NCBI GenBank assembly: GCA_017435485.1
Contig: JAFSEY010000013.1
Location: 600 to 64,599 of the forward strand
Source of the DNA: Bacilli bacterium
GTDB taxonomy: Bacteria > Bacillota_I > Bacilli_A > RF39 > UBA660
DNA length: 64,000 nucleotides
Direction: 5' to 3'
Position 1 is the stretch's first letter, and each line of letters starts with the position of its first letter. The notes beneath the pieces are model-generated. The model was given only the letters and a program-made list of their open reading frames with translations. It was not told the origin of the DNA and did no database searches. Below, one piece after another: positions 1 through 64,000 of this stretch. Made by a program: the position numbers and the translations under genes.

Positions 1-953
1 GAAGATATATATTTTTGATCTTGGATAACTCTATATTTTTCATACTCACGTTCTGCTTTTTCTAATGCTTGTTTATGTGATATTTTACCTGAATCTTTTA
101 AAACTTGTTTTCGTCTAAATTTTAATAAATCATCTGTTGCATTTATCCAATCTTTCATTGTCATAATATGTCTTTCTTTTGCTTCATCTTCTGCAAAAAC
201 TAAAAACATATTAGTTAAATCATTTAATTTATTAAGTTCTTCTTCATTTAGATAATTTTTAGCAACTCCAACATCATATTTATATATTAACCCATCAGGA
301 GAATTTTTCCAAGATGTAAGTCCCATATTATCTTTAGTACTATTTGCTCTAGTATAAATAAGTTCAGCAGCAGTATGTCCAGAAATTGCATAATGTAATT
401 TGTTTTGAACTATTTTAAAGAACGTATATGCTTCTTCTGATTTAGGATTATAATCAGTTGATGTAGCAATAAATAAATCTGTAATTTTTTGATAAGACAT
501 TCTTTCGCTTACTCTAATTGTTTTTATTCTTTCAAGTAATTCATCAAAATATTTTGCATCGTATTTATTACCTTTAATAAAACGTTCATCATTTAATGCA
601 AAACCTTTAGTTATATAGTCTTTTAATATCTTTGTTGCCCATATTCTAAATTCAGTTGCTTTTTTAGAATTAATACGATATCCAACTGCAATTATTGCAT
701 CCAAACTATAAACTTCAGTATTATAGTTTTTACCATCTTCTGCAGTTATTTCCATTTTGGAAACAACTGAATTTTTATCTAGTTCTTTTTCTTCAAATAT
801 ATTTTTTAAATGTTTAGATATTGCAGGAACTCCTACTTCAAATACTTTAGACATTCCTTTTTGAGATAACCATAGTGTATCATCTTTATATATTGCATCA
901 ACAATTATATTTCCATCTTTATTTTTATATATTATTAAATCATTTTCTTGCAT
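1..953 (-). CDS. RhuM-family protein (virulence/Fic-associated family), partial - C-terminus cut by the window edge
   Basis: The minus-strand ORF starting at ATG 953..951 is absent from the ORF track because it runs off the window. Its translation begins MQENDLIIYKNKDGNIIVDAIYKDDTLWLSQKGMSKVFEVGVPAISKHLKNIFEEKEL, which is the typical RhuM N-terminus. Confidence 0.7.
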   Translation of the reverse strand, partial: MQENDLIIYKNKDGNIIVDAIYKDDTLWLSQKGMSKVFEVGVPAISKHLKNIFEEKELDKNSVVSKMEITAEDGKNYNTEVYSLDAIIAVGYRINSKKATEFRIWATKILKDYITKGFALNDERFIKGNKYDAKYFDELLERIKTIRVSERMSYQKITDLFIATSTDYNPKSEEAYTFFKIVQNKLHYAISGHTAAELIYTRANSTKDNMGLTSWKNSPDGLIYKYDVGVAKNYLNEEELNKLNDLTNMFLVFAEDEAKERHIMTMKDWINATDDLLKFRRKQVLKDSGKISHKQALEKAEREYEKYRVIQDQKYIS

Positions 954-1144
954 AATATTCTCCTTTCTATTTGATATTTTTAAAAGTTAATTAAAGGCGT
1001 TATTACCTCAATATTAATTTGTTTTTCTAAGATTTTTCTAAATATAATGTAAATAGTTTTTATATGTAAATCCTTATAAACAAAGGCTTGGTACGGAAGT
1101 TAACTTAAGTCGGTATACACCAATTAATATTTGTATTACTTTCA

Positions 1145-2014
1145 TTATTCATTATTCACACCTACTTTATCTTCAATTTGTTTTACTTCATCAATGTACT
1201 TATAACTCAAAGCATTTTTATTAGATATTGCTGATTTTTTTGTTTCTATTTCGTACAAATCTCTAGCCCCTTTAGCAACATTTCCACCTCTTTTGGCAAC
1301 ATGCAAATTTTCATTAAGTCCTTGTGGATGTTCTTCTCTAGCAATATCTCTAGCTGCTATCTCTCCTATATTAGTCAAAGCAATTTCAATATCTGTCATA
1401 TTATCTCTTAAAGATTCTTTTCTAAGACCTTTATAAGCTTTATATTCACTTGCTTTCATTCCAGACCACCCTTTATAAATTTCATTTGTGAGTAGTGCAT
1501 ATTCTATCGGTTTAGTTATTCCTCCCTCTTTCCAAACATCTGTAAGTTTAAATCTATCTACTATTCCAGTAAGTCTTCTCTTTATCCATTCATCAGTATA
1601 ACCTTTATTACGATAATAATTAACGGCTCTATTAACTGCTATTTCAGGATCAAAAACTTCATCAATTCGTTCACTACCTAAATTTGCAAGCCAAATTTTA
1701 AAAGGTTCAGCCTTTTGACTAGGTACAGATTCAATAAGTCTAAATATACCTTTTGTATCTAGCATATCAGTATTACGCATTTTACCATCTTTAGCTTTTA
1801 ATTTGAAAGTGTCACAGTTTGTGACGGTTTCGTTTCCCTCTTTAATCATCCTTGATTTTAAAGTTCTCCAATAATGTGAAGGATCATTACTTTCTGTTAA
1901 TACACTAATAACATCAATAACACTAAAATAATAATCTTCTTTTTCTGCATCCCATATACTTCGTATTTCTTTATCTTCAAAAAGATTTGAAATTGCTTCT
2001 AATTTATTATTCAT
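1145..2014 (-). CDS. DinD-like DNA-damage-inducible protein D (Bro-N/KilA-N-type N-terminal domain)
   Basis: The 289-aa product has an N-terminus (NKLEAISNLFEDKEIRSIWDAEKEDYYFSVIDVISVL) resembling DinD/Bro-N family proteins. It pairs with RhuM, as often seen in accessory or prophage regions. Confidence 0.55.
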   Translation of the reverse strand: MNNKLEAISNLFEDKEIRSIWDAEKEDYYFSVIDVISVLTESNDPSHYWRTLKSRMIKEGNETVTNCDTFKLKAKDGKMRNTDMLDTKGIFRLIESVPSQKAEPFKIWLANLGSERIDEVFDPEIAVNRAVNYYRNKGYTDEWIKRRLTGIVDRFKLTDVWKEGGITKPIEYALLTNEIYKGWSGMKASEYKAYKGLRKESLRDNMTDIEIALTNIGEIAARDIAREEHPQGLNENLHVAKRGGNVAKGARDLYEIETKKSAISNKNALSYKYIDEVKQIEDKVGVNNE

Positions 2015-2047
2015 CCTTTCCCTCCATTCTATTTTTACTATAAGTTT

Positions 2048-2764
2048 TCATTTAAAATAATCATTTATTTTATTTAATAAATTTTCTTTATTTTCCTCAA
2101 ATTGCTTTTTTCTATGCCCATTCGCACCTGATGGGTGCGGAAAACCTAATAAGCACTGTTCTTCTTTAATTAATTTTTCAATTATCATAAATTCTAAAAC
2201 TTCTTCTACAGCTTTTCCTAATGGAATAATCAAAGTGTTTTTCATATTTTCAACTTCTTTATAAAAATACTCTTTCATATAAAATAGTAATGTTTCATCA
2301 TCCAATATTTTTGGATTTGAACCTGTATAGTTTTTATTATTAATAAATACTGGATATGGAATTATAGAAGTTGTGTGCAACAATTCATCTTTATCTTCAA
2401 ATAATTCTAAACAAGAATTAATGTTTAATTTTTCATTTAATTTTAATTCATCTAACATTTCTATTAAATTTTTTCTCATACTTCCAGCAAATCTGGAATT
2501 TCTTTTACATTCCTTCTTTGTTGTATCATAATCCATGTTGTGCATTAATCCATCATATGCAGTTTTATAGGCAATACTGGTTTGTGTCCACCCTGGAGTT
2601 ATACCAACTATAAATACTCTGGCATTATTATTAATAATTTCATTGTGAGGAGCATAATATATTTCCATATTATTTTTATTAAGTAATAAAAATTTTTCAT
2701 TTAAAATACTTTTTTTGTCAAAACTATCTAAATTTTTTATTTCTATAGAATATTTATCAAACAC
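2048..2764 (-). CDS. uracil-DNA-glycosylase-superfamily-like protein (tentative)
   Basis: The 238-aa product has an N-proximal GITPGW motif and a C-proximal GFPHPSGANGHR motif, reminiscent of UDG-superfamily motifs A and B (GxxPG ... HPS). There is no global match, so this is only a fold-family guess. Confidence 0.3.
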   Translation of the reverse strand: MFDKYSIEIKNLDSFDKKSILNEKFLLLNKNNMEIYYAPHNEIINNNARVFIVGITPGWTQTSIAYKTAYDGLMHNMDYDTTKKECKRNSRFAGSMRKNLIEMLDELKLNEKLNINSCLELFEDKDELLHTTSIIPYPVFINNKNYTGSNPKILDDETLLFYMKEYFYKEVENMKNTLIIPLGKAVEEVLEFMIIEKLIKEEQCLLGFPHPSGANGHRKKQFEENKENLLNKINDYFK

Positions 2765-3032
2765 ATTATCACCTCATTTTATATTTAAGGGGGGTGCACG
2801 TCGTTATCAAGCCAATAATTCCTACCCCAAAACATAATATTTTTTATAAAAAATGACTGTTTTTAGGCAGTTTTAGCTAATTTTTATATAAAACATGCAA
2901 AATCTAAATCTTCGTAAATCCTTTATTTACAATGGTTTTCCTAAAGGGGCAGAAATCGTTATCAGGCAGTTATTGTTTGGTAATTTGCTCCTTTTTTCAT
3001 TATTATCGCTTCCTTTATTTAGGATAAACTAA

Positions 3033-3533
3033 TTATTTAATATTTTCAAATAGCCAGAAACCTGCCATATTCTCTTTCCCATGACATTTTATTGCTTCTA
3101 GCATTTTTTCTAGAGTTACTACTCTATAACCTTGGTCATCTTCTGGATATATCAGTGTAATAGAATCATCTTTAATTTTTTCTATTAATGTTGCATGACC
3201 GCCTTCCATTTGTTTATTAAACATTACACCTCGTTTATAGCATACTATTATATCATCTTCTATATATTTACTTAAAAACATTTTAGCTTCATTATAATCT
3301 GTAATAAAAAAATATTTAAAGCTAAGAGGTATTTTATGTTTTTTTAGGTAATTTGTTATAGAATACTCTTCTTTGTTTACTTGCGTTCCTTTATACTCTT
3401 GGTCATTTATAAGCCCTAATTCCTGCGCCATTTCAATTTGTGAATCATATGGAATATTATTTTTATCAAATATCATTTGCAAACATCTAGGGACACAGCA
3501 ATATGGTTCCTGTTTTATTAATTTATATCTCAT
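3033..3533 (-). CDS. stand-alone papain-like C39-type cysteine peptidase domain protein
   Basis: The 166-aa product carries QEPYCCVPRCLQMIF (C39-like catalytic Cys context) and a downstream GGHATLIEKI (His). It has no transporter domain. Confidence 0.4.
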   Translation of the reverse strand: MRYKLIKQEPYCCVPRCLQMIFDKNNIPYDSQIEMAQELGLINDQEYKGTQVNKEEYSITNYLKKHKIPLSFKYFFITDYNEAKMFLSKYIEDDIIVCYKRGVMFNKQMEGGHATLIEKIKDDSITLIYPEDDQGYRVVTLEKMLEAIKCHGKENMAGFWLFENIK

Positions 3534-3557
3534 AGTTTCGCTTCCTTTTTTTATTAA

Positions 3558-4331
3558 TTATTTCTTGGCTAAAAAAGCCATGAATTGTGGTATTTCACTA
3601 TTCTTTATGTAATAATTCATATCAACTGTTTTAGCTTCTTCGATACATCTAGATTCTGTAAAATCTAAAACTTGAAAATTAGCTTCTCTTAATAATTTAA
3701 AATGCATCGATGGAGAACCAACATAAAACGCTAATACTTCCTTATCATTTTGCCATGCAAATGACGTAAAAACATGTTTTTCAAATGTGTGATATTTACC
3801 ATATACTTTGTTTCCATCATCATTTTTTGAACATCCTATAATTCTCAATGTTTCATCATCTATATTCTTTTCTTCTGAAGCCCATCTTAAAGGATGCCCG
3901 ACAGAAAACAAAAACAAACCGTTTGGCTTTAAAACCCTATACACTTCTTTATATATTTTTTCTGGGGTAGCACTATAATGAATCGCTAAACTACTATATA
4001 CGAAATCAAAACTATTACTTTCAAACGGAAGTTCATTCATATCTCCTACTATAAATTCTTTATCGGGATATGCTTTTTTCGCTAATTCTATTGATTTATT
4101 AGATATATCAATTCCAGTTAATTGTTCGGAAGTCGCACCAAAAGTTTCAAGCAAATCTGATTCTTCTCCTGTACCACAGCCCAACATTAATACTTTTTTG
4201 TTTTTTAAATTCGGTAGCATCGATTTCATCATAGGCTTTTCAACAAAACGATGAGAAGGCTTCATGCCATTAATTAAATCTTGTTGTCTTTTTTCAGCAA
4301 ATTTATCATAATCATTTATAATATTTTCCAT
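3558..4331 (-). CDS. class I SAM-dependent methyltransferase
   Basis: Motif I VLMLGCGTGEESD, followed by an acidic loop and motif II (FDFVYSS), in a 257-aa product. Confidence 0.75.
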   Translation of the reverse strand: MENIINDYDKFAEKRQQDLINGMKPSHRFVEKPMMKSMLPNLKNKKVLMLGCGTGEESDLLETFGATSEQLTGIDISNKSIELAKKAYPDKEFIVGDMNELPFESNSFDFVYSSLAIHYSATPEKIYKEVYRVLKPNGLFLFSVGHPLRWASEEKNIDDETLRIIGCSKNDDGNKVYGKYHTFEKHVFTSFAWQNDKEVLAFYVGSPSMHFKLLREANFQVLDFTESRCIEEAKTVDMNYYIKNSEIPQFMAFLAKK

Positions 4332-4407
4332 GTATCTTTTCTCCTTTAAAACATTTTTTATAAATTATTTTTAATTCTTAACAAAACTTATTTAATATCT
4401 AATCAAA

Positions 4408-5007
4408 TTATTTTTTGCTACCACTTATTACTAAAAATTTGCCTTCTATGGATTCATATCCAGCTTCTTCATCTAAATTTTCTTCAGAAAAATTGAAAAT
4501 CTCGATTTCAATAGAAAAATCGCCTAGTTCTTGTTGAAATAACAAAATTGCTTCTTGGGCAGTATAACTTCCTTCATTTTCAAAAACGACAAATTTTCCA
4601 GCACTATCAAGGCGTTTAATATCCGTTGCAAAATCTAAAATTATTTTTCCTTTTGGCTTTAATACTCGTTTTATTTCTTTAAGTATCTTTATAATTGTTT
4701 CTTTTTTAAATAAATGTAATGTGCCAGTGCAAAATATTCCGTCAAACTTATCATCGCCAAATGGAAAAACTTCCGTTATATCGACTTTTTTTGTCTGTAA
4801 TTTACTTTTAAATTTATTAGGACAATTATCTTCTAAAATTTTTAATTCTTTATCTTCAATATCAATTGCTAATACCTTATTAGCCATTTCTAATAATTTA
4901 TTATTAAATCTACCATCCCCTGCTGCAATATTGAGTACATTTCCATAAAAACCAACTCTTTGAATTACAGATAAAGTTTCTGGTTCTTCTATTCCCCATT
5001 TAGACAT
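4408..5007 (-). CDS. class I SAM-dependent methyltransferase (short)
   Basis: VLNIAAGDGRF Gly-rich motif I, ..LAIDIEDKE motif, FDGIFCTG, in a 199-aa product. Confidence 0.6.
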   Translation of the reverse strand: MSKWGIEEPETLSVIQRVGFYGNVLNIAAGDGRFNNKLLEMANKVLAIDIEDKELKILEDNCPNKFKSKLQTKKVDITEVFPFGDDKFDGIFCTGTLHLFKKETIIKILKEIKRVLKPKGKIILDFATDIKRLDSAGKFVVFENEGSYTAQEAILLFQQELGDFSIEIEIFNFSEENLDEEAGYESIEGKFLVISGSKK

Positions 5008-5084
5008 ATTAATTCATCTCTTTTCAATTAAATATATTACTTGCGATATTTTTCCTTTTCTTACCATCTACGTTTTGATTGCTT

Positions 5085-5993
5085 TTAAAACGGCAAAAGT
5101 GATTCATCATCTTCTTCTGGATTACTTTTCAGATTACGATTTAATTCCTTTCGAAATTCTTCAGGATCCATCGCTAATATCCTTTTACGTCTTAATTCTT
5201 TTATTTCTGTGGAATCTGTTGCAGCCCAAACTTCTTTTGATGTAAATTTGATATTTACAGCAGGATCTCTTTCGATATAATCGGGATCGGCCAAACCTTT
5301 TTTCATTCTTTCAATCATTAAAAATCTATCGTTAAAAAAGTCTTTCGTAAGTGTGGAACTATGTGGCATAAAGTCTAAATCTTTTCTTTGCATTCTTTCT
5401 TGACAACGTTTTAATAATTCTGAAAATTCTGGAGAAATTATAGCTTTTTGGTATTTGATTATTAAATCATGGTTTTTCTCATCTGCATCTTCTTTTTTCC
5501 ACATATAAACTTTCATAAGAAAATCAATGGCTTCTAAAAATTCCATATTATGGGTAAGCTTTAAATAATCATAAACATTTCCACTAGAGCCACACCCAAA
5601 ACAATTAAATATATTTTCATAATCTTTTACTCTAAAAGATGGGGTTTTTTCAGAGTGATATGGACAAAGAATCATGTATCCATTTGGACCTGTGAATCTG
5701 CCAAAATTAAAATCAGCATCTGCTAAAACTATCGGAAGAATCAAAGCACGTTTCTTAACGTAATTTACGGTTTTATTATTATAATTTAAAACTCCATCTT
5801 TATGGAAATAGATAAGTTTTAGTAAATTAATTAATTGTAATCTAATTATTTGATAATTAATATCATTTAACATTTTATCATTAATTGAGGATAATAAATT
5901 TTTAAGTTCATAATAATCTTCTTTAGTTAACCCTTCTGTTAAAGCTTTATGTCTAAATTCACTAATTTTTTTATTCATTTCTTCTACTGGCAT
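5085..5993 (-). CDS. CHC2 (primase-type) zinc-finger domain protein lacking a TOPRIM domain
   Basis: A central CPYHSEKTPSFRV...NCFGCGSSGNVYDYL stretch matches the DnaG/primase zf-CHC2 signature. The flanking regions are alpha-helical with no recognisable catalytic domain. Confidence 0.6.
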   Translation of the reverse strand: MPVEEMNKKISEFRHKALTEGLTKEDYYELKNLLSSINDKMLNDINYQIIRLQLINLLKLIYFHKDGVLNYNNKTVNYVKKRALILPIVLADADFNFGRFTGPNGYMILCPYHSEKTPSFRVKDYENIFNCFGCGSSGNVYDYLKLTHNMEFLEAIDFLMKVYMWKKEDADEKNHDLIIKYQKAIISPEFSELLKRCQERMQRKDLDFMPHSSTLTKDFFNDRFLMIERMKKGLADPDYIERDPAVNIKFTSKEVWAATDSTEIKELRRKRILAMDPEEFRKELNRNLKSNPEEDDESLLPF

Positions 5994-6027
5994 AATAAAC
6001 CTCCCTGTTAATCTAGTACTTTAGTCT

Positions 6028-6564
6028 CTATTTAATGTTTTTTATTGCAGCTGATATATCATTGCTTGTATCAATAAATGTAATACCATATCTTTTACAT
6101 TCTTCTTCAATTTTCTTACTTAAGTGAATTAATTGTTCCAATATATCTAATAATTCTTCGTCACTTTTTTTAAATGTCCAGTCAAACTCGCTATCATATT
6201 TTCTTATTATTGCTAGTTTTTCCTCAGCAGGAATATTAGGATATCCTACAAAATAAATATCCCATTTATCTTTATCTAAATATTTAATAATATCTTGAGG
6301 TAATATGTGAGCGGAATCGATAATAAATTTTTCTTCTTGGTTATTCATTATTTCAATTACTCGAGATAATAATAAACTTAAATTTTTACTGCTTTCTTCA
6401 TTTATAACGACATTACTAACTATATTTGTTTGGGGAAAATTATGTTTTAATGATGAAGTAAAATAATCTAAGGGAATATGATTGTATTCTTTGTCTTCTT
6501 TTAGTTTTTTTGCTAATGTTGATTTACCGGAACGAGCTACTCCAGCAATAAAAATGTTTTTCAT
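6028..6564 (-). CDS. P-loop NTPase / small-molecule kinase-like protein
   Basis: N-terminal Walker A IFIAGVARSGKSTLAKKL in a 178-aa product, i.e. adenylate/shikimate-kinase-like size. Confidence 0.55.
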   Translation of the reverse strand: MKNIFIAGVARSGKSTLAKKLKEDKEYNHIPLDYFTSSLKHNFPQTNIVSNVVINEESSKNLSLLLSRVIEIMNNQEEKFIIDSAHILPQDIIKYLDKDKWDIYFVGYPNIPAEEKLAIIRKYDSEFDWTFKKSDEELLDILEQLIHLSKKIEEECKRYGITFIDTSNDISAAIKNIK

Positions 6565-6597
6565 TAGGCACCTCTTTTCTTGTAAATTATAACATAA

Positions 6598-6622
6598 AAG
6601 AGTAGCATTTGTATCTACTCTT
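6598..6622 (-). terminator. hairpin (aagagtag-N9-ctactctt) followed on the minus strand by TTTTATGTT, lying between lepB and the leftward island
   Basis: 8-bp perfect inverted repeat followed by a U-rich tail, as read from the sequence. Confidence 0.4.
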
Positions 6623-6789
6623 AATTACTTTTATTAAATCCAATATCCAAAGATATATCTTCTAATCTTTTTTTTACATCATCAATAAATAATTTATCTT
6701 CAGTTTTTTTAATTTTGGAAATTAACTTTTTAAAATCTAAATCTTCTCTAACAGTACTTATTAATTCCGTTAAATAATAAGCATCTTTT

Positions 6790-7275
6790 TTATTTTACAA
6801 AACCAATTTTATTAAATGGATAAATAACTAAACTAGTTGTTCCTTGGATATTTTCTTTTTTTACTGGTCCAATCATCCTACTATCTTTCGAAATGGTTCG
6901 ATTATCTCCTAAAACAAAATATTCGTCTTTATCTAATTTAATTAATTCAAAGTCTTCGGTAATTCCATAGCCATATTTATCTTCAATTTTTTTATTATTT
7001 ATATAAATTGTATTATCTTTACAAAGGATTCTATCTCCAGGGAGTCCATAAACTCTTTTAATGATATGATCTTCTTCTTGGGAAGAAACTACTACGATAT
7101 CATATCTTTCTATCTTCTTAGAAAATTTATTTAAAATCATTAATTCTCCCCCGGAAAGGTTCGGAAACATACTTTTTCCACTAACTAATATAGGAGTTAC
7201 AATAAATGTTCTGATTAGAACAACCACTATTACAATAATTATATAAGGATAGATTTCTTTTAATATTTTTTTCAT
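6790..7275 (-). CDS. lepB: signal peptidase I
   Basis: N-terminal TM segment, SGKSMFPNL (catalytic Ser box), GDNRTISKDSR box E. Confidence 0.85.
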   Translation of the reverse strand: MKKILKEIYPYIIIVIVVVLIRTFIVTPILVSGKSMFPNLSGGELMILNKFSKKIERYDIVVVSSQEEDHIIKRVYGLPGDRILCKDNTIYINNKKIEDKYGYGITEDFELIKLDKDEYFVLGDNRTISKDSRMIGPVKKENIQGTTSLVIYPFNKIGFVK

Positions 7276-7314
7276 AAGATTCCTTTCAATTTAAAAAAAT
7301 TAAGGTTGATTACC

Positions 7315-7656
7315 TTAATTTCTTTCTTTAACTTTATATTCTTTACGCATTTTCTTAATAAAGTTAAGTTTAGCTCTTCTAACCATACCTTTTTTAACTA
7401 CAGTAATTTTGTCGATTGTAGGAGCATTAACTGGGAATACTCTAATTACACCAACAGTACCGCTTTTCTTACGTACAGTAAAAGTTTCAGATACTCCGCC
7501 GCCTTTTTTAGCGATTACTAATCCTTCAAAAGCTTGGATTCTTTCTTTCTTTCCTTCTTTTACCCAAACATCAACACGTACAGTATCACCTACACGAAAT
7601 TCAGGTATATCTTTTCTCATGTGCTTCTTAGCTATTTTGTCAACTAAATTTGTCAT
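7315..7656 (-). CDS. rplS: 50S ribosomal protein L19
   Basis: The 113-aa product (FRVGDTVRVDVWVKEGKKERIQAFEGLVIAKKGGG) is canonical L19 and sits downstream of trmD. Confidence 0.95.
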   Translation of the reverse strand: MTNLVDKIAKKHMRKDIPEFRVGDTVRVDVWVKEGKKERIQAFEGLVIAKKGGGVSETFTVRKKSGTVGVIRVFPVNAPTIDKITVVKKGMVRRAKLNFIKKMRKEYKVKERN

Positions 7657-7774
7657 ACGATTCTTCCTTTCTAAAAAATAAATTAAATGTAATCATAATA
7701 ATAAATTAAAAGCGGATTACAAATTTGAAGCAAAGTAATTATAACACAATACATTATAATAAATCAAGTTTTAT

Positions 7775-8410
7775 TTAGAACCTCATTGATTCGCCTTTTT
7801 TTCTAGCTATTACTAAAGCAGCCGAAGTCTCTCCAGGTATAGAATGATATAAATCATCGTTTACAAATTCTTCTGTCATTTGGGATATTAAAGTTGGATC
7901 ATATAGTTCATTAAAAGAATTTTCGTCAAAAACTAAGTTGTTTGATCCATCAATAATAAAACCTTCTATATCTTTATTGTAACTATGAATGTAACGATTG
8001 TTAAATAAACCGCGGCAAAAAGAAGTACAAAGATCAAACCATAAAGTTTCAGTTAATTCTTGCGATATTGAATGGCACTCATTTTTCAACATATTATTTG
8101 CTAACCTATCGTTTAATATTTTACAGTCTATTGTTTCGGTTGCTTCCATAGCTTTAAATATTCCATCTTTGGTATCTAAAATCATAGTAGCACCTTCTCT
8201 TCTAGCTTCTTTAATAAACAAACCGCTACTATATAAATAAAGAGGAAATTGTTTATATATTGCTAGACGATTAAATAGAGTTGCATAAAAACTTTTAAAA
8301 TTAAAATCATATTTTTTTAATATTTCTTCTACTTCTGATTCATATTTTTTTATATTTGGATTAGTTAATGCAGCTACAATGTTACTACCAACACTATTGT
8401 TTGTTAGCAA
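7775..8410 (-). CDS. hypothetical protein, paralog of the adjacent 8483..9214 gene
   Basis: Shared blocks with its neighbour (YDFNFKSFYATLF / YNFNIYDFYNETLI; SGLFIKEARREGAT / KGLFIKNIKKDGLF). No recognisable domain. Confidence 0.5.
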   Translation of the reverse strand: MLTNNSVGSNIVAALTNPNIKKYESEVEEILKKYDFNFKSFYATLFNRLAIYKQFPLYLYSSGLFIKEARREGATMILDTKDGIFKAMEATETIDCKILNDRLANNMLKNECHSISQELTETLWFDLCTSFCRGLFNNRYIHSYNKDIEGFIIDGSNNLVFDENSFNELYDPTLISQMTEEFVNDDLYHSIPGETSAALVIARKKGESMRF

Positions 8411-8482
8411 ACTAATTTCTCTAAATGCATTATCAATTTTATTCTTTCTTTAATTGAGGATTTTAATTCTATTCTTTCTATT

Positions 8483-9214
8483 TTATACACTTATATCACC
8501 TATTTTCTTTGCTTTTTTTAAAGCGAGAGTAAATATTGGAAAATCTTTATTTTCATCATAATCTTTATATTCTTTTGTAGCAAAATATTCTTCTTTGGTA
8601 ACTTTGCTAATAATAATTGGGTTAAATAGCTTGTTGTATTGATCTTGATTCATAATCATATTGTGACTTGCATCCCAAACCTGATTAGTTCTTTCGCAAA
8701 TATTGTATGAATGTAAGTAATAACCCCCAAAATCCATTTTACATAGTGCTGTTACAGCAGTAAGACCTTTTGTTTCTAATAAATAAGTGGTATGTTTATG
8801 ACAATCACAGACTAATTCATAGTTTTTTTTAGCCTGTAATAACATTTTATCTTTTATATATTCTGCTAATAAAGCAAATCTAAATGTTTCATTAATTGTA
8901 CTCATCGAAACAAACAATCCATCTTTCTTGATATTTTTTATAAATAATCCTTTAATTAAATGATTTATATCTAAATTATTTTCTGTAGCTATATCGATTA
9001 GCGTTTCATTATAAAAATCATAAATATTGAAATTATAGTCAGCTAAAATATTTATAATCTCATCCTCATAAGCATGACTATTTGAATGTAATAATATTTC
9101 TCTTAAAGAAATCCCTAAAGAGTTATTAGTTTGTTTTGCTAGTGTTGTTATAACTTGATCTTTAATATCATTATTTTGGTCTATCGAATTATTTTCATAT
9201 TTAATTAAATCCAT
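8483..9214 (-). CDS. hypothetical protein, paralog of 7775..8410
   Basis: See the paralog entry; 243 aa, contains a CDCHKH motif. Confidence 0.5.
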   Translation of the reverse strand: MDLIKYENNSIDQNNDIKDQVITTLAKQTNNSLGISLREILLHSNSHAYEDEIINILADYNFNIYDFYNETLIDIATENNLDINHLIKGLFIKNIKKDGLFVSMSTINETFRFALLAEYIKDKMLLQAKKNYELVCDCHKHTTYLLETKGLTAVTALCKMDFGGYYLHSYNICERTNQVWDASHNMIMNQDQYNKLFNPIIISKVTKEEYFATKEYKDYDENKDFPIFTLALKKAKKIGDISV

Positions 9215-9243
9215 ATTAACCCCTCAATTTAGTTACCTATTTT

Positions 9244-9283
9244 ATCACAAAATAAAAAAATGTCTATATTTTTTAGACATTTT
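9244..9283 (-). terminator. intrinsic terminator (aatgtcta-N7-tagacatt plus U-run) overlapping the stop codon of the 9282..9734 gene
   Basis: 8-bp perfect stem followed by TTTTTTATTTTGTG on the minus strand. Confidence 0.6.
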
Positions 9284-9734
9284 ATCTTCCTTTAGATTTT
9301 TCTTGTTCGTTTTCAAAATTAAACATATTGTTGAAAGCTCTTATTTGAATTAATTTTTCACTTAGTGATCGTTCTAATCCTTCTAGCTGTTCTAAAAACA
9401 TTGTTTCTTTTTCCATTTTAATTTTATTATGATATTTATATAATAAAATTTCTTTTAATTTTGCCACTTCATCTAATGCAATAATACAATCACCTTCTGA
9501 AGTATCACTAGCATGAAGGATACTTAATACAATCATTACTAAACGTTTATATTTTTCTTTGAATTTTATCGTAATTAATTTGTCTACTAAACTAGGTTTT
9601 ACAATCATTATTTCATCAACTTTTAATTGATTATTTCCGTTGTTTTTTGATTTCATGTTATAACCTGTAAGATCATAGTTGTAATAAATTATTTCTTTTT
9701 TATCATCACTTTTTCTAATCACATAATTTTTCAT
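9282..9734 (-). CDS. hypothetical protein (150 aa) inserted downstream of trmD
   Basis: ORF with no recognisable motif, in a position where Bacillus has rplS directly after trmD. Confidence 0.45.
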   Translation of the reverse strand: MKNYVIRKSDDKKEIIYYNYDLTGYNMKSKNNGNNQLKVDEIMIVKPSLVDKLITIKFKEKYKRLVMIVLSILHASDTSEGDCIIALDEVAKLKEILLYKYHNKIKMEKETMFLEQLEGLERSLSEKLIQIRAFNNMFNFENEQEKSKGR

Positions 9735-9742
9735 TGTACCAC

Positions 9743-10405
9743 CTACTTTAATAAATCTGGTCTTTTTTCTTTAGTTTTTTTTATTTGCATTTCTTTACGA
9801 TAGTCAGCTATTTTTTTATGATCTCCACTCAATAATATTTCTGGTACTGTTAAACCACGATATTCCCTTGGCTTAGTATATGTCGGATAATCTAACAAAT
9901 TATTTTCAAAGCTTTCACTTTCTAAACTGCCACTAGTAATTACCCCATCTACTAATCTACTAATAGAATCTATTAATATCATGGCAGGAATTTCTCCACC
10001 TGTTAAAATAAAATCCCCTATACTGATTTCACAATCTATTAACGTTTTTATTCTTTCATCAAAACCTTCATAATGGCCACATATAATTATTAAATGTTTT
10101 TCTTTAGAAAATTCCTTGGCTGTACTTTGATTATACGTTTTACCTTCTGGAGTTAAGAGTATGACTTTACTTTCAGGCGTTTTGATATCATCAATAGCTA
10201 AAAAGATTGGTTCACATCTTAATACCATTCCACTTCCTCCACCATAAGGAGTATCATCAACTTGTTGATTGTTTAGTGGTGAATAGTCGCGAAAATTTAT
10301 AATATTTATTTCAATTAAATTTTTCTCGATAGCTCTTTTAATAATTGATTCTTCTAAAATATTTTTGAACATATTTGGAAATAAAGTTAATATATCTATT
10401 CTCAT
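9743..10405 (-). CDS. trmD: tRNA (guanine37-N1)-methyltransferase
   Basis: MRIDILTLFPNMF..., YGGGSGMV; 220 aa. Confidence 0.95.
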   Translation of the reverse strand: MRIDILTLFPNMFKNILEESIIKRAIEKNLIEINIINFRDYSPLNNQQVDDTPYGGGSGMVLRCEPIFLAIDDIKTPESKVILLTPEGKTYNQSTAKEFSKEKHLIIICGHYEGFDERIKTLIDCEISIGDFILTGGEIPAMILIDSISRLVDGVITSGSLESESFENNLLDYPTYTKPREYRGLTVPEILLSGDHKKIADYRKEMQIKKTKEKRPDLLK

Positions 10406-10923
10406 AAAATCAAGTCCTTAGCTTTCTTAGTATAAACTATATTATTTTCTAAATCTACTTTTTCAATATAATTGCCTTTTAAAGGAATATAAAATTTTTT
10501 AATTCCTTCAACTAATAATAAATCATTACCGTTATTATATATTATTTCTTTGATAACGCCAAGTTTTTCATTGTTTTCCATTATTGTACAAAGGATTAAC
10601 TCTTCTACAACATAATCATCTTTATTTATGTTTAAATCTGCTCTTTTAATATAAACCGGTAACGATTTTAATTTTAAAGCTTCATTAATATCATTTATCC
10701 CTTCTAATGTAACCATTTCAAAATCTTTATGATGACGATAAGAAATTATTTGATATGGATAATAATCTTTGCCTATATATATATTAAAATTAGGTATTAA
10801 TACTTCTTCTTTTCGTTCAAAATTACTTTTTATTCTTATTTCGCCCTTTATACCATGGGTACTAACTATTTTACCAAAATATAAATATTCTTTCATATAC
10901 TCACTCTTTATCATAAATTTCAT
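10402..10923 (-). CDS. rimM: 16S rRNA processing protein RimM
   Basis: FGKIVSTHGIKGEIRIKS N-terminus; position upstream of trmD. Confidence 0.9.
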   Translation of the reverse strand: MKFMIKSEYMKEYLYFGKIVSTHGIKGEIRIKSNFERKEEVLIPNFNIYIGKDYYPYQIISYRHHKDFEMVTLEGINDINEALKLKSLPVYIKRADLNINKDDYVVEELILCTIMENNEKLGVIKEIIYNNGNDLLLVEGIKKFYIPLKGNYIEKVDLENNIVYTKKAKDLIL

Positions 10924-11626
10924 GCATGATAATGGATGCGGCTACTCCAGCATTTAGTGATTCACAAGCAGGGTTCATTGTTAATGTTATAAATTTATCA
11001 CAAATACTTTGGCACTCTTTGCTCATACCTTTTCCTTCATTGCCTATTATTATAGCTACTTTTTCATTTTTCGCAATATTTTTAATAGAAACTCCATTAT
11101 TTAATGAAGTACCATAGATCATATAGTTGTTTTGTTTTAGTTGTTCTACACAATTTTTAACATCACTTCGGATGACATTACTATAAAAAATCATTCCTTC
11201 GCTCGATCTAATTACTTTTTCGTTGTATAAATCAACGCAGTTGTTTACTAGAATGATAGTTTTAAAATCAAAAGCTATACTACTTCTTATTATTGTTCCT
11301 AAATTTCCTGGATCTTGAATCTCGTCTAATATCAAAACATTTCCATAAATTTCTTTTTCCGATAGTTTTTGACAAATACCAATTATTGAAGGAGCACTTT
11401 TTTGATTAGATATTTTTTTCATAATATCACTAGTTACTTGATATGTATCTACACTAAATTCTTTATTCAATGTAGTTATAATTTCTAATAGTACATTATT
11501 TTTTAAAGCTTCCTCTATTAAATGGTCACCTTCAACTATAAATTTATTCTCGTTATCGCGAAATTTTTTATCATATAATTTAGCCCAATATTTAACTTTA
11601 GCATTATTTAAACTAGTTATTTCCAT
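10901..11626 (-). CDS. TrmH/SpoU-family RNA 2'-O-methyltransferase
   Basis: LILDEIQDPGNLGTIIRSS, GNEGKGMS and ESLNAGVAASIIMHE are SPOUT motifs. Confidence 0.8.
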   Translation of the reverse strand: MEITSLNNAKVKYWAKLYDKKFRDNENKFIVEGDHLIEEALKNNVLLEIITTLNKEFSVDTYQVTSDIMKKISNQKSAPSIIGICQKLSEKEIYGNVLILDEIQDPGNLGTIIRSSIAFDFKTIILVNNCVDLYNEKVIRSSEGMIFYSNVIRSDVKNCVEQLKQNNYMIYGTSLNNGVSIKNIAKNEKVAIIIGNEGKGMSKECQSICDKFITLTMNPACESLNAGVAASIIMHEIYDKE

Positions 11627-11628
11627 AT

Positions 11629-12276
11629 TTACTCCTTTAATTTTTTTCTTGCTTCTTTATATTTTGGATACGCTTGCGATACTAAGTCCCAAAATTTTTT
11701 CCCATGATTGCCTTCAAAAAAGTGACACATTTCATGAATAATTACATAATCAATTAAATCAATATCTTTTTCTAATAATAAACTATTTAAAGTGATAGTG
11801 TTATTTCTTCTATTACATACACCCCATCTTGTTTTCATTTTACGAACCTTTAAAGTAAACTCAGGGAGTTTTCGAAAACATTGACGGCACTTATCACATT
11901 CTTCAGTAAAAACATTAAAACACTCATCTTTAATAAATTTTTCTAACATTTTTTCATCTTTAGAATAAATAGTTTTTTCTTCGTTATTTAGTATAACACT
12001 TTCTTTATTTTCATCAAACATTAATAAATAATTTTCTCCTAGATATTTAAAATAATTAGATGGATTTATTTTTTCTTTTTGTTTTGCATACATTTTTTCT
12101 AAACTAGCTTTATTCGATTCAACCATTTTCAATATTTCTTTTTCTTTTACAAATATTGGACATGTTATATACAATTTTAAATCTTCTTTAATTCGAAAAT
12201 AAGCATTTTTATTTTTTTTGCGAATAATAATTATTTCTACATCATTTCCTAACAAATCACATTTCATTAGTTTCAC
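11629..12276 (-). CDS. YgjP-like (DUF45/WLM) metal-dependent hydrolase
   Basis: C-terminal YVIIHEMCHFFEGNHGKKFW (HExxH zinc motif of the YgjP family). Confidence 0.7.
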   Translation of the reverse strand: MKLMKCDLLGNDVEIIIIRKKNKNAYFRIKEDLKLYITCPIFVKEKEILKMVESNKASLEKMYAKQKEKINPSNYFKYLGENYLLMFDENKESVILNNEEKTIYSKDEKMLEKFIKDECFNVFTEECDKCRQCFRKLPEFTLKVRKMKTRWGVCNRRNNTITLNSLLLEKDIDLIDYVIIHEMCHFFEGNHGKKFWDLVSQAYPKYKEARKKLKE

Positions 12277-12325
12277 CTATCTAATTTTAACATAAGAAAG
12301 AAAAAAATTGTAGTTTAAACCACAA

Positions 12326-12592
12326 TTATTTATTTCGCGTTTCATATTGACCATTTTTTTGTAAAATTTTTCTTAATATCGGAGTTCTTGCTTGAGCAGT
12401 ATACCCTAGTTCTCTTAATAAAAAAGCCATTTCAGCAAGTGCTTCTTCACTAACATAACCAACTATTATTTCATTAGTAGATAAATCCATATATTTTGAC
12501 AATCTTGCTTGTAATCCTTCTTCATATACTCTATATTTATTTCCTGGACTTTCTAGAAATTCTTCTAAAAAAAGTTGTCCTTCTATTTCCAT
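12326..12592 (-). CDS. hypothetical 88-aa protein, translationally coupled to the paralog operon
   Basis: Its start overlaps the stop of the 12592..13866 gene. No motif recognised. Confidence 0.4.
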   Translation of the reverse strand: MEIEGQLFLEEFLESPGNKYRVYEEGLQARLSKYMDLSTNEIIVGYVSEEALAEMAFLLRELGYTAQARTPILRKILQKNGQYETRNK

Positions 12593-13866
12593 TACACTGT
12601 CCCTTTTTTATTAGACTTTAATCTTAATCTTGCTAACTCATCTATTTTATTAAATGCTATTCTTACTTCTTTGAGATACTCGTATAAATCACACCAAGCC
12701 ATTGCAACTAATTCTTTATAGTCTTCATATGTAACTTCATTTTTAGCATATGAAATAATTTCTCGGTCAATTGATTGGACTAAATAAGTTAGATTAAAAA
12801 TTACATATTTATAAAGTCCATCATTATTAAAGTATTCACTCGATATAATATAATTTGCGAAATTATAAATACTTTCCACCCTATTAAATTCTTCTTCTTT
12901 TTTTATTTGGGCAATTTTTTGTTTTAATAAATTAGCTTCCATTAATTCATTATGCTTGGCTATTTTTATTAAAATTAATTTTTTGTTTTCTTCAGATATT
13001 TTTATTTTTTCGCATAACGAAAGAATTTCTATTGTTAGTTGCTCATCAATATATTCAGCATATAATATTTTATAATTATTTAAATCAATATAATTTCTTA
13101 ACTGTAAATAAATTTTATTGTTTGCATTCATTTGAGCAATAATATCTTCTGATGTTTTTGTATTTCCCGGAATAATTTCTGCTTTTTTGACTGGAATTTT
13201 TTCTTGAGAATATTTTTGAGACATTAATTTATGTTCACTTACATTCATAACACGACTTGCTTGTCCAGGAGATAGCATAAGAAATTTAGTCAAAGTATTA
13301 AAGACACTTTCATCTTTTTCACTACCTTCGATTTTACCATCCAATTTAAAAATCGTTTCTATTTTATCTAAGTGAGTTCTAAGTCTTAAAGCATACATGC
13401 TTATTTCTTCTGTACTAATTTCATTTGATTTAGTTAATGAAAGTCTTTCTACTATTTTATCAGTAGTGTAGTATTTAGCAAAAATATTTATAAACATTGC
13501 TAGTATAGAATCTTTTTGAGTTTTATTTAATCCCAAACTATTTATAATTATTTCTAGTGTAGCAAAACAATCAACATTTAATCTTAACCCTAATGAATAT
13601 TCATATAATCTTATTACTCTATAAACCATCTCTTTTTTTGTTAAAAATTGCTCGTTTTTATCATTTATTAATAAGCAATTAAATCCTATCATATTAACAT
13701 TATTTTCTTTAAGCACCTTTGTCATTTCAGGACTTATCTTTAATTCTGCTAATTCAGAATCTAAATCAAATAAATATTTATTTGATTTACTCAAATGTTC
13801 ACATAATTCATTTGTTAATTTTTTTAATAATTCAATTAATTTAATCCGAAATTCTTCAATTGGCAT
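12592..13866 (-). CDS. uncharacterised alpha-helical protein, tandem paralog family member 5 of 5
   Basis: Shares the ISEENKKLILIKIAKHN block and a helix-rich architecture with the four genes upstream of it. Confidence 0.6.
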   Translation of the reverse strand: MPIEEFRIKLIELLKKLTNELCEHLSKSNKYLFDLDSELAELKISPEMTKVLKENNVNMIGFNCLLINDKNEQFLTKKEMVYRVIRLYEYSLGLRLNVDCFATLEIIINSLGLNKTQKDSILAMFINIFAKYYTTDKIVERLSLTKSNEISTEEISMYALRLRTHLDKIETIFKLDGKIEGSEKDESVFNTLTKFLMLSPGQASRVMNVSEHKLMSQKYSQEKIPVKKAEIIPGNTKTSEDIIAQMNANNKIYLQLRNYIDLNNYKILYAEYIDEQLTIEILSLCEKIKISEENKKLILIKIAKHNELMEANLLKQKIAQIKKEEEFNRVESIYNFANYIISSEYFNNDGLYKYVIFNLTYLVQSIDREIISYAKNEVTYEDYKELVAMAWCDLYEYLKEVRIAFNKIDELARLRLKSNKKGTV

Positions 13867-13879
13867 TTAATACTCACTC

Positions 13880-15067
13880 CTAAAAATCTCTTTTGTTATT
13901 TTTTCTTATTCTTAAAGCAACATTTTTTATTTCATTATATTGCAGTAATTCCGTTAGTATCTCTTTTAAGGATTCAAATAATACTGCTAAATAAATTGGT
14001 AAATCCACTTTTTTTACACCTTCATTTATATATTCTAAAATCAAGTTATCTATCTCGCTTTTAATTTCGATAAGTTTTTTAAATAAATATTGATAATTGT
14101 AATTTAGGACTAACGTTTGATTTTTCAACAAAATTTCAGTTGTTTCATAATCATAAGTCATTATTTCAGAAAAATATACTCTTTTTGTTTCTAATATTTG
14201 AAATTTTACTTTATCCTCATTTAGTTTTTGATTATGCTTAGCAATATTTAATAATATTTTTGTTTTATTTTCTTCAGAAATATTAAGTTTTAATGCTAGC
14301 ATCATAATTTGAAGTTTTAAATCATCATTTATAAATTCTTCTATAAGAACTATATATGTTTCACCTTTTAAATCTATATATTTGTTTAAAATATTATATA
14401 GGTTTTGTTTTTCTTTTAGGGAAATATCTACAACCTTTTTTTGTTTTTCCGGCAATTTAAATTCTTGTTTCGGTTTATCTACTTTATTTGCTTTTATATA
14501 TAATCTATTACACTCATTAATAATTTCCTGAGCTTGGCGAGGAGTTATAAAAAGTATTTTAATTAAATCATTAATATTACTATCTTCAATACTAACTGGA
14601 TTTATTTTCTCTTCTTCATTAATATATTTACGTAAATTTAATATTCTTGCACGCATTTCTTTAGCAATTTTTTTAATAAGTTTATTTTTTTCTTCGTCAC
14701 CAATGTCCGTTTTGCTTTCACTTATACCTTTAAGATAAAAAATAAGATATTCTATTGTAACCTGGTTAATTGCTTGATTTAAAACATGTGCTAATATCAT
14801 TAATCTGTCTTTTGGTTGTACCCTTATTTTTTCAAATGCTTTATCGATTATTGGAAAACAAGTATAGCAAAAGTCGTCATTTGCAATTGCATCACTAACG
14901 ATTTGTAATTCTTTCGAAAATTTTTGTTCATCATTTTCGAATTCAATAGTTACATATTTGGTTCCACAAATCCCTATGTTTTCACTTGTTATTTTTTGAC
15001 TAACTGCTTTAGGACAAGTTTTTATTGCTAACAAATGCATTTCTTTACAAAATTCTTGTAATGTCAT
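13880..15067 (-). CDS. uncharacterised alpha-helical protein, tandem paralog family member 4 of 5
   Basis: Shares YINEEEKINPVS...ITPRQAQEIINECN and ISEENKTKILLNIAKHN blocks with the other family members. Confidence 0.6.
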   Translation of the reverse strand: MTLQEFCKEMHLLAIKTCPKAVSQKITSENIGICGTKYVTIEFENDEQKFSKELQIVSDAIANDDFCYTCFPIIDKAFEKIRVQPKDRLMILAHVLNQAINQVTIEYLIFYLKGISESKTDIGDEEKNKLIKKIAKEMRARILNLRKYINEEEKINPVSIEDSNINDLIKILFITPRQAQEIINECNRLYIKANKVDKPKQEFKLPEKQKKVVDISLKEKQNLYNILNKYIDLKGETYIVLIEEFINDDLKLQIMMLALKLNISEENKTKILLNIAKHNQKLNEDKVKFQILETKRVYFSEIMTYDYETTEILLKNQTLVLNYNYQYLFKKLIEIKSEIDNLILEYINEGVKKVDLPIYLAVLFESLKEILTELLQYNEIKNVALRIRKNNKRDF

Positions 15068-15068
15068 A

Positions 15069-16337
15069 TTAACTTTCCTTTTTAATTCTTTCTAAAGATT
15101 GGTTAATTATTTTATAGTGTTTTGCTTCTAGTAATACATTATTTAAATCTTCAAAAGATAAATATAATAATTCATTAAAATCTTCTAAAGTCAGTTCTTC
15201 TTTTATTAAGCCTAATATTGTTGCATCAATACTTTCTTTCGCAACTTTCAACTTCGCGATAATATAATTTAACGATTGATCTTTTATAAGACAAATATCA
15301 TTAACAATACATCTTACTTTATTATAAGCAAAATGCATATCTTCAGTAAAATATGTAGTTTTTATTTCTTCTATGGCTAGCATTAATTTTTCTTGTTCTG
15401 CTTTTAATCTAGCTTCTTCTTTTTGTTTTAAAATCATATTATTATGTTTTTCAATTAGCAATAATATATTTCTTTGATTGTCTTCTGATATTCCTATTAT
15501 TTTAGCTAATCTTATTATTTCTATCTTTTTATTCTCATCAATTTCTTCTTCAAAAACAACAATATAATTTGCCCCAACGCGATTGATATATTTATTAAAC
15601 ATATAATGTGCCTCTTTATTCGGTTTTGCTAACGATAAAGTAGCATCACTTACCTTTGATTTATCATTTACCGATAAAATTATAAATTCTTTTTTAGTAG
15701 ATTTATTTATTTGCGCAAATTTTTTGTTACACTCATCAAGAATTATTTGAGTAAGATTAGTTGGAATTGATAGAATATGCGAAATATCATTTATTGAACT
15801 TTCATTTTTGGGAACCGGTAATATGTTGCCGTCTTCATCAATATACTTTCTAATTATCTTAAGATCTTGAAGTTGTAATTTTACTTGATTTTCAATTTCT
15901 TCTTCCGAATGATGTTTATATTTTAATTTTTTTACTGCATCAGGATACCGCAAAACAGCTTGATTCTCTTCATGTAGCCATTTTTTTAATTCTTCTTTTG
16001 TACAAAGATTAATTGCCCAATTTATTCTATCAAGTGTGATAGCTAAACAATCTTCTTTTGAAATTTTTAATAAACTTAAAGTATAATCCAGATATTTAAA
16101 GAAAAACATATTAAAAAGATTTTCTTCTATCATCCTTTTAGTCAAATTAAAAATATCATATATTTTTCTTAATTCTTGATAACTTTTCGTCATTTTAATG
16201 TTGTCATACTTTAAAGGATCAAAATCATTTTTTATTTCAAAACCCATAAAACAATCTTGATGCTCAAATTCATCATTGCCTTTTTTGATCTCTTTCATCC
16301 AACTACTTATTAACTTTATAAACTCTTCTATAGTCAT
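15069..16337 (-). CDS. uncharacterised alpha-helical protein, tandem paralog family member 3 of 5
   Basis: Shares YIDEDGNILPVP and ISEDNQRNILLLIEKHN blocks with the other family members. Confidence 0.6.
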   Translation of the reverse strand: MTIEEFIKLISSWMKEIKKGNDEFEHQDCFMGFEIKNDFDPLKYDNIKMTKSYQELRKIYDIFNLTKRMIEENLFNMFFFKYLDYTLSLLKISKEDCLAITLDRINWAINLCTKEELKKWLHEENQAVLRYPDAVKKLKYKHHSEEEIENQVKLQLQDLKIIRKYIDEDGNILPVPKNESSINDISHILSIPTNLTQIILDECNKKFAQINKSTKKEFIILSVNDKSKVSDATLSLAKPNKEAHYMFNKYINRVGANYIVVFEEEIDENKKIEIIRLAKIIGISEDNQRNILLLIEKHNNMILKQKEEARLKAEQEKLMLAIEEIKTTYFTEDMHFAYNKVRCIVNDICLIKDQSLNYIIAKLKVAKESIDATILGLIKEELTLEDFNELLYLSFEDLNNVLLEAKHYKIINQSLERIKKES

Positions 16338-17584
16338 ATTTTAGATTCCTTTCTTATTCTTGGCATGTTGTAATCTCGTACTTGCTTTAAACTTTTATCT
16401 ATATCACTTAAAGCAATCATAATATAATCAATTTGAAAATCTCTATCTTCTTTTGATCCATTAAACATTTCATATATTGTTTGATCTATTATATTAATAC
16501 TAGAAGTTATTATTCCATTTAAATAACTTAATTGTGTTTTGCTTTGTAAAGCTTGAGAATATATGTCTTCTGCTAAAGATTCAAAGTTTTTGTCTTCTTT
16601 TAGATCAATTTCAGCAAAAATATCATTTCTAAATTGTGCTATATCTTTTTCAATATAATCTTGATTACTTTTTTTTATATTAGATAGTATTATACTTACT
16701 TTTTCCACCGAATATCCCAATAAATTAATTAGTTGTGATACTGTAGTAATTTGATCTTCATCTAGATAATCTACTGGCATATTATTTTCCAAATTTATAT
16801 ATTGTTTTAACTCAAAAGCTAATTGTTTTTGCTTTTTATAGTTAGTGCCATCAGAAACTGATTTGTCTTTTGCTTTTAATGTTGCTTGTTTTATCAAAAT
16901 AATATTGTTTGATTTTTCAATTGAGCTTAACACAGTAGCAATTTCTTCTTCGCTATAATTTAGAGTTCGCATATTTTTCTTTGCTCTTTCAATTTCTTCA
17001 GATGATATCATTCTTTTATATTCTGTTATATCATCAATTAGCTTTTTCATTTCTAATGCTATCTTCTTTAAAAGGAATTCTTGTTTTTGAAGTTTCTTGT
17101 ATCTAGAATTACTTAAAACTAATATATCTCTAATATATTGTTTAGCTACTGGAACATACATTTGAATAGATGCGATCTCATTAATATCCCATTTACAATT
17201 GCAAGGTAAAATTTCTCCATCACTAGAAATAATTGTTCTTATCCTTTTTAAATTCGCATGCAACATATCATATTTTTTTTCACTTGAAAAAGCCGTTTTT
17301 GTCATATATATTTTTCTATTTTCTTTTGTATCTTCTTCAAATATAATCATGCATTTATTTATATAGTAAGCTATAACTTCGGTTTTTTCTTCATCACTAA
17401 GATTTGTATTAATAAGAAGAGTCATTAAACTTCTAAAAACATCTGGAAAATACGATGTTTTTTTTGCCTCAAGTAACTTTGTTATACTTTTGGCCATAAC
17501 GTCAGTAAATCTAAATTCTTTATTTAAATAAAGAATGAATTCTTCATCATTAATAATATTTTTAAATTTTTCTATAGTTTGCAC
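16334..17584 (-). CDS. uncharacterised alpha-helical protein, tandem paralog family member 2 of 5
   Basis: Its closest relative is the 17663..18886 gene (ELKQYI..DYLDEDQI...LGYSVEK..IILSNIKKSN; C-terminal DYIMIALSDIDK). Confidence 0.6.
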   Translation of the reverse strand: MQTIEKFKNIINDEEFILYLNKEFRFTDVMAKSITKLLEAKKTSYFPDVFRSLMTLLINTNLSDEEKTEVIAYYINKCMIIFEEDTKENRKIYMTKTAFSSEKKYDMLHANLKRIRTIISSDGEILPCNCKWDINEIASIQMYVPVAKQYIRDILVLSNSRYKKLQKQEFLLKKIALEMKKLIDDITEYKRMISSEEIERAKKNMRTLNYSEEEIATVLSSIEKSNNIILIKQATLKAKDKSVSDGTNYKKQKQLAFELKQYINLENNMPVDYLDEDQITTVSQLINLLGYSVEKVSIILSNIKKSNQDYIEKDIAQFRNDIFAEIDLKEDKNFESLAEDIYSQALQSKTQLSYLNGIITSSINIIDQTIYEMFNGSKEDRDFQIDYIMIALSDIDKSLKQVRDYNMPRIRKESKI

Positions 17585-17662
17585 TTAAAACACCCCTTTT
17601 GATGTGTTTTATATACTATCATAAAACAGCTTCAAAGTAAACAAAAAGCATCTATTAGACGC

Positions 17663-18886
17663 TCATGATTTTCTTTTTCTAAGCAGATTCCATTCGATAG
17701 CTTGCGCAAAACATTGATCTATGTCATTTAAGGCTTCCATAATATATTCGATATAGAAAGTTCTTTCTTCTGAAAATTCTACTAATTCTCTAACTGAATT
17801 TTGAATTTCATTTAAAGCTGCTTTAATTCGATTATTTAATTCTTCTATTTTAGTTTCGTTTTTTAAAGCAACTTCATATATTTCTGAAGATAAAGCTGTA
17901 AATGGCTTATCTTTTCTAGAATCTATTTCTTTAAAAACATCTTCTCTAGTTTTTTCTAATTGGAATCGATTTTCATCACACATAATTTTTTCATTATATT
18001 TTTTTATATTATTTAATATAGTGTTTTTTCGTTCCTCTGAATATCCTAATTCTTGTATTAAATTTATAACTAAATTAATTTGATCATCTGATAGATAATC
18101 ATATGGCTTATCATCATCTCCAATAAATTGTTTTAATTCATGGGCTAAATTCTTTATTTGCTTATAATCTACTGATTTTATTGGTTTAGGGGCATTATCT
18201 TTAGGGTGACTCATACGATATAATTTATTATTCTTTTCAATTTGATTTTCAACATTTTGAATCTCTTCTGGAGAATAGCCTTGCTTTCTCATTAATTTTT
18301 TAATATCTTCTATTTCTTTGGTATTGTAAAATTTATTATTATCAATCAATGACTCTAAATGTCTAATTAATTCAATAGCTTCTTGTTTACGTCTGGCTAC
18401 TTTTTTTGAAATTTCTTCGTCTTTTTTATTACTTAATTTTATTATTTTAATAATATTTTCTTCGTTATTGACGCAAAAAGATTGAAATAAATTAATTATA
18501 TCTTCTGTAGGCTTAATTAGACACGGCACAATATTGCCTTCTTCATCTATGTATGCTCTCAATATCTTTGCTTTAATACACAGGCTATCATATATTTTTC
18601 CCTCTTCATTACCATGAATTTTAATATATTCAGCTCTATGGTCACTATTTCCATTATAAAATTTTAAAATTTTATTATATAAATAAGCATTTATCTCAGT
18701 TTTTTCTTTTTCACTAAAACCTAACCAACTAAGTATTATTTTTATATCCATTAATTCGCTATTAGCATAAACCAAGTATTCTCTATCAATGAAATCCATA
18801 AACATTGAAGCATTAAATTCTCCTACTTTATCTATAAATCTTTGACTACTAACTAATTTTTTTAATTTTTCTACGCTTTCCATCAT
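17663..18886 (-). CDS. uncharacterised alpha-helical protein, tandem paralog family member 1 of 5
   Basis: Shares YIDEEGNIVPCL; ELKQFI..DYLSDDQI..LGYSEERKNTILNNIKKYN; C-terminal EYIMEALNDIDQ with the other family members. Confidence 0.6.
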   Translation of the reverse strand: MMESVEKLKKLVSSQRFIDKVGEFNASMFMDFIDREYLVYANSELMDIKIILSWLGFSEKEKTEINAYLYNKILKFYNGNSDHRAEYIKIHGNEEGKIYDSLCIKAKILRAYIDEEGNIVPCLIKPTEDIINLFQSFCVNNEENIIKIIKLSNKKDEEISKKVARRKQEAIELIRHLESLIDNNKFYNTKEIEDIKKLMRKQGYSPEEIQNVENQIEKNNKLYRMSHPKDNAPKPIKSVDYKQIKNLAHELKQFIGDDDKPYDYLSDDQINLVINLIQELGYSEERKNTILNNIKKYNEKIMCDENRFQLEKTREDVFKEIDSRKDKPFTALSSEIYEVALKNETKIEELNNRIKAALNEIQNSVRELVEFSEERTFYIEYIMEALNDIDQCFAQAIEWNLLRKRKS

Positions 18887-18930
18887 ATCCCTCTTTTAGT
18901 GCTAATTATGTTATCATGAAATAATTTTGT

Positions 18931-18961
18931 TGTAAACAAAAAGCATCAGAATTTGATGCTT
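18931..18961 (-). terminator. intrinsic terminator (aagcatca-gaatt-tgatgctt plus TTTGTTTAC) overlapping the glyQS stop codon
   Basis: Perfect 8-bp palindromic stem and U-rich tail, as read from the sequence. Confidence 0.6.
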
Positions 18962-20322
18962 TCTTTTATATAATCAGCAACTTCTTTTATTGGCATTTTT
19001 ATTTGTTCCATAGAATCTCTATGTCTTATTGTAACTATATTATCACTAATTGTTTCATCATCTATAGTAATACAAAATGGTGTTCCCACAGCATCGCTAC
19101 GACGATATCTTTTTCCAATACTTCCTGTTTCATCATAACTTGTATTAAATTTTTTACATAATAAAGCATAAACATCGTTAGCCTTATCAGCATGAATCTT
19201 TTTAATTAATGGTAAGATTGTTGCTTTTATTGGCGCTAGACTTGGTTTTACTTTTAATACGATTCTTTCGTCTGTTTCACTTAATTTTTCTTTAGTATAA
19301 GCATCTGCTAAAACAGCTAAGAATAAACGATCAACTCCTAATGATGGTTCAATTACATATGGAATGTATTTTTCATTAGTTTCTGGATCTAAATATCTTA
19401 AATCAGCTTTAGAATGATCAATGTGTTTCGATAAATCGTAATCAGTTCGATCAGCAATTCCCCAAAGTTCACCCCATCCCATAGGATATAAGTATTCAAT
19501 ATCAGTTGTGGCTTTACTATAGAAAGACAACTCTTCTTTTGCGTGATCACGATATCTTAAATTTTCTTTTCTGATTCCTAATTCTTTTAGAAAATCGATA
19601 CAGAAATTTTTATAATATCCAAACCATTCTAAGTCAGTTCCTGGTTTACAGAAGAATTCTAATTCCATTTGTTCAAATTCTCTTACTCTAAATATAAAAT
19701 TTCCTGGAGTTATTTCGTTACGGAAAGCTTTACCTATTTGACCAATTCCAAAAGGAACTTTAAGACGCATGCTTCTTTGAACATTTAGGAAATTCACAAA
19801 AATTCCTTGCGCTGTTTCTCCTCTTAAATACACTTTATTTTTACTATCTTCAGTAACTCCTTGATATGTTTCATATAATAAATTAAATTTTCTAATTGGC
19901 GTAAAATCAGTATTAGTACATTTTGGACAAGCAATATTATTTTCCTTAATATAGTTTTCTAATTCCTCATTTGTCCATCCATCACCAGTAAGTTCTCCGT
20001 TAGAATGATCTTCAATTAGTTTGTCCGCACGATAACGGCTTTTACATTTTTTACAATCAATTAAAGGATCGTTAAAACTGGTTACATGGCCACTTGCTAC
20101 CCATACTTCTGGATTCATAATAATAGCACTATCTAATCCATAATTATAAGGATTTTCTTGGATAAATTTTTGCCACCAAGCTTTTTTTATATTATTTTTT
20201 AATTCTACTCCTAAAGATCCATAATCCCAAGAATTAGCAAGCCCTCCATATATTTCACTACCTTGAAAAACAAATCCATATTGTTTGCAATAGTTTACTA
20301 ATTCTTCCATTGTTAATTTCAT
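18946..20322 (-). CDS. glyQS: glycine--tRNA ligase (dimeric GlyQS type)
   Basis: The 458-aa product has class II aaRS motifs and an N-terminus ([21 protein letters not shown]) typical of GlyRS. Confidence 0.9.
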
Positions 20323-20371
20323 TTTAATAACACCTCTATCTAATTATACAAAAATTTTAATTAAACATCTA

Positions 20372-21109
20372 CTAATTAATCATCTTTTTTAAAAACTCTT
20401 TACTTTTTAAATATAGCCCTGTATATCTATCATAATATCTTTCAACAAAAAAGTTAATCTGTTTTTTTACTTCTTCACTTATCTTAATAGATGATATGCT
20501 TTTTATATCAATATAATAATACATTCTAAGTAATTTAATCGTTTTTAAATCTACTAGTATTTCATTAGTAAAACAAGATTTACAAATAAGTCCACCAGCA
20601 TCAGCGTCTATCGTAATGATGTCCTTTTTCCCTCCGCATAAAATACATTCATCTAAACTTATTCCTACTCCTAGATATGGCAAGTATTTTAATTCTATTA
20701 TATTAGTTAGAATTAACGGATCATGCCCTTCATTCATTTTTAAGATGGTATTAATAAACATATCATATATATCATTTGAATTACTTTGTTTTAAAACTTG
20801 CAAAGTCAACTCAGCTAGGTAACCTAAATAACTTATATTAATAATATCGCTTTTAATATTTTCTAAGGGATTAATTAAATCAGCATTAATTAAAGTAGAT
20901 AGTTTTTCTTTTTTATAACTAATTTGAAAAATACCATACGTATAGCGTATAGTAAGAGCCCTAAGAGAACTTTTAGGACTTTTAACTCCTTTACAAATAA
21001 CACTTATTAAACCATGTTCTTTCGTAAATAATTGAATTATTTTAGATTTTTCTTTATAAGGAGTTTCTTTTAAGATTATACCTTCTACTTCTTCTAGCAA
21101 GAAAATCAC
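20372..21109 (-). CDS. recO: DNA repair protein RecO
   Basis: 245-aa product with an OB-fold N-terminus and a Cys4 cluster (CILCG...CKSC). GTG start overlaps the yqzL stop. Sits downstream of era as in Bacillus. Confidence 0.85.
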   Translation of the reverse strand: MIFLLEEVEGIILKETPYKEKSKIIQLFTKEHGLISVICKGVKSPKSSLRALTIRYTYGIFQISYKKEKLSTLINADLINPLENIKSDIINISYLGYLAELTLQVLKQSNSNDIYDMFINTILKMNEGHDPLILTNIIELKYLPYLGVGISLDECILCGGKKDIITIDADAGGLICKSCFTNEILVDLKTIKLLRMYYYIDIKSISSIKISEEVKKQINFFVERYYDRYTGLYLKSKEFLKKMIN

Positions 21110-21192
21110 TTCTTTTCTTGTTTTTTAAATAATAAATAATATTCTATCTTTCCAGTTTTTTTAAACATTTCCCAAGCTTCTTTTCTATCCAT
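21106..21192 (-). CDS. YqzL-family micro-protein (28 aa)
   Basis: The ORF, absent from the track, encodes MDRKEAWEMFKKTGKIEYYLLFKKQEKK. It matches the YqzL pattern (W..F..TG.I..YLL.K) and lies between era and recO exactly as yqzL does in B. subtilis. Confidence 0.5.
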   Translation of the reverse strand: MDRKEAWEMFKKTGKIEYYLLFKKQEKK

Positions 21193-21249
21193 AATTATCC
21201 TTCTTTCTAAAATAATTATGATATAAGAAAAGAATTTTTATACAAAATT

Positions 21250-22134
21250 CTATTCAAAATCTAAAAAACCTAATTCATTTAAATATCTTTCTTTATCTTT
21301 CCAGTTTTTAATTGTTTTAACAAATAATTCTAAATAAACTTTTTTACCCGTCATCTCTTCTAATTCTTTACGGGCTTTAGTACCGACATCTTTTAAACGA
21401 GCACCATTTTTGCCGATCACAATTTTTTTAATAGAATCACGATCAACGATAATATCAACATTCATATTAATAATATCTTTTTTTTCTTCATAAGAAGTAC
21501 AATAACAAGTAATACTATGTGGTACTTCTTCAATTGTAACATTTAATAGTTTTTCTCTAACTATCTCTCCAACCATAAAACGCATTGAACTACTTGTTAC
21601 TAGATCATCATCAAAGTATTTAACTCCATCTTTGATATATTTTTTGATTACTTCAATTAATCTATCAGTATTATCGTTTTTAAGTCCTGATACAGGTACT
21701 ATATCAGCAAACGGAAATTCATCTTTGTATTCATTAATCGAATACATTAAAGCTTCATCATTAACTTTATCTATTTTATTAATTACTAAAATAACAGGAG
21801 CATTAGTTTTTGCTAGATTTTCCATAATAAATCGATCGCCTTTACCAATACCTTCTTTGACATCGATAACAAATAAAACGACATCAACATCTTTCATAAA
21901 AGCATAAGCGTGCTTATTTAATGCTCTTCCTAATTTATTGGATGGCTTATGAATACCTGGAGTATCAACAAAAACAATTTGATAACCTTCTTCATTATAT
22001 ATACCTTGAATTACATTTCTTGTTGTTTGAGCTTTATCCGAAGTAATAGCCACTTTATAATTTACTAAAGAATTAATTAAAGTACTTTTACCAACATTAG
22101 GACGCCCAATTAAACTTACAAACCCACTCTTCAT
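21250..22134 (-). CDS. era: GTPase Era
   Basis: GFVSLIGRPNVGKSTL G1 motif, DTPG, NKID, and a C-terminal KH domain. Confidence 0.95.
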   Translation of the reverse strand: MKSGFVSLIGRPNVGKSTLINSLVNYKVAITSDKAQTTRNVIQGIYNEEGYQIVFVDTPGIHKPSNKLGRALNKHAYAFMKDVDVVLFVIDVKEGIGKGDRFIMENLAKTNAPVILVINKIDKVNDEALMYSINEYKDEFPFADIVPVSGLKNDNTDRLIEVIKKYIKDGVKYFDDDLVTSSSMRFMVGEIVREKLLNVTIEEVPHSITCYCTSYEEKKDIINMNVDIIVDRDSIKKIVIGKNGARLKDVGTKARKELEEMTGKKVYLELFVKTIKNWKDKERYLNELGFLDFE

Positions 22135-22141
22135 ATTTCAC

Positions 22142-22546
22142 CTATAAAGAACAGATTAAGTTATAAATGTAAGGAGCAAAAACGATAGAAATAGCAACTA
22201 CAGCAATCATAGCACAAACAAATTCTGCCGCACTTCCACAGTCTTTGGCAACTTTAGCTAAAGGATGAATTTCTAAAGTAACTAAATCTACTACTGCTTC
22301 TATAGCAGTATTTACAAGTTCCATACCTAAAGTAACTCCTAAACCAATTAAAACAATTGCCCATTCCGAAAATCTTAATTGAAATGCTAACCCTAAGATA
22401 ATACAAAAAATTGAACAAACTCCATGAATCCATAAACTTTGTTCATTTTTGTATGCATGTACTAAACCATCAAAAGAATTTTTAAAACTATTTAAAAATC
22501 TTTTAAAACCTTTTTTCTTTAATTCATCGCGTGATATTTTCGCCAT
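22142..22546 (-). CDS. dgkA: diacylglycerol / undecaprenol kinase
   Basis: 134-aa product with three TM segments and the conserved ELVNTAIE block. Confidence 0.85.
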   Translation of the reverse strand: MAKISRDELKKKGFKRFLNSFKNSFDGLVHAYKNEQSLWIHGVCSIFCIILGLAFQLRFSEWAIVLIGLGVTLGMELVNTAIEAVVDLVTLEIHPLAKVAKDCGSAAEFVCAMIAVVAISIVFAPYIYNLICSL

Positions 22547-22964
22547 CTAAAACCAACTCCTGTTTGTTAAACATTATTTCTTCATCTTCTTTTGTCTGAT
22601 GATCATAACCAAGTAAATGAAGTAAGCCATGAACTACTAAAAAAGATAATTCCCTTTTTTCACTATGACCATATTCCTTTGCTTGATCAATCATTCTAGG
22701 GATACAAACATAGATATCTCCTAAAATCCGTATATCATTATACAATACATTTGCATTATCTTCAAATGCAAATGATATAACATCCGTAATTTTATCAATT
22801 TCGCGATATTCTTTGTTTATCTTTTGAATTTCATTCTCATCGACAAAAATAATAGAAAAAATGGCATTTTCAACTTTTTCAAGTTTTAAAGTAGCTTTTA
22901 TTACGCTATCTAAATAATCATATTTTTCATAATTTACTAAATTGTTTATTTCATAATTTATCAT
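22524..22964 (-). CDS. ybeY: rRNA maturation endoribonuclease YbeY
   Basis: HGLLHLLGYDH zinc motif. Confidence 0.9.
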   Translation of the reverse strand: MINYEINNLVNYEKYDYLDSVIKATLKLEKVENAIFSIIFVDENEIQKINKEYREIDKITDVISFAFEDNANVLYNDIRILGDIYVCIPRMIDQAKEYGHSEKRELSFLVVHGLLHLLGYDHQTKEDEEIMFNKQELVLDGENITR

Positions 22965-23581
22965 ATTAACGCCCCTAAATTAATGTATCCTTTAAAATAT
23001 AATACAACTGCAATTAAAATTAATAAGCATATTATATTATAAAAGAAGTCACTTTGCAAAAATTTAGGTAAATGCCTTTTTATAGCACCAAGGGCAATAT
23101 ATATTAAAAATCCAACTATACTACCAATACAATTTAAGATAATATCATCAATATCAAAACTTCTACCAATGTTTAGTTGAACAATTTCGATACATGCACT
23201 AGCAATTAAAGTAACAATAAATATTGAAGATATTTTTTTGGCATTTAAATAATGTGATATAAAGTAACCAAATGGAATAAACATAGCAATATTGCCGATG
23301 ACGTTTAACATAAATAGTTTGCTACCTATTTCATAACGGAATATTTCCGTAAAAGGAATATAATTAATCCCACCATTATTACTTATATCAGTACTTGTTA
23401 CTAATTGGAAAAGTAATAAGATGTAACAAATAAAGAATAATGTCCAAAACTCTTTATAAAAGCAAAACTTTTCTTTATGGGTCATTATATAAGTTATTCT
23501 TGTTGTAATTATTACTACTAAAAATATTACTAACATTGGCCATATACTATTAATTGTTTTATTTGCTACATTCCATATCAT
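22961..23581 (-). CDS. VanZ-family membrane protein
   Basis: Polytopic membrane protein with NIAMFIPFGYF and E..Q.N.GRSFDIDDIILN blocks typical of VanZ. It occupies the position where Bacillus has phoH. Confidence 0.65.
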   Translation of the reverse strand: MIWNVANKTINSIWPMLVIFLVVIITTRITYIMTHKEKFCFYKEFWTLFFICYILLLFQLVTSTDISNNGGINYIPFTEIFRYEIGSKLFMLNVIGNIAMFIPFGYFISHYLNAKKISSIFIVTLIASACIEIVQLNIGRSFDIDDIILNCIGSIVGFLIYIALGAIKRHLPKFLQSDFFYNIICLLILIAVVLYFKGYINLGALI

Positions 23582-23583
23582 AT

Positions 23584-24744
23584 TTATTCCCCAATTCCTT
23601 CTTCAATTATTTCTGGTTCAAATTCAACTGTTTTGCCAATATCTTCTTCAATGGCAAAAAATATCTCTAAATCCATTGTACTATCATTTAAAGTATTTTT
23701 CAAAACTTTTTGCGTCAAAATTCGATCATAATCTTTTCTTTTTATATTCATTTTTTCTATAGCTAATTCTACGGCTTTTTCTGAAGCTTCTTTTTCGGAA
23801 TATTTTAAAGATTTAACATCTAATTCTTTTTCCTCTTCCAAATAAAATTCAACACCTAAAAAACTAAATAGTTTCTTACTTTCATTCGCATAATTTGTTA
23901 ATCTACTACGAAATATTTTTTGTTTTTGCCCATTTAATTTATAAGAAAAATTATAACGTTTCTTACCTGTTAAATTAGACTCTTCATAATTAAGAGGTAG
24001 GCTTACTTTAACAGTATACCAAACTTCAGCTTTTACTTTGCCACTTGCACAAACGGTGTTTTTTATTTCTTCGTTTAGGAGAATATTACCATTTATTAAA
24101 ACATCCCCTTCTGAGACGTATGTTCCTGATGCAACATTGGCTACTCCTCTTTCCGTAAACACTTTAGTAATAACACCACTTTTTTTGGCAATGATATGAC
24201 ATGATGTTTTTTTTTCTTCAGGGATAGTAATAATACGTTCCTCTACTCTAACTACATATTTCATTCCATGGGTTTCTATTTCAATCCATTCTAAGTTTTG
24301 CTTATATCTATTTAAAATATTTGCTTTTATTTTTGTAATTGTCTTGTAATCTTTCTTTAAGGTTAATCTTTTTATTCCTTCATCTTCTAAAGCTTCAGTA
24401 ACTAATTTTCTAATTTCAGCATCGGAATGAATCACTTCAACGCTAACTATAACATTAGTTGCAAAATATAAAAATATAGTCCCTATTACTATTGCAACAA
24501 TAAGAAATAAATATTTTTTTAACAAGATAAATAATTTATCTATGCCTAGATAGCGATCTATTTTAAATGAATAACTAGGCAAATATTTTTTTAATTTAGA
24601 AATATCATTTTTGTTTATTTTTAAACAGATAAAGTTATCTTTATATTTAATTTCTAAAATTGTAATACTAATAGCACTAATTTTTAAAATAAAGTTATAA
24701 TAATTATCACATTTTGCTTTTACCCAAATTAATCCTTTGTTCAT
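23584..24744 (-). CDS. sporulation protein YqfD-like
   Basis: 386-aa product with a single TM segment, immediately downstream of a YqfC-like gene and upstream of the ybeY-dgkA-era block as in B. subtilis. Confidence 0.6.
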   Translation of the reverse strand: MNKGLIWVKAKCDNYYNFILKISAISITILEIKYKDNFICLKINKNDISKLKKYLPSYSFKIDRYLGIDKLFILLKKYLFLIVAIVIGTIFLYFATNVIVSVEVIHSDAEIRKLVTEALEDEGIKRLTLKKDYKTITKIKANILNRYKQNLEWIEIETHGMKYVVRVEERIITIPEEKKTSCHIIAKKSGVITKVFTERGVANVASGTYVSEGDVLINGNILLNEEIKNTVCASGKVKAEVWYTVKVSLPLNYEESNLTGKKRYNFSYKLNGQKQKIFRSRLTNYANESKKLFSFLGVEFYLEEEKELDVKSLKYSEKEASEKAVELAIEKMNIKRKDYDRILTQKVLKNTLNDSTMDLEIFFAIEEDIGKTVEFEPEIIEEGIGE

Positions 24745-24992
24745 TTAGTAATCTCCAAACCAAGTACTTCTCCTCTTATTAAAAGTTCATTATTAGTCAT
24801 TTTGGTGATAAATAAATCTTGGCCTTTTATTTTTAAAGTGAAATTTTCTAATTGTAAATTAATTTCTTCATTATTAAACTTCAGTAATTTAAGATAGTTA
24901 AAGACATGAATGTAATTATCAAAAAGATTAATAAAATACTTTTTATCATATAGGTAATTTTTGATATTATTAATCATTAGCATTATACTCAC
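24741..24992 (-). CDS. sporulation protein YqfC-like
   Basis: 83-aa product, overlapping and coupled to the yqfD-like gene. Assigned from synteny and size. Confidence 0.5.
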   Translation of the reverse strand: MSIMLMINNIKNYLYDKKYFINLFDNYIHVFNYLKLLKFNNEEINLQLENFTLKIKGQDLFITKMTNNELLIRGEVLGLEITK

Positions 24993-25050
24993 CTATAAAT
25001 ATATATGAATTAATATAAAAAAATCTTTCAAAAACTGAAAGATTTTTAAT

Positions 25051-25485
25051 TTAATTTAATTTTTCTTTAACAAGTTTACTAACTAAACTTTTATCAGCAT
25101 TTGGTAACATTGAAGATACTTCTTTCATAATAGATCCCATATCTTTCATCGATGTTGGATTAATTATCTCAAATGCCTTATTTACTGCTTCGATAATTTG
25201 CTCTTGAGAAGCTTCTTCTGGTAAGTATTCACTTAAAATAGCAATTTCTTTTTGTAAAGATTCAACTTCATCAAGTTTTTGGTATTTTTTATATTCTTCT
25301 ACAGAGTCTTTACGCATTTTAACTTGCTTTTTAATTACATTAATTATTTCTTCGTCATTAAGTTCATGTTTTTTATTTATAGCATCCATTTGAATGGCAC
25401 TTTTTAACATTCTTAAAACGCTTAATGAGAACTTATCTTGACTTTTCATCGCTTCTTTAAAATCGTTAGCAATTTTATCGTTCAT
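25051..25485 (-). CDS. GatB/YqeY-domain protein
   Basis: 144-aa product (DFKEAMKSQDKFSLSVLRMLKSAIQ...) matching the YqeY family; follows rpsU as in Bacillus. Confidence 0.85.
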   Translation of the reverse strand: MNDKIANDFKEAMKSQDKFSLSVLRMLKSAIQMDAINKKHELNDEEIINVIKKQVKMRKDSVEEYKKYQKLDEVESLQKEIAILSEYLPEEASQEQIIEAVNKAFEIINPTSMKDMGSIMKEVSSMLPNADKSLVSKLVKEKLN

Positions 25486-25487
25486 TA

Positions 25488-25676
25488 TTATTCTCCTTTT
25501 CTATGTTTACGAGAATTTTTGATCATTTCTTTTTTTTCATTACGTTTTTTTACGCCAGGTTTTTCATAATGTTTTCTCTTTTTGATTTCAGAAGGGACAC
25601 CGCTACGTGCTACTTTTGTTTTAAATTTCTTTAAAGCGCTTTCAACATCATTGTTTTTAACCACTACTTTTGTCAT
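25488..25676 (-). CDS. rpsU: 30S ribosomal protein S21
   Basis: 62-aa basic protein, ...FKTKVARSGV..., HYEKPGVKKR. Confidence 0.9.
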   Translation of the reverse strand: MTKVVVKNNDVESALKKFKTKVARSGVPSEIKKRKHYEKPGVKKRNEKKEMIKNSRKHRKGE

Positions 25677-25706
25677 TTATTTCCCTCCCTTCGTTTTTCA
25701 CAGAAC

Positions 25707-25735
25707 ATTATAACACTTAATGTTTTTTTTGACAA
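25707..25735 (-). promoter_or_regulatory. sigma-A-type promoter for rpsU (TTGTCA - 17 nt - TATAAT)
   Basis: Minus-strand sequence TTGTCAaaaaaaacattaagtgtTATAATg, about 30 nt upstream of the rpsU start. Confidence 0.6.
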
Positions 25736-25768
25736 TAATTAAAAATGACATTTTTATGTTTTTTGGTT

Positions 25769-26644
25769 TTATTTTAAACCTCGAGGATTTGAATCATCAT
25801 AATAGCCAAATTTTAGGTTTGAAGTATTAAATATTTCTTGAAAGCATTTTTTTAATACCTTTTTACTTTCTATAGTTTCTATTGGCTTTATTAACTCAAA
25901 ATCATTTAACACTATTGAATCAGAAAAACAATCATCAATTTTCATAGATTCTATTTTTATGTTAGTGTTAAGTAAATTTTCTATATCTATACAAGTTTTA
26001 ATATACTTGCTAAAAAAATCCAATATCTTTCGAAATATTTGTTCTTGCCAATGTAAAGGGATCAACTCACTTTTATCTATACAAAAAAAGATATATACCC
26101 AAGCATCATATGTGCAAATTTGATTTATGATATTTTCAAAGCCATACAGTATGTTAAACATTGGGTTATTTTTTTCCCTACTTTTTGTATTTAAATTATT
26201 AAACAAAACTGGAAGCTTACCCACTTCTTTAGAAAATTCATCTTTTTCTAGATCTAATTGCAAGATTATTTTATTTAATCTCTTATGGATAAGATCATGA
26301 AACATAGCACATATGCCCAATTGAATCACGGTAAAAGCACAAGCTATACTATCTTTTAAACTGTAAATATAAATTTTTGTATTATCTTGTTCAATGTAAT
26401 CTCCGCATGAATTCGGTGTCTTTAAATTTGATTTATCGCTAATTTCAAAATAGCATACTTCTCTTCTTTGACGACCTAAATATGTAGCCATTTCATTTTC
26501 AATACTTTGTAAAACTTTAATTCTTTGTTCAGCATTTAATTTTTCCCAATTTTTATCTACTAAATAAAATAAATTTTCTTCTGAAATCAAATTAATCACC
26601 TTCAAAGTAGTTTTTATTTTAGCTATTAAATCATATTTTGTCAA
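25769..26644 (-). CDS. hypothetical cytoplasmic protein downstream of the bacteriocin peptides (start uncertain)
   Basis: The 291-aa ORF as given starts at a TTG directly abutting a hairpin and has no RBS. An in-frame TTG 54 nt downstream is preceded by GAAGGTGA and is the more likely start (about 26590). Confidence 0.45.
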   Translation of the reverse strand: MTKYDLIAKIKTTLKVINLISEENLFYLVDKNWEKLNAEQRIKVLQSIENEMATYLGRQRREVCYFEISDKSNLKTPNSCGDYIEQDNTKIYIYSLKDSIACAFTVIQLGICAMFHDLIHKRLNKIILQLDLEKDEFSKEVGKLPVLFNNLNTKSREKNNPMFNILYGFENIINQICTYDAWVYIFFCIDKSELIPLHWQEQIFRKILDFFSKYIKTCIDIENLLNTNIKIESMKIDDCFSDSIVLNDFELIKPIETIESKKVLKKCFQEIFNTSNLKFGYYDDSNPRGLK

Positions 26645-26649
26645 TTAAT

Positions 26650-26674
26650 AAAGATATCCGGTTGGATATCCTTA
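26650..26674 (-). terminator. hairpin (GGATATCC-aacc-GGATATCT) immediately 3' of bacteriocin peptide gene 2
   Basis: 8-bp stem with one G-U pair plus a U-rich tail (TTTATTAATT), read from the sequence. Likely a terminator or attenuator after the structural genes. Confidence 0.45.
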
Positions 26675-26676
26675 TT

Positions 26677-26835
26677 TTAACAATATTTTTTTGAAAAAAA
26701 TCTTCTAATTGTTGTTCCAACAATTTGGCCGAGATTTAAAAGTGTTGATGCCGCTCTGGATAAAGCATTAATGAAGGATGCTGAGATAGCTCCGCCATTA
26801 ATTTGCGTTAATTCATTTTTATTTAATGTTTTCAT
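26677..26835 (-). CDS. class II bacteriocin-like precursor peptide with a double-glycine leader (52 aa)
   Basis: Absent from the ORF track. MKTLNKNELTQINGG | AISASFINALSRAASTLLNLGQIVGTTIRRFFSKKYC: hydrophobic residues at -4, -7, -12 and -15 of the leader, a GG cleavage site, and a cationic amphipathic core. Its ATG overlaps the stop of peptide 1 (ATGA). Confidence 0.65.
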   Translation of the reverse strand: MKTLNKNELTQINGGAISASFINALSRAASTLLNLGQIVGTTIRRFFSKKYC

Positions 26836-26978
26836 TTTTTCAGACATTTTAATGGTCTTATTAAACCATCAAATACTCCTATAATGAATACTCCAAATCC
26901 AGCTATTGCAGCTAGCACACCAACTTTAATCCCGCCTCCTTCAACTATTCTTAAATCATTATCTGTTAATTTTGTTAT
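26832..26978 (-). CDS. second double-glycine-leader bacteriocin-like peptide (48 aa); ATA sits at the expected initiator position
   Basis: (I/M)TKLTDNDLRIVEGG | GIKVGVLAAIAGFGVFIIGVFDGLIRPLKCLKK. Leader residues match the -4/-7/-12/-15 pattern. GGGAGG lies 7 nt upstream of the ATA codon and there is no in-frame ATG/GTG/TTG. The core contains GxxxG (GVFDG). Confidence 0.5.
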   Translation of the reverse strand: MTKLTDNDLRIVEGGGIKVGVLAAIAGFGVFIIGVFDGLIRPLKCLKK

Positions 26979-26990
26979 TTTAAAACCTCC

Positions 26991-29042
26991 CTACTTATGA
27001 AAATTTTTAGGCATGTTTATACAATAATCAAAATATTTTCTTAAATTTTTATGACTTACATAAATAATCGTTTTATTTCGATAATATCTTTTTATATTTT
27101 TAATAATTTCTATTTCAGTTTTAATATCAACTTCACTTAAAGCTTCATCAATAATTATAAAGTTGCCGTTTTTAAGCAAATTTCTTGCTAAAATTATTTG
27201 TTGTTTTTCTCCTCCTGAAAGATTAGTAAGACTATCGGCTATATTACTTAAGAAGCGTAAAGGTTTTTTGGCAATTATTTTATCTATCAAACATATTTGG
27301 CAAACTCTTTTAAATTGTTTTTTTGATATATTGCGATGACAAATAATATTTTGATAGATAGTATCAGAATAAAGACTTTCTTTTTGATTAATAATCGTAA
27401 AATTATCTTTAATCCATTTAGCACTAATATCTTTATAATTTAATTTTCCCAACAAAATATCCCCTTGATAATTATTGATTTCTTTATATAAGCACTTTAT
27501 TAAAGTACTTTTACCACAACCAGATAAGCCATTTAAAAAATAACTTTTTCCAGTTCTTAATTTATAACTAAAGTTATTAATTATATTTGTGGTATCGTCA
27601 TAGGAAACTTGTAAATTTTTAATTTGAATATCATTATACTCAGGAACAAAAATCCTATTATCTTTTTCTTTGGGTAAATTTCTAAATTCACTAACTTTAT
27701 ATATTGAGTTTTTAAGATAATAGAATTGAGGAATAATACTTATGATGCTTTCATAAGATGTCGAAAACCAATTAATTAGAGAATTAAAGGTAATTAAATT
27801 TATTAAATCAAATTTATTTAATAATATTTGATATAGCGCATAGGTATTTAGTAATAAAAAGCCTAAGTCTTTAACAATTAATTTTAAAACTTGCTCTATA
27901 TTTATTATCCGTCTTAAATCATCATCAGTTCTAATTACTTCTGACAATTTATAATCAAGCCATAAATTTATTTGGGGCTTAATCTGTAAATTATTGATAC
28001 TAGTAGCCATTTCGATGTTTTCAATCAAACAAGTATTGTAATCTGTTTCGGTATCCATCCAACATCTAATTTTGGTGTTTACTTTATTAGCAAAAAGTAA
28101 AGAAATTATCGTGTACAATATATATGTAATTAAAATAATTAAAAATAATTTCAAATTGATTAAGGCTAACATACCAATACTAGCAATTACTAATAAAACA
28201 TCAAGTAATAAAGTAATAAACATCTCTGAAAAAAACTCTTTTATTTCTTTTAGTTCATTAACTCTAGTTATTATTTCTCCAGATGTTTTAGTTTGTAATA
28301 TATTTAAAGGAAGAAAAAAGATATGACTTACAAAATCTGATATTAAACTTTTATGAACGGTTTTATTTAACTTATTATATAATCCGTTATGCCAAAATGT
28401 AATTAAAGTTTTTAAGAGTGTAATTAATACGAATGATATAAATAAAATAAACATTAAATTTGTTTTATTGTTATGGATTAGAAAGTCACCAATTTCTAAA
28501 TAAAAGCCACTTAATAAACTAAATATCATTATTAAGAGACTTAATAAAATTATTAGAAGGTACTTTTGTTTTTCTTTGAACAAAATTTCGAAAAAGAAGT
28601 GTACTACGTTAGTTTGCATTGGATAATTTATTATTTCGTGTTTTGGTTGGAAATCTATTATTATATTGTCCCATTGTTTAAGGAATTCGGCCTGAGTTAA
28701 AACTAATTTTCCCTTAGCAGGATCCATTATAGTTAATCTATCATTTTTTATTTTATAGATTACAACAAAATGGTTAAGGCCATTTTCTAAGATTACATGA
28801 GCTATAGCTGGTAATCTTGTTATATTTTTAAAATTTTGACATTTCATCCCGTTAGCTTCAAAGCCATAAGATTTGGCTGCTTTGATTAAATGATATGCAC
28901 TAGTCCCCCGATCATCGGCATAAGTATCTAATCTTATTTTTTCTAACGGAACATTTCCATTATAATGACGTATTATACTAAGTAAACAACAAGGTCCACA
29001 ATCTTTTAAATCTCTTTGATAAACAATATCCTTTCTTTTCAT
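26991..29042 (-). CDS. bacteriocin/peptide ABC exporter with N-terminal C39 peptidase domain (ComA/LagD type)
   Basis: N-terminal QRDLKDCGPCCLLSII...HFVVIYKI (C39 Cys/His), six TM helices, Walker A GLSGCGKST, signature LSGGEKQQ, Walker B IIIDEALS. Confidence 0.9.
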   Translation of the reverse strand: MKRKDIVYQRDLKDCGPCCLLSIIRHYNGNVPLEKIRLDTYADDRGTSAYHLIKAAKSYGFEANGMKCQNFKNITRLPAIAHVILENGLNHFVVIYKIKNDRLTIMDPAKGKLVLTQAEFLKQWDNIIIDFQPKHEIINYPMQTNVVHFFFEILFKEKQKYLLIILLSLLIMIFSLLSGFYLEIGDFLIHNNKTNLMFILFISFVLITLLKTLITFWHNGLYNKLNKTVHKSLISDFVSHIFFLPLNILQTKTSGEIITRVNELKEIKEFFSEMFITLLLDVLLVIASIGMLALINLKLFLIILITYILYTIISLLFANKVNTKIRCWMDTETDYNTCLIENIEMATSINNLQIKPQINLWLDYKLSEVIRTDDDLRRIINIEQVLKLIVKDLGFLLLNTYALYQILLNKFDLINLITFNSLINWFSTSYESIISIIPQFYYLKNSIYKVSEFRNLPKEKDNRIFVPEYNDIQIKNLQVSYDDTTNIINNFSYKLRTGKSYFLNGLSGCGKSTLIKCLYKEINNYQGDILLGKLNYKDISAKWIKDNFTIINQKESLYSDTIYQNIICHRNISKKQFKRVCQICLIDKIIAKKPLRFLSNIADSLTNLSGGEKQQIILARNLLKNGNFIIIDEALSEVDIKTEIEIIKNIKRYYRNKTIIYVSHKNLRKYFDYCINMPKNFHK

Positions 29043-29129
29043 TTTTCTCCCTTCATTAGTTATATTGCCAAAAAGGGAGTTAATTTCCTTTTAAAAAACA
29101 AATCTTTTTTGAGATTTGTTTTGTTTTTT

Positions 29130-29852
29130 CTATTTTTTTCTTTTATTCAATGTTTTACTCTTTTTCCAATTTTTCATAATATCAAACTCGTCTTTATAAT
29201 TTGATAAAACATCAGGAAATGCTTTTAATAAGCGGTTTGGATACATTTTTAATTTATCAACTTTTTGTTTTAATTTATCTTCAAATAAATTTGGTAACAT
29301 ACTTAATTTTTCCTTTTTAAGTTCTTCAACAATTATTAATCTACTTCTTAAATTGTAAGCTACTATACAAGAAAAAATTGTATCAGCAAGTAGTAAAATA
29401 AGCAAAATTATAAAAATAACTATTAACCAAGTTTTAGGAATTCTTAAAACAAACTTTGATACAAATGGATGAATAAATTCTATTAATCCAACACTGCATA
29501 AACCAAATAAAAAAGCATTTAATAAACATACTCTTCCATTTATATTAAACTTATTTTGACTATAATCCCACCATTTATTATGAAATACTTTTTCTAAAAC
29601 ATAGCTTACAATATACTCTAAAACACTAGCAATTAAGGCACCAAAAATAAATAAGGCAATATAATCATGAACATATCTTTTTAAAAGAAGGATCATCCCT
29701 ATCGCTCCCATTCCATATATTGGACAAATCGGGCCACATAAAAATCCTCTATTAATTATCTTTTTATTTAAGATACTCATAAAAAACACTTCAACTATGT
29801 AACCAATAAAACTATATATAATAAAGTAAATAAATATTTCAACTAATGCCAT
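29130..29852 (-). CDS. polytopic membrane protein, first gene of the bacteriocin operon (candidate immunity/accessory protein)
   Basis: 240-aa product with about six TM helices and a basic C-terminal tail. No confident family assignment (possibly CmpB-like). Confidence 0.4.
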   Translation of the reverse strand: MALVEIFIYFIIYSFIGYIVEVFFMSILNKKIINRGFLCGPICPIYGMGAIGMILLLKRYVHDYIALFIFGALIASVLEYIVSYVLEKVFHNKWWDYSQNKFNINGRVCLLNAFLFGLCSVGLIEFIHPFVSKFVLRIPKTWLIVIFIILLILLLADTIFSCIVAYNLRSRLIIVEELKKEKLSMLPNLFEDKLKQKVDKLKMYPNRLLKAFPDVLSNYKDEFDIMKNWKKSKTLNKRKK

Positions 29853-29974
29853 AAGTAATCTCCTATAAATATTATTATACCATTAATTCGTTTTAATGTA
29901 AATTTATAAAAAAAAGCAATCTAATCTTGTGATATCCAATTTATTGTTATATAATATTTTTAGAATAAAAGAAG

Positions 29975-31261
29975 GTGTTGATTTATATGTTTCGTGAATT
30001 TGATTTTGAAAATCGTCCCATAGTTGAAATAGTTGACGAGATATTAGCTGACGCCAATAAATATGGTGCTTCAGATATTCATTTTGATCCAACACCAGAT
30101 AGTTTAAACGTTAGAATAAGGGTTGATGGAGAATTACATGATTATACTAAAGTTCCCGACGCTGTAAAAAAGAATCTTCTTACAAGAGTTAAAATTATTT
30201 CTGGTATGAATATTACCGAAACAAGATTACCTCAAGATGGTGCCATTAAAGGTAGTATAGATACATATTCAGTAGATATGCGTGTTTCTTCTCTACCCAT
30301 AGTTGACGGAGAAAAAATTGTTATAAGACTTTTAGATTATAGCAAAAGTTTAGAGGGTTTAGAAAGTCTTCAGTTTTCTGAAATTAATTTAAATAAGATA
30401 ATCAAAGCAATTAACAGTCCAAATGGAATTATACTAGTAACTGGAGCCACTGGTAGTGGTAAATCAACCACTGTTTACTCAATCTTACAAAGATTAAATG
30501 ATGTAAAAACAAATATCATTACAGTTGAAGACCCAGTAGAAATGAAGATATCCGGAATTAATCAAGTTCAGGTTATGAGCGAAATTGGCTTGACATTTTC
30601 TTCGGCTTTACGTAGTATTTTACGTCAAGACCCTGATACAATTATGATTGGTGAAATTCGTGATGATGAAACTGCGAGAATAGCCGTTCGTGCTTCCATT
30701 ACTGGACATTTAGTTCTATCAACAATCCATACTAATAATGCGCTTACTACAATTGAAAGATTACTTGATATGGAAGTAGAAAGATATTTGTTAGGCTCAG
30801 CTTTAAATACCATTATTGCTCAAAGATTAGCAAAAAGGCTATGTCCAAAATGCCGCGAAAAAACTTTTGCTAGCGTTTATGAAAAAAACATTTTTAAAAA
30901 AGTTTTAAAACAAGACATAGAATATGTTTATATACCACATGGTTGTAAAGAATGTTTCAATGGATATAAAGGTCGAATTGCTGTTCATGAAGTTTTAACT
31001 ATAGATCAGACTATTCGAGATGCAATTGTAAATAGCGTCAAAAAAGATGAATTGAGAAAGTTAGTCTATGAAGAAGGAAAAACTATTACAATGTTACAAG
31101 ATGGTTTAGAAAAAGTTGTTAATGGTTATACATCTTTTGAAGAAATAATCAATTTAATTGATATTACGGAAGATATAGATGAAAATGATGAAGATTTAAA
31201 AAGAGCTTTATTAGGAAGTTCGAATATAGAAAAAATGGATGAGAATATAGAAATTTTATAA
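29975..31261 (+). CDS. type IV pilus / competence pseudopilus assembly ATPase (GspE/PilB/ComGA family)
   Basis: Walker A VTGATGSGKSTT, Asp/His boxes, C-terminal tetracysteine (CPKC...CKEC). At 428 aa it is a short ComGA-like form. Confidence 0.9.
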   Translation: MLIYMFREFDFENRPIVEIVDEILADANKYGASDIHFDPTPDSLNVRIRVDGELHDYTKVPDAVKKNLLTRVKIISGMNITETRLPQDGAIKGSIDTYSVDMRVSSLPIVDGEKIVIRLLDYSKSLEGLESLQFSEINLNKIIKAINSPNGIILVTGATGSGKSTTVYSILQRLNDVKTNIITVEDPVEMKISGINQVQVMSEIGLTFSSALRSILRQDPDTIMIGEIRDDETARIAVRASITGHLVLSTIHTNNALTTIERLLDMEVERYLLGSALNTIIAQRLAKRLCPKCREKTFASVYEKNIFKKVLKQDIEYVYIPHGCKECFNGYKGRIAVHEVLTIDQTIRDAIVNSVKKDELRKLVYEEGKTITMLQDGLEKVVNGYTSFEEIINLIDITEDIDENDEDLKRALLGSSNIEKMDENIEIL

Positions 31262-31280
31262 TTCTATATTTTTTTTATAA

Positions 31281-31305
31281 AAAGAGAAAAATTTAATTTT
31301 CTCCT
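31281..31305. terminator. bidirectional hairpin (gagaaaa-atttaa-ttttctc) between the convergent ATPase and spoIVB genes
   Basis: 7-bp stem. A U-run follows on the minus strand (TTTTTATAAAAAAAA), while the plus-strand tail is weak. Confidence 0.45.
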
Positions 31306-32261
31306 TCTACTAACATTGTTGTAATAAATATTCCATATCCACTTAATACATCATCTACTATCACATGAGTAACTGCTCCGATTATTTTATCATTTTGTAT
31401 TATTGGACTGCCACTCATTCCTTGAACAACGCCCCCAGTTTTTTCAATTAATCGCTCATCGGTTATCGAAAAAATTAAATTTTTTATATATGCATCTTCA
31501 TTTATACTATTAATACTAATAGAAAATTTCTCTACCTTTTGATTTTCTAAAACTGTATAAATAAAGGCTTCTCCAACTTCCACTTCGTCAATTTCAGCAA
31601 CTTCTAAAGTCTCTTTTTGAGGTAACAATGCACTATAATTTCCATATATACCATACTTCGTATTTTTTTTAATATCTCCATAAATATTATTTAAATTAAA
31701 TTCGGCATTTTTACTACCCGGATTACCATTTATACTTTTATTTATAGAGGTTATTCTATTTTCGAATATTGTTCCAGTTTTAATTTCAACAATAGAATTT
31801 GTTGATTTTTCCATAATTTCATGTCCTAAAGCCCCATATATTTTAGTGTTTGGATCTATATATGTTAATGTTCCTATACCAGTTATGCTATCTTTAACAT
31901 ATAGTCCAGTCTTATATATGTTATTGTCATAAATCAAATCAATAGCAGTTTCTGATGTTTTTCCCTTTCTTGTATAAGTAACAATTATTTTTTTTTTAGA
32001 AACATTATTTTCGATTTTAGTGGTAAGTTGTTCCAAACTAGTTACGTCTTCTCCGTTTATTTTAGTTATATAATCCCCAACTCTTAGCTCACCCTTGTTA
32101 TATTTTCCATTTATTTTATAAAATCCAATTATCATTATTCCTTCACTTTTTATATCAATTCCCAAAGTTTCTCCTCCTGGTATTATATAATCCGAATACG
32201 CTAAAGTCATACCGGGAAAGATCATCATGCTGCATATAATTGCTATAATATATTTTTTCAT
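31293..32261 (-). CDS. spoIVB: SpoIVB peptidase (S55) with PDZ domain
   Basis: Signal peptide/TM, PDZ block (GDYITKINGEDV), catalytic serine GGVVQGMSGSPII. Confidence 0.8.
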   Translation of the reverse strand: MKKYIIAIICSMMIFPGMTLAYSDYIIPGGETLGIDIKSEGIMIIGFYKINGKYNKGELRVGDYITKINGEDVTSLEQLTTKIENNVSKKKIIVTYTRKGKTSETAIDLIYDNNIYKTGLYVKDSITGIGTLTYIDPNTKIYGALGHEIMEKSTNSIVEIKTGTIFENRITSINKSINGNPGSKNAEFNLNNIYGDIKKNTKYGIYGNYSALLPQKETLEVAEIDEVEVGEAFIYTVLENQKVEKFSISINSINEDAYIKNLIFSITDERLIEKTGGVVQGMSGSPIIQNDKIIGAVTHVIVDDVLSGYGIFITTMLVEGEN

Positions 32262-32319
32262 ACTATCACCTTTTTATAGTATGGCTAAAAAATAAGTATT
32301 TAAAAAGGTAATAATTGGT

Positions 32320-32547
32320 TTAATTATTACCTTTTTCAGCATTAAAGTCCTCTAATGTTCCATCATCTTTCAATATTTTATTAACGCTTTCGGTAGCGTT
32401 AGAAATTTTTTCGCTACAAATTTTAGCTAATTTCATTGCCTCAGTATACTTTTCAATTGCATTATCAAGTGGCGTTTCTCCACTTTCTAATTCCTTAACA
32501 ATATTTTCTAATTTAATTAAAGAACTTTCAAAGCTATCCTCTTTCAT
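32320..32547 (-). CDS. xseB: exodeoxyribonuclease VII small subunit
   Basis: 75-aa product, FE.SL..LE.IV..LE.G...L; coupled to xseA. Confidence 0.9.
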   Translation of the reverse strand: MKEDSFESSLIKLENIVKELESGETPLDNAIEKYTEAMKLAKICSEKISNATESVNKILKDDGTLEDFNAEKGNN

Positions 32548-33749
32548 TATAATTCCTCCTTTACCTGAATTACTTTACTAAGTATTGCATATTTCTCCAT
32601 AGATATTGTAATTTCATCATCTGTATTTAGTTTATGTGCATCTGTTACCACTTTTTGATCTTTTTTTATTATAGCATAACCTCTTTTTAAAGTACTAATT
32701 GGATTTAAAGATTCGATGTGTCGTATTAAATTATTTAATTTAATATCATTTTTGCTAATAATATTTTTATACAAAACATTGACTTTATCAATTAATTGAT
32801 CTAACTTTTGTTCTTTTATTTCGTATAAAGATAAAGGGTTTTTCAATATATATGAATTTCTAATGTTTCTTAAAGCAATAAATTTTTCGTTCACTAGATT
32901 TTTAATAGCTTTGTTCAATCTAACTTGATAATGCTTTAAAGTATTATCCATTTCTAATATTGTCGGCACAGCCATCTCGGCAGCTCCTGTTGGAGTTGGG
33001 GCTCGAAGGTCTGCTACAAAATCACTAATAGTATAATCTATTTCATGCCCTACGGCGCTGATTGTTGGAATTATACTTTCATAAATAGCTCTTGCAACAA
33101 TTTCCTCATTAAATGCCCATAAATCTTCTATTGATCCACCACCGCGCCCAATAATTAAGACATCCAAATCAAATTCTTGGGCTTTTTTAATTTGGTTAAC
33201 GATACTAGGAGCTGCGTCCTTTCCTTGAACCAAAGCCGGAAATAAAATTGTTTCACATAAAGGATATCTTCTTTTAATAGTGCTTAAGATATCTTTAATA
33301 GCTGCTCCAGTGGGAGCTGTAACAACCCCTATCCTTTGCGGATATTTAGGAATTTGTCTTTTATGTTCTTCGGCAAATAAACCTTCTTTGCTCAGTTTTT
33401 CTTTCAGTTGTTCGAATAAAACATACAAATCTCCAACACCATCTTGCTCCATTTTTTCTACATAAATTTGATATGTTCCTGAAGCTGGATAACAAGAAAT
33501 TCGTCCTGTAACTAAAACATTCATCCCATCTTCAGGAGTAAACAAAAGTTTAGTAGCGCTGCTGGCAAACATAACAGCACTTAATCTTGATTCTTCATCT
33601 TTTAAAGTAAAATAAAGATGTCCCCTAGTATGTTTTTTAAAATTAGATATTTCTCCTTTTAAATAAACCTTATTTAAAAATACATCGCTATCGATTAAAG
33701 ATTTAACATAATTATTAAGTTCACTGATTTTTAAATACTTTTCATTCAT
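32547..33749 (-). CDS. xseA: exodeoxyribonuclease VII large subunit
   Basis: 400-aa product with an OB-fold N-terminus (VKGEISNFKKH.RGHLYFTLKD) and IIGRGGGSIEDLW. Confidence 0.9.
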   Translation of the reverse strand: MNEKYLKISELNNYVKSLIDSDVFLNKVYLKGEISNFKKHTRGHLYFTLKDEESRLSAVMFASSATKLLFTPEDGMNVLVTGRISCYPASGTYQIYVEKMEQDGVGDLYVLFEQLKEKLSKEGLFAEEHKRQIPKYPQRIGVVTAPTGAAIKDILSTIKRRYPLCETILFPALVQGKDAAPSIVNQIKKAQEFDLDVLIIGRGGGSIEDLWAFNEEIVARAIYESIIPTISAVGHEIDYTISDFVADLRAPTPTGAAEMAVPTILEMDNTLKHYQVRLNKAIKNLVNEKFIALRNIRNSYILKNPLSLYEIKEQKLDQLIDKVNVLYKNIISKNDIKLNNLIRHIESLNPISTLKRGYAIIKKDQKVVTDAHKLNTDDEITISMEKYAILSKVIQVKEEL

Positions 33750-33758
33750 TTTTTATCC

Positions 33759-34157
33759 TTACAAATTCTTTTTTATCTTATCTAAAACCGCATTAATAAT
33801 ATTTTTTACTTTTTCATCACTATACTCTTTAGCTAATTCAATAGCTTCGTTAATAACAACAATTTGAGGAGTGTCTGTATACATTAATTCAAAAATTCCT
33901 ATACGTAAAATCATTGCCCCAGTTTTATCTAAACGATTAATATCCCAATCAACCATATATTTATTAGCTAGCTCATCAATTTGTTCTTTATGAGTTTCTA
34001 CCCCATATACAAGTGTCTTTACAAATTCGTTTTCTGTTTCGATATTGTCTTTCATTACTTCTTCTATATCATAGGAAACATTACTTCCTTTCAAAATATC
34101 TATTTGATATAAAATTATCATAGTTTTTTTTCTTAATTCTGATCTTGTTAAAGCCAT
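33759..34157 (-). CDS. nusB: transcription antitermination factor NusB
   Basis: The NusB fold begins at MALTRSELRKK. The 18 upstream codons in the track ORF are probably not translated. Confidence 0.85.
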   Translation of the reverse strand: MALTRSELRKKTMIILYQIDILKGSNVSYDIEEVMKDNIETENEFVKTLVYGVETHKEQIDELANKYMVDWDINRLDKTGAMILRIGIFELMYTDTPQIVVINEAIELAKEYSDEKVKNIINAVLDKIKKNL

Positions 34158-34290
34158 TTTTCTCACCTCTATAACTTTTAAAATTATAACATTATATTTT
34201 AATATATACAATTAGAAAAGCATAGATTAATTAATTTTATTGACCATATTATTAACAATAAAAAAAGCCAAGTTTTTGGTTTTTTTTATT

Positions 34291-34722
34291 TTATCTTATG
34301 TTCCTTAAATATGTTGTAAGCTCTCTTTTTTTATCATTTGCCTCTTGGCGTTTATTAGAATATGCTGCTTGAGCTCTATCTCGAGAAGAACGGGCCATAT
34401 TTCTTTCGCTTACTGAAGAATCGGGATTGCTCATTACACTTCTATAATAACCGTTAGCCATTTCATATTCATTTTTTAACTTTTCAACATTGTAATATAT
34501 AGCATTAAATTCATCATAACATTTTTTAGCACTTTCTAAATTAGTAATACAATATCCTACAGCTGTAATAGTTTTTTGGGACATATAACTTCTACCATCT
34601 TTTAAAGATGCGAATTCATCACTAAATTTTATTTTAGCGTTTCCACTCCAAATGCTTTCTTGCCCATAGCCAAGGTCAAAATTATTAAGCGTTGTTTTTA
34701 TCTTTTCAACTAAACTTTTCAT
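34291..34722 (-). CDS. WXG-motif helical protein (143 aa), last gene of the WXG/M23 module
   Basis: N-terminal helical hairpin with the ESIW-S-G motif placed as in WXG100/ESAT-6-like proteins. Its start overlaps the stop of the M23 gene. Confidence 0.35.
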   Translation of the reverse strand: MKSLVEKIKTTLNNFDLGYGQESIWSGNAKIKFSDEFASLKDGRSYMSQKTITAVGYCITNLESAKKCYDEFNAIYYNVEKLKNEYEMANGYYRSVMSNPDSSVSERNMARSSRDRAQAAYSNKRQEANDKKRELTTYLRNIR

Positions 34723-36071
34723 TATTGAGCCTCCTTAAACCATTCTGGATATTGATAATTAATATTATTTTCGGCCATATATTTATCATAATCTTCTGGG
34801 TTTCGATAGAAGTGACCAGATAATTCACTCGAATAGGCTTGTCTTTCAAACATAGCATCTTTTCCATATAATTTTTGCATACTTTCTTCCGTCACATAAG
34901 TATTTCCATCTTCTCTTACTTCAGTTTCTATTTCATCAATTGTATAGGTTGAACCATTAGAAACCTTAACAAAATTTTTGTTATACCTTTCATTAGGTTG
35001 TAAATGCATCTCAGTTTCGACATGACAATGATAACCATCAGAATTACCACTTTTTCCAACTTCTCCCATTACAGTATCGGTTGTAACAACTTGACCTACC
35101 TTTAAATCACTTACATCATCCATATGTCCATAACTAGTTAACATATACTCTGTTTCTCCAGTTTCAGGATTTACATGTTCTGACAAGATTGTAACATAAT
35201 AGCCCAATCCCTCATATTTATTTGTCCCTTTTTCTACAACAATTCCTGAGGCAATAGGTGTAATTGATTCTCCATGATCTGTAGATCCACCATCCAAAGA
35301 ATTCCAATCGCTTCCCCAATGTTTATCTCCATCCGAATAATATCCATTAGCATGATCTGTAATTACCATCCTTGGATTAGAAAACGGTCTTTCTAAATCA
35401 TCATACCCACCATACGTTGTTACAAATAAATCCGAAGGCACATTTTTGGGCAATTTATTATAATCAACTAAAGGTATTGCTTCTAAAGCTGCTACGCTTG
35501 TCAAGGCTGTTGGGTCAATTGTAGTATATGCTATTTTTGATGTTGTTTCTTGATTATTTCCGACGTACATTATTTCATCACCAGCACTAAGAGCAATTGC
35601 TTGTTGTGAAGTAATGGTTTGTCCATCTTTTGTTTTGAACACTTTATTCCATTCTGATCCTTCATGACCTTTGCTAATAGCTAGATTCCACAAAGTATCA
35701 CCTTTTTGAATTGTTATAGTTTCGCTACTAGGTGTTGGCGTTGCTGTTGAAGAGGCTTCTTCAATTGTTACTGGTTGACCACTTTCAAAAGCTGTAATAT
35801 TATCGCTATGATATTGCGCTTTATCTATTAATTTATTTAAAGCTTCTTGTAATTTAGTTATCTTATCTTTAGTCCTAGTCACTTTATCAGGAAAAGCAAC
35901 CGATGAACCATCTGCCAATGTGGCTAAACTTGCATATCCTGTACTATCTAACTTAGCCTTTAACTCTTCTAAATCTATTTTAGAAACATTAATAAGAATA
36001 TTTAATTTATCGCTTAAACCGTCGGTATCAATTTTATACTCTTCAGCATTTGTTTTTACATTCCAACTCAT
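34722..36071 (-). CDS. LysM-domain M23 (LytM-type) peptidoglycan endopeptidase
   Basis: LysM (TIQKGDTLWNLAISKG...), M23 motifs HWGSD, GYYVTILSEH, GKSGNSDGYHCHVE. No N-terminal signal peptide is evident. Confidence 0.8.
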   Translation of the reverse strand: MSWNVKTNAEEYKIDTDGLSDKLNILINVSKIDLEELKAKLDSTGYASLATLADGSSVAFPDKVTRTKDKITKLQEALNKLIDKAQYHSDNITAFESGQPVTIEEASSTATPTPSSETITIQKGDTLWNLAISKGHEGSEWNKVFKTKDGQTITSQQAIALSAGDEIMYVGNNQETTSKIAYTTIDPTALTSVAALEAIPLVDYNKLPKNVPSDLFVTTYGGYDDLERPFSNPRMVITDHANGYYSDGDKHWGSDWNSLDGGSTDHGESITPIASGIVVEKGTNKYEGLGYYVTILSEHVNPETGETEYMLTSYGHMDDVSDLKVGQVVTTDTVMGEVGKSGNSDGYHCHVETEMHLQPNERYNKNFVKVSNGSTYTIDEIETEVREDGNTYVTEESMQKLYGKDAMFERQAYSSELSGHFYRNPEDYDKYMAENNINYQYPEWFKEAQ

Positions 36072-36090
36072 GTTTTGTTACCTCCTTTAA

Positions 36091-37293
36091 TTATCCAGTC
36101 ATTATTTCTAGAGCTTCTTCATATGACATATCATATGGATTATCCGTGTACGTTCCTTCTGTAAACAAAATGTATTCTGCCGCCATTCTTTTTACACTAG
36201 CTTCTTCATAGTCACCTTTATTTCTATGGGAATACATTTCTGCTCGTAGGGCTTCATTTCCCCCTTCGGCGTAAGCAGCCATTGCATTTTCTGCTTGTTT
36301 TTTTCCTGTACCTGTTCGATAAACGTAACTAGTCATAGCATTTACTTGATCTTCATTCAAAGAAACATTTTGTTCATTTGCAGCATTTATCACTCTATCC
36401 TTTTTGGCGGCAACTTCCTGATGATATAGATTATCTACTGCACTTTGTTTTACATAAATTTCACCATTTTGTTCTACATATGCATTGTCACTTAAATATC
36501 TATTTCCATTATTATCTATAACTTGGACTCCGCTACTTGCCGCATATGTGCCGTTATCCTTATATGCTTTATAATATTTTTCACCATTTATTGTTGTTGT
36601 TGGTTTAGTATCTTCCAATTCTTTTAGCCAACTATCTAATTTTGGGGTCATTCCATCTTCAACTACAGTTTTATTTGAAGTTGCTTTTTTAGTAGTAGAT
36701 GAAGTTGTATTTTCTTCTACTTTTTCAGTTGCTCCTGCTATACCAGCGGTTGCAGTGGTAGCTGCGACTGTTGTTTCAGGTGCTGCTGTTGTTGGTTCTT
36801 CAGCTTGCATTAAAGATTGAGTTGCAGGTTCTGTTGTAGGTTGAGTGGTATGCTCAGTAGGAGTTTCAGACGCCTTTTGATTATTAGATTCCGTGTTTTG
36901 GGAAGCTTCAGAATTACTATTTTCTCCAGATATTGATCTTTCTATAGCTTCGTCAGTACTCAAATAGCCTTTACTAGCATCATTCAGCAAATTAGAAATT
37001 GTGGTTGCATAAGTTCTAACATTATTACTATATGTATTATAACCATTGCTTGTTGAATTTTCCGAGAAAGATGCTCCACGCTCAAAAAATGCCCTGGCAT
37101 TTTCACAATATTTTTCGGCTAACGGACCTTGCCATATTTCTCCTTCTTCAAGAGATTTAAAACAATCTTCTATCATTTTCATAAAAAATGAAATCATAGA
37201 TAAACTATCGTTAATTTGTTTTGCTTTGTCCACTAAAGCTTCAGGAGCAACTGTAAATTCGCCTACTAGATTATTATTAGTATTATTCGCCAT
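36091..37293 (-). CDS. WXG/LXG-like N-terminal domain fused via a Thr/Pro/Ala-rich linker to an uncharacterised C-terminal domain (polymorphic-effector-like)
   Basis: N-terminal helical hairpin with EIWQGPLAEKY (WxG), a low-complexity TEPATQ/TTAAP linker, and a C-terminal ~180-aa domain of unknown family. Confidence 0.4.
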   Translation of the reverse strand: MANNTNNNLVGEFTVAPEALVDKAKQINDSLSMISFFMKMIEDCFKSLEEGEIWQGPLAEKYCENARAFFERGASFSENSTSNGYNTYSNNVRTYATTISNLLNDASKGYLSTDEAIERSISGENSNSEASQNTESNNQKASETPTEHTTQPTTEPATQSLMQAEEPTTAAPETTVAATTATAGIAGATEKVEENTTSSTTKKATSNKTVVEDGMTPKLDSWLKELEDTKPTTTINGEKYYKAYKDNGTYAASSGVQVIDNNGNRYLSDNAYVEQNGEIYVKQSAVDNLYHQEVAAKKDRVINAANEQNVSLNEDQVNAMTSYVYRTGTGKKQAENAMAAYAEGGNEALRAEMYSHRNKGDYEEASVKRMAAEYILFTEGTYTDNPYDMSYEEALEIMTG

Positions 37294-37585
37294 TTGTACT
37301 TCTCGCCACCAATCTATCTATTTGTTGATATTTTCGAATAGTAGTCTTCAAATCTTTATTTAATTGATTTATTGCTACTAAAAAATTATTTAAATAAGTT
37401 GGGAATTCTTTAACAACAGAATTGTTGTAAACTTTAGAAGCGGTACCGGACCATTCTGATTTATCAAATTTTGCAATATCCTTAAAATTAGTTATTTCTT
37501 CTTTTAAGCAATCAATATTTTTTTGAATAATATCAATCTTTGATTCTAATTCTTCATACTTTACTATAACTTTCATAAAAGCCAC
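37283..37585 (-). CDS. WXG100 (ESAT-6-like) family small protein
   Basis: Exactly 100 aa, helix-turn-helix, with central SEWSGTAS (W-x-G). Overlaps the start of the next gene by 11 nt. Confidence 0.5.
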   Translation of the reverse strand: MAFMKVIVKYEELESKIDIIQKNIDCLKEEITNFKDIAKFDKSEWSGTASKVYNNSVVKEFPTYLNNFLVAINQLNKDLKTTIRKYQQIDRLVARSTNGE

Positions 37586-37672
37586 CTCTATAATAATTAT
37601 TTTAACACATTATCTATATATATATCAAAAAAAAATACAAATTTTTTGCTTTTTGTATATTTTTTTGTAAAT

Positions 37673-40216
37673 TTATTTGTCTAGTTGTTTTAATTCATAT
37701 AATAAATTAATAGCTTCTATTGGGGTAATATTTAATGGATCAATACTTTTTAACTTTTCTTTTACTAGATCTTCCTTAGCACTAACTTTTTCTTCTTCAA
37801 AATCTATTGCTAATTGAACTTTTTCGCTTTTCTTATTTTTAGCACTATTTTCATATCCTACTAATATTCCACTTGCTTTATCGATTATTTTATCAGGCAT
37901 TTTAGCTAGTCTTGCCACATGGATACCATAACTTTTATCTACCGCACCATTTTTGATTTTATGTAAGAATGTTATTTTATTTCCTTCTTCTAGAGCTGCC
38001 ACATGAACATTCTTAATATTGGGATATTTTCTTTCTAAAGATGTTATTTCATGATAATGAGTTGAGAATAAAGTTTTACATTTAATATTTTCACTTATAT
38101 ATTCTAAAATAGCTTGAGCAAGACTCATACCATCATATGTAGCCGTTCCTCTTCCCAACTCATCAAACAAGATTAAACTATCTTTAGTCGCGTTACAAAT
38201 AGCATTTCTAGCTTCATTCATCTCAACCATAAAAGTAGATTCTCCACTTACTAAATCATCACTCGCCCCAATTCTTGTAAATATTTTATCAATAATTGGA
38301 ATATTGGCTTTTTTAGCTGGCACAAAACACCCTAATTGCGCCATGATAACGATTATAGCCAGTTGTCTCATATATGTTGATTTACCACTCATATTAGGTC
38401 CCGTAATTAAAAGCGTATTTATATTACTTGGCATTATGCAATCATTGGCAACATATTCTTCTTTACTTACTTTTTCAATTACTGGATGACGTCCATCAAT
38501 AATTTCTAACTTGTTTTCATTATTAAGTAATGGCCTTACTAATCCATATTCTTCAGCATCAACTGCTAAACTAGCCAAACAATCAATTTCACTTAACATT
38601 AATGCTGTTTGTTTTAGTGTTAAAATATCTTTCTTAACAGTTTCTTTTATCTCAATAAATAATTTATATTCTAATTCAATTATTTTTTCTTCTGCATTTA
38701 AAATTAATGCTTCTTTTTCTTTTAATAACGGCGAAATGTATCTTTCACAATTAGCCAAAGTTTGTCTTCTTTCCCAATGATATTCTTCTTTTATTTCGTT
38801 AACTTGACCTTTACTTACTTCAATATAATAGCCAAATACTCTATTGTACCCAACCTTAAGATTTTTAATATTTGTTTGTTCTTTAATTTCTTTTTCAAAA
38901 GAAGCAATAAAGTCTTTTCCTCCACTACGAATAGCTTTTAATTCATCTAACTCATCGCTATAACCATCTTTAATTAAATAGCCTTCTTTAATACCTACCG
39001 GAGGATTTTCATAAATAGCTTTTTCTAATAATTCACATAAATCATCAAAAGTATCAATCTCATAATCAAATTTTAAATCTTTAATAATATTTTTAATTAA
39101 AGGTAATACTTTTAAACTATTTTTAAGTTGTAATAAATCTCTAGCTCCAATATTACCACAAGTTATTTTTCCGCATAGTCTTTCAATATCGTAAACTTCC
39201 GCCAAATTATTTCTTAGTTCTTCTTTTAAAATAAATTCATTATTTAAAACTTCAATTTTATCATATCGTTCATTTATTTTATCTAAACTCTTTAGAGGCT
39301 TTAACATCCAATCTTTTAACATTCTACTACCCATAGCCGTTTTTGTTTTATCTAATAACCATATTAAAGAATAAGTTCTTTCTTTTAAGCGAAGTGTTTC
39401 AACTAGCTCTAGATTCCTAATTGTATGAACATCCATTTGTAAGTAATCTTCTTTATCAATAATATTTACCTTATCTAAATGAGACATATCCTTTAATTCT
39501 TTAACTACTAAATAATAAAGTAAATGTTTAACGCCCATTTTACATCTTACATCATTAACAGATTCAATTAAATAAGTATATTTATCTTCTAATAATTCAC
39601 TAGTAAATGATACCTCTATACCATAATTATTTTTTAGAATATTAATAAGTTCACTATCTAAATTATCTTTTAGAATAACTTCCTTAACCTTTAATGATAA
39701 TAGTTCACTGACTAATTTTTCTTTATCGTGATTTATGGTTAAAGAATTAATAGTTCCTGTTGAAATATCTGCATAAGTTAATATGTATATATAATTAAAA
39801 TCTAATACTCCACATATATAACTATTATCATGTTCTTTTAACATTTCATAATCAGCTATAGTTCCTTTAGAGATAACTTCCACAACGCCTCGTTTAACAA
39901 CACCCTTAGCTTCTTTAGCATCTTCTAACTGCTCACAAATAGCTACTTTGTATCCTTTATTTACTAATTTTTCAATATAAGGTTTTACTGAATGAAATGG
40001 AACTCCACACATTGGTATACGTTCATCTAATCCAGCATTTTTCCCTGTTAAAGTCAGTTCTAATTCTCTAGAGGCAATAATCCCATCTTCAAAAAATAAT
40101 TCATAAAAATCGCCTAAGCGAAAAAATAAAAGTTCTTCTTCATATGAATCTTTTATTTCCATATATTGCCGCATCATCGGACTAATTTTATTAAGATCTA
40201 CTTCATTTCTTTTCAT
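37673..40216 (-). CDS. mutS: DNA mismatch repair protein MutS
   Basis: Mismatch-binding N-terminus (MMRQYMEIK..GDFYELF), Walker A GPNMSGKST, C-terminal HTH region. The likely true start is MKRNEV. Confidence 0.95.
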   Translation of the reverse strand: MKRNEVDLNKISPMMRQYMEIKDSYEEELLFFRLGDFYELFFEDGIIASRELELTLTGKNAGLDERIPMCGVPFHSVKPYIEKLVNKGYKVAICEQLEDAKEAKGVVKRGVVEVISKGTIADYEMLKEHDNSYICGVLDFNYIYILTYADISTGTINSLTINHDKEKLVSELLSLKVKEVILKDNLDSELINILKNNYGIEVSFTSELLEDKYTYLIESVNDVRCKMGVKHLLYYLVVKELKDMSHLDKVNIIDKEDYLQMDVHTIRNLELVETLRLKERTYSLIWLLDKTKTAMGSRMLKDWMLKPLKSLDKINERYDKIEVLNNEFILKEELRNNLAEVYDIERLCGKITCGNIGARDLLQLKNSLKVLPLIKNIIKDLKFDYEIDTFDDLCELLEKAIYENPPVGIKEGYLIKDGYSDELDELKAIRSGGKDFIASFEKEIKEQTNIKNLKVGYNRVFGYYIEVSKGQVNEIKEEYHWERRQTLANCERYISPLLKEKEALILNAEEKIIELEYKLFIEIKETVKKDILTLKQTALMLSEIDCLASLAVDAEEYGLVRPLLNNENKLEIIDGRHPVIEKVSKEEYVANDCIMPSNINTLLITGPNMSGKSTYMRQLAIIVIMAQLGCFVPAKKANIPIIDKIFTRIGASDDLVSGESTFMVEMNEARNAICNATKDSLILFDELGRGTATYDGMSLAQAILEYISENIKCKTLFSTHYHEITSLERKYPNIKNVHVAALEEGNKITFLHKIKNGAVDKSYGIHVARLAKMPDKIIDKASGILVGYENSAKNKKSEKVQLAIDFEEEKVSAKEDLVKEKLKSIDPLNITPIEAINLLYELKQLDK

Positions 40217-40299
40217 ATTTACCACAAAAAATATTATATAAAAAAACAATAAAAAAAGCTAGATTAAACTAGCTTAACTTAAAATGATATTAAATTGTT

Positions 40300-41238
40300 T
40301 TATCTACAAGGATATATTATATCATCTTCTGCAGTTGGAACAGCAAAAGGACGATCATTAACTATTTGAATTTCCGGAGTTCCGTTAATATTTCCTTCAA
40401 CAAAACTTCCACCTGGGTAATCTACAACATTTAATTTAGAATTTATTTTACCATTTACTGTTACTACGTTGCAACTATGTTCAGTATTGTTATGAAGTTC
40501 AACATAATTTGAATCAGAAACATAAATTACAGTATCACCCCAACAATTTTCAAAAGCAATGGTAACACTTTCAGTTTTAGGTACATCAAATTCATCTACC
40601 CTAACCATTTCAAATGATAAATTAAATAAATTAGCTAAATTTTTAAGTTGACGTAATTCATTAGTAAGATTATATGTTTTATCAAGTTCGCCATTTTTCC
40701 CAATACCACCTTTAAATGAAATAGCGCTAACAGATTCAGGAATATTATTAGCATTTACGTTTTGTAATGATAAATAAGTAATCCCCTCAAAATTACTTAA
40801 GTCAACTAATGCTTTTTCTTTACTATTAATTGATAATGAAGCAATAGCAGGAGACTCTATATTTAACTGACTTAATGTTTTAGCATCAATATTTAAATTG
40901 CTGATTGGATAAATTGATTGAAAGATAGTTAAAAATTTATTTAATCCATCGATATTTTTAACATCTTTTACATTAACCTCAAATAAAATTGTACTCTTTC
41001 CTTCAAAAGTTTGAGATCCAGTCCATATTACTTCAACATTGTTACTTTCTTCTTTTAAATATTTAGAAGCCAATACTTCAAATTGTTGAAGTAATTGATT
41101 TCTTAAATCTTCTACTGTAGTAATTGATGTATTCCTAGTAACTTCTTTATCTTCAGTTTTTTTACTTTGACACCCAGCTGCTGTAAGCATAATTGACGTC
41201 GATAATAACATCGCAATTAATTTTTTTAATTTTTCCAT
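40300..41238 (-). CDS. lipoprotein with leucine-rich-repeat-like segments
   Basis: Lipobox LTAAGC after a signal peptide; repetitive L..L.L..N motifs. Confidence 0.55.
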   Translation of the reverse strand: MEKLKKLIAMLLSTSIMLTAAGCQSKKTEDKEVTRNTSITTVEDLRNQLLQQFEVLASKYLKEESNNVEVIWTGSQTFEGKSTILFEVNVKDVKNIDGLNKFLTIFQSIYPISNLNIDAKTLSQLNIESPAIASLSINSKEKALVDLSNFEGITYLSLQNVNANNIPESVSAISFKGGIGKNGELDKTYNLTNELRQLKNLANLFNLSFEMVRVDEFDVPKTESVTIAFENCWGDTVIYVSDSNYVELHNNTEHSCNVVTVNGKINSKLNVVDYPGGSFVEGNINGTPEIQIVNDRPFAVPTAEDDIIYPCR

Positions 41239-41251
41239 AAAAACCTCCATA

Positions 41252-41280
41252 AATCAAAAAAACTTCACAACGGGAAGTTT
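41252..41280 (-). terminator. hairpin (aacttc-acaacgg-gaagtt) plus U7 downstream of the ylbL-like gene
   Basis: Read from the sequence. It ends only ~12 nt upstream of the lipoprotein start, so it may be partial or read-through. Confidence 0.35.
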
Positions 41281-41391
41281 CATATTCTAAATAAATTCAC
41301 TAACCAATCCCCATTGATATAAAAATTATAGCATATTTACACTAAAATGTCAAATTTGGGGAATTGTAATTGTAAATTTAAAGCAAAATTA

Positions 41392-42411
41392 TCATAATTT
41401 TTGCAATTCATTTATAGCATCATTCAATGTATTTGCTTTGATAATTATTAAATCATCATCAGTAGAATTTAAAGTTTTTACAGCTTCTTCATAATTTTCT
41501 TTTGGACAAATAAATACGTCCATATCATCATCGATTGCCCCTAAAACTTTATATTTTACTCCACCAATTTCTCCAACATTTCCTAATGCATCAATAGTTC
41601 CAGTACCAGCTATTTTTTTTCCTTTTGTAATATCTTCTTTCGTAAGTTTATTATAAATAGCTAAAGCAGTCATCAACCCACCACTTGGACCTGATTCGCT
41701 ATTTTTACTTTCGATTTCAATTTCTGGTTTGGTTTTAAAATCAACATCAGTTACAATCGTAACTCCTACTTTTAAACCATCATCAGTTTGATATATTTTA
41801 GCAGTTGTCATAACTTCTTTGTTGTTTCGAAGCACTTTAATGTCTAAAGTATCACCTTCTTGGTACGAATTAACAATTTCTTTCATATTTTCTAATGAAC
41901 TGACCATTTTATCATTAATAGCAACAATTTCATCATACTCTTTTAAAGTAGTCTTCGCTTCATCAGTAATATATGTAACAATATTATGATACTTAGTTAT
42001 TTCTAATTCATGACTAGTTAATTTATACGCAGCTATCGTCGCATTATCTTGAGCTTCTTCCATAGATAATTTATCTTTTTGCAAAGTTTCTTTAACTGTA
42101 TCACCTTCATAAGTAATATTACTTGCTTTATCTAAATCCCAATTTTTAATAATTTTTGATAACAAAATATTAGGAATTGTTCCTTTAACCATTGTTACAT
42201 AACTCATATTAATTTCTCCACCAGAATCATAACCATCCTCGATTATTATTCTTTCATTTAAATTAATAGTTCCTCCTGGAGCATAAATAACATAAGGAAG
42301 TTCTATATAAAATACTAAAAATAAAATAAAAAGCACAATTAATTCTCTATAACACTCTTTAATAAAATTTTTAATATAGTCATATACTTTATTAATCATT
42401 ATCATCACCAT
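41392..42411 (-). CDS. YlbL/SepM-like membrane-anchored PDZ plus Lon-C (S16) serine protease
   Basis: N-terminal TM segment, PDZ segment, C-terminal GPSGGLMTALAIYNKLT (Lon-type catalytic Ser) ...K. Confidence 0.75.
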   Translation of the reverse strand: MVMIMINKVYDYIKNFIKECYRELIVLFILFLVFYIELPYVIYAPGGTINLNERIIIEDGYDSGGEINMSYVTMVKGTIPNILLSKIIKNWDLDKASNITYEGDTVKETLQKDKLSMEEAQDNATIAAYKLTSHELEITKYHNIVTYITDEAKTTLKEYDEIVAINDKMVSSLENMKEIVNSYQEGDTLDIKVLRNNKEVMTTAKIYQTDDGLKVGVTIVTDVDFKTKPEIEIESKNSESGPSGGLMTALAIYNKLTKEDITKGKKIAGTGTIDALGNVGEIGGVKYKVLGAIDDDMDVFICPKENYEEAVKTLNSTDDDLIIIKANTLNDAINELQKL

Positions 42412-42439
42412 TCTAATTATATCAAATATTGGAGTAATT

Positions 42440-43330
42440 ATGAAAAAGAAACAAGATATTTTAATTATTACAATTATTATTTTAATAATAGCCTATATTT
42501 TAATATATAATCAAAAAATTACCTTAATTATTAAAGATTCTACAATACTATGGTTTAATAAAGTATTTCCATCCCTTTTTCCAATGTTTATTTTAAATGA
42601 TTTATTATTAAGCTATCATATTGATTATTATATATGTAAAATATTTAAAAAAAATGGTTTAAAATATTATGTTTTTATAATGAGTTTATTATCTGGTAGT
42701 CCATCTAGCGCCTATATTATAAAAAGATTATATGATGATAAAATAATTGATAAATATAATGCTAATAAGCTATTATCATTTACTTACTTTTCTAGTCCAT
42801 TATTTTTAATTACAATGCTATCATTTTTATTTACTAATAAAACTACAATTATAAAAATAATTTTAATTCATTATTTATCTAATTTTATTATTAGTTTCTT
42901 TTATAAAATTGAAACTAATGATAAATTAAGTTATAAGGTCACAAAGGATTTTGGAAGTAATTTTGCAAACGCAATTAATAAAGCAATAAACACACTATTA
43001 ATGATTTTAGGGATCCTTACTTTTTATATAATCATTTCCTACATTTTTATAGATATATTTAATCTAAATTCTATCACAAGTAGTATGATTAAAGGTATAT
43101 TAGAAGTTACACAAGGATTAACCTTTCTAAATGAATTATTTATTAATGAAAAGTTAAAAATCATCCTAGCAACGCTATATATAAATTTCGGAGGTTTATC
43201 TATTCATAGCCAAATAAAAAGTATCATTTCTGATACTTCTATTAATTATAAATATTTTCTTAAAGGAAGAATATTTCAAACCTTGATTAGTTTAATTTTA
43301 ATATTAAAAATTACTGGAATAATTTTGTAA
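42440..43330 (+). CDS. polytopic membrane protein (family unassigned; possibly YlbJ-like)
   Basis: 296-aa product with about eight TM helices. Adjacent to a ylbL-like gene as ylbJ is in Bacillus, but much shorter than YlbJ. Confidence 0.35.
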   Translation: MKKKQDILIITIIILIIAYILIYNQKITLIIKDSTILWFNKVFPSLFPMFILNDLLLSYHIDYYICKIFKKNGLKYYVFIMSLLSGSPSSAYIIKRLYDDKIIDKYNANKLLSFTYFSSPLFLITMLSFLFTNKTTIIKIILIHYLSNFIISFFYKIETNDKLSYKVTKDFGSNFANAINKAINTLLMILGILTFYIIISYIFIDIFNLNSITSSMIKGILEVTQGLTFLNELFINEKLKIILATLYINFGGLSIHSQIKSIISDTSINYKYFLKGRIFQTLISLILILKITGIIL

Positions 43331-44014
43331 TACGCCATTAACAAAATTGCTTGGTTGACCTCCTGGACAATTTTTTACATCTGCTAGGTGTAAAGAATTA
43401 TTAAGATTGCATAACCGTTCATGATTATTGTTGTTAACAATAAATTTATCAGTTACAAAATAAAAGGGAACATTAATTGAATCTATAATCTTATTAGAAT
43501 CATCAAATAAATATATATTTATTTGACAATGTAAACTAGGTTTATTCCAAGAACAATTTTCGGAAATTTTAACTGATTTAACCTCTTCTCCAAAATTCCA
43601 AACATTTATATTTTTCCATTCTTTTTCTACACCAGTAGCATGTGGCAATTTTTCTCGTACCATTATCATTCTACCTTTATTACTAACCCCTATAGCTTTT
43701 TCATACATAATTCCATCCAGCTTCACATCTAAACGAATATATTGACTACTTTTTTTGTCATCTTCATCCAACCATATATCGTTCCAAAGTCTAATTTCAG
43801 AAATATCTTCTTCTCTTCCAAATTCAAAATCATCCATTAACACATTTTGAATTTTAGTTTCTATATCAACAATCTTCATAATGTTATCAGTGTATGCATC
43901 ATTATCATTTTTTTTGCGTTGTAAATTAGTCATTAAACCATACATAAATACTAATGCTACACTAAGCATAGCAATACTTACTATTAATTCAATTAACGTC
44001 ATTCCTTTTTTATT
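43304..44014 (-). CDS. prepilin-type (type IV pilin-like) protein
   Basis: KKGMTLIELIVSIAML class III signal (G|MTLIE) followed by a hydrophobic helix. The start is probably MNKKG, internal to the track ORF. Confidence 0.55.
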   Translation of the reverse strand, partial: NKKGMTLIELIVSIAMLSVALVFMYGLMTNLQRKKNDNDAYTDNIMKIVDIETKIQNVLMDDFEFGREEDISEIRLWNDIWLDEDDKKSSQYIRLDVKLDGIMYEKAIGVSNKGRMIMVREKLPHATGVEKEWKNINVWNFGEEVKSVKISENCSWNKPSLHCQINIYLFDDSNKIIDSINVPFYFVTDKFIVNNNNHERLCNLNNSLHLADVKNCPGGQPSNFVNGVLQNYSSNF

Positions 44015-44036
44015 CATTAGCAAGCTCCAATCCCTA

Positions 44037-46070
44037 TCATAAACAAATATCCGACTCATGATTTCCATATGCATCATATGTACGATAACCTAATTTATAC
44101 GGATCCTTTTCAGTACCTTTTCCACCACAATAAATTACATTTGTATTTAAATTAATGACTGGTCTAATATAAGCCCCAATTTGATTTTGATAGGTTATTT
44201 CATCTATCTGATTACCATATTTATCATATATGTAAGTTTTTAATCCATCTTTTGGTTTATCATTTAGCTGTACTATCCGCCCATTATTACCATCAGTTTG
44301 CCTTAAAGCAAAGTAATAAGCCCCTGTTCTCTTTTGCGAATCAGTATAATCAGTATAAGATAACGTCATTGTCCAAAACATTTCTTTAGAGTTGGCATGG
44401 TCAAATAAGTAACTTTGCGTTCCAATTTCAGAAGTATTATAATTTACCCCTGCAAAAACAGCTTCATCAACTGACAACAATCCAATCGGATAAGTTAAAT
44501 CACCATTTCCTAAATATTCTAAACTAGAAATATAACTATATACAGGCTGACCAGGCTGATTAAGTTTTGTCAAAGTATAATATTGATAATAATCTCTAGC
44601 ATTACTATTTTGATAAGCATAAGGTATCCTATCATTTTGATATGCGATTAAATTTTTTTCACTAGATTTTGTTGACGGTGAAATCTTATACGTTGTATAA
44701 CTACTTTTTGCCACAGGATTTCCATATAATCGTACAATTCCACCATTAGAACCATCTACTCCAGTTGTAAAACCCGCGTTTAAATATTCGGTATTATTTG
44801 CCACATTATATCTATTTAAATTTAATACTTCATTATTTTCTTTAGTAGCTATATTACCCGAATCAGGACAAATCAAACTAGGAACTTTCTTATCTACGAT
44901 TCTTTCCCAACCAGAATAATAATACCGCTCAGTTTTTTTATATATCTCCCCCCCCTTTTCAAGTAATTTTTCTAAAAAGTTATCTGCTTCTGCTTCATTA
45001 TCCTCAGTACAATTAATACTTTTACCGGCATCATCTGTACATTTAGTTCTATTTTTATCTCCGCAAAAAATTGTCTCGGCACTTAACATGCTTGAATTTA
45101 ATGAAGCTTTCTCATACCATTTGTCTATGTAACTTTTTATTTCACTAGAATCTTGATTATCATATTTACTATCATATCTGTATAATAACGCTTCTTCATT
45201 ACTCATATATCCAATATTATGAAGTAGATGAGCCCCTAAAACATTACCTGCATTTTCACAGCTTTTACCATATTCATCTGATAATAAATTATCTAAATAT
45301 TCCGCTTGGTTTTCTGCAATTTCTAACCCAAAACACGTTGTTGCTTTGCACAAGTTTTTAAGTAATTTTTCTTCACAATTTTCAAGGCAGGCATTAACAG
45401 ATTCCCCAAGAGTTGTAGCTCGCTCATTCACAATATTTAGCACAGCTTGTCTTACATCACATTCAGTGCTGTTATATCTACTATAATTATATTTTGTCAA
45501 ATCATTTGATGCAGTAATATCAATATAATCATTTCCATCTTTAAGCTTTGATTCATTTGAAGCTGCAGAAGAATTATATTCGCCTTGATATATTAATCTA
45601 ACAGTATTGTTACCATTGATTCTAACAATTCTCCATATATAATTTCCAAATTTAACATAATTACTATTTACTTTACCTCTATAATAATAACTATAATTAG
45701 GACTAGTATTTGATGTTCTATACATTCGCGAATAATCATCTAGAGTAACAAAAAATCCACTTTCTTCTGTATCGTCAGTTAATTGTTTTACTGAAAGATT
45801 ATTCTCATCATTTTTTAATTTAACTGTATCAGGATTGCCATTTGCTTTGACATAACCTTTTTTCATGGCTTCAGTTTTCTTTATACACTCAGCCAATGAA
45901 TCACCAGATTCACATACAGCAATCTCATCTTTAGGAACCCAAGTTGGCACTTTATCTTTTAGATATCTTTTATTAGTGTATGAAGCTAACATAGCTAACA
46001 TTATTACTAAAAAAACTATAAAGAACGAATAAATAATTGATATTGATATAAATCCATTTTTCTTTTTCAT
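44037..46070 (-). CDS. large (677-aa) pilin-like/minor-pilin-associated protein with an N-terminal hydrophobic anchor
   Basis: N-terminal KKNGFISISIIYSFFIVFLVIMLAMLA (pilin-like but lacking Glu+5), followed by a long Asn/Tyr/Ser-rich extracellular region. Sits inside the pilin operon. Confidence 0.45.
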   Translation of the reverse strand: MKKKNGFISISIIYSFFIVFLVIMLAMLASYTNKRYLKDKVPTWVPKDEIAVCESGDSLAECIKKTEAMKKGYVKANGNPDTVKLKNDENNLSVKQLTDDTEESGFFVTLDDYSRMYRTSNTSPNYSYYYRGKVNSNYVKFGNYIWRIVRINGNNTVRLIYQGEYNSSAASNESKLKDGNDYIDITASNDLTKYNYSRYNSTECDVRQAVLNIVNERATTLGESVNACLENCEEKLLKNLCKATTCFGLEIAENQAEYLDNLLSDEYGKSCENAGNVLGAHLLHNIGYMSNEEALLYRYDSKYDNQDSSEIKSYIDKWYEKASLNSSMLSAETIFCGDKNRTKCTDDAGKSINCTEDNEAEADNFLEKLLEKGGEIYKKTERYYYSGWERIVDKKVPSLICPDSGNIATKENNEVLNLNRYNVANNTEYLNAGFTTGVDGSNGGIVRLYGNPVAKSSYTTYKISPSTKSSEKNLIAYQNDRIPYAYQNSNARDYYQYYTLTKLNQPGQPVYSYISSLEYLGNGDLTYPIGLLSVDEAVFAGVNYNTSEIGTQSYLFDHANSKEMFWTMTLSYTDYTDSQKRTGAYYFALRQTDGNNGRIVQLNDKPKDGLKTYIYDKYGNQIDEITYQNQIGAYIRPVINLNTNVIYCGGKGTEKDPYKLGYRTYDAYGNHESDICL

Positions 46071-46071
46071 A

Positions 46072-46671
46072 TTAATAACCTCCTTCTAAATTAGGGTAAT
46101 ATATAAAGGCTTGATAATCTTGTTTATTTTCTTCATCATAAAACTCTCCAATAATACGATAAGTCTTATATTTTTGATTATATTCCTTACATGTACCTAA
46201 AGATTTAATATATTGCATAAATTCATTAGTTAATAATGACTCTTCCCAATCTAGAAATAAATTTTCATTATCAACATTTTTACATCTTAGAATTACTAGT
46301 GTTTTAAGATTGTATGTGTTCGCTAAACTCTTAAATTTAGACTTTTTTGGTTCACTATTTATTTTAGCATCATTATAATCTTTTGGTCCAACCGATTCTT
46401 TTTCAATATACGACGCTAAAATCTTAAAATTGTCATTTTCATCATTAAATATTCTATCGGCTGACAAATCAATATTATTATCAATCATCCATTCTTTTAT
46501 ATAAAATAATGAATATCGATAACCTTTTTTTTCATAATCTGTAACTCTTTTTTCGTTACCCAATAAGTTTGTAAAAGTACTATAAAGCATTAATAAAACT
46601 GTTGCTAAAACTGTTAAAGTTACGATCGTTTCTATAAACATAAAACCTTTTTTTTTCTTCATATTACTCAC
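46072..46671 (-). CDS. prepilin-type minor pilin
   Basis: KKKGFMFIETIVTLTVLATVLL class III signal with Glu+5. Confidence 0.6.
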   Translation of the reverse strand: MSNMKKKKGFMFIETIVTLTVLATVLLMLYSTFTNLLGNEKRVTDYEKKGYRYSLFYIKEWMIDNNIDLSADRIFNDENDNFKILASYIEKESVGPKDYNDAKINSEPKKSKFKSLANTYNLKTLVILRCKNVDNENLFLDWEESLLTNEFMQYIKSLGTCKEYNQKYKTYRIIGEFYDEENKQDYQAFIYYPNLEGGY

Positions 46672-47092
46672 ATATTATTCCTTTGTTTTCATTATACTCA
46701 AAAGTTGACATGTATTTTCCTTTATCATATTTTACAACCACAAAATTTATAGGAGAATCATAAACATAATTGTTAGTATTACATGACCAACCACTATCGC
46801 AACTAGTATTATCAACTGGATTTACTAAATCTTCTTCTTCGATATAACCATTATTAATCAACATAGATAAAGTAACCCACCTTGTATTATCTGGATCGTT
46901 ATAAAAACCATTTGTATCTATAACATATTCTACTGCTAAATTTTCAATTTGTTTTTTTAAATTATTACATGCAGTTACCTTTTGTTCTTTACTAATTTTA
47001 GCATAGCTAGTTGCTGCAATAGCTACAGCTATTGATAATACAACTAAAACAGCTAGTAACTCAACCAATGTAAAACCCTTTTTCATAAGCAT
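46664..47092 (-). CDS. type IV (pseudo)pilin, major-pilin-like (ComGC/PilA-like)
   Basis: MKKGFTLVELLAVLVVLSIAVAIA is the canonical G|FTLVE prepilin motif. 142 aa, with C-terminal cysteines. Confidence 0.7.
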   Translation of the reverse strand: MLMKKGFTLVELLAVLVVLSIAVAIAATSYAKISKEQKVTACNNLKKQIENLAVEYVIDTNGFYNDPDNTRWVTLSMLINNGYIEEEDLVNPVDNTSCDSGWSCNTNNYVYDSPINFVVVKYDKGKYMSTFEYNENKGIICE

Positions 47093-47348
47093 CCTACTTT
47101 CTACTATATATAGTATACAATAAATAAAATCAAAAAAAAAGACAAAAAATTAGTCTTTTTATATTTCCATTATTTTATATTCACATAAATTATAATAGGT
47201 GATTTTTATGTGTCATAAACCTTATGGTGGCGGCTTATTTACGATACTAGCTATTTTGGCCTTGTGTATTCTAATTTTTTATCAAGTTATAATAACCTTA
47301 ATTTTACCTATTAGATTTAATTGTTTTATTTTATTAATTGAAGTTTTT

Positions 47349-48245
47349 TTACTCTTCTTCTTGATTTTTAGAATAATATGGCCGAAGTAATTCTTCTGTT
47401 TTAAATACATAATCAAGTTTTTCTCTAATTTGTTTAGTATTTTGATACTCATTTTCTAGCATTTTAATTTCTGGTGGTAATGCAATTAAAATAAAAAATA
47501 ATTTCTTTTCAGCTTCATTTAAAGGATATCTTAAAAAATATTTTTCTAATAGAGGACTAAAATCATAATTAAAATATTCATTTTTGTAAAGTTTTACTAT
47601 ATCAATTATTGGAGTATCCACTTTAGCATAATCCCAACTAATTAAATAATTATCATTATTTCTAATTAAATGACTAGCTTCTAAATTGTTATGAACAACG
47701 CTTACTCGTTGTTTTTTTTCATCTCTAACTAAATCAAACCATTTATTTACTTCATTATCACAAAAATCCAAAGCCAAAAATATTTTAGAGATATTCCTCA
47801 TTAAAGTATATTGGCTAGGGCTCAGATATTTTTGGGGCAAATAAACATCATAATAGTTGTTGTAAATATTTCTTAAGTATTCAATATTGCTTTTAACATT
47901 TTCATATATTTCTTGATATTTATCTTCTGTTACCTCTTTATAATAACTTGTTTTATTATGTAACATACTTACTAAATCAATTAAATCATCCATCTTTTGT
48001 TCTTGAGGCATTGAAACATCTTCAATCATTTCATAGACATTTAAATCTTTTCTAGAGTCATCAATTAATTTAGGAAAATTATAAAAATTACGACTTTTTA
48101 AATAATTGAATAAACTTCTAACATCATTATGACGTTCTTTAACCACAAAATCACCACTTGTAGTTTTTAATATAGTCGTTTTTCCTCTAATAGTATATTT
48201 TAATGGTTTATATATACTTTTTAATACTTCTAAAGAATTATTCAT
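47349..48245 (-). CDS. CotS/YsxE-like spore-coat-associated kinase-fold protein
   Basis: VVHNNLEASHLI (Brenner-like HxDxxxxN block), D..K. 298 aa; immediately downstream of a SpoVID-like gene, as ysxE is. Confidence 0.55.
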   Translation of the reverse strand: MNNSLEVLKSIYKPLKYTIRGKTTILKTTSGDFVVKERHNDVRSLFNYLKSRNFYNFPKLIDDSRKDLNVYEMIEDVSMPQEQKMDDLIDLVSMLHNKTSYYKEVTEDKYQEIYENVKSNIEYLRNIYNNYYDVYLPQKYLSPSQYTLMRNISKIFLALDFCDNEVNKWFDLVRDEKKQRVSVVHNNLEASHLIRNNDNYLISWDYAKVDTPIIDIVKLYKNEYFNYDFSPLLEKYFLRYPLNEAEKKLFFILIALPPEIKMLENEYQNTKQIREKLDYVFKTEELLRPYYSKNQEEE

Positions 48246-48981
48246 TATCTTCTTCGGGAATTATTAACTTGTCTCCTAATTTTATTTCTGATACATCGTT
48301 ATAGTTTGCTAAAATACTCATATTGGAATTATACATTGTACAAATTGCTTCAATATTTTCATTTTCTTTAACAATATGAACGTGATATGTTTGATAAGTA
48401 TCATCATTAGTATTTATTGATTCAATTATTGTATTTTCTTCTTGCAACATATCATCATTTCTTTCATCTAAAGAATGATTTATTTGAGTATCATCTTCTT
48501 CTGTTTTTTCGGTTACAATAGCATCTATTTTTTCTTCAATTGGTAACTCAATCTCTGTAATTTCCTCAATTTTTTCTTCTGGTTTTATAAATATTTCTTC
48601 TTGTTCTTCTATTTTTTCTAAAATCATTTCTCTTTCTTCTTCTGCTGCTTCTTTTTTGATTTCAGTTCCTTTTAAAGAAAGTTCAATAATAATTTTTAAA
48701 GTGTCATTTTTAAGTATTTCATAAGTAAAATCCGTAATTTCAAATATTATAGAATCTTTATCAATATTATCCGCTATATCAATTGAAAAAGGTAGCGTGA
48801 ACTCAAAAGGTTCTTTATTCATACTTAATTCATGAGTTTTATACTCACCACTAACAATAAAGTTTCCTAATATTTCACTTTCATTAATATCCATTTCATG
48901 TTCTAATGAAATACTATAAATCTCCGCTATTTTTGTTTTAAAAGTAATTTCTTTTGTATAAGGTATTACAAAATCCATCAT
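48238..48981 (-). CDS. SpoVID-like morphogenetic protein with C-terminal LysM domain
   Basis: Glu-rich middle region, C-terminal LysM (YHVHIVKENENIEAICTMYN...IKLGDKLIIP). Synteny with the ysxE-like gene. Confidence 0.5.
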   Translation of the reverse strand: MMDFVIPYTKEITFKTKIAEIYSISLEHEMDINESEILGNFIVSGEYKTHELSMNKEPFEFTLPFSIDIADNIDKDSIIFEITDFTYEILKNDTLKIIIELSLKGTEIKKEAAEEEREMILEKIEEQEEIFIKPEEKIEEITEIELPIEEKIDAIVTEKTEEDDTQINHSLDERNDDMLQEENTIIESINTNDDTYQTYHVHIVKENENIEAICTMYNSNMSILANYNDVSEIKLGDKLIIPEEDNE

Positions 48982-49038
48982 ATCAATCCTCCTAAAAGTA
49001 TTTATGATAGAAAATATAATTTTATACCAAAAAAACTT

Positions 49039-50376
49039 CTATTGAAGCTTTTCTGTAATTTCTTTAAAATGTAGTCCATGACTAGCTTTTATTAAAACAT
49101 AATCATCCTTTTGTAAATTTTCTTTCAAAAAATTAATAGCATCAGTGTTATTATCAAAATGATAATTTAGAGTATTAGAAATTTCTTTGTTTATATTTAA
49201 AGATTCGTTTCCGACAGTTACAACTAAATCTAAGTTAAGTTCATTTATTTTTTTCCCAACTTTTTTATGTAACAAAGTTGAATGACTACCTAATTCTAAC
49301 ATGTCTCCTAAAACCGCTATTTTTCGACCATCTAAACCATTTAAATATTTTAAACAATAAATAACGGCATCATAATTAGCGTTATAGGAATCATCTATTA
49401 AAGTATATTCATTTGTTTTTATAATTTGCATTCTATTAGAACTTATTTCAAAAGTTAAAAGTCCTCTTTTGATATCATCTAAGGAAATATCTAAAGTTGT
49501 CCCAACAGCAATTGCGGCTAGAGCGTTGTATACAAAATGTTCTCCACTAATATTTAAATTTATAATTTCGTTATTATATTCAAATGAACTAGTCATTGTT
49601 TCTAAATTCAGATTTTTCCCTCTAAAATCAGAGTTAATATTTATACCATAAGTAATAACATTACTTAATTTTTCAACTATTCTATTTAACATATCATTAT
49701 CATTATTTAAAATAACCCGGCCGTCATCACAAAGGCCATCTAATATTTCTAGTTTTGCCTTTAAAATATTTTCTCTGCTTCCTAAAATACCAATGTGCGC
49801 AGTTCCAATATTCGTAATTAAAGCGATAGTGGGTTTGGCAATTTTAGAAAGCAAACTCAGTTCCCCAAAATGATTCATACCCATTTCCACTACTAATACT
49901 TCATGATCTTCCAAGCTTAAAATAGTTAGCGGAAGTCCTATATGATTATTTAAATTACCTGGAGTCTTTAAAACTTTATATTTTTGAGCTAAAACATTTG
50001 CCACCATATCTTTCGTACTTGTCTTTCCTGCACTTCCGGTTATAGCTACCACTGGAATATCATACAAACTTCTTTTATAAATAGCCAATTCTTGTAAAGT
50101 TTTAATTGAATCTTCGACAACTATTAAATTTTTTTTGTTTTTTTTAACATAAGAAATAATTTTATTATCAGGATTATCACTTATTGCCAAAATAGCTCCC
50201 TTATTAAAAGCGTCAATAATAAAGTCATTTCCATCAAACTTTTCACCTTTAATAGCTACATATACTTCCCCTTTAGCAATAGTTCTTGTATCCTTCGAAA
50301 ACCCTTTAACCTTACTATTATCATATAAATAACTATCTATTAAATTAATATTATTTTTAATCTCATTTATTTTCAT
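49039..50376 (-). CDS. murF: UDP-N-acetylmuramoyl-tripeptide--D-alanyl-D-alanine ligase
   Basis: ITGSAGKTSTKDM P-loop, DDSYNAN C-terminal motif; 445 aa. Confidence 0.85.
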   Translation of the reverse strand: MKINEIKNNINLIDSYLYDNSKVKGFSKDTRTIAKGEVYVAIKGEKFDGNDFIIDAFNKGAILAISDNPDNKIISYVKKNKKNLIVVEDSIKTLQELAIYKRSLYDIPVVAITGSAGKTSTKDMVANVLAQKYKVLKTPGNLNNHIGLPLTILSLEDHEVLVVEMGMNHFGELSLLSKIAKPTIALITNIGTAHIGILGSRENILKAKLEILDGLCDDGRVILNNDNDMLNRIVEKLSNVITYGININSDFRGKNLNLETMTSSFEYNNEIINLNISGEHFVYNALAAIAVGTTLDISLDDIKRGLLTFEISSNRMQIIKTNEYTLIDDSYNANYDAVIYCLKYLNGLDGRKIAVLGDMLELGSHSTLLHKKVGKKINELNLDLVVTVGNESLNINKEISNTLNYHFDNNTDAINFLKENLQKDDYVLIKASHGLHFKEITEKLQ

Positions 50377-50440
50377 ATTATCATCCTTTAAATTGTATTC
50401 ACTTAATTAAAGTTTATTAAATAAGAAAGGAAAAGTCAAT

Positions 50441-52774
50441 TTAATTGCTTTTCCTTTCAAATAAATAATCATATATTTCTTTATAATTTTTAACAGGGAT
50501 AATCTTCATTTTAGCTTTTATTTTGTCATCAATTAATTCTAAATCCGCCATATTTTCAAAAGGGATAAAAACAACTTTAATATTGTTATTATAAGCTCCA
50601 ATTAATTTTTCTTTTAATCCCCCTATTTTTAAAATCTCACCATTTAAAGTTATTTCTCCCGTCATTGCAATATTTAAATCAACTTTTTTATTTAATAGCG
50701 CACTTATTAAAGATGTTGTAATGGCGCATCCGGCACTTGGTCCTTCCTTTTTAACAGCCGACGCTAAGAAATGAATATGAATATCGTTTTTATTTAAATT
50801 AGCTAAATCAATATTATATTTTTTAGCATTGCTTTTAATATAACTTAAAGCAACTTCGATACTCTCTTCCATAATTTTTCCAAGACTACCCGTAGCTTTT
50901 GTTTTTCCGCTACCCTCTAATATTAATGATTCAATCTGCATTACAGCTCCGCCAAAGGATGTGTAAGCTAATCCGTTAACTAAACCAAAAGTTTTTTTAA
51001 TGCTACATATTGAATTTGCATATTCTTTTACTCCAAGAAAATTTTGAAGTGTACTTTTTTTTATAGTGACATCTAAGTTATCGTTAAAATTCAAATAATT
51101 TTGGGTAATTACTTTGCGAATTATTTTAGCTAATTTTCTTGTTAAATCTCTAACTCCTGCTTCCTTTGTATAATTATTAATTATAACTTTTAAAGCATCA
51201 GCACTAAATTTAATTTCATTTTTTATTAAGTTTTCATCAAATAATTGCGGAATTATATAATTAGTTGCAATATCTAACTTTTCAAATTCACTATACCCAC
51301 TTAATTTAATAATTTCCAAACGATCTTTTAATGGTCCTGGAATGTCATCTTCATTATTAGCCGTTAAAATAAATAGGGCTTTTGATAAATCAAATGGTTC
51401 TTCAATATAATTATCAACAAAATTATAGTTAGAGTTTGGATCTAAAATATCGAGTAAAGCACTTGCAGGATCTCCTTTAATATCTTTAACCATTTTGTCA
51501 ACTTCATCAATAAGTATAACAGGATTACTTACACCACATTTTTGTAAAGCAAAAATAATTTTTCCAGGACTTGCCCCTATATAAGTACGACGATTTCCTA
51601 ACAATTCCGTTGGATCATTTAATCCACCTACACTAATTTTATAAAAAGCCTTATTCAACGCTTTCGCTATTGAAGCAGCTAAACTACTTTTACCTACCCC
51701 AGGAGGGCCAATCAAGCAAATAATTGGACTTTTAATATTAGGATTCCTTTTTTTTGTGGCTATATATTCAATAATACGGTCCTTAACCTCATCTAAGCCA
51801 TAATGCGACTTATTTAATACTTTAGCGATTTTCTTTAAATCTTCTTCATCATCACTAAATTTATTCCATGGCAAATTAAGAAGTGTATCAATATAATTTC
51901 TAATCATCGCATTCTCTGGACTAACTTCACTAATTAAAGAATATTTTTTTATTTCTTTTAAAATTTTTTCCAAAGTTTTCTCATTTAAATTAAGTGATTC
52001 AGCTTTTTTTATAAAAAAATTAACTTCTTCATCTTTGAAATCTTCTTCATTTAATTCTTTACGAATTTGTTTGATTTTTTCTTTTAAAATAAATTCTTTT
52101 TGACTTGCTTCTAATTCTAATTGGAGATTATCTTCTATTTTTTCTTCCAGTTTTAAGATTTCTATTTCAACGCTTAAGTCTTTTATTAAGCTTTGAGCAC
52201 GATACAGCGGATTAATTTCCTGCATATACGCTAATTTTGAGGAGGTTGAGAGTGATAAATAAGATATAACAGAGTCTGTAAAATTATAAAAATTTGTAGT
52301 GTTATTTAAGTGATTTATAATATTATTAGATAAACTAGGAGATTTAGCGATATAAGATGTTAAAAGTTCTAAAATTTTCCTCCTTAAGGCAATCTCTTCT
52401 TCTTTAGCAAACTTTGGTAAAGTTACATTTTCTACATGACTTTCTAAAACGCATTTTAGTTCGCTATTATTACAATAATAATTCACAGCAACTCTTTTAA
52501 TACCTTTTAAAGTTACTCGTAAATTATTATTTGACAAAATTAAATCTTGAGTTATTTTTGCTACTACACCAATATTAGGAAGATCTTCTACATCCGGACT
52601 TTCTTCAATTTCATCTAAGGGACAAATGACTAATACTTGACCATTAAAATTTTTTTTTGATAAATTAATTATTTTCTTACTTATTTCATTATTAAGTTCA
52701 AGTTTAATTTCTTGATTAGGAAAGATGACAAAACTTTTTAAAAGTAAAACTGGTAACTTATTCAAAGTTTGCAC
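50441..52774 (-). CDS. lon: ATP-dependent Lon protease (LonA)
   Basis: LON N-terminal domain, AAA+ GPPGVGKSS, C-terminal PSAGCA/K dyad; 777 aa. Confidence 0.95.
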   Translation of the reverse strand: MQTLNKLPVLLLKSFVIFPNQEIKLELNNEISKKIINLSKKNFNGQVLVICPLDEIEESPDVEDLPNIGVVAKITQDLILSNNNLRVTLKGIKRVAVNYYCNNSELKCVLESHVENVTLPKFAKEEEIALRRKILELLTSYIAKSPSLSNNIINHLNNTTNFYNFTDSVISYLSLSTSSKLAYMQEINPLYRAQSLIKDLSVEIEILKLEEKIEDNLQLELEASQKEFILKEKIKQIRKELNEEDFKDEEVNFFIKKAESLNLNEKTLEKILKEIKKYSLISEVSPENAMIRNYIDTLLNLPWNKFSDDEEDLKKIAKVLNKSHYGLDEVKDRIIEYIATKKRNPNIKSPIICLIGPPGVGKSSLAASIAKALNKAFYKISVGGLNDPTELLGNRRTYIGASPGKIIFALQKCGVSNPVILIDEVDKMVKDIKGDPASALLDILDPNSNYNFVDNYIEEPFDLSKALFILTANNEDDIPGPLKDRLEIIKLSGYSEFEKLDIATNYIIPQLFDENLIKNEIKFSADALKVIINNYTKEAGVRDLTRKLAKIIRKVITQNYLNFNDNLDVTIKKSTLQNFLGVKEYANSICSIKKTFGLVNGLAYTSFGGAVMQIESLILEGSGKTKATGSLGKIMEESIEVALSYIKSNAKKYNIDLANLNKNDIHIHFLASAVKKEGPSAGCAITTSLISALLNKKVDLNIAMTGEITLNGEILKIGGLKEKLIGAYNNNIKVVFIPFENMADLELIDDKIKAKMKIIPVKNYKEIYDYLFERKSN

Positions 52775-52907
52775 CTCCTTTGAAATTGATGTTTTTTATT
52801 ATAGTAATTAAATTTGTATTTGTAAACATAATTCGACATAATTTGACACCAAAAAATGGCATTATTATTTACTGTTTTTACTAATCCATTGTAATGCAGC
52901 AATTTTT

Positions 52908-52943
52908 TGCCAAATATAAAAAATAGGTTTTCATTAACCTATT
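52908..52943 (-). terminator. intrinsic terminator (aataggtt-ttcatt-aacctatt plus U-run) overlapping the alr stop
   Basis: 8-bp perfect stem followed by TTTTTATATTT on the minus strand. Confidence 0.55.
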
Positions 52944-54066
52944 TATATTTTCTTGTTACCCTGCTAGTAATCTTATTAAATAAATGATAAGAATTTAATC
53001 TAGTGTTTTCACATACTTTCAAGAAAGGAATGTTTTTTCCAATTATCTCAACCTTATCCCCAATTTTTACTTTTGATGATACTCTAACCATAATCATATC
53101 CATTGTCTCCGCCAAAATTTCACAATAGTTACCATTAATCCAAACATATCTAAAACTTAAGTCTACTCCATCAGCATATCCTATTGGAAGTGTTGCAATA
53201 AATAAATCCTCTGAAGCTTTATAAGTTCCATATCCTATATATTTTCCAGAATCAACTTTTCTAACACTCATAACTTCCGTATATAATTCAAAAGCTGTGT
53301 TTAATGGCAACTCTTTTGGATATTTAGTTTCTTTACCTAATATTTTTTTGATAAAAGCTTTTACTTTTTGTTTTTTTCCTAGCGTCGGTTTCTTTCCAGA
53401 AATACCATACATTAGCATCCCAAAACGACAAGCATTGCAAAATGAAATTTTTTCTTTATTAACTAATGTAATAGATCGGTCAAGATGAACAATAGGGATT
53501 TTTGATAAATCAATATCATTTGTAATTTTTTTAAATGTTGCGATTTGTAAGTTATAATATTTATCATTTAAACCACTTGTTGCAAAATGAGAATAAATTC
53601 CCTCTAAATTTAATTTTTCTTTCTTTTTTATAAGCTCATAAGATAATTTTAATTCGGTAGCGTTATTAAAGCCCAATCTATTCATTCCGGAATCGACTTT
53701 AAGATGAATATTAATTCCCTTATTTAATTTAATTTCTAATAGTTCTTTAACATATTTTAAATTATCAACTGTAATGGTAATATTATAATAGTCACATTGA
53801 TCAATATATTTTAAATCAATAGGTTCTAAAACTAAGATAGGTATTTTGGAATAAGATTTTCTTATTTGCAAAGCTTCATCTAATGATGAAACCGCTAAGT
53901 AATTTATCCCTCCTTTAATCATGGCGTTGATAGTTTCTATTCCGTGATTATAAGCATTATTTTTTACAACCCCTATATAATAATCATAATGATAATTATT
54001 AACTACACATTTTACATTTTCATATATTTTTTTTGTATCGATTAATGCGTATGTATTTCGGTACAT
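52939..54066 (-). CDS. alr: alanine racemase
   Basis: PLP site VVKNNAYNHG, 375 aa, TIM-barrel plus beta domain layout. Confidence 0.85.
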   Translation of the reverse strand: MYRNTYALIDTKKIYENVKCVVNNYHYDYYIGVVKNNAYNHGIETINAMIKGGINYLAVSSLDEALQIRKSYSKIPILVLEPIDLKYIDQCDYYNITITVDNLKYVKELLEIKLNKGINIHLKVDSGMNRLGFNNATELKLSYELIKKKEKLNLEGIYSHFATSGLNDKYYNLQIATFKKITNDIDLSKIPIVHLDRSITLVNKEKISFCNACRFGMLMYGISGKKPTLGKKQKVKAFIKKILGKETKYPKELPLNTAFELYTEVMSVRKVDSGKYIGYGTYKASEDLFIATLPIGYADGVDLSFRYVWINGNYCEILAETMDMIMVRVSSKVKIGDKVEIIGKNIPFLKVCENTRLNSYHLFNKITSRVTRKYK

Positions 54067-54087
54067 ACAATCACATCCTTCAATTTT

Positions 54088-55095
54088 CTATTTATTTTCT
54101 TTTAACGCTTCTCTAATTAAACCTTCTAATTCTTCTTTTAACTCTGGCTTAGATTTTAATAGTAATTTAACATTTTCTTTACCTTGGCCAATTTTTTCTC
54201 CTTTATAAGAATACCAAGCACCACTTTTTTCCATAATTCCTAGTTCGCTTGCTAAATCAACAATTTCGCCTTCACGCGAAATCCCTTGTCCATACATAAT
54301 TTCAACATTAGCAGTTTTAAATGGTGGAGCCACTTTATTTTTTACAACCTTAATAACAGTCTTATTCCCAATGACTTGATCTCCATTTTTAATCTGCTCA
54401 GCTCTTCTAATATCTAAACGAATAGTTGAATAAAATTTAAGCGCTCTTCCTCCAGGAGTAGTTTCTGGATTACCAAACATTATTCCTACTTTTTCTCTTA
54501 ACTGATTAATAAAAATTGCTGTTGTTTTAGTTTTATTAATTGTTCCAGATAATTTTCTTAAGGCTTGACTCATTAATCTAGCTTGAAGTCCAACATGAGA
54601 ATCTCCCATTTCTCCTTCAATCTCAGCTTGAGGAACTAAAGCAGCCACTGAATCGATAACAACAATATTTACTGCTTCACTTCTTACTAAAGCTTCACAA
54701 ATTTCTAAAGCTTGTTCTCCCGTATCAGGTTGAGATAATAATAACTCATTTAAATTAACACCTAAATTTTTGGCATATACAGGATCTAATGCATGTTCAG
54801 CATCAATAAAAGCTGCTCTTCCCCCTGCTTTTTGCGCTTCGGCAATCGCTTGTAAAGCTACAGTTGTTTTACCTGATGATTCAGGCCCAAATATTTCAAT
54901 AATTCTTCCTTTAGGAAATCCTCCCACTCCTAAAGCTTTATCTAAAAGTAAAGACCCACTTGAAGTTACATCTATATTCACATGCGAATCTTCCCCTAAT
55001 TTCATAATTGCGCCAGCACCGAATTGTTTTTGAATATCCGCTAACACTTGTTCTAATGCTTTATCTTTATTTGTTTCATCTTTTGATATTTTCAT
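54088..55095 (-). CDS. recA: recombinase RecA
   Basis: GPESSGKTT Walker A, loops L1/L2; nearly invariant RecA sequence. Confidence 0.97.
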
Positions 55096-55252
55096 AAATC
55101 CTCCCTAATTTTTACTACAAACTAATTTTAATATAAATAAATTAGTTTGTCAACACATTTTTCAAACGTTTGTTTGGTTGCTCTTTTTGATAAAAAAAGG
55201 ACAATTTTACTCACTAAAATTATCCTTTTTATTATTTATTTTTTTTCAAAAA

Positions 55253-55849
55253 TTATTTTTTAGGAAATAAGAATTCCCGACTATTATAATAATATTGACA
55301 TCCTGATACAATTGATAATACTGTAGCTATTAATATTAATAATCCCCCAAGATTAAAATTAACTAATTCAAATGGTAAGTTATAAAACATCGTCAAAGTA
55401 AGTCCTACCATCATACACATAGTTTTGGCCTTACCCCACCAACTTGCAGCAACAACCTTTCCTTTATTTCCACTAATCATTTTGCATGAATCTACAACAA
55501 TATCTCTTGTAATTATAATTACTGGTACCGCTATAGAAATCATACCATCATACGCTAAAATAATAAGTAATCCATTAACCAATATTTTATCAGCTATTGC
55601 ATCCATAACCTTTCCAAAGTCAGTTACTAAGTTTCTACTTCTAGCTAAATAACCATCTACAAAATCTGAAACAGAAGCAATAATAAATAATACCCCTGCA
55701 ATAATATATTTTAGATTAACTATTATCCTTCCGCCTATTTCATAAGTTGGAAATTCAATTCCTAATTCGTACCAAGGAATCAAAAGCATAACCATTATAG
55801 CAACAGCTAGAACTATTCTTCCCATTGTTATTTTATTTGGTAAATTCAT
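55253..55849 (-). CDS. pgsA: CDP-diacylglycerol--glycerol-3-phosphate 3-phosphatidyltransferase
   Basis: CDP-alcohol phosphotransferase motif DFVDGYLAR...G...D...D. Confidence 0.85.
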   Translation of the reverse strand: MNLPNKITMGRIVLAVAIMVMLLIPWYELGIEFPTYEIGGRIIVNLKYIIAGVLFIIASVSDFVDGYLARSRNLVTDFGKVMDAIADKILVNGLLIILAYDGMISIAVPVIIITRDIVVDSCKMISGNKGKVVAASWWGKAKTMCMMVGLTLTMFYNLPFELVNFNLGGLLILIATVLSIVSGCQYYYNSREFLFPKK

Positions 55850-55862
55850 ATTTTACACCTTC

Positions 55863-56336
55863 CTACTTAACATAACCAATAATAGTAGCACTTTTACTAT
55901 CAATTGTTATTTGTTTTACTGACCAAAAAATAGTCAAAATAATTAAGATAAATATAATTATATAAGTTACTATATAAAAATATTTATTATGTTTAGTTGG
56001 CTTTCTCGTATATGGAGAAATAACTTTATTCTCAGCTTTTTGTTCTTTTGTTTGTTCTAATACAGCTTTTTCAATTTCTTTTACAGGTATCTTAGAAGTA
56101 TATTCAAATAAATATTCATTAAATTTATTTAAAATATCTCTTTCATTTAATCCTAAATATTTAGCATAACTTTCAATATATTCTTTTAAAATAAATATAT
56201 CTTTAAATGCTCCGATCTTACCATCTTCAATATTTTCGATGACAACATCCTTAATATCTAAGTCATTACTTACCTCATTAACACTTATCCCTGAAGATTC
56301 TCTTGTAGCTTTTAACAGGCTACCTATCTCATTCAA
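55863..56336 (-). CDS. RodZ-like (YmfM-like) HTH plus TM protein
   Basis: N-terminal XRE-type HTH (LLKATRESSGISVNEVSNDL), one TM segment; position directly upstream of pgsA as ymfM is in B. subtilis. Confidence 0.55.
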   Translation of the reverse strand: MNEIGSLLKATRESSGISVNEVSNDLDIKDVVIENIEDGKIGAFKDIFILKEYIESYAKYLGLNERDILNKFNEYLFEYTSKIPVKEIEKAVLEQTKEQKAENKVISPYTRKPTKHNKYFYIVTYIIIFILIILTIFWSVKQITIDSKSATIIGYVK

Positions 56337-56349
56337 GTTTTTTCACTCC

Positions 56350-56712
56350 TTTAAAATCAAATAATATCTCATAAGCCATGTTCTGTCCTTAAAATTAAGG
56401 GACAAATATTTATCTACCATTACTGGTCCTCTATTAGATTCTTTATTCTCTTTTAGAAGCTCCCCTACCATAATTTGGGTTTCTCGCTTGTGGGGTTTAC
56501 CACGTTCCACTCCGTTTCGTTTCCAAAACAGCTCGTCTCTTTGGCACTTTTATATCTACTATAACCATTTAAGGTTATTTCGAAGCCGTTAGCATACACT
56601 ACCTTAGGTTATTTTTTCCCTAAGCACAAACACTACAACCATCACAGGTTGTGCGAGCATGGACTTTCCTCTACATAATAAATTTATGCAGCATTTGTCT
56701 CGATATTATTCG
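56350..56712 (-). ncRNA. rnpB: RNase P RNA (bacterial type B)
   Basis: The minus-strand sequence contains GAGGAAAGUCCAUGCUCGCAC, GUGGAACGUGGUAAACCCCACAAGCGAGAAACCCAAAUUAUGGUAGGGGA, GGACAGAACAUGGCUUAUGAGA and a P1 pairing (AAUAAUAUC/GAUAUUAUU). These are near-identical to the conserved cores of B. subtilis RNase P RNA. The patch is locally GC-rich, and it lies next to gpsB as in Bacillus. Ends are approximate (about 10 nt). Confidence 0.85.
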
Positions 56713-57038
56713 TTATTTCCGTAAACTATTTTTTCTAATTGACTGATTCTTCTTAGAAGGTCCACATTATTAATTGAACGTGTTTGGCTTTCGCTACTTT
56801 CAGCAGCTTCAATTGTAGTTTTAAGTCTTCTTAATTCTTGTTTTAACTTAATATTATCATCAGTCAAATCCTTAATATCACGTTCTTGTTTTTTTATAAT
56901 AGATGCAAATTCTGTATAATCTCTTATAACCATATCTAAAAATTTATCAACCTCTTGAGGACGATACCCTCTAGCATCATATTTAAATTCTTTCTCTAAT
57001 ATCTCCTGAGGAGTCAAAAAAATCTTATCATTATACAC
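56706..57038 (-). CDS. gpsB: cell-cycle protein GpsB (DivIVA-domain)
   Basis: LTPQEILEKEFKYDARGYRPQEVDKFLDMVIRDY matches GpsB. The track ORF start (TTG at 57062) abuts the -10 box, so the true start is probably the GTG near 57038 with RBS AAGAAGGTGA. Confidence 0.75.
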   Translation of the reverse strand: MYNDKIFLTPQEILEKEFKYDARGYRPQEVDKFLDMVIRDYTEFASIIKKQERDIKDLTDDNIKLKQELRRLKTTIEAAESSESQTRSINNVDLLRRISQLEKIVYGNNE

Positions 57039-57061
57039 GCTTGTCACCTTCTTACTAACCA

Positions 57062-57098
57062 ATTATATAAAAGATTGTCTTATTTTGTCAATTGTCAA
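57062..57098 (-). promoter_or_regulatory. sigma-A-type promoter for gpsB (tandem TTGACA TTGACA - ~17 nt - TATATAAT)
   Basis: Minus-strand sequence TTGACAATTGACAaaataagacaatcttTTATATAAT, read directly. Confidence 0.5.
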
Positions 57099-57134
57099 AA
57101 AAAGGTACACTAATGTAAAGTAAAAAGAAAACAC

Positions 57135-57326
57135 TTACGCATTTTCTTTCTTTTTATCGTTTTTACTAATATTTTGTGAAATAAACTCTATTTCTGCCTC
57201 TGTCAACTTGCTTATTAAATCATTTAAAATATACTCTACCCTAATCATAATTCTCTCCTTTTTCCAAAGTATACAAAAAATTAAATTAGAATAGTTAAAT
57301 TCGACAAAACATCCTAAAATTGTCAA
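57135..57326 (-). CDS. small hypothetical ORF (63 aa; possibly only the C-terminal 37 aa is translated)
   Basis: ORF only. No motif, weak start context. Confidence 0.2.
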   Translation of the reverse strand: MTILGCFVEFNYSNLIFCILWKKERIMIRVEYILNDLISKLTEAEIEFISQNISKNDKKKENA

Positions 57327-57386
57327 GTCGCATTATCTAGTAGATATTTTAACGCTTTTATTGTATAATTAATAAGGTGAATATAA

Positions 57387-57941
57387 GTGAATTATCCTAA
57401 TAATATAAATAAAACATATCAAAAATTTGTTACTTATAATAACCGAGGAATGGATCTAGAAAATTCTATAAATAAAGCTAATGAATATTACTTAGAAAAC
57501 AATCTAGCTTTAATCTATAAAAAACCAACTCCAATTGGTATTGTTAAAGTAAGTTATGAAAATAATTCTAAAGTAATTAATAAAGCTTATTTTAAAGAGC
57601 CATCTACTCTTGATTATAATGGAATATATAAAGGAAAATATATTGAATTTGAAGCTAAAGAAACTACTAATAAAACCTCTTTTCCTTTACGAAATATTCA
57701 TCCTCATCAAATAAAACATATCGCAAAAGTTTTAGAACATGGCGGAATTGTCTTTATAATCATCAAAATAAATCAAATTGATTATTTATTAGATGGAAAA
57801 CATTTTTTAGATTACACACTAAATAATCAAAGGAATAGTATTCCTTATGATTATATTAAGGATAAGGGTTTTGTAATTAAATATAATTTTAATAAAGGTC
57901 TAGATTATTTAACTATTGTAGATCAAGTATATTTTAGTTAG
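57387..57941 (+). CDS. recU: Holliday junction resolvase RecU
   Basis: YIEFEAKET...RNIHPHQIKHI matches the RecU active-site region. GTG start with an AAGGTGA RBS, and a TGtATAAT extended -10 about 20 nt upstream. Precedes ponA as in Bacillus. Confidence 0.85.
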   Translation: MNYPNNINKTYQKFVTYNNRGMDLENSINKANEYYLENNLALIYKKPTPIGIVKVSYENNSKVINKAYFKEPSTLDYNGIYKGKYIEFEAKETTNKTSFPLRNIHPHQIKHIAKVLEHGGIVFIIIKINQIDYLLDGKHFLDYTLNNQRNSIPYDYIKDKGFVIKYNFNKGLDYLTIVDQVYFS

Positions 57942-57950
57942 GAGATAAAA

Positions 57951-60566
57951 ATGAAAAAGTTAAAATTTAAAAACACTAAAAAAGTTATCAAAAAAAATAA
58001 AGAAAAAAAGTTATCAGGCAAAAAAGTTGGCAATATAATCTTAATTGTACTTGCTCTTGGTGGCATTTGTGTAGCATCACTCGTTTTAGTATTTGCTTTA
58101 TATATAATTATTGCCTCACCAGATTTTAATCGTGACTTACTATATAAGCAAGAAGCTTCAGTATTATACGACACTCAAAAAAACGAAATAGCTCGAATTG
58201 GTTCAGAAAATCGAGTTTTAATAACATACAACGATTTACCGCAAGTTTTGATAGATGCCCTACTTGCTACAGAAGATTCAAGATTTTTCCAACATAATGG
58301 ACTAGATGGAGCAAGATTTTTGGTAGCATCAATCAAACAAGTATTAGGTGACCAAACCGCTGGTGGCGCTTCGACATTATCCATGCAAGTAATCAAAAAT
58401 ACTTACACGGGAAAAGAAGCAACAGGAATTGCTGGAATTGTAAGAAAATTTACTGATATATATATGGCTGTCTTTAAATTAGAAAGTGTTTACACTAAAG
58501 AAGAAATAATTGAATTTTATTTTAATTCACAATGGTTAGGAAATGATGGCGATTTAAATTATTCCGGTATTTACGGAGTTGAACAAGCTAGCCAATATTA
58601 TTTTGGTAAATCTGTCGCAGATTTGAATCTAGCAGAGGCTTCAATGTTAGTAGGAATGTTTCAAAATCCAACATTTTATAATCCATACAAAAATCCTAAA
58701 GGATGTACAAATCGTCGTAATACCGTACTTAACTTAATGGTAAAACATGGTTATATTACGGAAGATGAAAAAAAGGCTGCTAGTGAAGTTGATATAAGAA
58801 GTTTATTAAAAAAGAAAAAAACAACTACTAAAAATGCTTATCAAGCATTTATCGATTACGTAATTGAGGACGTTGAAGCAACAACTGGAGATAATCCTGT
58901 TAAAACTCCAATGAAAATATATACTACTTTAGATCCTGATATTCAAAATGTTTTAAATAAAGTTGAAAATGGTGAATTATATAAATTTCCTAATGACTCA
59001 ATCCAAATGGGTATTGCAATTACTTCTGTTGAAAACGGAGCTATTTTAGCTTTAAGCGGTGGAAGAGATTATGCTGCTAAAGGACTTAATCGCGCTACTG
59101 ATATTTCTCGCCAACCTGGATCAACCGCTAAGATATTATTTGATTACGGCCCATATATTGAATATTTAAATGGTTCAACTTACTCAATGTTTTTAGACGA
59201 ACCTTATACTTATTCAAACGGAACTAAGATAAATAACTTTGATAATTCCTATAAAGGATTAATTACTATGCGGGAAGCTTTAGTTCAATCAAGAAATATT
59301 CCAGCTTTAAAAGCTTTCCAAAACGTTTATGAAGAAAATCCAAATTACATCTCCGACTTCGTACATAGTCTAGGTATAGATTATGGTAATAATTTATTTG
59401 AAGCTTCTTCAATCGGCGGATTTGATGGAACTAACCCACTTGAAATGAGTGCTGCTTATGCAGCCTTTGGAAGAGGTGGCTATTACATTAAACCGTATTC
59501 ATTTAACAAAATCATTTATTTAGAAGATGAAAAAGAATATGACAATAAATACACTAAAACAAGAGTGATGAGTGAAGAAACTGCTTATATGATTACTGAC
59601 ATGTTGGTTACAGCTGGTGGAAGAAATGTTGGAGGAGATTTAAATATTAGTGGTTCAGAAATCGCTACTAAGGGTGGTACAACTAATTTAGATAAAGCAT
59701 CTAGAGAGGAAAAAGGTTTACCATCAGGAGTTACCCCAGATCACTGGAACATTTCCTATAGCCCAAATTATTGTATAGCACTATGGAGCGGTTATGATAC
59801 TACCACAAAAGAACATTATTTAACTAATTCACAAGGCGGCAAAATTCGTCGTGGTATCATGAGTGCTGTTGGTAAAAAAATATATAAAAAAGATTCACAA
59901 TTTAAAAAGCCAAGTGGTGTTGTTGAAGTTAAAGTCGAACTGGAGACTTTCCCTGCCCAATTAGCAAGCGAATATACTCCAGAAAGTTTAACAATTACAG
60001 AATTATTTAAAAAGGGAACGGAACCAAGTGAAGCTTCAACAAGATTTAGTACATTAACAAACCCTAAAAATGGTTCTTTCACATTTGACGGCAGCAACAT
60101 AAAAATCACTTGGAATGCAATAGACATTCCTGATGCAATAAATGAAACTTCTTTACAAGAACATTTTAACAAATACTATGGCAAAGACGCTTCTAAATAT
60201 TATCAAAAAAGATTAAATTACAATCAAAGTAATATTGGTTCATTGGGATATCAAGTTTACTTAAAAGATGCTAACGGCAATCTTACAAATTTAGGATTTA
60301 CTAAAGATACAACATTTTCTTATCCAGCTAACACTTCTACTACTGCCTATACTTTTGTTGTAAAATCAGCTTATAGCATCTTTAAAAGTAATATGAGTTC
60401 GGGTTTAACAATTAATGCATATGCTAATATGGATAGTAATATTGAAAATATTGTGGGTGGTAATAACGCAGATAATACCAATAATAACGAAAACATTGCT
60501 CCGGAAACAACTACTCCAACTCACCCTACTAACCCAAGTTCTAATTCAGAAACAAATTTAGATTAA
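57951..60566 (+). CDS. ponA: bifunctional class A penicillin-binding protein 1A (glycosyltransferase plus transpeptidase)
   Basis: N-terminal TM, GT51 motifs (EDSRFFQHNG, GGASTLSMQV, RKFTDIYMA), transpeptidase STAK-like and KGG-type motifs (SRQPGSTAK, ATKGGT), low-complexity C-terminal tail. Confidence 0.9.
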   Translation: MKKLKFKNTKKVIKKNKEKKLSGKKVGNIILIVLALGGICVASLVLVFALYIIIASPDFNRDLLYKQEASVLYDTQKNEIARIGSENRVLITYNDLPQVLIDALLATEDSRFFQHNGLDGARFLVASIKQVLGDQTAGGASTLSMQVIKNTYTGKEATGIAGIVRKFTDIYMAVFKLESVYTKEEIIEFYFNSQWLGNDGDLNYSGIYGVEQASQYYFGKSVADLNLAEASMLVGMFQNPTFYNPYKNPKGCTNRRNTVLNLMVKHGYITEDEKKAASEVDIRSLLKKKKTTTKNAYQAFIDYVIEDVEATTGDNPVKTPMKIYTTLDPDIQNVLNKVENGELYKFPNDSIQMGIAITSVENGAILALSGGRDYAAKGLNRATDISRQPGSTAKILFDYGPYIEYLNGSTYSMFLDEPYTYSNGTKINNFDNSYKGLITMREALVQSRNIPALKAFQNVYEENPNYISDFVHSLGIDYGNNLFEASSIGGFDGTNPLEMSAAYAAFGRGGYYIKPYSFNKIIYLEDEKEYDNKYTKTRVMSEETAYMITDMLVTAGGRNVGGDLNISGSEIATKGGTTNLDKASREEKGLPSGVTPDHWNISYSPNYCIALWSGYDTTTKEHYLTNSQGGKIRRGIMSAVGKKIYKKDSQFKKPSGVVEVKVELETFPAQLASEYTPESLTITELFKKGTEPSEASTRFSTLTNPKNGSFTFDGSNIKITWNAIDIPDAINETSLQEHFNKYYGKDASKYYQKRLNYNQSNIGSLGYQVYLKDANGNLTNLGFTKDTTFSYPANTSTTAYTFVVKSAYSIFKSNMSSGLTINAYANMDSNIENIVGGNNADNTNNNENIAPETTTPTHPTNPSSNSETNLD

Positions 60567-60589
60567 CAAAAAAACTTCATTGAGAAAAA

Positions 60590-61219
60590 TTAATGAAGTT
60601 TTTTATTATTATATTTACAAATCTCTTGAAACAAACAAGATGAACACTTAGGATTTTTAGCAACACAAATATATCTTCCAAATAAAACTAAACGATGGTG
60701 TAAATCTTTTAAACTGTAACCAGCAAATTTTTTCACTAACTTCTGTTCAATAGTTACAACATCATCATTTTCTAAAGCTAATCCAAGTCGCTTAGATACT
60801 CTTGTAACATGGGTATCAACCGCCATACAATTTTCATCATACAAATTTGATAAAACCACATTACAAGTTTTATGACCGACCCCAGGAAGACTCTCTAAAT
60901 ACTTGCGATCGTTAGGAACAATTCCGTTATGATTTTCCAATAACAAAGTAGCTATTTCTTTTAAATAAACGGCCTTTCTTCTAAACGTCCCAAGAGGCCT
61001 TAAAATATCTTCTAATTCATTTAAATTTGCTTTACTAATGCCTTCTAAATTATAGTTATTAAACAACTTTTCTGTGACCTTATTTACACCTTTATCTGTC
61101 GATTGAGCACTTAATACGGTTGCTATTAATAATTCATAATCTTTATTATATATTAGCTCGCATTTAGCCTCAGGAATCATATTTTTCAAATCATTTACAA
61201 TTTCATTCGGTTTCATCAT
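60590..61219 (-). CDS. nth: endonuclease III
   Basis: HhH-GPD (LPGVGHKTCNVVL), catalytic Lys/Asp, C-terminal 4Fe-4S C-x6-C-x2-C-x5-C. Confidence 0.9.
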   Translation of the reverse strand: MMKPNEIVNDLKNMIPEAKCELIYNKDYELLIATVLSAQSTDKGVNKVTEKLFNNYNLEGISKANLNELEDILRPLGTFRRKAVYLKEIATLLLENHNGIVPNDRKYLESLPGVGHKTCNVVLSNLYDENCMAVDTHVTRVSKRLGLALENDDVVTIEQKLVKKFAGYSLKDLHHRLVLFGRYICVAKNPKCSSCLFQEICKYNNKKLH

Positions 61220-61841
61220 CTAACCAATTATAATCAAACAATTCTTTTTGTTTACTTTCCCTTGATTTATTTTTTATATGATTATCAACGTCTTTAGCAT
61301 TCTTAAAACCTTTTTTTTGCCACTCATATAAAATCTTATCAATATACCTTAAATTAGTTACTCCATTATAAACAGCTTCTTTTAAAGCTGCTAAAATAAT
61401 CTCTTCTGAAAAGTCTTTATCCATCCAAGCATTAATAATTTCGTATTCCATGGCAGTTATAGTACGCCCAAACTCTTTTTCGAATATCATAAAGATATCT
61501 TCTCTTTGGGTCTCGGATAATTCACTTTTTAACTGTTCATTAAAAGTAGCATATAAACCTTCCAAATTTATTATTTCCATAATCTTACCTTTATCATTTT
61601 TTACTGAATCAATTGAAATCAGCTTTTTCTCTATCAAAGAATTTAAAGCCTCTAATGTAATATTTTCTTTCAAGTAGATGCTTTTAACGATTTTATTAAT
61701 ATCAAATAACTTATTTTCATCATTAATCAAATAAATTAAAAGTAAAAATTCGTTTAACGATAAATTTAAAGAAACAATATTTTTTAAAAACATACTACTA
61801 ATAATATATTTCTTGTCCTCTAAGATATCTTTAATTTTCAT
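61203..61841 (-). CDS. dnaD: DnaD-domain replication initiation/membrane attachment protein
   Basis: C-terminal DnaD-like domain (FEKEFGRTITAMEYEIINAWM...YIDKILYEWQKKG). Adjacent to nth as in B. subtilis. Confidence 0.7.
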   Translation of the reverse strand: MKIKDILEDKKYIISSMFLKNIVSLNLSLNEFLLLIYLINDENKLFDINKIVKSIYLKENITLEALNSLIEKKLISIDSVKNDKGKIMEIINLEGLYATFNEQLKSELSETQREDIFMIFEKEFGRTITAMEYEIINAWMDKDFSEEIILAALKEAVYNGVTNLRYIDKILYEWQKKGFKNAKDVDNHIKNKSRESKQKELFDYNWLDDETE

Positions 61842-62928
61842 TATTTTCCTCCTTAAATTTATCCAAATATTTATAAATATCTTTTGATTCGTTTTTTAAA
61901 TTTCCTTTAAGAATTTGCAAGACTAAATCATCCAAAATCATTCCAACTTTTTTGCCTTCTTTAATATCTAAATGCTTAATAATTTTTTCAGTTGAAACAT
62001 TAATATCTTTTACACTATAAATTGGTAAATTCTTATACATTGTATTTATAACCCGACGATCTATTTTTAATATTTCTGAAGCCACTGAACATAAATATAG
62101 TCCGTGTTTGTATAAAGTTTCATTATCTATCTTTTCCCCAAATAATATTTCTTTAAGAGCACTTATATTATGCCTACTTTCTTTCGTAAAAGCAAGAGAA
62201 TTTTGAAAATTTATTTGAGCCCACATCCCATTTATATCGTTTACTTTTTTTATATCGTCATTATATGACATACCTAAGTATTCTAATAAACCTAACTCTT
62301 TTAATAAATTTAAACCTATTTTAAAATTATCACTTAATAATATTTTATCTAACTCTTCTTTTATTCTTTCGTAAGATAATGTTTGCACCAAACTATTATT
62401 ATCATATATTACTTGATAAAGATTTTTATCTAACTCAAAATTTAAAAGAGTTGCAAATCTAATAGCTCTTAAAATGCGTAAAGGATCTTCCATAATTTTT
62501 TTCTTGCTATCACCAATGCATTTTATAACTTGATTATCTAAATCATTTGTAGCACCTAATAAATCAATTACATTATCTTTTTGATTCATGCAAAAAGTAT
62601 TTATTGTAAAATCTCTTCTTTGTAAATCTTCTAATAAATTATTAATATAGATAACCTCGGTTGGACGACGATTTTCATATTTTAATTCTTTTCGATAAGT
62701 TGTTATTTCAAAAGAAAATTTCTTTATTTTAAAATCTACTGCCCCATATACTCCAACATGACTATTAGGAAATAAACTTACTAAATCTTTGGGCAGTGCA
62801 TTTGTACAAATATCGATATCATAAGACATTTTATCTAATAACATATCCCTAACATATCCACCAACGATATATGCTTCAAAACCATTTTTTTCAATTGTAT
62901 TTATAACTTTTTTAATAATCTTTTCCAT
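61831..62928 (-). CDS. cca: CCA-adding tRNA nucleotidyltransferase
   Basis: Pol-beta-type head GGYVRDMLLDK...DIDICT, RRDFTINT motif; 365 aa. Confidence 0.8.
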   Translation of the reverse strand: MEKIIKKVINTIEKNGFEAYIVGGYVRDMLLDKMSYDIDICTNALPKDLVSLFPNSHVGVYGAVDFKIKKFSFEITTYRKELKYENRRPTEVIYINNLLEDLQRRDFTINTFCMNQKDNVIDLLGATNDLDNQVIKCIGDSKKKIMEDPLRILRAIRFATLLNFELDKNLYQVIYDNNSLVQTLSYERIKEELDKILLSDNFKIGLNLLKELGLLEYLGMSYNDDIKKVNDINGMWAQINFQNSLAFTKESRHNISALKEILFGEKIDNETLYKHGLYLCSVASEILKIDRRVINTMYKNLPIYSVKDINVSTEKIIKHLDIKEGKKVGMILDDLVLQILKGNLKNESKDIYKYLDKFKEENNEN

Positions 62929-63911
62929 TTTTTAGACACCTTTTTGTTTTTTATTAAATACCCTATAAGAACAATTAAACCAGCTATAATATAATATAAG
63001 TAACTTATTTTTACATATTTAGCTTCTAATACTAAATCTTTAGTTATTTCTAAATCAAAATCATAAACTTTACCATCAAGATACCATCCAACAAATTTAT
63101 AACCCTCTTTTTCTTCAGGATCAATACTACTTACTTGCATATTTTCTAAAACTTTGACTATTTTCTTATTACCATTAGAACTAAATGTTACATTATAAGT
63201 ATTAATCGTATTAGTATCTGCTTTTTCTACAGAAATTGTTTCACAATAACCGATTTCATCATGATATTGCCATATACCCTTTTTTTCCTTAATAGCATTA
63301 TTTTGAACTTGACATAAATTATTCAAATATTTATATTCACCATATATATAAGCAACTTTGGCATAACCTTCTTGGACCATTATTTCTTGAAGTAATATAT
63401 CATTTATCCAAATCCAACCTAAATTCCGATCATATTTATCAGTAATATCACTATTAGGATCATACTCAATTTCTATTTTAGAAGCATTTGTAAGCATATT
63501 ACAGGTATACCCACTAGCTTCTTTTGCATAATCTTCAACTTCTTTAGTTGGATGAACACTTTCAGGGGTATCAACAGCTAAGAAACGGAACTTTACTTCT
63601 TCTCCACCTTTTTGAAACAAAGCAGTATCTCCATCAACACATCTAATAAACTCTACTGCTTGTTTTTCATAATTAAAACACGGATCTTGCGTAAAACTTT
63701 CTTCTGAATCTACAATTATCCATTTATCACCATTATAAATGACTTCATGCCAATGATTTAAATTATCTTTTTTATGATAGCCATAAAATTTATTATGGCA
63801 AGATGAGATATATTCACTGTTCTCTTCTTTATATCCCTTTACATTTGCACTATGAGCATTAACGTTTGTTCTAAAACTAAATACCATTAAAATAAATAAT
63901 AAGATTTTCAT
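62901..63911 (-). CDS. membrane-anchored secreted thermonuclease (SNase family) with a Listeria-Bacteroides-type repeat
   Basis: Signal peptide; SNase block CVDGDTALFQKGGEEVKFRFLAVDTPES; GYKFVGWYLDGKVYDF repeat; C-terminal TM helix plus basic tail. Confidence 0.8.
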   Translation of the reverse strand: MKILLFILMVFSFRTNVNAHSANVKGYKEENSEYISSCHNKFYGYHKKDNLNHWHEVIYNGDKWIIVDSEESFTQDPCFNYEKQAVEFIRCVDGDTALFQKGGEEVKFRFLAVDTPESVHPTKEVEDYAKEASGYTCNMLTNASKIEIEYDPNSDITDKYDRNLGWIWINDILLQEIMVQEGYAKVAYIYGEYKYLNNLCQVQNNAIKEKKGIWQYHDEIGYCETISVEKADTNTINTYNVTFSSNGNKKIVKVLENMQVSSIDPEEKEGYKFVGWYLDGKVYDFDLEITKDLVLEAKYVKISYLYYIIAGLIVLIGYLIKNKKVSKKWKRLLKKL

Positions 63912-64000
63912 AACTTCACCAACAAAATTATATCATCCTCTAACTAGAAAGTCATTCACATAAATGATTTATATTTGCTTTATTTACATAAAAAAAACTC

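Follow-up and report, generated by a model that had tools for sequence, protein, structure and literature searches.

Eight open reading frames, all co-directional on the minus strand, filled the space between lepB and the edge of the window, which here means the whole 64-kb stretch of DNA analysed; this layout bore out the sequence-only reading, most of whose domain calls were also right (Table 1). Neither tRNA nor rRNA genes were found in the 64-kb window, in agreement with the absence of such anchors noted before, and the GC content of the block did not differ from that of its surroundings. The hairpin terminator proposed near lepB was confirmed at 6620-6593, with an 8-bp stem and a T-run (-9 kcal/mol, z of -2.0), and the sequence between lepB and the P-loop gene, formerly taken as intergenic, was actually what remains of the 3' end of a 255-aa gene. 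Moreover, the same hairpin/extended -10 element was observed in strain L005, where it sits directly before the oldest relic of an rbgA start.

Table 1. Features between the left edge of the window and rplS, by window position.
Feature	Position	Strand	Details
RhuM	953->1	-	Truncated at the window edge; full length 333 aa; first gene of the proposed rbgA-proximal unit C
Arm, att-like site 2, left end of proposed unit C	1038..1119	-	GTATACCGACTTAAGTTAACTTCC...; promoter-like TTTACA-N18-TATATT into RhuM
rbgA 5'-end relic, copy 2	1120..1152	-	ATG AAT AAT GAA AGT AAT ACA AAT ATT AAT TGG = MNNESNTNINW
Bro-N/DinD-like protein, 289 aa	2014-1145	-	PF02498 E 2.6e-10; NCBI name 'phage antirepressor'
Divergent UDG-superfamily protein (predicted), 238 aa	2764-2048	-	Motifs GITPGWTQ, FPHPSGANGHR
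Arm start, partial second copy	2783..2816	-	ATTGGCTTGATAACGACGTGCACCCCCCTTAAAT; read straight from the sequence
Arm, att-like site 1, left end of proposed unit B (UDG-like and DinD-like)	2870..2964	-	TGATAACGATTTCTGCCCCTTTAGG...TTGCAT...
rbgA 5'-end relic, copy 1	2965..3015	-	AAGGAAGCGATAATA ATG ... ACCAAACAATAACTGCC; decayed and frameshifted
Papain-fold cysteine peptidase/amidase candidate, stand-alone, 166 aa	3533-3033	-	Clan CA, C39-like
Class I SAM methyltransferase, 257 aa	4331-3558	-	PF08241 E 1.2e-26; nearest NCBIfam BioC/UbiE-like, far below cut-off
Class I SAM methyltransferase, 199 aa	5007-4408	-	PF08241 E 1.1e-16
CHC2 zinc-ribbon protein, 302 aa	5993-5085	-	PF01807 E 1.5e-19, residues 74-165
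P-loop kinase-like protein, 178 aa	6028..6564	-	Weak match; Walker A GVARSGKST
Terminator-like hairpin	6587..6620	-	GAGTAGAT...GCTACTC TTTT, then extended -10 (TGTTATAAT)
3' remnant of a 255-aa gene	6620..6789	-	Last 56 codons; intact in strains L009 and L027
lepB (signal peptidase I)	6790..7275	-	PF10502 E 3.5e-39; conserved border of the slot
rplS	7315-7656		Beyond lepB; PF01245 E 6.9e-40

Regarding the individual genes, RhuM matched PF13310 (E 3.7e-99) and the PADLOC family PDC-S05 (E 2.3e-130), while the Bro-N/DinD-like protein, with its Bro-N domain at the N-terminus, was a full-length PDC-S13 (E 2.7e-112), and BLASTP aligned it only weakly with E. coli DinD, over 59 aa in the DinD C-terminal region (E 2e-5). 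The putative UDG fold of the 238-aa protein was supported by both PF03167 (29.5 bits vs. a cut-off of 24.3) and structure prediction, as the top 27 PDB fold matches of its model (pLDDT 97) all belonged to the UDG superfamily, with TM scores of only 0.36-0.50 (query-normalised). Moreover, the motifs GITPGW and FPHPSGAN (motif A GxxPG, motif B HPS) were near-invariant; the family numbers 1303 representatives. By its modelled fold and its motifs, the protein is a divergent member placed at superfamily level, with no assignment to any of families 1-6 being possible. For the stand-alone 166-aa protein, previously called a C39-like peptidase, the papain fold and the Gln-Cys-His-Asp set held up (Q8, C13, H113 and D132 invariant in 18 sequences; model pLDDT 94.7; Foldseek TM scores of 0.57-0.71, query-normalised, to PeiR, Alr0975, the PCAT1/ComA C39 domains and 3erv), but a place in Peptidase_C39 or a link with an ABC exporter and a double-glycine substrate did not. 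It is best filed as a clan CA candidate with no family assigned, because it had neither a Pfam or NCBIfam match nor an exporter nearby, and its best structural matches were non-C39 proteins. Both methyltransferases matched only the generic Methyltransf_11/25 models, and no DNA-methyltransferase family scored for either of them; their class I assignment stands, whereas the proposed role in nucleic-acid modification is not supported, and by these domain matches they resemble generic enzymes or ones acting on small molecules rather than DNA methyltransferases. In line with what had been read from the sequence, PF01807 was the sole match of the CHC2 protein, both TOPRIM and primase catalytic domains being absent, and only six full-length homologues were found. 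A DnaG-type primase was considered for this protein and rejected, the dnaG NCBIfam covering model positions 31-150 of 414 at 70.5 bits vs. a cut-off of 283.6.

In longer assemblies of the same strain, the block occupied a slot between rplS-lepB and rbgA-rnhB, the rbgA gene encoding an essential ribosome-assembly GTPase. To the left of the window, RhuM was followed by a 61-aa ORF, a flavin reductase, rbgA and rnhB (5.5-kb contig; L001/L003). All the data are metagenome assemblies, and this extension came from a contig of a different sample, which was 100% identical over the 3.6-kb overlap. Across four strains of the species (lepB identity of 90% or more), this one lepB/rbgA slot contained four different gene sets, with L009, L027 and L005 harbouring other cargo between core flanks that were 88-94% identical. 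The block is, as had been supposed, a real, strain-variable accessory island. The P-loop gene, however, kept its place beside lepB in all but one of the four arrangements (95% and 88% aa identity in L009 and L027, respectively) and fell outside the att-delimited units described below; it is therefore not variable cargo, and of its earlier description the kinase-like call survives, weakly, while its membership in the variable block does not.

Within the island, decayed copies of the rbgA start were found, each consisting of a ribosome-binding site, an ATG and about 11 codons ending in AAYTGGT, and behind each of them lay a conserved, promoter-containing arm, about 100 nt long (TGATAACGATTT...). 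The active RbgA N-termini taken for comparison were MEQNSTKTNINWF in the window strain and MNENKTNINWY in related genera. Relic copy 2 overlapped the stop codon of the DinD-like gene, and its arm contained a promoter scan hit at 1070-1041 and was 85% identical to an L027 intergenic element downstream of another rbgA-start relic. The partial arm copy accounted for the 'repeated motif' in the intergenic region of 268 nt, and it remained below significance with the profile of the junctions. This profile was built from 11 sites, none of them from the window, and gave exactly two hits when both strands of the 64-kb window were scanned, at 2972-2870 (E 1.5e-13) and 1150-1047 (E 4.6e-8). The corresponding junctions (3015-2870 and 1152-1038) split the island into at least three units, with no left junction being detectable for the first of them. 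As the gaps between the genes of this first unit are too short to contain a junction, deletions or fusions must be assumed. Overall, the profile found 33 sites at 16 loci, every one oriented like rbgA, and the arm sequence was conserved across genera. With the break marked by a slash, the junctions read AAYTGGT/TGATTACGATTT and the active sites AAYTGGT/ATCCAGGNCATATG; all 33 junctions and 19 active sites had ...AAYTGGT/ in common, and every one of the 33 junctions broke at one and the same nucleotide of the rbgA Trp codon. The cores of the two window junctions were altered (TGCC/TGAT and TGGT/GTAT). Furthermore, relics could be matched to the active rbgA starts of other strains: the L027 relic MDNRQNSTKTNINW corresponded to the active MEQNSTKTNINWF of the window strain, while the relics of L005, L043 and L049 were identical to the active starts of L009, L041 and L034 at 93% over 59 nt, 100% over 69 nt and 97% over 69 nt, respectively. 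At the position homologous to relic 1, L005 presented a relic with 97% identity over 37 nt to its own active rbgA start.

The loci L041 and L043, from another genus, represent the same site in an empty and an occupied state. To the left of the junction they were 100% identical over 69 nt, and exactly at the junction L043 harboured a 4.7-kb insertion encoding a large serine recombinase (PF00239+PF07508+PF13408) and a defence reverse transcriptase; the crossover point is defined by this single pair together with the consensus. Relatives of the recombinase, with 72-95% identity, were found zero to one gene away from rbgA in L112, L115-118, L126, L127 and L128. In total, six out of seven recombinase proteins were beside rbgA (that of L043 and five of the six relatives looked up, which were just upstream of rbgA), while an IS30-like insertion separated the array of the seventh (L124/L125) from what follows. 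Intact units had a large serine recombinase of 410-417 aa at their rbgA-proximal end, plus anti-phage cargo, and AbiP2 and UG31 reverse transcriptases as well as the PDC-S02/S06/S22 families appeared in the recombinase-bearing or neighbouring units. Unit sizes ranged from 0.7 to 4.7 kb, and arrays reached nine or more small units. In the L038 array, a 30-aa fragment of the recombinase was left, and a tblastn search with the L043 query found no homologue in the 64-kb window or in the arrays of the window strain, L005, L009 and L027. The idea that the block derives from integrative elements was thus supported by the att-like relics inside it and by the intact recombinase-bearing relatives elsewhere.

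A decayed prophage or ICE, with its integrase and att sites past the window edge, would be a different kind of remnant. Bro-N ('antirepressor') and RhuM genes are common in prophages and islands, and streptococcal ICEs integrate at the rbgA 5' end (PMC4701971). However, the leftward extension came to rbgA and rnhB after no more than about 1 kb, neither the integrase nor the tRNA that had been anticipated being present there, and the block contained no structural, replication or conjugation genes. Pfam searches of the eight block proteins detected no integrase, relaxase or T4SS families, no nucleotide matches were obtained among 50,697 phage records, the recombinase had no close relative among viral contigs, and the units are unlike a phage or an ICE in size. 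Such an origin is extremely improbable.

Building on the observed architecture, junctions, strain polymorphism and recombinase association, we interpret the block, with good though not full confidence, as an accretion island between lepB and rbgA, formed by repeated site-specific insertion of small units at the rbgA start. Small integrative units would insert into the first rbgA codons at ...AAYTGGT/, in a reaction that a large serine recombinase would catalyse, judging from the genes found beside rbgA. Each incoming unit would bring a left arm of about 100 nt carrying its own promoter and one to four cargo genes, while its right end would supply a new promoter, a ribosome-binding site and some 10-18 codons, by which the rbgA start would be rebuilt. 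The displaced old start would remain as a relic and, as one is left behind at each insertion, the units would stack with relic-plus-arm junctions between them. In the window, unit 1 would comprise the CHC2, both methyltransferase and the peptidase-like genes, unit 2 (B) the UDG-like and DinD-like genes, and unit 3 (C) RhuM and the genes beyond, running on to the left of the window up to the active rbgA start. Given the lack of a recombinase and the mutated junction cores, the window units are probably fixed fossils.

Alternatively, the slot may be a hotspot in which homologous recombination between the conserved flanks (lepB/P-loop on one side, rbgA on the other) was the sole route of cargo exchange, with the relics as incidental duplications. 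This would fit with the absence of the recombinase from every arrangement of the species, with the left breakpoints between strains (around 5916, where homology to L009 stops 78 nt into the CHC2 gene, and 6064), which fell inside genes and away from the att-like sites, and with the higher similarity between strains of the P-loop region (95% vs. 90% in the core). Nevertheless, homologous exchange cannot make relics, nor does it agree with a break at one and the same nucleotide in all 33 junctions, an arm conserved across genera, a precise L041/L043 insertion bearing a serine recombinase, and recombinases located beside rbgA in six out of seven cases, the seventh being cut off by the IS30-like insertion. 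As the only process it is unlikely, although it probably acts as well, in addition to site-specific accretion.

The distribution of the cargo bears on the earlier proposal of a nucleic-acid-modification or defence module, taken here as the eight genes (with a glycosylase, two methyltransferases, a primase-like zinc finger and a kinase) being expressed and acting together as one co-functional set. The genes are co-directional and tightly spaced, PADLOC gave domain-level matches to mad2 (both methyltransferases) and to the DRT-associated DnaG-like protein (CHC2), and the literature describes UDG-like glycosylases with a role in defence. However, the block is divided by two att-like junctions, both of which include a promoter-like site, the methyltransferases match generic models only, and the genes had independent distributions: the CHC2 homologue P0039 was found alone beside a DnaJ-like gene, a 67%-identical homologue of the peptidase-like gene made up a one-gene unit immediately upstream of rbgA in L119, the UDG-like gene was a single-gene unit in L005, and the P-loop gene was retained in strains that had none of the other block genes. 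Moreover, the PADLOC check detected no complete known defence system in the block, but only the single-gene candidates PDC-S05 and PDC-S13 and domain-level matches (mad2, DRT-DnaG-like and VakA). A single module is thus very unlikely, and under the accretion reading the cargo would work gene by gene; by family membership, the RhuM, DinD-like and UDG-like genes may serve phage defence.

RhuM, DinD-like, UDG-like and papain-fold peptidase cargo recurred independently in other rbgA arrays. The window RhuM was 82.7% identical to the copy of the L041/L043 array, from a genus whose RbgA was only 60% identical to that of the window strain, and about 50% identical to the RhuM of strains of the same species. 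The UDG-like gene and its upstream arm were 90% identical to an L005 cassette with different flanks, with the homology beginning at the arm. This sharing of RhuM across genera and of the UDG-like cassette with L005 suggests, at the level of sequence comparison, that cargo moves independently. RhuM and DinD had been regarded as a recurrent pair and, indeed, RhuM and the Bro-N/DinD-like gene were found together in other arrays. In particular, the Bro-N gene of the L112 rbgA array was 74% identical to that of the window; the DinD-like gene there abuts a RhuM remnant with no junction between them, and therefore unit borders are not always kept.

The island can be seen as a variation on the already known site-specific accretion of islands. 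The SCC/SCCmec elements of staphylococci integrate at the end of rlmH/orfX by means of the Ccr large serine recombinases, and the rbgA arrays share with them a large serine recombinase, one defined site in a conserved housekeeping gene, tandem accretion with att-derived repeats between elements, accessory cargo and many units without a recombinase (pseudo-SCC). In contrast, it is the 5' end of rbgA that is targeted, so that each unit has to restore the promoter, the ribosome-binding site and the opening codons of a gene that is essential; the units are far smaller (0.7-4.7 kb) and have a single 411-aa recombinase; the recognisable cargo is anti-phage rather than antibiotic resistance; and the host, a low-GC member of the Bacilli, is uncultured. 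On the other hand, arrays of small co-oriented cassettes, each of one to a few genes and set apart by recombination sites, with insertion at one end, are also features of integrons and CALINs, and divergent UDG-like proteins, as in the rbgA cargo, have been reported among integron cassettes. Unlike integrons, each rbgA unit has a promoter to itself, the array is built on the start of a gene that is essential, the recombinase is a serine one and the junction consists of an rbgA-start relic plus the arm.

The same gene, at the same end and with the protein preserved, is the target of streptococcal ICEs with Tn5252-type and Tn1549-type conjugation modules, whose insertion sometimes replaces the upstream region (Ambroset et al. 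2016, PMC4701971). However, these are large conjugative elements with tyrosine integrases, while the intact rbgA units have a serine recombinase, lack conjugation genes and form arrays of small units. Finally, core defence hotspots such as the cDHS of Pseudomonas aeruginosa (PMC10250203) likewise are fixed slots between conserved genes with defence-associated content that differs by strain. Unlike these, the turnover mechanism is visible at rbgA in the att-like relics and the dedicated recombinase, and much of the cargo is non-defence (methyltransferases, flavin reductase, NUDIX, GNAT and dehydrogenase).

A total of eight co-directional minus-strand ORFs were found in the first 6.6 kb of the window, downstream of rplS and lepB, and the gene block described in the sequence-only reading was thereby confirmed by ORF and domain calls, together with its hairpin near lepB. 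As that reading had also stated, no tRNA anchor was present in the window, where a distant RNase P RNA was the sole Rfam match. The G+C content of the block (0.23-0.30) was the same as that of the neighbouring core genes, and a promoter and terminator scan gave counts equal to the shuffled expectation and missed the hairpin on the lepB side. Exact-protein look-ups returned four assemblies identical to the window, and most block proteins had no relative at 90% identity. One of these assemblies runs past the window edge, where it carries RhuM (333 aa), a 61-aa ORF, a flavin reductase gene, rbgA (ylqF) and rnhB; thus, the block interrupts the usual rplS-lepB/rbgA-rnhB neighbourhood. Neither an integrase nor a tRNA nor any other mobility gene appeared in this leftward extension up to rbgA-rnhB, which does not support the proposal that an integrase lies to the left of the window. 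Between trmD and rplS, two adjacent paralogues of unknown function (31% identity over 180 aa, E 4.5e-25) were kept in all strains, the start of the first one differing among gene callers (211 vs. 238 aa).

Features of the island, its neighbourhood and the related arrays, with positions in the window or in the comparison contig named
Sequence	Feature	Position	Strand	Remarks
Window	RhuM	953->1, cut by window edge	-	PF13310, E 3.7e-99
Window	Bro-N protein (DinD-like)	2014-1145	-	PF02498; PADLOC candidate family PDC-S13 over full length
Window	UDG-superfamily protein	2764-2048	-	PF03167 above gathering score
Window	166-aa protein	3533-3033	-	no family match
Window	Class I SAM methyltransferase	4331-3558	-	domain call
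Window	Class I SAM methyltransferase	5007-4408	-	domain call
Window	CHC2 zinc-ribbon protein	5993-5085	-	without primase core
Window	P-loop kinase-like protein	6564-6028	-	weak call
Window	Terminator-like hairpin	6620-6593	-	
Window	Remnant of 255-aa gene	6789-6620	-	last 56 codons only
Window	lepB	7275-6790	-	neighbour of block, conserved core
Window	rplS	7656-7315	-	neighbour of block, conserved core
Window	First trmD-rplS paralogue	7775-8410	-	
Window	Second trmD-rplS paralogue	8483-9214	-	
Window	RNase P RNA, class B	56367-56706	-	263.7 bits
Window	Unit A	about 5990-2965	-	CHC2, two methyltransferases, 166-aa protein, relic 1
Window	Unit B	2964-1120	-	arm with promoter-like TTGCAT...TAAAAC (by eye), UDG-like, DinD-like, relic 2
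Window	Unit C	1119 leftwards	-	arm with promoter-like site, RhuM, RhuM fragment/61 aa, flavin reductase, active rbgA start
Window	Junction, relic included	3015-2870		profile match 2972-2870, E 1.5e-13
Window	Junction, relic included	1152-1038		profile match 1150-1047, E 4.6e-8
Window	Partial second arm copy	2816-2783		
L115	AbiP2-type reverse transcriptase	284-1816		E 2.6e-162
L043	UG31 reverse transcriptase	8355-9935		E 1.2e-69
L112	PDC-S06 AAA_13 ATPase	6027-7970		
L128	Zeta-toxin-like kinase and HEPN protein	3250-5861		

The slot between lepB and rbgA was compared with that of three other strains of the species (L009, L027 and L005; LepB at least 90% identical, core DNA 88-94% identical). 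The four strains presented four gene sets in this one slot, which upholds the description of the block as an accessory island. From lepB to rbgA, L009 carries genes for a 255-aa protein, the P-loop protein, a 68-aa ORF and a GNAT protein, while L027 presents the 255-aa and P-loop genes followed by RhuM, DUF6870, NUDIX, 2-hydroxyacid dehydrogenase, 192-aa and DUF218 genes. The L005 slot spans at least 20 kb, with an IS, an ABC transporter and, at 9000-20500, at least nine units upstream of rbgA that are rich in nucleotide-metabolism genes, namely those for an NT5C-type 5'-nucleotidase, two different UDG-fold proteins (one of them the same UDG-like gene as in the window), a dUTPase and a 458-aa adenylosuccinate-synthetase-like (PurA-like) protein, and additionally RhuM and a SWIM protein. 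The target of this nucleotide-gene set could be the modification of nucleotides or bases in phages. Two genes, those for the P-loop protein (88-95% aa identity) and the 255-aa protein, were shared among strains of the species, and the former was rejected as cargo, being kept in three of the four arrangements and having no junction before it. The latter codes for a protein of unknown function and is intact in L009 and L027; the window strain, which retains a remnant in the apparently intergenic stretch separating lepB from the P-loop gene, has therefore lost ~600 nt from the 5' end of this gene. The variable part of the slot extends from about window position 5916-6064 to the first rbgA codons. 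The first 23 codons of the CHC2 gene (5916-5993) share 96% of their amino acids with the 68-aa ORF of L009 (11895-12101) and then diverge, which points to a recombination or deletion breakpoint within the gene and not at an att-like site. In another contig (L002), an apparent 35-nt difference at the end of the peptidase-like gene proved to be a scaffold gap of Ns. A LepB scan of the genome collection retrieved distant Clostridia alone (35-40% identity), with no synteny information.

Within the islands, extra copies of the rbgA 5' end (relics) were found, each comprising the ribosome-binding site, the ATG and the first 10-18 codons, and ending in ...AAYTGGT. After each relic, the remainder of rbgA is missing and a conserved arm of ~100 nt takes its place, starting with TGATAACGATTT and continuing with a short CCTT..AAGG inverted repeat and a -35/extended -10 promoter-like site leading into the next genes. 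The relic of L027 (MDNRQNSTKTNINW) matches the active start of the window strain (MEQNSTKTNINWF), and one relic each of L005, L043 and L049 matches the active rbgA starts of L009 (93% over 59 nt), L041 (100% over 69 nt) and L034 (97% over 69 nt), respectively. A junction profile built from 11 sites, none of them from the window or its direct homologues, gave exactly two matches in the 64-kb window, both strands being scanned. Over 16 loci of several genera, 33 junctions were found with this profile, all oriented as rbgA and all breaking at one nucleotide, where AAYTGGT is followed by TGATTACG... vs. ATCCAGGNCATATG in 19 active genes. The repeated motif previously reported in the 268-nt intergenic region corresponds to the start of the arm plus a partial second copy. 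A direct and inverted repeat search over positions 1-7400 returned AT-rich chance pairs only, the att-like sites being missed because they are too diverged. A dif/Xer-type site in the arm, suggested by an ACTTCC..AGAA resemblance, was dropped as an unsupported likeness in AT-rich sequence. Furthermore, the active RbgA proteins of the clade (window strain, L009, L027 and L033-L056) have a variable N-terminal extension before the W[FY]PGHM motif (e.g. MNENKTNINW or MSNEEKSFPKTSINW), and the majority of more remote relatives (RbgA at most about 46% identical) have only three residues before it (e.g. MNIQW). The extension varies between strains of one species, as would be expected if it were supplied by the last inserted unit.

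From its sequence, the window island is read as a stack of at least three units, with no recognisable left junction for unit A. The cores of both window junctions are mutated, and the units are thus probably immobile now. The window RhuM shared 82.7% identity with the copy in L041/L043, which belong to another genus with an RbgA only 60% identical, and about 50% with the RhuM proteins from strains of its own species. Moreover, the UDG-like gene with its arm was 90% identical to a single-gene unit in L005, and in L119 a 67% homologue of the 166-aa protein makes up a unit on its own, immediately upstream of rbgA. The DinD-like gene had a 74% identical counterpart in the L112 array, with RhuM remnants following it there, and the nearest well-sampled homologue of CHC2 stands alone elsewhere. 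Overall, these comparisons indicate that the cargo genes move independently of one another, which argues against a single multi-gene system. The proposal that the eight genes form one modification or defence module is contradicted by the separate occurrence of the cargo families (L005, L119, L041/L043 and the lone CHC2 homologue), while its alternative, the remnant of an integrative element, is borne out by the att-like junctions in the block and by recombinase-bearing relatives elsewhere.

In the pair L041 and L043, the 69 nt to the left of the junction show 100% identity, and L043 carries 4.7 kb inserted exactly at the junction. Besides a zinc-ribbon protein and a 120-aa protein, the insert codes for a 417-aa large serine recombinase (Resolvase, Recombinase and Zn_ribbon_recom domains) and a UG31-type defence reverse transcriptase; at its end stand a new ribosome-binding site, an ATG and 18 codons that are joined to rbgA in frame. 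The recombinase belongs to a large family (6239 matches at E<1e-20), and in five of the six relatives looked up it was separated from rbgA by zero or one gene. These were L112/113, with a PDC-S06 ATPase as cargo and a synteny (rplS-lepB...rbgA-rnhB-ltaS-topA) that agrees with that of the window, L115-118 (AbiP2 reverse transcriptase), L128 (zeta-toxin-like and HEPN proteins), L126 and L127. Divergence of the sixth array (L124/L125) sets in within the rbgA promoter, beside an IS30-like gene. In L124 (10560-12100), the only recombinase context without rbgA following, this divergence lies inside the rebuilt promoter (TTTTTTTATGA, then CATTC...) and adjoins the HTH_38 (IS30-like) gene, with Type IV secretion genes close by on the opposite strand. 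The recombinase occupied the rbgA-adjacent unit in every intact case and never an inner one. A 30-residue recombinase fragment remains in the L038 array, and no homologue was found in the window or in any of the four arrangements of this species. A scan of viral contigs with the recombinase found nothing, nor was there any phage nucleotide match to the block.

According to the proposed mechanism, a dedicated 411-aa serine recombinase, always encoded in the rbgA-proximal unit, would insert small cassettes that bear promoters into the initial codons of an essential gene, and re-excision in trans would be possible. The internal junction (rbgA-start mimic plus element arm) resembles attP, and the active rbgA site resembles attB. 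The putative attP would be about 60 bp centred on the step from ...AATCAATTGGT to TGATATTGTT..., the putative attB would join ...ATAAATTGGT to ATCCAGGACATATG..., and the crossover would be placed in TGGT. Given this likeness, capture and release of recombinase-less cassettes could both be carried out by one enzyme, with no need for a directionality factor. The reading in which the lepB/rbgA arrays of uncultured low-GC Bacilli serve as a platform for cassette capture, much like an integron or an SCC island, is nevertheless tentative and rather unlikely; if it is true, the window units would be cassettes and not decayed autonomous elements. Recombinase-less units may be either decayed elements or cassettes mobilised in trans, and the block is best classed as site-specific island accretion, a variant of that known process.

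SCC composite islands combine a serine recombinase, a single target in a housekeeping gene, tandem accretion and recombinase-less units, and the rbgA arrays resemble them in logic, with a further likeness to the cassette arrays of integrons. What sets the rbgA arrays apart is that the promoter and start of an essential gene are rebuilt by every unit, exemplifying a mobile element obliged to do so at each insertion. The rbgA 5' end is a known target of streptococcal ICEs (PMC4701971), which are conjugative and use tyrosine integrases, whereas a serine recombinase is found in relatives of the present arrays. No published description of such an arrangement was found within the searchable literature, which does not prove its absence. 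The mixed set of genes becomes readable as a dated insertion stack, newest beside rbgA, with a defined target and junction and a candidate recombinase. Seeking AAYTGGT followed by TGATTACGATTT upstream of rbgA provides a simple rule for detecting mobile cargo in little-studied Bacilli of the gut and rumen, and the candidate anti-phage cargo found by it includes RhuM, Bro-N/DinD-like proteins, a large UDG-like family, a papain-fold enzyme and the AbiP2 and UG31 reverse transcriptases. The arrays also point to a compact candidate serine recombinase whose attB would be short, well defined and located within a conserved gene.

Regarding the individual proteins, RhuM has been proposed as a toxin domain of defence loci (PMC3710099), and the DinD label of the Bro-N protein is weakly supported. 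The two methyltransferases matched generic models only, so a methylome effect is not expected. A PDB sequence search with the 166-aa and UDG-like proteins yielded nothing usable, the profile giving a weak SMUG1 match only, and a fold search was therefore needed. The 166-aa protein keeps Q8, C13, H113 and D132 in 18 out of 18 known homologues, and its model (pLDDT 94.7) matches papain-fold enzymes, including PeiR, the phytochelatin-synthase-like Alr0975, CtaG, the C39 domains of PCAT1 and ComA, and a 'C39-like' Bacillus protein; its earlier naming as a C39-like peptidase holds at the fold level by these matches, but not as family membership, with no family matched. Finally, the UDG-like family has 1303 representatives, in which GITPGWTQ and FPHPSGANGHR are nearly invariant, and the top 27 matches of its model (pLDDT 97) were all UDG-superfamily structures, at low TM. 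Anti-phage glycosylase activity is known for divergent UDG-like cassette proteins, namely Brig1 and, from the preprint 10.1101/2025.10.29.685425, Brig2, and by analogy such a role is the most likely one for the UDG-like protein of the window.

Follow-up and report, generated by a model that had tools for sequence, protein, structure and literature searches.

A predicted class IIb-like two-peptide locus next to a C39 ABC exporter gene, with a probable non-AUG start of its first peptide gene

The minus strand of the window (the whole 64,000-nt stretch of DNA analysed here) carries a compact locus in which the gene of a C39-peptidase ABC exporter (29042..26991) is followed by two small genes, pepA (26978..26832) and pepB (26835..26677), and then by a terminator. 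The source organism is an uncultured low-GC gut bacterium. A sequence-only reading of this DNA had proposed a two-peptide locus downstream of the exporter, and the sequence anatomy bears this proposal out. The features of the locus and its surroundings are these:

29874..29902, minus strand: promoter-like site TTTACA-17 nt-TGgTATAAT upstream of the PF06541 gene (scores 11/12, extended -10)
29130..29852, minus strand: polytopic membrane protein, 240 aa, PF06541 (ABC_trans_CmpB; Pfam E = 2e-52)
29095..29122, minus strand: terminator-like hairpin with U-run between the membrane-protein and ABC genes (-9.3 kcal/mol, z = -3.3)
26991..29042, minus strand: C39-peptidase ABC exporter, 683 aa (Peptidase_C39, 2e-34; ABC_membrane; ABC_tran)
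26986..26990, minus strand: Shine-Dalgarno (SD) sequence GGAGG (GGGAGG counting the last G of TAG), abutting the ABC stop, 7 nt before ATA
26832..26978, minus strand: pepA, A peptide precursor, 48 codons (from translation, TIGR03949, GenBank MBQ9834554.1 and pN/pS)
26677..26835, minus strand: pepB, B peptide precursor, 52 codons (from translation, TIGR01847 and GenBank MBQ9834553.1)
26640..26681, minus strand: intrinsic terminator 3' of pepB, with a GGAUAUCC-containing stem and U-rich tail (-16 kcal/mol, z = -5.1)
25769..26590, minus strand: orphan protein gene, earlier taken as a "291-aa" ORF (no family match; outside the conserved system)

Read along the minus strand, the ABC stop TAG (26993-26991) is followed by GGAGG, TTTTAAA, ATA (26978-26976) and ACA AAA TTA. 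The pepA stop TGA (26834-26832) overlaps the pepB ATG (26835-26833) as ATGA. One terminator, the hairpin that had been predicted after the second gene, serves this adjoining, overlapping pair, and the arrangement is kept in all lineages; hairpins stand at the same site in L018, L008, L015 and L016, with differing stem sequences (e.g. GGUAUCC/GGAUACC). The locus is chromosomal, just upstream of rpsU-yqeY, and its place beside rpsU-yqeY-yabP-yqfD is constant from the ATH clade (loci with ATA or ATT at the pepA start) out to loci with 30-40% ABC identity. The related loci were retrieved via the peptides themselves, and the comparison covers clade members that carry the locus.

The exporter matches TIGR01193 and NF045998 below their cut-offs, but across four lineages its Gln9, Cys15, His91, Asp107, Walker A, LSGGE signature, Walker B and H-loop do not vary. 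It would cut the leaders after Gly-Gly and carry the peptides out. The most conserved part of the locus is not the exporter (43% identity at its most divergent) but the A core, with 22/29 residues kept. In typical bacteriocins evolution is fast; this conservation and the stable chromosomal position depart from that pattern and may hint at a different role.

Translation of pepA gives the leader ITKLTDNDLRIVEGG, that is (f)M/I-TKLTDNDLRIVEGG, and the core GIKVGVLAAIAGFGVFIIGVFDGLIRPLKCLKK (33 aa, charge +4, computed monoisotopic mass 3412.06 Da); that of pepB gives the leader MKTLNKNELTQINGG and the core AISASFINALSRAASTLLNLGQIVGTTIRRFFSKKYC (37 aa, charge +5, computed mass 4017.20 Da), ending at TAA (26679-26677). 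Both leaders are 15 aa long; hydrophobic residues occupy -15, -12, -7 and -4, Gly-Gly occupies -2/-1, and each core has a single Cys near its C-terminus, as the sequence-only reading had described. It had also assigned a GxxxG motif to one core; the motif is present, but in both cores, as GVFDG in A (G19VFDG23; GIVDG in L050) and GQIVG in B (G21QIVG25; GQTLG in L050). The A core ends in FIIGV(F/I)DGxxRPLKC, a motif that is not known from the C-termini of lactobin A and cerein 7B. An alternative pepB ATG at 26847 gives the 56-aa form called by GenBank; the ATG at -15 is backed by L050 and the outgroup loci. The pepA/pepB junction is conserved as ATGA, or TAATG in L050. In the window, in L008 and in most lineages no SD precedes pepB, whereas outgroup pepB genes read TAGGAGG-N5-ATG.

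The pair had been described as unannotated. For GenBank this is wrong: PGAP calls both genes, MBQ9834554.1 (pepA, with Met at the ATA) and MBQ9834553.1 (pepB, named "bacteriocin"). In most assemblies pepA is skipped, truncated or over-extended by gene callers, and bacteriocin mining limited to ATG/GTG/TTG will overlook the A peptide and take the locus for a single-peptide one. In profile searches pepA scores 22.4 bits against TIGR03949 (the lactobin A/cerein 7B family), a slight margin over the curated cut-off of 21.5 bits. Elsewhere the scores are 24.0 (L018), 22.7 (L008), 16.9 (L050), no hit (L015) and 22-29 (outgroups), which leaves two ATH lineages below the cut-off. The alignment spans the leader and the Gly/Ala-rich part of pepA, with the RPLKC tail outside it. 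The pepB leader reaches 19 bits against TIGR01847 (cut-off 15.7). The wider peptide family comprises at least 505 clusters at 50% identity, and in 126/150 top representatives of a family profile search the leader, counted from the canonical start that was called, is 13-16 aa long. Searches for a solved structure, a plasmid homologue or a dedicated Pfam/NCBIfam family for these peptides found none, and we know of no experimentally characterised member.

The pepA initiator, at leader position -15, is ATA. From the in-frame TAG to the Gly-Gly site the window pepA has no ATG, GTG or TTG; the first canonical codon in frame is a GTG inside the core, which would leave a 28-aa ORF. The sequence-only reading had offered three options here: a rare non-canonical initiation codon, a recent loss of an ATG start, or a sequencing error. 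An erroneous A for G at 26976 draws only on the rarity of ATA starts, and we give it practically no credence: three other assemblies, each made from a different sample, have exactly the same 461-nt region (L001-L003: one ENA metagenome assembly and two Logan run assemblies, 100% identical to the window over 7-12 kb), and ATA also occurs in strains differing by 2-15%. L057-59, which are 96-98% identical to the window, have it too.

Across the related loci, ATA or ATT stands at -15 in 8/8 sub-lineages. These represent four deep lineages, with ABC identities to the window of 86, 71, 70 and 43%. ATA is found in the window, L057, L060/L016 and L018/L007, and ATT in L015, L008-14 and L050-52. Among six leader variants, position -14 takes five different residues and -13 four, yet -15 is always AT[A/T]. 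GGAGG is likewise invariant in all eight: it immediately follows the ABC stop, whether TAG, TAA or TGA, and a spacer of 7-10 nt separates it from the ATH codon. In the stretch from the upstream stop to the leader, none of the eight has a canonical in-frame start except for a TTG in L007 (a 620-nt contig), and no conserved RNA structure was found around the pepA start. The A-peptide genes of the outgroup loci begin with ATG (9/11) or GTG (2/11) and never with ATH (0/11); the closest outgroup uses GTG. All ~63 other long ORFs of the window retain canonical starts.

Could pepA be a pseudogene, left by a recent ATG-to-ATA loss, with pepB alone active? The lack of a canonical start and the several gene callers that skipped or truncated pepA might suggest so, but we regard this as highly improbable. 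Strong purifying selection acts on the A core (pN/pS = 0-0.27): between the window and L060 the core shows 9 synonymous and 0 non-synonymous changes, and between the window and L050 17 and 8. The pepA frames are intact in all related loci, the leader consensus is retained while the leader sequence varies, and pepB, lacking an SD and starting in the ATGA overlap, depends on pepA translation. Recent horizontal spread of one dead allele is disfavoured by synonymous divergence of up to 0.76 among the loci. Recent start loss does not fit ATA or ATT in every sub-lineage under such selection. Of the three options, it is the rare non-canonical initiation codon that agrees with the data: pepA combines proper SD spacing, a conserved codon, an ORF under selection and, L007 apart, the absence of a canonical in-frame start, which are the sequence marks of a functional AUH start. 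As judged by this comparison, the ATA/ATT start is old and maintained, and reflects neither error nor a dead gene.

A further reading would make pepA a C-terminal extension of the exporter, reached by stop readthrough or TAG reassignment, since pepA shares the frame of the ABC stop in the window (12 nt) and in L008 (15 nt). We find this scarcely credible. The distance is 13 nt in L057, L018, L015 and L050, which places the two frames out of register; the stop codon varies by lineage among TAG, TAA and TGA; and the window uses code table 11, with all three stops terminating normal genes there. With a stop-to-ATH distance of 12, 13 or 15 nt, the sequence upstream of the ATH is not coding in frame, and a readthrough fusion is excluded by that spacing.

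The genes on either side had been suggested as immunity or regulatory partners, and neither suggestion finds support. The upstream PF06541 protein, labelled "putative ABC transporter permease" in GenBank, has about six hydrophobic segments. Its gene keeps its place in every ATH-clade locus (57-89% identity) but is absent from the 3 kb upstream of the outgroup loci; it has its own promoter, a terminator-like hairpin sets it off, and nothing links it to immunity, a role that is only a guess. The promoter element TTTACATTAAA...TGGTATAAT is common to the window, L018, L008, L009 and L015, and the block is probably transcribed mainly from the site at 29874..29902. The hairpin at 29095..29122 (CAAATCT...AGATTTGTTTTTT) is kept in the same five loci and could work as an attenuator or as a leaky terminator. 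The downstream ORF, whose start is more probably the TTG at 26590 than that of a 291-aa product, lies after the pepB terminator behind a promoter-like site of its own (TTGACA-17-TAAAAT, 26644..26616). It is missing from most lineages: only the window strain and L057-59 have it complete, L060 encodes a form of 199 aa, L015, L016 and L017 carry fragments, and L018, L008 and L050 have nothing. Its product is a non-membrane protein with an AF2 pLDDT of 36, and profile searches found no family for it.

Within the operon itself we found no immunity gene, with nothing between pepB and the terminator, and no accessory protein gene, with just 12-15 nt from the ABC stop to pepA. Outgroup loci have a 131-176 aa single-TM ORF between the ABC gene and pepA.

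Our preferred reading, to which we assign a probability of about 0.6, is that of a class IIb-like secreted pair in which pepA is initiated at AUH, pepB is coupled to it, and the weak start limits the precursors relative to the exporter. The strong, invariant GGAGG right after the ABC stop would direct initiation at AUA (AUU in sister lineages) in an unstructured, AU-rich start region. Because pepB lacks an SD and starts within the AUGA overlap, it would be translated by ribosomes finishing pepA. Translation would then run as a chain, ABC to pepA to pepB, with ribosomes presumably re-initiating after the ABC gene. In E. coli, AUA and AUU reach about 1-2% of the AUG level (10.1101/063800), and such a start might lower or gate expression, capping or conditioning precursor synthesis relative to the exporter, while the overlap would hold A:B near 1:1. 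In two-peptide bacteriocins the partners are required in roughly equal amounts (PMC2850506). The C39 domain would cleave each precursor after Gly-Gly, the exporter would send out both cationic, hydrophobic, GxxxG-bearing cores, and these would act jointly on a target membrane as a presumed antimicrobial. Counting against this reading are the slim TIGR03949 margin and the lack of immunity and accessory genes.

Whether the near-cognate start has a regulatory meaning can be argued both ways. Mutation pressure towards AT (GC = 26.8%) may have turned ATG into ATH, the change being tolerated through efficient re-initiation on the strong SD by ribosomes that terminate at the adjacent ABC stop; in each lineage the SD follows that stop without a gap, and the closest outgroup is already at GTG. 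Yet the ~63 other long ORFs under the same pressure are all canonical, and a single base change would restore ATG but is seen in 0/8 sub-lineages. Further, re-initiation did not take place at AUA in an SD-less coupling reporter in E. coli (PMC9955659), an observation that weighs on the preferred reading as well. We consider this neutral origin possible but unlikely. On an equal, and equally tentative, footing we place the bolder idea that AUA/AUU is a selected control device. The accessory-type gene would have been lost and pepA set 12-15 nt past the exporter stop, the precursor being made mainly on mRNAs with the exporter under translation, in an IF3/ppGpp-sensitive manner that protects an immunity-less producer. 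If true, this would be the first toxin-type peptide whose dosage depends on a conserved non-AUG start in a chain with its own exporter. Naturally occurring and simple to clone, the ~60-nt region lends itself to testing how expression in low-GC Firmicutes is set jointly by a strong SD, a stop codon next to it and AUH.

Another possibility is that the peptides are not weapons but a signal, conserved and secreted, or a membrane factor directed at the producer itself (e.g. in sporulation or community behaviour), using double-glycine export. The constant position next to rpsU, the conservation of the A core, the lack of an immunity gene and the low-level expression implied by an AUH start would all suit such a role. 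However, no histidine kinase or response regulator is found near the locus, the cationic, strongly hydrophobic GxxxG cores are typical of pore-forming two-peptide bacteriocins, and the TIGR03949 and TIGR01847 matches point the same way; we judge this reading rather improbable.

With class IIb systems (lactococcin G, plantaricin EF/JK) and the TIGR03949 family, the locus shares two adjacent small genes in one operon, 15-aa double-glycine leaders, a C39 ABC exporter and cationic, hydrophobic cores with GxxxG in each. Class IIb preforms have a double-glycine leader of 15-30 residues and GxxxG or GxxxG-like motifs, and come with a dedicated ABC transporter with leader peptidase, an accessory protein and, always, an immunity gene (PMC2850506). 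The present locus differs in having neither an immunity nor an accessory gene, in its order (exporter first, peptides last), in its non-AUG A gene, in the single conserved Cys of each peptide, and in being chromosomal, positionally stable and slowly evolving.

Like the ATH clade, the PCAT1 system of Clostridium thermocellum is not known to have a separate accessory protein. PCAT1 with its cargo CtA (PDB 7s5j) is likewise a low-GC Firmicute C39-ABC exporter with adjoining double-glycine cargo genes, but the cargo core is unrelated to the peptides described here, and no non-AUG start is known in that system. The family profile matches the CtA leader weakly and not significantly (E = 0.2, leader-like only).

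The junction resembles ordinary stop-start coupling, in which AUGA and UAAUG junctions couple downstream ORFs without an SD (PMC9955659): pepA and pepB share AUGA (TAATG in L050), and pepB is SD-less in most lineages. What sets it apart is that the upstream partner, pepA, itself has a non-AUG start.

Conserved non-AUG starts are rare in bacteria, and all of those known to us belong to regulators or translation factors. In infC (AUU, IF3 autoregulation), pcnB (AUU) and Streptomyces sigR (GTC, IF3-repressed), as here, a conserved near-cognate start is confined to one gene in a genome otherwise canonical. Only infC and pcnB are listed as confirmed non-AUG starts in E. coli (10.1101/063800). The gene described here encodes instead a predicted secreted toxin-type precursor, its start alternating between AUA and AUU 12-15 nt past the exporter stop and kept across exporters that have diverged to 43% identity.

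On the minus strand of the window, the gene for a C39-peptidase ABC exporter (hereafter ABC) is followed by two overlapping genes for double-glycine-leader peptides, pepA and pepB, whose products we call A and B:

29042..26991, minus strand: ABC exporter ORF, 683 codons, stop TAG
26978-26976 (start ATA) to 26834-26832 (stop TGA), minus strand: pepA, encoding ITKLTDNDLRIVEGG-GIKVGVLAAIAGFGVFIIGVFDGLIRPLKCLKK
26835-26833 (start ATG) to 26679-26677 (stop), minus strand: pepB, encoding MKTLNKNELTQINGG-AISASFINALSRAASTLLNLGQIVGTTIRRFFSKKYC

The TAG of ABC is succeeded by GGAGG, TTTTAAA and the ATA at 26978-26976, and the pepB start and pepA stop share the tetranucleotide ATGA. From the in-frame TAG to the Gly-Gly of the window's pepA there is no ATG, GTG or TTG; the earliest canonical codon in this frame is a GTG that lies six residues into the core. 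The 683-aa exporter contains Peptidase_C39 (2e-34), ABC_membrane and ABC_tran domains. The single terminator, 3' of pepB, is a hairpin (-16 kcal/mol, z = -5.1 by folding) with a U-rich tail. The sequence-only reading had described this locus accurately, as its sequence, leaders, exporter, Cys residues and hairpin were all found again. Upstream, a conserved promoter (TTTACA-17-TGgTATAAT) precedes the gene for a PF06541 membrane protein, and a conserved terminator-like hairpin separates that gene from ABC. Another hairpin, CUCCCUU...AAGGGAG in the ABC 5' UTR (29044..29076, minus strand), could sequester the ABC Shine-Dalgarno sequence (SD). Folding predicts it for the window and two related loci, L018 and L008 (-11 to -13 kcal/mol, z -2.5 to -3.8), but not for L015 or L050, and translation of the entire ABC-pepA-pepB chain may be gated by it.

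The locus had been taken for unannotated, but the GenBank PGAP annotation includes both peptides. MBQ9834554.1 (pepA) is a 48-aa protein whose Met1 is the ATA taken as start, and it is named “class IIb bacteriocin, lactobin A/cerein 7B family”; MBQ9834553.1 (pepB) is a “bacteriocin” in a 56-aa form from an upstream ATG; and the PF06541 membrane protein is MBQ9834556.1. For a sister MAG, PGAP gave a truncated pepA, a 39-aa “hypothetical protein” (MBQ4583823.1). Prodigal-type and other callers skip pepA, truncate it, over-extend it, or read its TGA as Trp.

The ATA at the initiator position is confirmed by independent data. The identical ABC protein is encoded in assemblies of three further samples, one an ENA metagenome assembly and two from Logan runs, and these contigs match the window at 100% identity across 7-12 kb, the ATA included; a strain 96-98% identical to the window (L057-59) likewise has ATA. 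A sequencing error, one of the options originally entertained, is therefore excluded. We also searched for homologues with pepA, pepB and an alignment as queries and then retrieved the encoding contigs. Eight sub-lineages share the gene order PF06541 gene, ABC, pepA, pepB, rpsU, yqeY, yabP, yqfD, and their codon at the initiator position is always ATA or ATT (ATH; AUH in the mRNA):

Codon at leader position -15 of pepA in the window and related loci
Window: ATA
L057-59: ATA
L060 / L016-17: ATA
L018-23 / L007: ATA
L015: ATT
L008-14: ATT
L050-52: ATT

These lineages are widely diverged: their ABC proteins are 86, 71, 70 and 43% identical to that of the window, and YqfD identity falls to 40%. The GGAGG is invariant and adjoins the ABC stop in every lineage, with a spacer of 7-10 nt to the ATH codon, while the stop itself varies among TAG, TAA and TGA. 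In every ATH lineage but L007, the stretch from the preceding stop to the leader is free of canonical in-frame starts; L007 has a TTG far 5' on a 620-nt contig. Six leader variants carry five different residues at -14 and four at -13, and position -15 is constantly AT[A/T].

The other option that fails is a recent loss of the start, which would make pepA a pseudogene. The pN/pS of the pepA core within the clade is 0-0.27, indicative of strong purifying selection: the window differs from L060 by nine synonymous and no non-synonymous changes, and from L050 by 17 synonymous and eight non-synonymous changes. The leader retains L(-12), L(-7), a hydrophobic residue at -4 and the GG, with the remaining residues free to vary. 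The presence of ATH across divergent lineages, the selected core and the maintained leader pattern thus argue that pepA is not a gene that has lost its start. We conclude from these comparisons that the non-AUG start of pepA is genuine and ancient. L018 and the window share 94-96% of nucleotides from rpsU on, but only about 85% over the bacteriocin locus and the sequence upstream of it, which suggests quicker evolution or recombination at the locus.

Several other routes to a pepA product were considered. Fusion to ABC by readthrough of its stop, or through reassignment of TAG, would be feasible in the window and L008, where the two genes are in frame (12 and 15 nt), but the 13-nt stop-to-ATH spacing in L057, L018, L015 and L050 puts them out of frame; readthrough is thus rejected, and all three stops are used normally. 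Genetic code 4, with TGA as Trp, would account for the “KKWKC” of some ENA calls. However, the 63 long ORFs of the window are uninterrupted under table 11, with TAA as the stop in 39, TAG in 13 and TGA in 11; the “W” in the ENA gene calls P0002 and P0003 stems from the use of table 4 by callers on short, low-GC contigs. A canonical start is found near the 5' end of all 63. The organism makes no general use of ATH starts, and TGA is a stop. Reassignment of ATA to Met is contradicted by the ATT of sister lineages and by the exchange of internal ATA and ATT at conserved Ile positions. Finally, the internal ATG chosen by gene callers in L008, L018 and L050 would leave a leader of only 4-7 aa that lacks the -12 and -7 residues, and this ATG is absent from the window's pepA. 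No conserved RNA structure was found around the pepA start, a region that is open and AU-rich.

Other searches contributed little. A scan of a genome collection with the ABC protein returned only distant, irrelevant matches; the first metagenome DNA-pattern scan returned none; PDB and plasmid searches gave nothing useful; and P0006, a 530-aa “cluster member”, was an unrelated clustering artefact. In the 64 kb, a tRNA scan detected no tRNA genes, and the sole Rfam match was bacterial RNase P RNA class B (56367..56706, minus strand, 263.7 bits), consistent with a Firmicute. A 677-aa ORF with a strong SD (44037..46070, minus strand) matched no Pfam family at E <= 1e-3. Our literature coverage, which was incomplete, identified no relevant paper on non-canonical starts in bacteriocin genes.

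More distant homologues begin canonically. P0009-P0024 start with Met except P0010, a truncated gene call from the ATT lineage L050. Among 11 outgroup A-type genes whose DNA was read, nine start with ATG and two with GTG, the latter codon being that of L053, the closest outgroup. Further, a family profile matched at least 505 clusters (E <= 1e-3) among 1.84 billion representatives, and 126 of the 150 best matches have a 13-16 aa leader from the called canonical start. These canonical starts indicate that ATH is a derived state, fixed in one clade. That clade differs from its outgroups in two other respects. The pepB gene has lost its own SD, having a bare ATGA in the window and L008 where outgroups have TAGGAGG-N5-ATG. 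Also, the clade lacks a single-TM ORF that outgroups carry between ABC and the A peptide:

ABC-to-A-peptide interval of L024-L028, L033, L037, L046, L053 and L054: accessory-type ORF, 131-176 aa, N-terminal TM

This ORF, which has a C-terminal motif resembling YNKQ[KR]II[TK]KIK in several metagenome loci and no Pfam match in L053 or L054 (the two scanned), probably encodes a mini accessory or immunity protein. P0137 (190 aa) joins an ORF of this type, in one reading frame, to an A peptide that has Ile-Ile at -15/-14 and no Met; a non-canonical start may occur in this lineage too.

We base a mechanism on the following observations: pepA has a strong SD, an AUH codon and a translated leader and core that are conserved; the ABC stop touches the SD; and an AUGA overlap leads into an SD-less pepB. 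Translation would proceed as a chain from ABC to pepA to pepB, and initiation of pepA at AUH would be inefficient. In E. coli reporters, AUA and AUU support about 1-2% of AUG activity (10.1101/063800), and an older case gives 5-7.5% (cited in PMC5499595). The weak start would hold precursor output low relative to the exporter. Since nutrient limitation, and ppGpp in vitro, preferentially penalise non-AUG mRNAs (PMC5499595), pepA output could respond to IF3 or ppGpp. Coupling of SD-less ORFs at AUGA and UAAUG junctions is known (PMC9955659), so pepB would be made after pepA through termination-reinitiation, and such coupling fits the need of two-peptide bacteriocins for approximately equal amounts of both peptides (PMC2850506). 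AUA failed as a re-initiation codon in an SD-less E. coli system (PMC9955659), but pepA differs in having an SD. The sequence is compatible with a weak AUH codon that is either selected or merely tolerated. From these features we infer expression, AUH initiation and peptide activity.

Two neighbours had been proposed as candidate immunity or regulatory partners. The 291-aa protein is not a conserved partner; its gene lies beyond the terminator with a promoter-like site of its own, and full-length copies are confined to the window strain and L057-59:

25769..26644, minus strand: orphan gene for the “291-aa” protein, including the promoter-like site; TTG 26590 is the more likely start

It has no Pfam or NCBIfam match, is not a membrane protein, and has an AF2 pLDDT of 36; L060 has a 199-aa version, and L015, L016 and L017 have fragments. 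Synteny of the PF06541 protein is limited to the ATH clade, and no link between this protein and bacteriocin immunity is documented.

We read the locus as a class IIb-like operon in which the first precursor gene would start at a conserved AUA/AUU linked to the exporter stop, an anatomy that is clear and easily tested. With its real Ile1, pepA scores a marginal 22.4 bits on TIGR03949 (“class IIb bacteriocin, lactobin A/cerein 7B family”; cut-off 21.5), and the pepB leader scores 19 bits on TIGR01847, above the cut-off of 15.7. The predicted mature peptides are hydrophobic, carry charges of +4 (A) and +5 (B), and each have a GxxxG motif and one Cys near the C-terminus. Their calculated masses are 3412.06 Da for A (3355.04 Da for cleavage one Gly later) and 4017.20 Da for B. 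Across pepA, pepB and family members P0009-P0184, each peptide retains exactly one such Cys, within RPLKC for A and within KKYC, VCKV or YCPL for B. A and B could conceivably be joined by an interchain disulfide, which would be atypical of class IIb.

The peptides may instead have a non-weapon role, for example as a signal or developmental factor. Unlike typical bacteriocin genes, these hold their chromosomal place beside rpsU-yqeY even at 30-40% ABC identity, among loci that were all found via the peptides. Further, no part of the locus is better conserved than the A core (22/29 residues between the window and L050, where the exporter is at 43%). This stable position and conserved core keep such a role in contention. 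The operon also departs from class IIb in containing neither an immunity gene nor an accessory protein. What it shares with that class is the placing of both peptide genes side by side in one operon, their double-glycine leaders, the C39 ABC exporter and the GxxxG motifs. Its TIGR03949 match is marginal, and on paper it is class IIb-like.

Follow-up and report, generated by a model that had tools for sequence, protein, structure and literature searches.

A mutS-nusB operon of probable type VIIb-style substrates with peptidoglycan hydrolase cargo in an uncultured bacterium from the ruminant gut

The module described here originates from an uncultured bacterium of the ruminant gut, and the term window denotes the whole stretch of its DNA that was analysed (64,000 nucleotides). 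Four co-directional open reading frames on the minus strand, P1 to P4, lie between mutS (37673-40249) and nusB (33759-34157/34211), neighbours that were labelled via Pfam. This four-gene set had been proposed in an earlier sequence-only reading and was recovered here at exactly the same coordinates. The features of the module and its borders are as follows.

37625..37672, minus strand: AT-rich hairpin followed by a U-run just past the mutS stop, likely a terminator separating mutS from the module
37599..37628, minus strand: candidate sigma-70-like promoter from a promoter scan (TTGATA, 18-nt spacer, TAAAAT, extended TG)
37283..37576, minus strand: P1, 97 aa, the 'a' partner, WXG100-like by PF06013 and TIGR03930 matches, with W42-S-G44 and Y83-Q-Q-I-D87
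36931..37293, minus strand: P2 residues 1-121, three-helix domain serving as 'b' partner, with W54-Q-G56 in the loop that joins helices 1 and 2, plus Y110-L-S-T-D114
36676..36930, minus strand: P2 residues 122-206, Thr/Pro/Ala/Ser-rich disordered linker (pLDDT 22-29, no secondary structure)
36091..36675, minus strand: P2 residues 207-400, GH24 (T4/P22-type) lysozyme cargo (family profile, AF2, Foldseek)
36093..36786, minus strand: cargo cassette replaced in sister strain L009, where DNA homology ends at about P2 codon 169 and returns at the P2 stop
35772..36071, minus strand: P3 residues 1-100, N-terminal domain without WxG, probably helical, conserved with L009 and L021
35559..35723, minus strand: P3 residues 117-171, LysM-like peptidoglycan-binding segment (weak LysM matches)
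34998..35357, minus strand: P3 residues 239-358, M23 metallo-endopeptidase with HxxxD (HWGSD) and HxH (HCH)
34722..34997, minus strand: P3 residues 359-449, C-terminal extension
34291..34722, minus strand: P4, 143 aa, helical hairpin in the AF2 model, with W25-S-G27 in the poorly predicted N-terminal part
34250..34292, minus strand: AT-rich hairpin and U-run after P4, likely a terminator that ends the operon ahead of nusB

P1 to P4 are real genes and form a single unit, which has a promoter-like site of its own and is bordered on both sides by a hairpin with a U-run. The upstream hairpin (RNA fold -9.4 kcal/mol, z = -3.56 against 200 shuffles) was missed by a consensus terminator scan because its stem contains too few G-C pairs, and the downstream hairpin is of similar stability (-9.3 kcal/mol, z = -3.52). 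The promoter candidate shows 10/12 matches with the TG and has the top score in the scan, and is suggestive only because the total of promoter-like sites in the whole region equals the shuffle expectation. The reading frames of P1 and P2 share 11 nt (37283-37293), as originally noted, those of P3 and P4 share 1 nt, and both pairs are translationally coupled. The module had been described as inserted between its neighbours, but at least four related lineages carry it at the same mutS-side locus, and mutS, nusB, xseAB and spoIVB flank it in all relatives; since its position is fixed throughout the clade, to call it an inserted island is misleading. The sporulation genes SpoIVB (31293-32261) and YqfD (23584-24744) are located nearby.

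P1 is a protein of 97 aa starting at the ATG at 37576, rather than of exactly 100 aa as first read, because the GTG falls within the ribosome-binding site AGAGGTG of this ATG, which is used as the start by every public-assembly gene call. It is a borderline WXG100 protein: the match to PF06013 (E = 1.4e-5, 25.7 bits) just misses the cut-off of 27.3 bits, and that to TIGR03930 (E = 6.1e-7) lies just under the curated cut-off. Close homologues are filed as PF06013 according to their database cluster label, and the NCBI name for the P1 cluster is 'WXG100 family type VII secretion target'. Five homologues, with identities down to 22%, all retain W42, Y83 and D87, and the profile of the P1 family (family a) matches the LXG-domain structure 8gmh_B (5e-4) and EsxB (about 0.05).

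The 400-aa P2 contains the motif EIWQGPLAEKY, as had been reported. For its N-terminal domain AF2 predicts helices at residues 17-49, 57-76 and 81-121 with low confidence (pLDDT ~45), and seven homologues all retain W54, G56, T113 and D114. Free-standing homologues of this domain give a weak WXG100 match (L023 b1, E = 0.0018), and the top PDB matches of the family b profile are all EsxB, ESAT-6 or EsxA (E = 0.04-0.2). The Thr/Pro/Ala-rich linker of the original description was found again at residues 122-206, predicted to be disordered, and differs in length and sequence among strains.

Across the 1,092 aa of the module, three WxG motifs occur, against an expectation of 0.31 given the composition of the window, and the extended pattern W-x-G-x(1-2)-A-x(2-3)-[FY] is found in four open reading frames of the window, three of which are module genes. 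Initial comparisons of the four helical parts with shallow profiles yielded nothing significant, and P2, P3 and P4 fall below the WXG100 and LXG thresholds curated by Pfam and NCBIfam. When family a is compared with family b by hhalign, 94 columns align (E = 5e-4) and the WxG and Y..D motifs coincide in position. No positions of the small proteins are better conserved than the W-x-G and YxxxD motifs: in family a the W and YxxxD stay unchanged in homologues of as little as 22% identity, and W-x-G together with T-D is invariant in family b. WxG plus YxxxD/E has been described as a bipartite type VII signal (PMC10765036), and Lap1 partners need a related FxxxD motif (PMC9600955). Chance WxG motifs, which the sequence-only reading named among the findings that would speak against it, in four genes that are unrelated neighbours are hardly credible: WxG is short and the unrelated open reading frame 1145-2014 also carries the extended pattern, but the motifs exceed chance, are invariant across homologues at 22-45% identity, and belong to genes that have been kept together, are translationally coupled and occur in new fusions in relatives.

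The C-terminal domain of P2, previously left unassigned, is identified by profile and predicted structure as a GH24 (T4-type) lysozyme. The profile of the cargo family matches the PDB muramidase 6et6 (E = 1.4e-10), PF00959 is matched by 12/12 family members (best E = 5.8e-14), and the top Foldseek matches of the AF2 domain model (pLDDT 70-93) are without exception GH24 muramidases (TM 0.72). The family-consensus E-G-G motif reads KELED in the window P2, and a Glu of this motif is invariant across the GH24 cargo family. In P3, the M23 part of the proposed LysM-M23 architecture stands firmly (PF01551, E = 5.8e-11, 42.9 bits, cut-off 28.7), with the zinc motifs HWGSD and HCH intact in the sequence and a match to the PDB M23 structure 9gy1 (E = 0.0022). 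The LysM part is weakly supported in P3 itself (PF01476, E = 0.032 over 13 positions; NCBIfam LysM, E = 2.9e-4), and the homologous enzymes of L023 have a strong LysM (E = 2.6e-15 and 8.1e-16). The P3 N-terminal domain has no family match in Pfam, NCBIfam or PDB and is continuous with the longer N-terminal region of the L023 M23 enzyme, and the C-terminal extension has no Pfam or NCBIfam match.

P4 is not a canonical WXG100 protein. Its length of 143 aa and the WSG at residues 25-27 are as first described, but the motif is not part of the hairpin: the single-sequence AF2 model has helices at 49-98 and 104-142 (pLDDT 82-98), with residues 1-48 below 50. Since the WSG lies outside the confidently predicted hairpin loop, the label WXG-like derives from the motif alone. 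Foldseek returned only generic hairpins (all E > 0.1), and no Pfam or NCBIfam family was matched. L009 and L021 retain W25, G27, N28, A29, K32 and F33, and no counterpart of P4 is present in L023.

Relatives of the module are the main new evidence for how it should be read. In the sister strain L009 a different cargo domain has been swapped in exactly at the P2 C-terminus, with flanks that are 85-91% identical: blastn aligns the window with L009 at 91% identity over 40268-36786, finds no match over 36786-36093 and resumes at 85% from 36093 onward, and the encoded P2 C-termini are unrelated in protein alignment. Across genomes, the cargo of the P2 N-domain is GH24, SLT (PF01464, E = 4.7e-7) or a domain without family assignment. 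In L021 the cargo is fused to the P1 homologue and the P2 N-domain is free-standing, and in L023 free a and b partners, which match almost the entire WXG100 model (E = 1e-4 and 2e-3), flank helical-LysM-SLT and helical-LysM-M23 enzymes. This fusion and fission of partners indicates that the small proteins are functionally tied to the hydrolases. In addition, a second locus on the same contig encodes three small helical proteins with weak WXG100 matches upstream of a GH24 effector, which has the same cargo and a different N-domain; this arrangement matches the partners-plus-effector layout of T7SSb toxins. Among the large proteins carrying the closest GH24 relatives, M23 and GH24 occur in one chain in 6/7 examined, suggesting a recurrent two-cut tool.

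Lytic domains of these kinds also occur in mobile elements, and the module might be a domesticated remnant of a prophage or conjugative-element cassette for lysis or wall penetration (endolysin plus M23 tail or transfer lysin). GH24, SLT and M23 are typical of phage and transfer-apparatus lysins, P3 matches PHROG families of endolysins and metallo-endopeptidases, the SLT cargo of P0007 matches phage baseplate-hub families (E = 1e-24 to 1e-34), and P1 weakly matches one PHROG of unknown function. However, P2 had no tblastn counterpart among 50,697 phage and 72,556 plasmid records, and viral contigs scanned with the N-terminal region of P3 gave no match. The surroundings contain no phage structural, integrase, holin or transfer genes, the GC content of the module shows no sharp difference from that of its neighbours, and the chromosomal flanks are retained in all relatives, making this origin very unlikely.

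The M23 hydrolase was correctly described as lacking a signal peptide: no 19-residue window in P1 to P4 is hydrophobic enough for one (maximum Kyte-Doolittle 1.21), and the same windows reveal no membrane segment, although the enzymes have to work on the far side of the membrane. The absence of a T7SS core gene from the window was likewise confirmed, as there is no EssC-sized open reading frame and no FtsK/SpoIIIE match. Moreover, EssC, EsaA, EssA, EssB and YukD were absent from ~95 kb of the 200-kb contig (the window plus L005 and L018), so that the exporter is putative. Signal-less CwlC-type lysins of spore formers are freed on mother-cell or programmed lysis, and PcsB, CwlO and EnvC are coiled-coil hydrolases under FtsEX-type control that bear Sec signals or membrane anchors. 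In an alternative reading the four proteins are not T7SS substrates, the helical parts act as regulators or scaffolds, and the hydrolases reach the wall via lysis, FtsEX-type control or an undescribed exporter. The missing core genes, the sporulation genes in the vicinity, the combination of a helical N-terminus with a hydrolase domain that is also an FtsEX-controlled architecture, and the sub-threshold family assignment of every helical part are compatible with such a route. It is nevertheless improbable: P1 to P4 have neither the Sec signals nor the anchors of PcsB/CwlO/EnvC-type enzymes, the best remote matches of the conserved W-x-G and YxxxD proteins are EsxB, ESAT-6 and LXG, no holin-like membrane protein is encoded in or beside the operon, and release by lysis leaves the partner-cargo fusions and the cassette swap unexplained.

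Taken together, the four genes probably make up a self-contained operon that encodes type VIIb-style substrates, with a matched pair of peptidoglycan hydrolases as their cargo. The original proposal of WXG100 substrates beside a signal-less hydrolase is strengthened by the motifs, remote matches, cargo swap, partner re-fusion and second locus, with P2 to P4 remaining sub-threshold; its other suggestion, that the module is something not described, is possible, and the type VIIb-style operon is the leading reading. We infer that P1 and the P2 N-terminal domain, both WXG100-like hairpins, would associate as an EsxA/EsxB-like bundle, which would display W-x-G and YxxxD as a composite export signal and carry the GH24 lysozyme on a flexible linker. 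LysM-M23 P3 would be carried by its own, presumably helical, N-terminal domain, with the coupled hairpin protein P4 as its likely partner. Both complexes may then be exported without a Sec signal by an EssC-type ATPase encoded elsewhere in the genome, and outside the cell one enzyme would cut glycan strands and the other peptide cross-links. If this is true, cell-wall-cutting enzymes may be a new class of type VII cargo.

Regarding the target, use against the walls of neighbouring bacteria is favoured, either as a lytic effector or in opening the wall for other toxins, because strains differ by swapped cargo and the module diverges much faster than the genes around it (32-44% identity of module proteins between the window and L021, nusB 91%). 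A fixed site among housekeeping genes and assignable cargo that is always muralytic are unusual for polymorphic toxins and count against a toxin reading. Less likely, and on balance doubtful, P2 and P3 are T7SS-exported autolysins for the producer's own wall, serving, for example, an EssH-like passage of the secretion machine or some other envelope-spanning structure across thick peptidoglycan, or cell separation. This role would suit the locus being fixed at mutS/nusB in every relative seen, cargo that hits peptidoglycan wherever assignable (GH24, SLT, M23), the M23-GH24 fusions and an operon without an immunity gene (no signal-peptide or lipobox immunity-like gene was found in it). In S. aureus, T7SSb needs a dedicated hydrolase, and how substrates pass the wall in other Firmicutes has been stated as an open question (PMC13059805, PMC13492133). 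However, EssH itself is Sec-exported and no T7 substrate, and neither catalytic-domain swapping between strains nor the divergence of the module beside a conserved nusB is expected of housekeeping remodellers.

Among known systems, the T6SS Tae amidases and Tge muramidases and the Sec-secreted lysostaphin, zoocin A and enterolysin A are antibacterial wall-cutting weapons. Like the module, these effectors and bacteriolysins include glycan-cutting and M23-type peptide-cutting enzymes and vary between strains, but their export routes differ from the one proposed here, and they have periplasmic immunity proteins or wall-modifying immunity genes, neither of which was seen in the module. EsxA/EsxB (ESAT-6/CFP-10) pairs resemble P1 and the free b proteins in size (~90-105 aa), in the W-x-G at mid-protein, in the YxxxD near the C-terminus of one partner and in their adjacent, overlapping genes, and the remote sequence matches are to EsxB and ESAT-6 structures. 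In contrast to these pairs, the module scores below curated thresholds, its heterodimer is putative, and one partner is fused to a 190-aa enzyme via an 85-aa linker.

The closest known systems further include the T7SSb LXG toxins with Lap1/Lap2 (DUF3130/DUF3958), such as TelC-LapC1-LapC2 of S. intermedius, which like the module lack a Sec signal (PMC9600955, PMC10765036). Both also have a conserved [Y/F]xxxD on a partner protein, C-terminal cargo swapped between strains and loci that can sit apart from the secretion-machine genes. The module differs in that its N-domains have no Pfam LXG match, that the P2 targeting domain is ~120 aa long, itself WXG100-partner-like and fused to cargo, that no immunity gene is adjacent, and that T7SS dependence is putative. 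While LXG toxins act as nucleases or NADases or on membranes or lipid II, the assignable cargo of the module is all muralytic (GH24, SLT, M23). EssH of S. aureus is a dedicated wall hydrolase functionally tied to type VII secretion, as proposed here, but carries a Sec signal peptide, is explicitly no T7 substrate, and is a CHAP rather than a GH24 or M23 enzyme encoded at the ess locus (PMC13059805). Finally, the 'reverse' T7SSb substrates TslA/TslM demonstrate that targeting domains can be rearranged relative to cargo and that non-classical enzymes such as lipases are exported (PMC13560087); their LXG-like domain is C-terminal, whereas the targeting domain of the module is N-terminal and its cargo shifts between two partner proteins in different genomes.

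The four-gene module between mutS and nusB is best described, from its predicted proteins, as a set of putative T7-type substrates whose cargo consists of peptidoglycan hydrolases and whose partner-cargo fusions are unusual, belonging to a barely sampled gut lineage. The genes and their neighbours, for which Pfam labels were taken from the public contig bearing identical genes, are arranged as follows:

37673-40249: mutS, one flank of the module
37283-37576, minus strand: P1, WXG100-like protein of 97 aa with an ATG start
36091-37293, minus strand: P2, 400 aa, comprising an N-domain, a linker and a C-terminal cargo
34722-36071, minus strand: P3, M23 enzyme of 449 aa
34291-34722, minus strand: P4, helical hairpin protein of 143 aa
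33759-34157: nusB, the other flank of the module

The P1 and P2 genes share 11 nt and the P3 and P4 genes share 1 nt; P3 comes after a 19-nt gap and has a strong AAAGGAGG site. AT-rich hairpins followed by a U-run are present both 3' of mutS and 3' of P4 (z ~ -3.5 each versus shuffles), and the top promoter-like site of the region is located in the mutS-P1 spacer (TTGATA, 18-nt spacer, TG-n-TAAAAT). On account of these hairpins, the promoter-like site and the gene overlaps, the four genes look like a single transcription unit composed of two translationally coupled gene pairs. The sequence-only reading was largely right about the gene layout and motifs, but had assigned exactly 100 aa to the first protein. 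All public gene calls place its start at an ATG, giving 97 aa, as the GTG used in that reading falls within the ribosome-binding site of the ATG (AGAGGTG). In none of the four proteins is any segment sufficiently hydrophobic for a signal peptide or membrane helix. Furthermore, no immunity gene follows P4, as the region between P4 and nusB holds only a hairpin, and P4 itself, which is without signal peptide or membrane segment, resembles a helical partner rather than an immunity protein.

The C-terminal domain of P2, previously left unassigned, was identified by profiles and structure prediction as a GH24 (T4/P22-type) lysozyme. Taken alone, the domain scores 21.1 bits against PF00959 (Phage_lysozyme; cut-off 22.3), and the same model matches 12 of the 12 aligned family members, the relatives being derived from an exhaustive HMMER search, with a best E-value of 5.8e-14. 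The family profile matches the muramidase 6et6 in the PDB at 1.4e-10. The AlphaFold model of P2 residues 207-400 has a block pLDDT of 70-93, and the top Foldseek matches with this model are all GH24 muramidases (target-normalised TM-score 0.72). A glutamate at position E22 of the cargo alignment A5 (KELED in P2) is invariant and is followed by ...YKDNGT..., in a register whose relation to solved structures is uncertain here. P2 residues 122-206 form a disordered linker between this enzyme and the N-domain.

P3 matches the M23 model PF01551 with 42.9 bits (cut-off 28.7) and contains both zinc/catalytic motifs, HWGSD (HxxxD) and HCH (HxH). A LysM in P3 is only weakly supported, with 14.6 bits against PF01476 (cut-off 20.9) over 13 positions only and a match to an NCBIfam LysM protein at E = 2.9e-4, compared with 56-58 bits (~1e-15) in the homologous enzymes of the related metagenome locus L023. 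At both ends of P3, a ~100-aa N-terminal region and a 90-aa C-terminal extension are without family match. The operon combines genes for WXG100-like proteins with those for two peptidoglycan hydrolases that lack Sec signals and cut complementary bonds. The model of P4 is a long hairpin, which is confident for residues 49-142, with residues 1-48 poorly predicted. The WSG (25-27) on which its earlier description as WXG-like was based lies outside this hairpin, and P4 is no canonical WXG100 protein. The fold search returned generic hairpins only, and neither Pfam nor NCBIfam contains a matching family; P4 as the partner of the P3 N-domain is a guess.

The relation of the small proteins to WXG100 is closest for P1, which scores 25.7 bits against PF06013 (cut-off 27.3, E = 1.4e-5) and 29.6 bits against TIGR03930 (cut-off 44.85, E = 6e-7). 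The alignment covers WXG100 model positions 4-85 of 86, and the WSG at residues 42-44 fits a helix-turn-helix of ~100 residues with W-x-G in the turn. P1 homologues at 96% and 77% identity carry a precomputed PF06013 label, one of them being named 'WXG100 family type VII secretion target' by NCBI. Neither WXG100 model matches P2, P4 reaches TIGR03930 only at E = 0.056, and in these comparisons none of P2, P3 and P4 reaches curated family thresholds. The small proteins a1 and b1 of L023 match WXG100 over most of the model, with 22.8 bits (E = 1e-4) and 19.0 bits (E = 2e-3), respectively. For P2 residues 1-121, three helices are predicted with low confidence, and the WQG (54-56) falls between the predicted helices 17-49 and 57-76 (low pLDDT). 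The P3 N-domain contains no WxG.

WxG occurs three times in the module against 0.31 expected from the composition of the 63 ORFs of the window, and the extended motif is found in four ORFs of the window, three of which are module genes. An extended W-S-G-x-x-A-x-x-x-[FY]-type pattern is also present at residue 183 of an unrelated 289-aa protein (window 1145-2014, minus strand), which shows that chance can produce the motif by itself. In family a (P1 and its homologues), the invariant residues include W42, Y83 and D87 in five sequences down to 22% identity; W42 is the tryptophan of WxG, and Y83 and D87 form the YxxxD of the export-type motif Y83QQID87 in P1. In family b (the P2 N-domain and its homologues), W54, G56, T113 and D114 are invariant, the P2 motif being Y110LSTD114, and YxxTD is present in all five non-L023 homologues of alignment A11. 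The bipartite T7 export signal consists of WxG plus YxxxD/E (HxxxD/ExxhxxxH) on the partner (PMC10765036), and in Lap1 partners a related FxxxD motif is essential (PMC9600955).

Profiles from the enlarged alignments were compared with the PDB. That of family a matches the LXG-domain structure 8gmh_B at 5e-4 and EsxB at ~0.05, a weak result because keratin coiled coils score similarly, and the top matches of family b are all EsxB, ESAT-6 or EsxA (0.04-0.2), over the full length and with the WxG aligned. The two families match one another with E = 5e-4 over 94 columns. This alignment became significant only once the L023 sequences were added, and early shallow profile-profile comparisons among P1, P4 and the N-domains of P2 and P3 were not significant. 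Taken together, the remote-homology and motif evidence for the small proteins comprises pieces that are singly weak and all point one way, suggesting WXG100-type proteins. P2, P3 and the paralogue P0003 all fail to match the LXG model (PF04740) at E <= 1, and the sole match to this model is a P1::cargo fusion of the related locus L021 (E = 0.0012, 19.1 bits, cut-off 26.5).

Relatives of the module are rare. Identical P1-P4 genes are located on a 200-kb contig of a ruminant gut metagenome, of which the window is the reverse complement of positions 135,873-199,872. A pattern scan with alignment A3 of 185,579 species-representative genomes detected the P2 N-domain family in one species only, the goat-cecum MAG 'Bacilli bacterium RGIG1752'. 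An exhaustive search of 1.8 billion representative proteins yielded only 20 relatives of P2, three having the N-domain in common and the rest the lysozyme domain. Word-indexed homologue searches with P2, P1 and the N-domain alignment returned near-identical relatives only, and scans of metagenome and viral contigs with the P3 N-region found nothing. Searches for a phage or plasmid origin of P2 gave no matches. The organism makes peptidoglycan, as class A PBP, Mur ligase and alanine racemase genes are present in the window, and its sporulation genes include SpoIVB and YqfD.

In the sister strain locus L009 (GCA_017398945.1), the four genes are found again at the corresponding position. Identity to the proteins of the window is 94-96% for P1, the P2 N-domain, P3 and P4, whereas the C-terminal parts of P2 are unrelated. 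DNA homology of 91% extends from mutS up to around codon 169 of P2, is then lost, and returns exactly at the P2 stop codon (85%), which is a clean replacement of the cargo cassette. In the same pair of loci, SpoIVB (window 31293-32261, L009 8000-8968) is only 76% identical, compared with 91-94% for mutS, nusB and xseA, a divergence that appears unusually fast for a sporulation signalling protease. Two database proteins extend the range of cargo. P0007 combines a P2-type N-domain with an SLT lytic transglycosylase cargo (PF01464, E = 4.7e-7) that also matches phage baseplate-hub PHROGs at 1e-24 to 1e-34, and P0008 combines it with the L009-type cargo domain. The cargos of L009/P0008 and of L021 obtained no assignment from Pfam, NCBIfam, PHROGs or the PDB; designed WD-repeat proteins came up as a PDB match only because the scores of repeats were summed, an artefact, and the idea of a 3D/DPBB-type transglycosylase as the L009 cargo was dropped.

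L021 has a different order: a 358-aa fusion of a P1 homologue with an unassigned cargo, a P3 homologue, a P4 homologue, a free P2 N-domain (132 aa) and nusB. Its nusB is 91% identical to that of the window, the module proteins only 32-44%. Here, the cargo has shifted from one small-protein family to the other, as is expected if families a and b work as a pair. L023, a more distant metagenome relative that came from a second metagenome scan with P0007 as query, has its module 3' of mutS:

genes 1-2: a1 (90 aa) and b1 (105 aa), free small proteins
gene 3: helical-LysM-SLT enzyme of 618 aa
gene 4: helical-LysM-M23 enzyme of 558 aa
genes 5-6: a2 (89 aa) and b2 (123 aa), free small proteins

The counterparts in L023 are a1 for P1 (E = 2e-8), b1 and b2 for the P2 N-domain family, and the 558-aa enzyme for P3 (5e-15), whereas there is none for P4. 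What is conserved is therefore a pair of WXG100-like proteins, a and b, together with an enzyme that cleaves glycan strands and a LysM-M23 endopeptidase. The hydrolases are variably fused to the WXG100-like proteins, and the catalytic cargo is exchangeable.

A second effector locus is present on the same 200-kb contig, after rpoC and outside the window:

L005 9073-10951 (contig ~87.9-89.7 kb): small partner proteins and P0003

P0003 (316 aa) has a GH24 cargo 66% identical to that of P2 and a different helical N-domain. Upstream of it lie the genes of three small helical proteins of 93, 93 and 107 aa, which match WXG100 weakly and have degenerate W-K-S / W-D-Q motifs. This order of partners followed by effector is like that of T7SSb effectors with small partner proteins (PMC9600955). 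As for an immunity gene, none is called between P0003 and miaA, where the only ORFs are of 52 and 54 aa. The nearest relatives of the GH24 cargo in the databases (P0009-P0023, up to 1,310 aa) have it at their C-terminal ends; several contain an N-terminal membrane segment, and two of the large ones contain GDSL-lipase or C39-like domains. M23 is also present in the chain of six of the seven large relatives examined, which suggests that GH24 and M23 activities may form a recurrent working pair. It is not claimed that these large M23-GH24 proteins are conjugation parts, as tblastn against plasmids and phages matched generic M23 only.

The sequence-only reading had seen no T7SS core gene in the window, and profile searches agree with this. 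In ~95 kb of the 200-kb contig (the window, L005 and L018, the latter two being other stretches of that contig), no EssC, EsaA, EssA, EssB or YukD was found. Its interpretation of the module is supported in part: it stands for WXG100-type partners accompanied by hydrolases without Sec signals and lacks, over the sampled ~95 kb, a visible exporter. The sole ATPase of the FtsK/HerA superfamily in this ~95 kb (L018 4351-6207, 618 aa, one P-loop domain) matches DUF87, TrwB_AAD_bind, CedD (E = 9e-9) and EccCb (E = 2.5e-5 over 65 residues, P-loop only). Located ~30 kb away, it was considered as a possible exporter and rejected as evidence for one on the basis of its single ATPase domain, the lack of a membrane segment by eye and a similarity at the level of the P-loop only; its predicted size and architecture are not EssC-like. 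This orphan member of the FtsK/HerA/VirB4 superfamily opens a stretch just past the window end (L018 4351-8440, contig ~130.3-134.4 kb), in which the next genes encode a 232-aa protein rich in Cys and two proteins, of 290 aa and 175 aa, that match no family.

Two further features were not linked to the module by anything beyond proximity: a pilin/pseudopilin-like cluster (window 43304-47092, minus strand), with two proteins giving weak N_methyl matches and 677-aa and 199-aa proteins without Pfam match, and a T2SSE-type ATPase on the other side of the module (window 29975-31261, plus strand), ~12 kb away. The window also contains a bacteriocin-type ABC exporter with a C39 peptidase domain, adjoining a 291-aa protein without family matches (26991-29042 and 25769-26644). 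A further minus-strand stretch (12326-18886), flanked by genes for glycyl-tRNA synthetase and a YgjP/SprT-like protein, holds an 88-aa gene and five genes in tandem whose products (~395-424 aa) are apparently soluble and look paralogous by eye; none of these has a Pfam match.

Export of the module proteins by a T7-type route is considered fairly probable. In the proposed mechanism, P1 and the P2 N-domain would form an Esx-like helical bundle displaying WxG and YxxxD, the P3 N-domain would pair with P4, and an EssC-type ATPase encoded elsewhere would export both complexes. Outside the cell, the enzymes would cut glycan strands and peptide cross-links. The target may be the wall of the producer itself, in an EssH-like remodelling, a reading that is kept alive by the fixed chromosomal position, by cargo that is muralytic wherever assignable and by an operon without immunity gene. 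A role in conflict, by lysing neighbours or by opening their walls to other toxins, is favoured because cargo cassettes are swapped and the module diverges much faster than the genes on either side. There is a slim chance that the lineage is without canonical T7SS and that the WXG-like pairs mark an undescribed Sec-independent route for folded hydrolases across a Gram-positive membrane or, in a weaker version covered by the same low estimate, that a T7SS is present with the first recognised "wall-drilling" pair of glycan and peptide cutters, which would breach the peptidoglycan of producer or prey. If true, the weaker version would answer how T7SSb substrates cross thick cell walls.

Reviews treat the passage of T7SSb substrates through the thick wall of producer or target as an open question, on which the finding may bear, its basis being in silico throughout and the exporter unseen. 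Only one wall hydrolase with a link to a T7SS has been described, EssH, which is itself Sec-exported and not a T7 substrate (PMC13059805); it is confined to S. aureus. T7SSb cargo in the accessible literature comprises nucleases, NADases, membrane toxins, lipases and a lipid II phosphatase. In the openly accessible literature, including a survey of polymorphic toxins from 2012 and reviews published in 2022, 2023 and 2026, no peptidoglycan hydrolase (GH24, SLT or M23) was found as T7SS cargo, although subscription-only papers may mention one. Lysozyme-type and M23 enzymes with WXG100-type targeting modules, their own or borrowed, would extend T7 cargo by a wall-degrading class, and the operon would supply a testable candidate for the missing wall-breaching factor. 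In addition, the natural fusions, in which the cargo is joined to partner a, to partner b or to a longer helical domain, offer a set of variants from which the assembly of T7 targeting signals can be studied.

The closest known system is the T7SSb arrangement of LXG toxins and Lap partners. Both have a helical targeting module with small WXG100-like partners and a polymorphic C-terminal enzyme, at loci remote from the machine, and the module shows the LXG-toxin hallmark of a C-terminal domain exchanged between strains, with genes for small helical partners upstream. Unlike in that system, the N-domains of the module do not match LXG and an immunity gene is absent, the cargo is muralytic, and it migrates between partner proteins.
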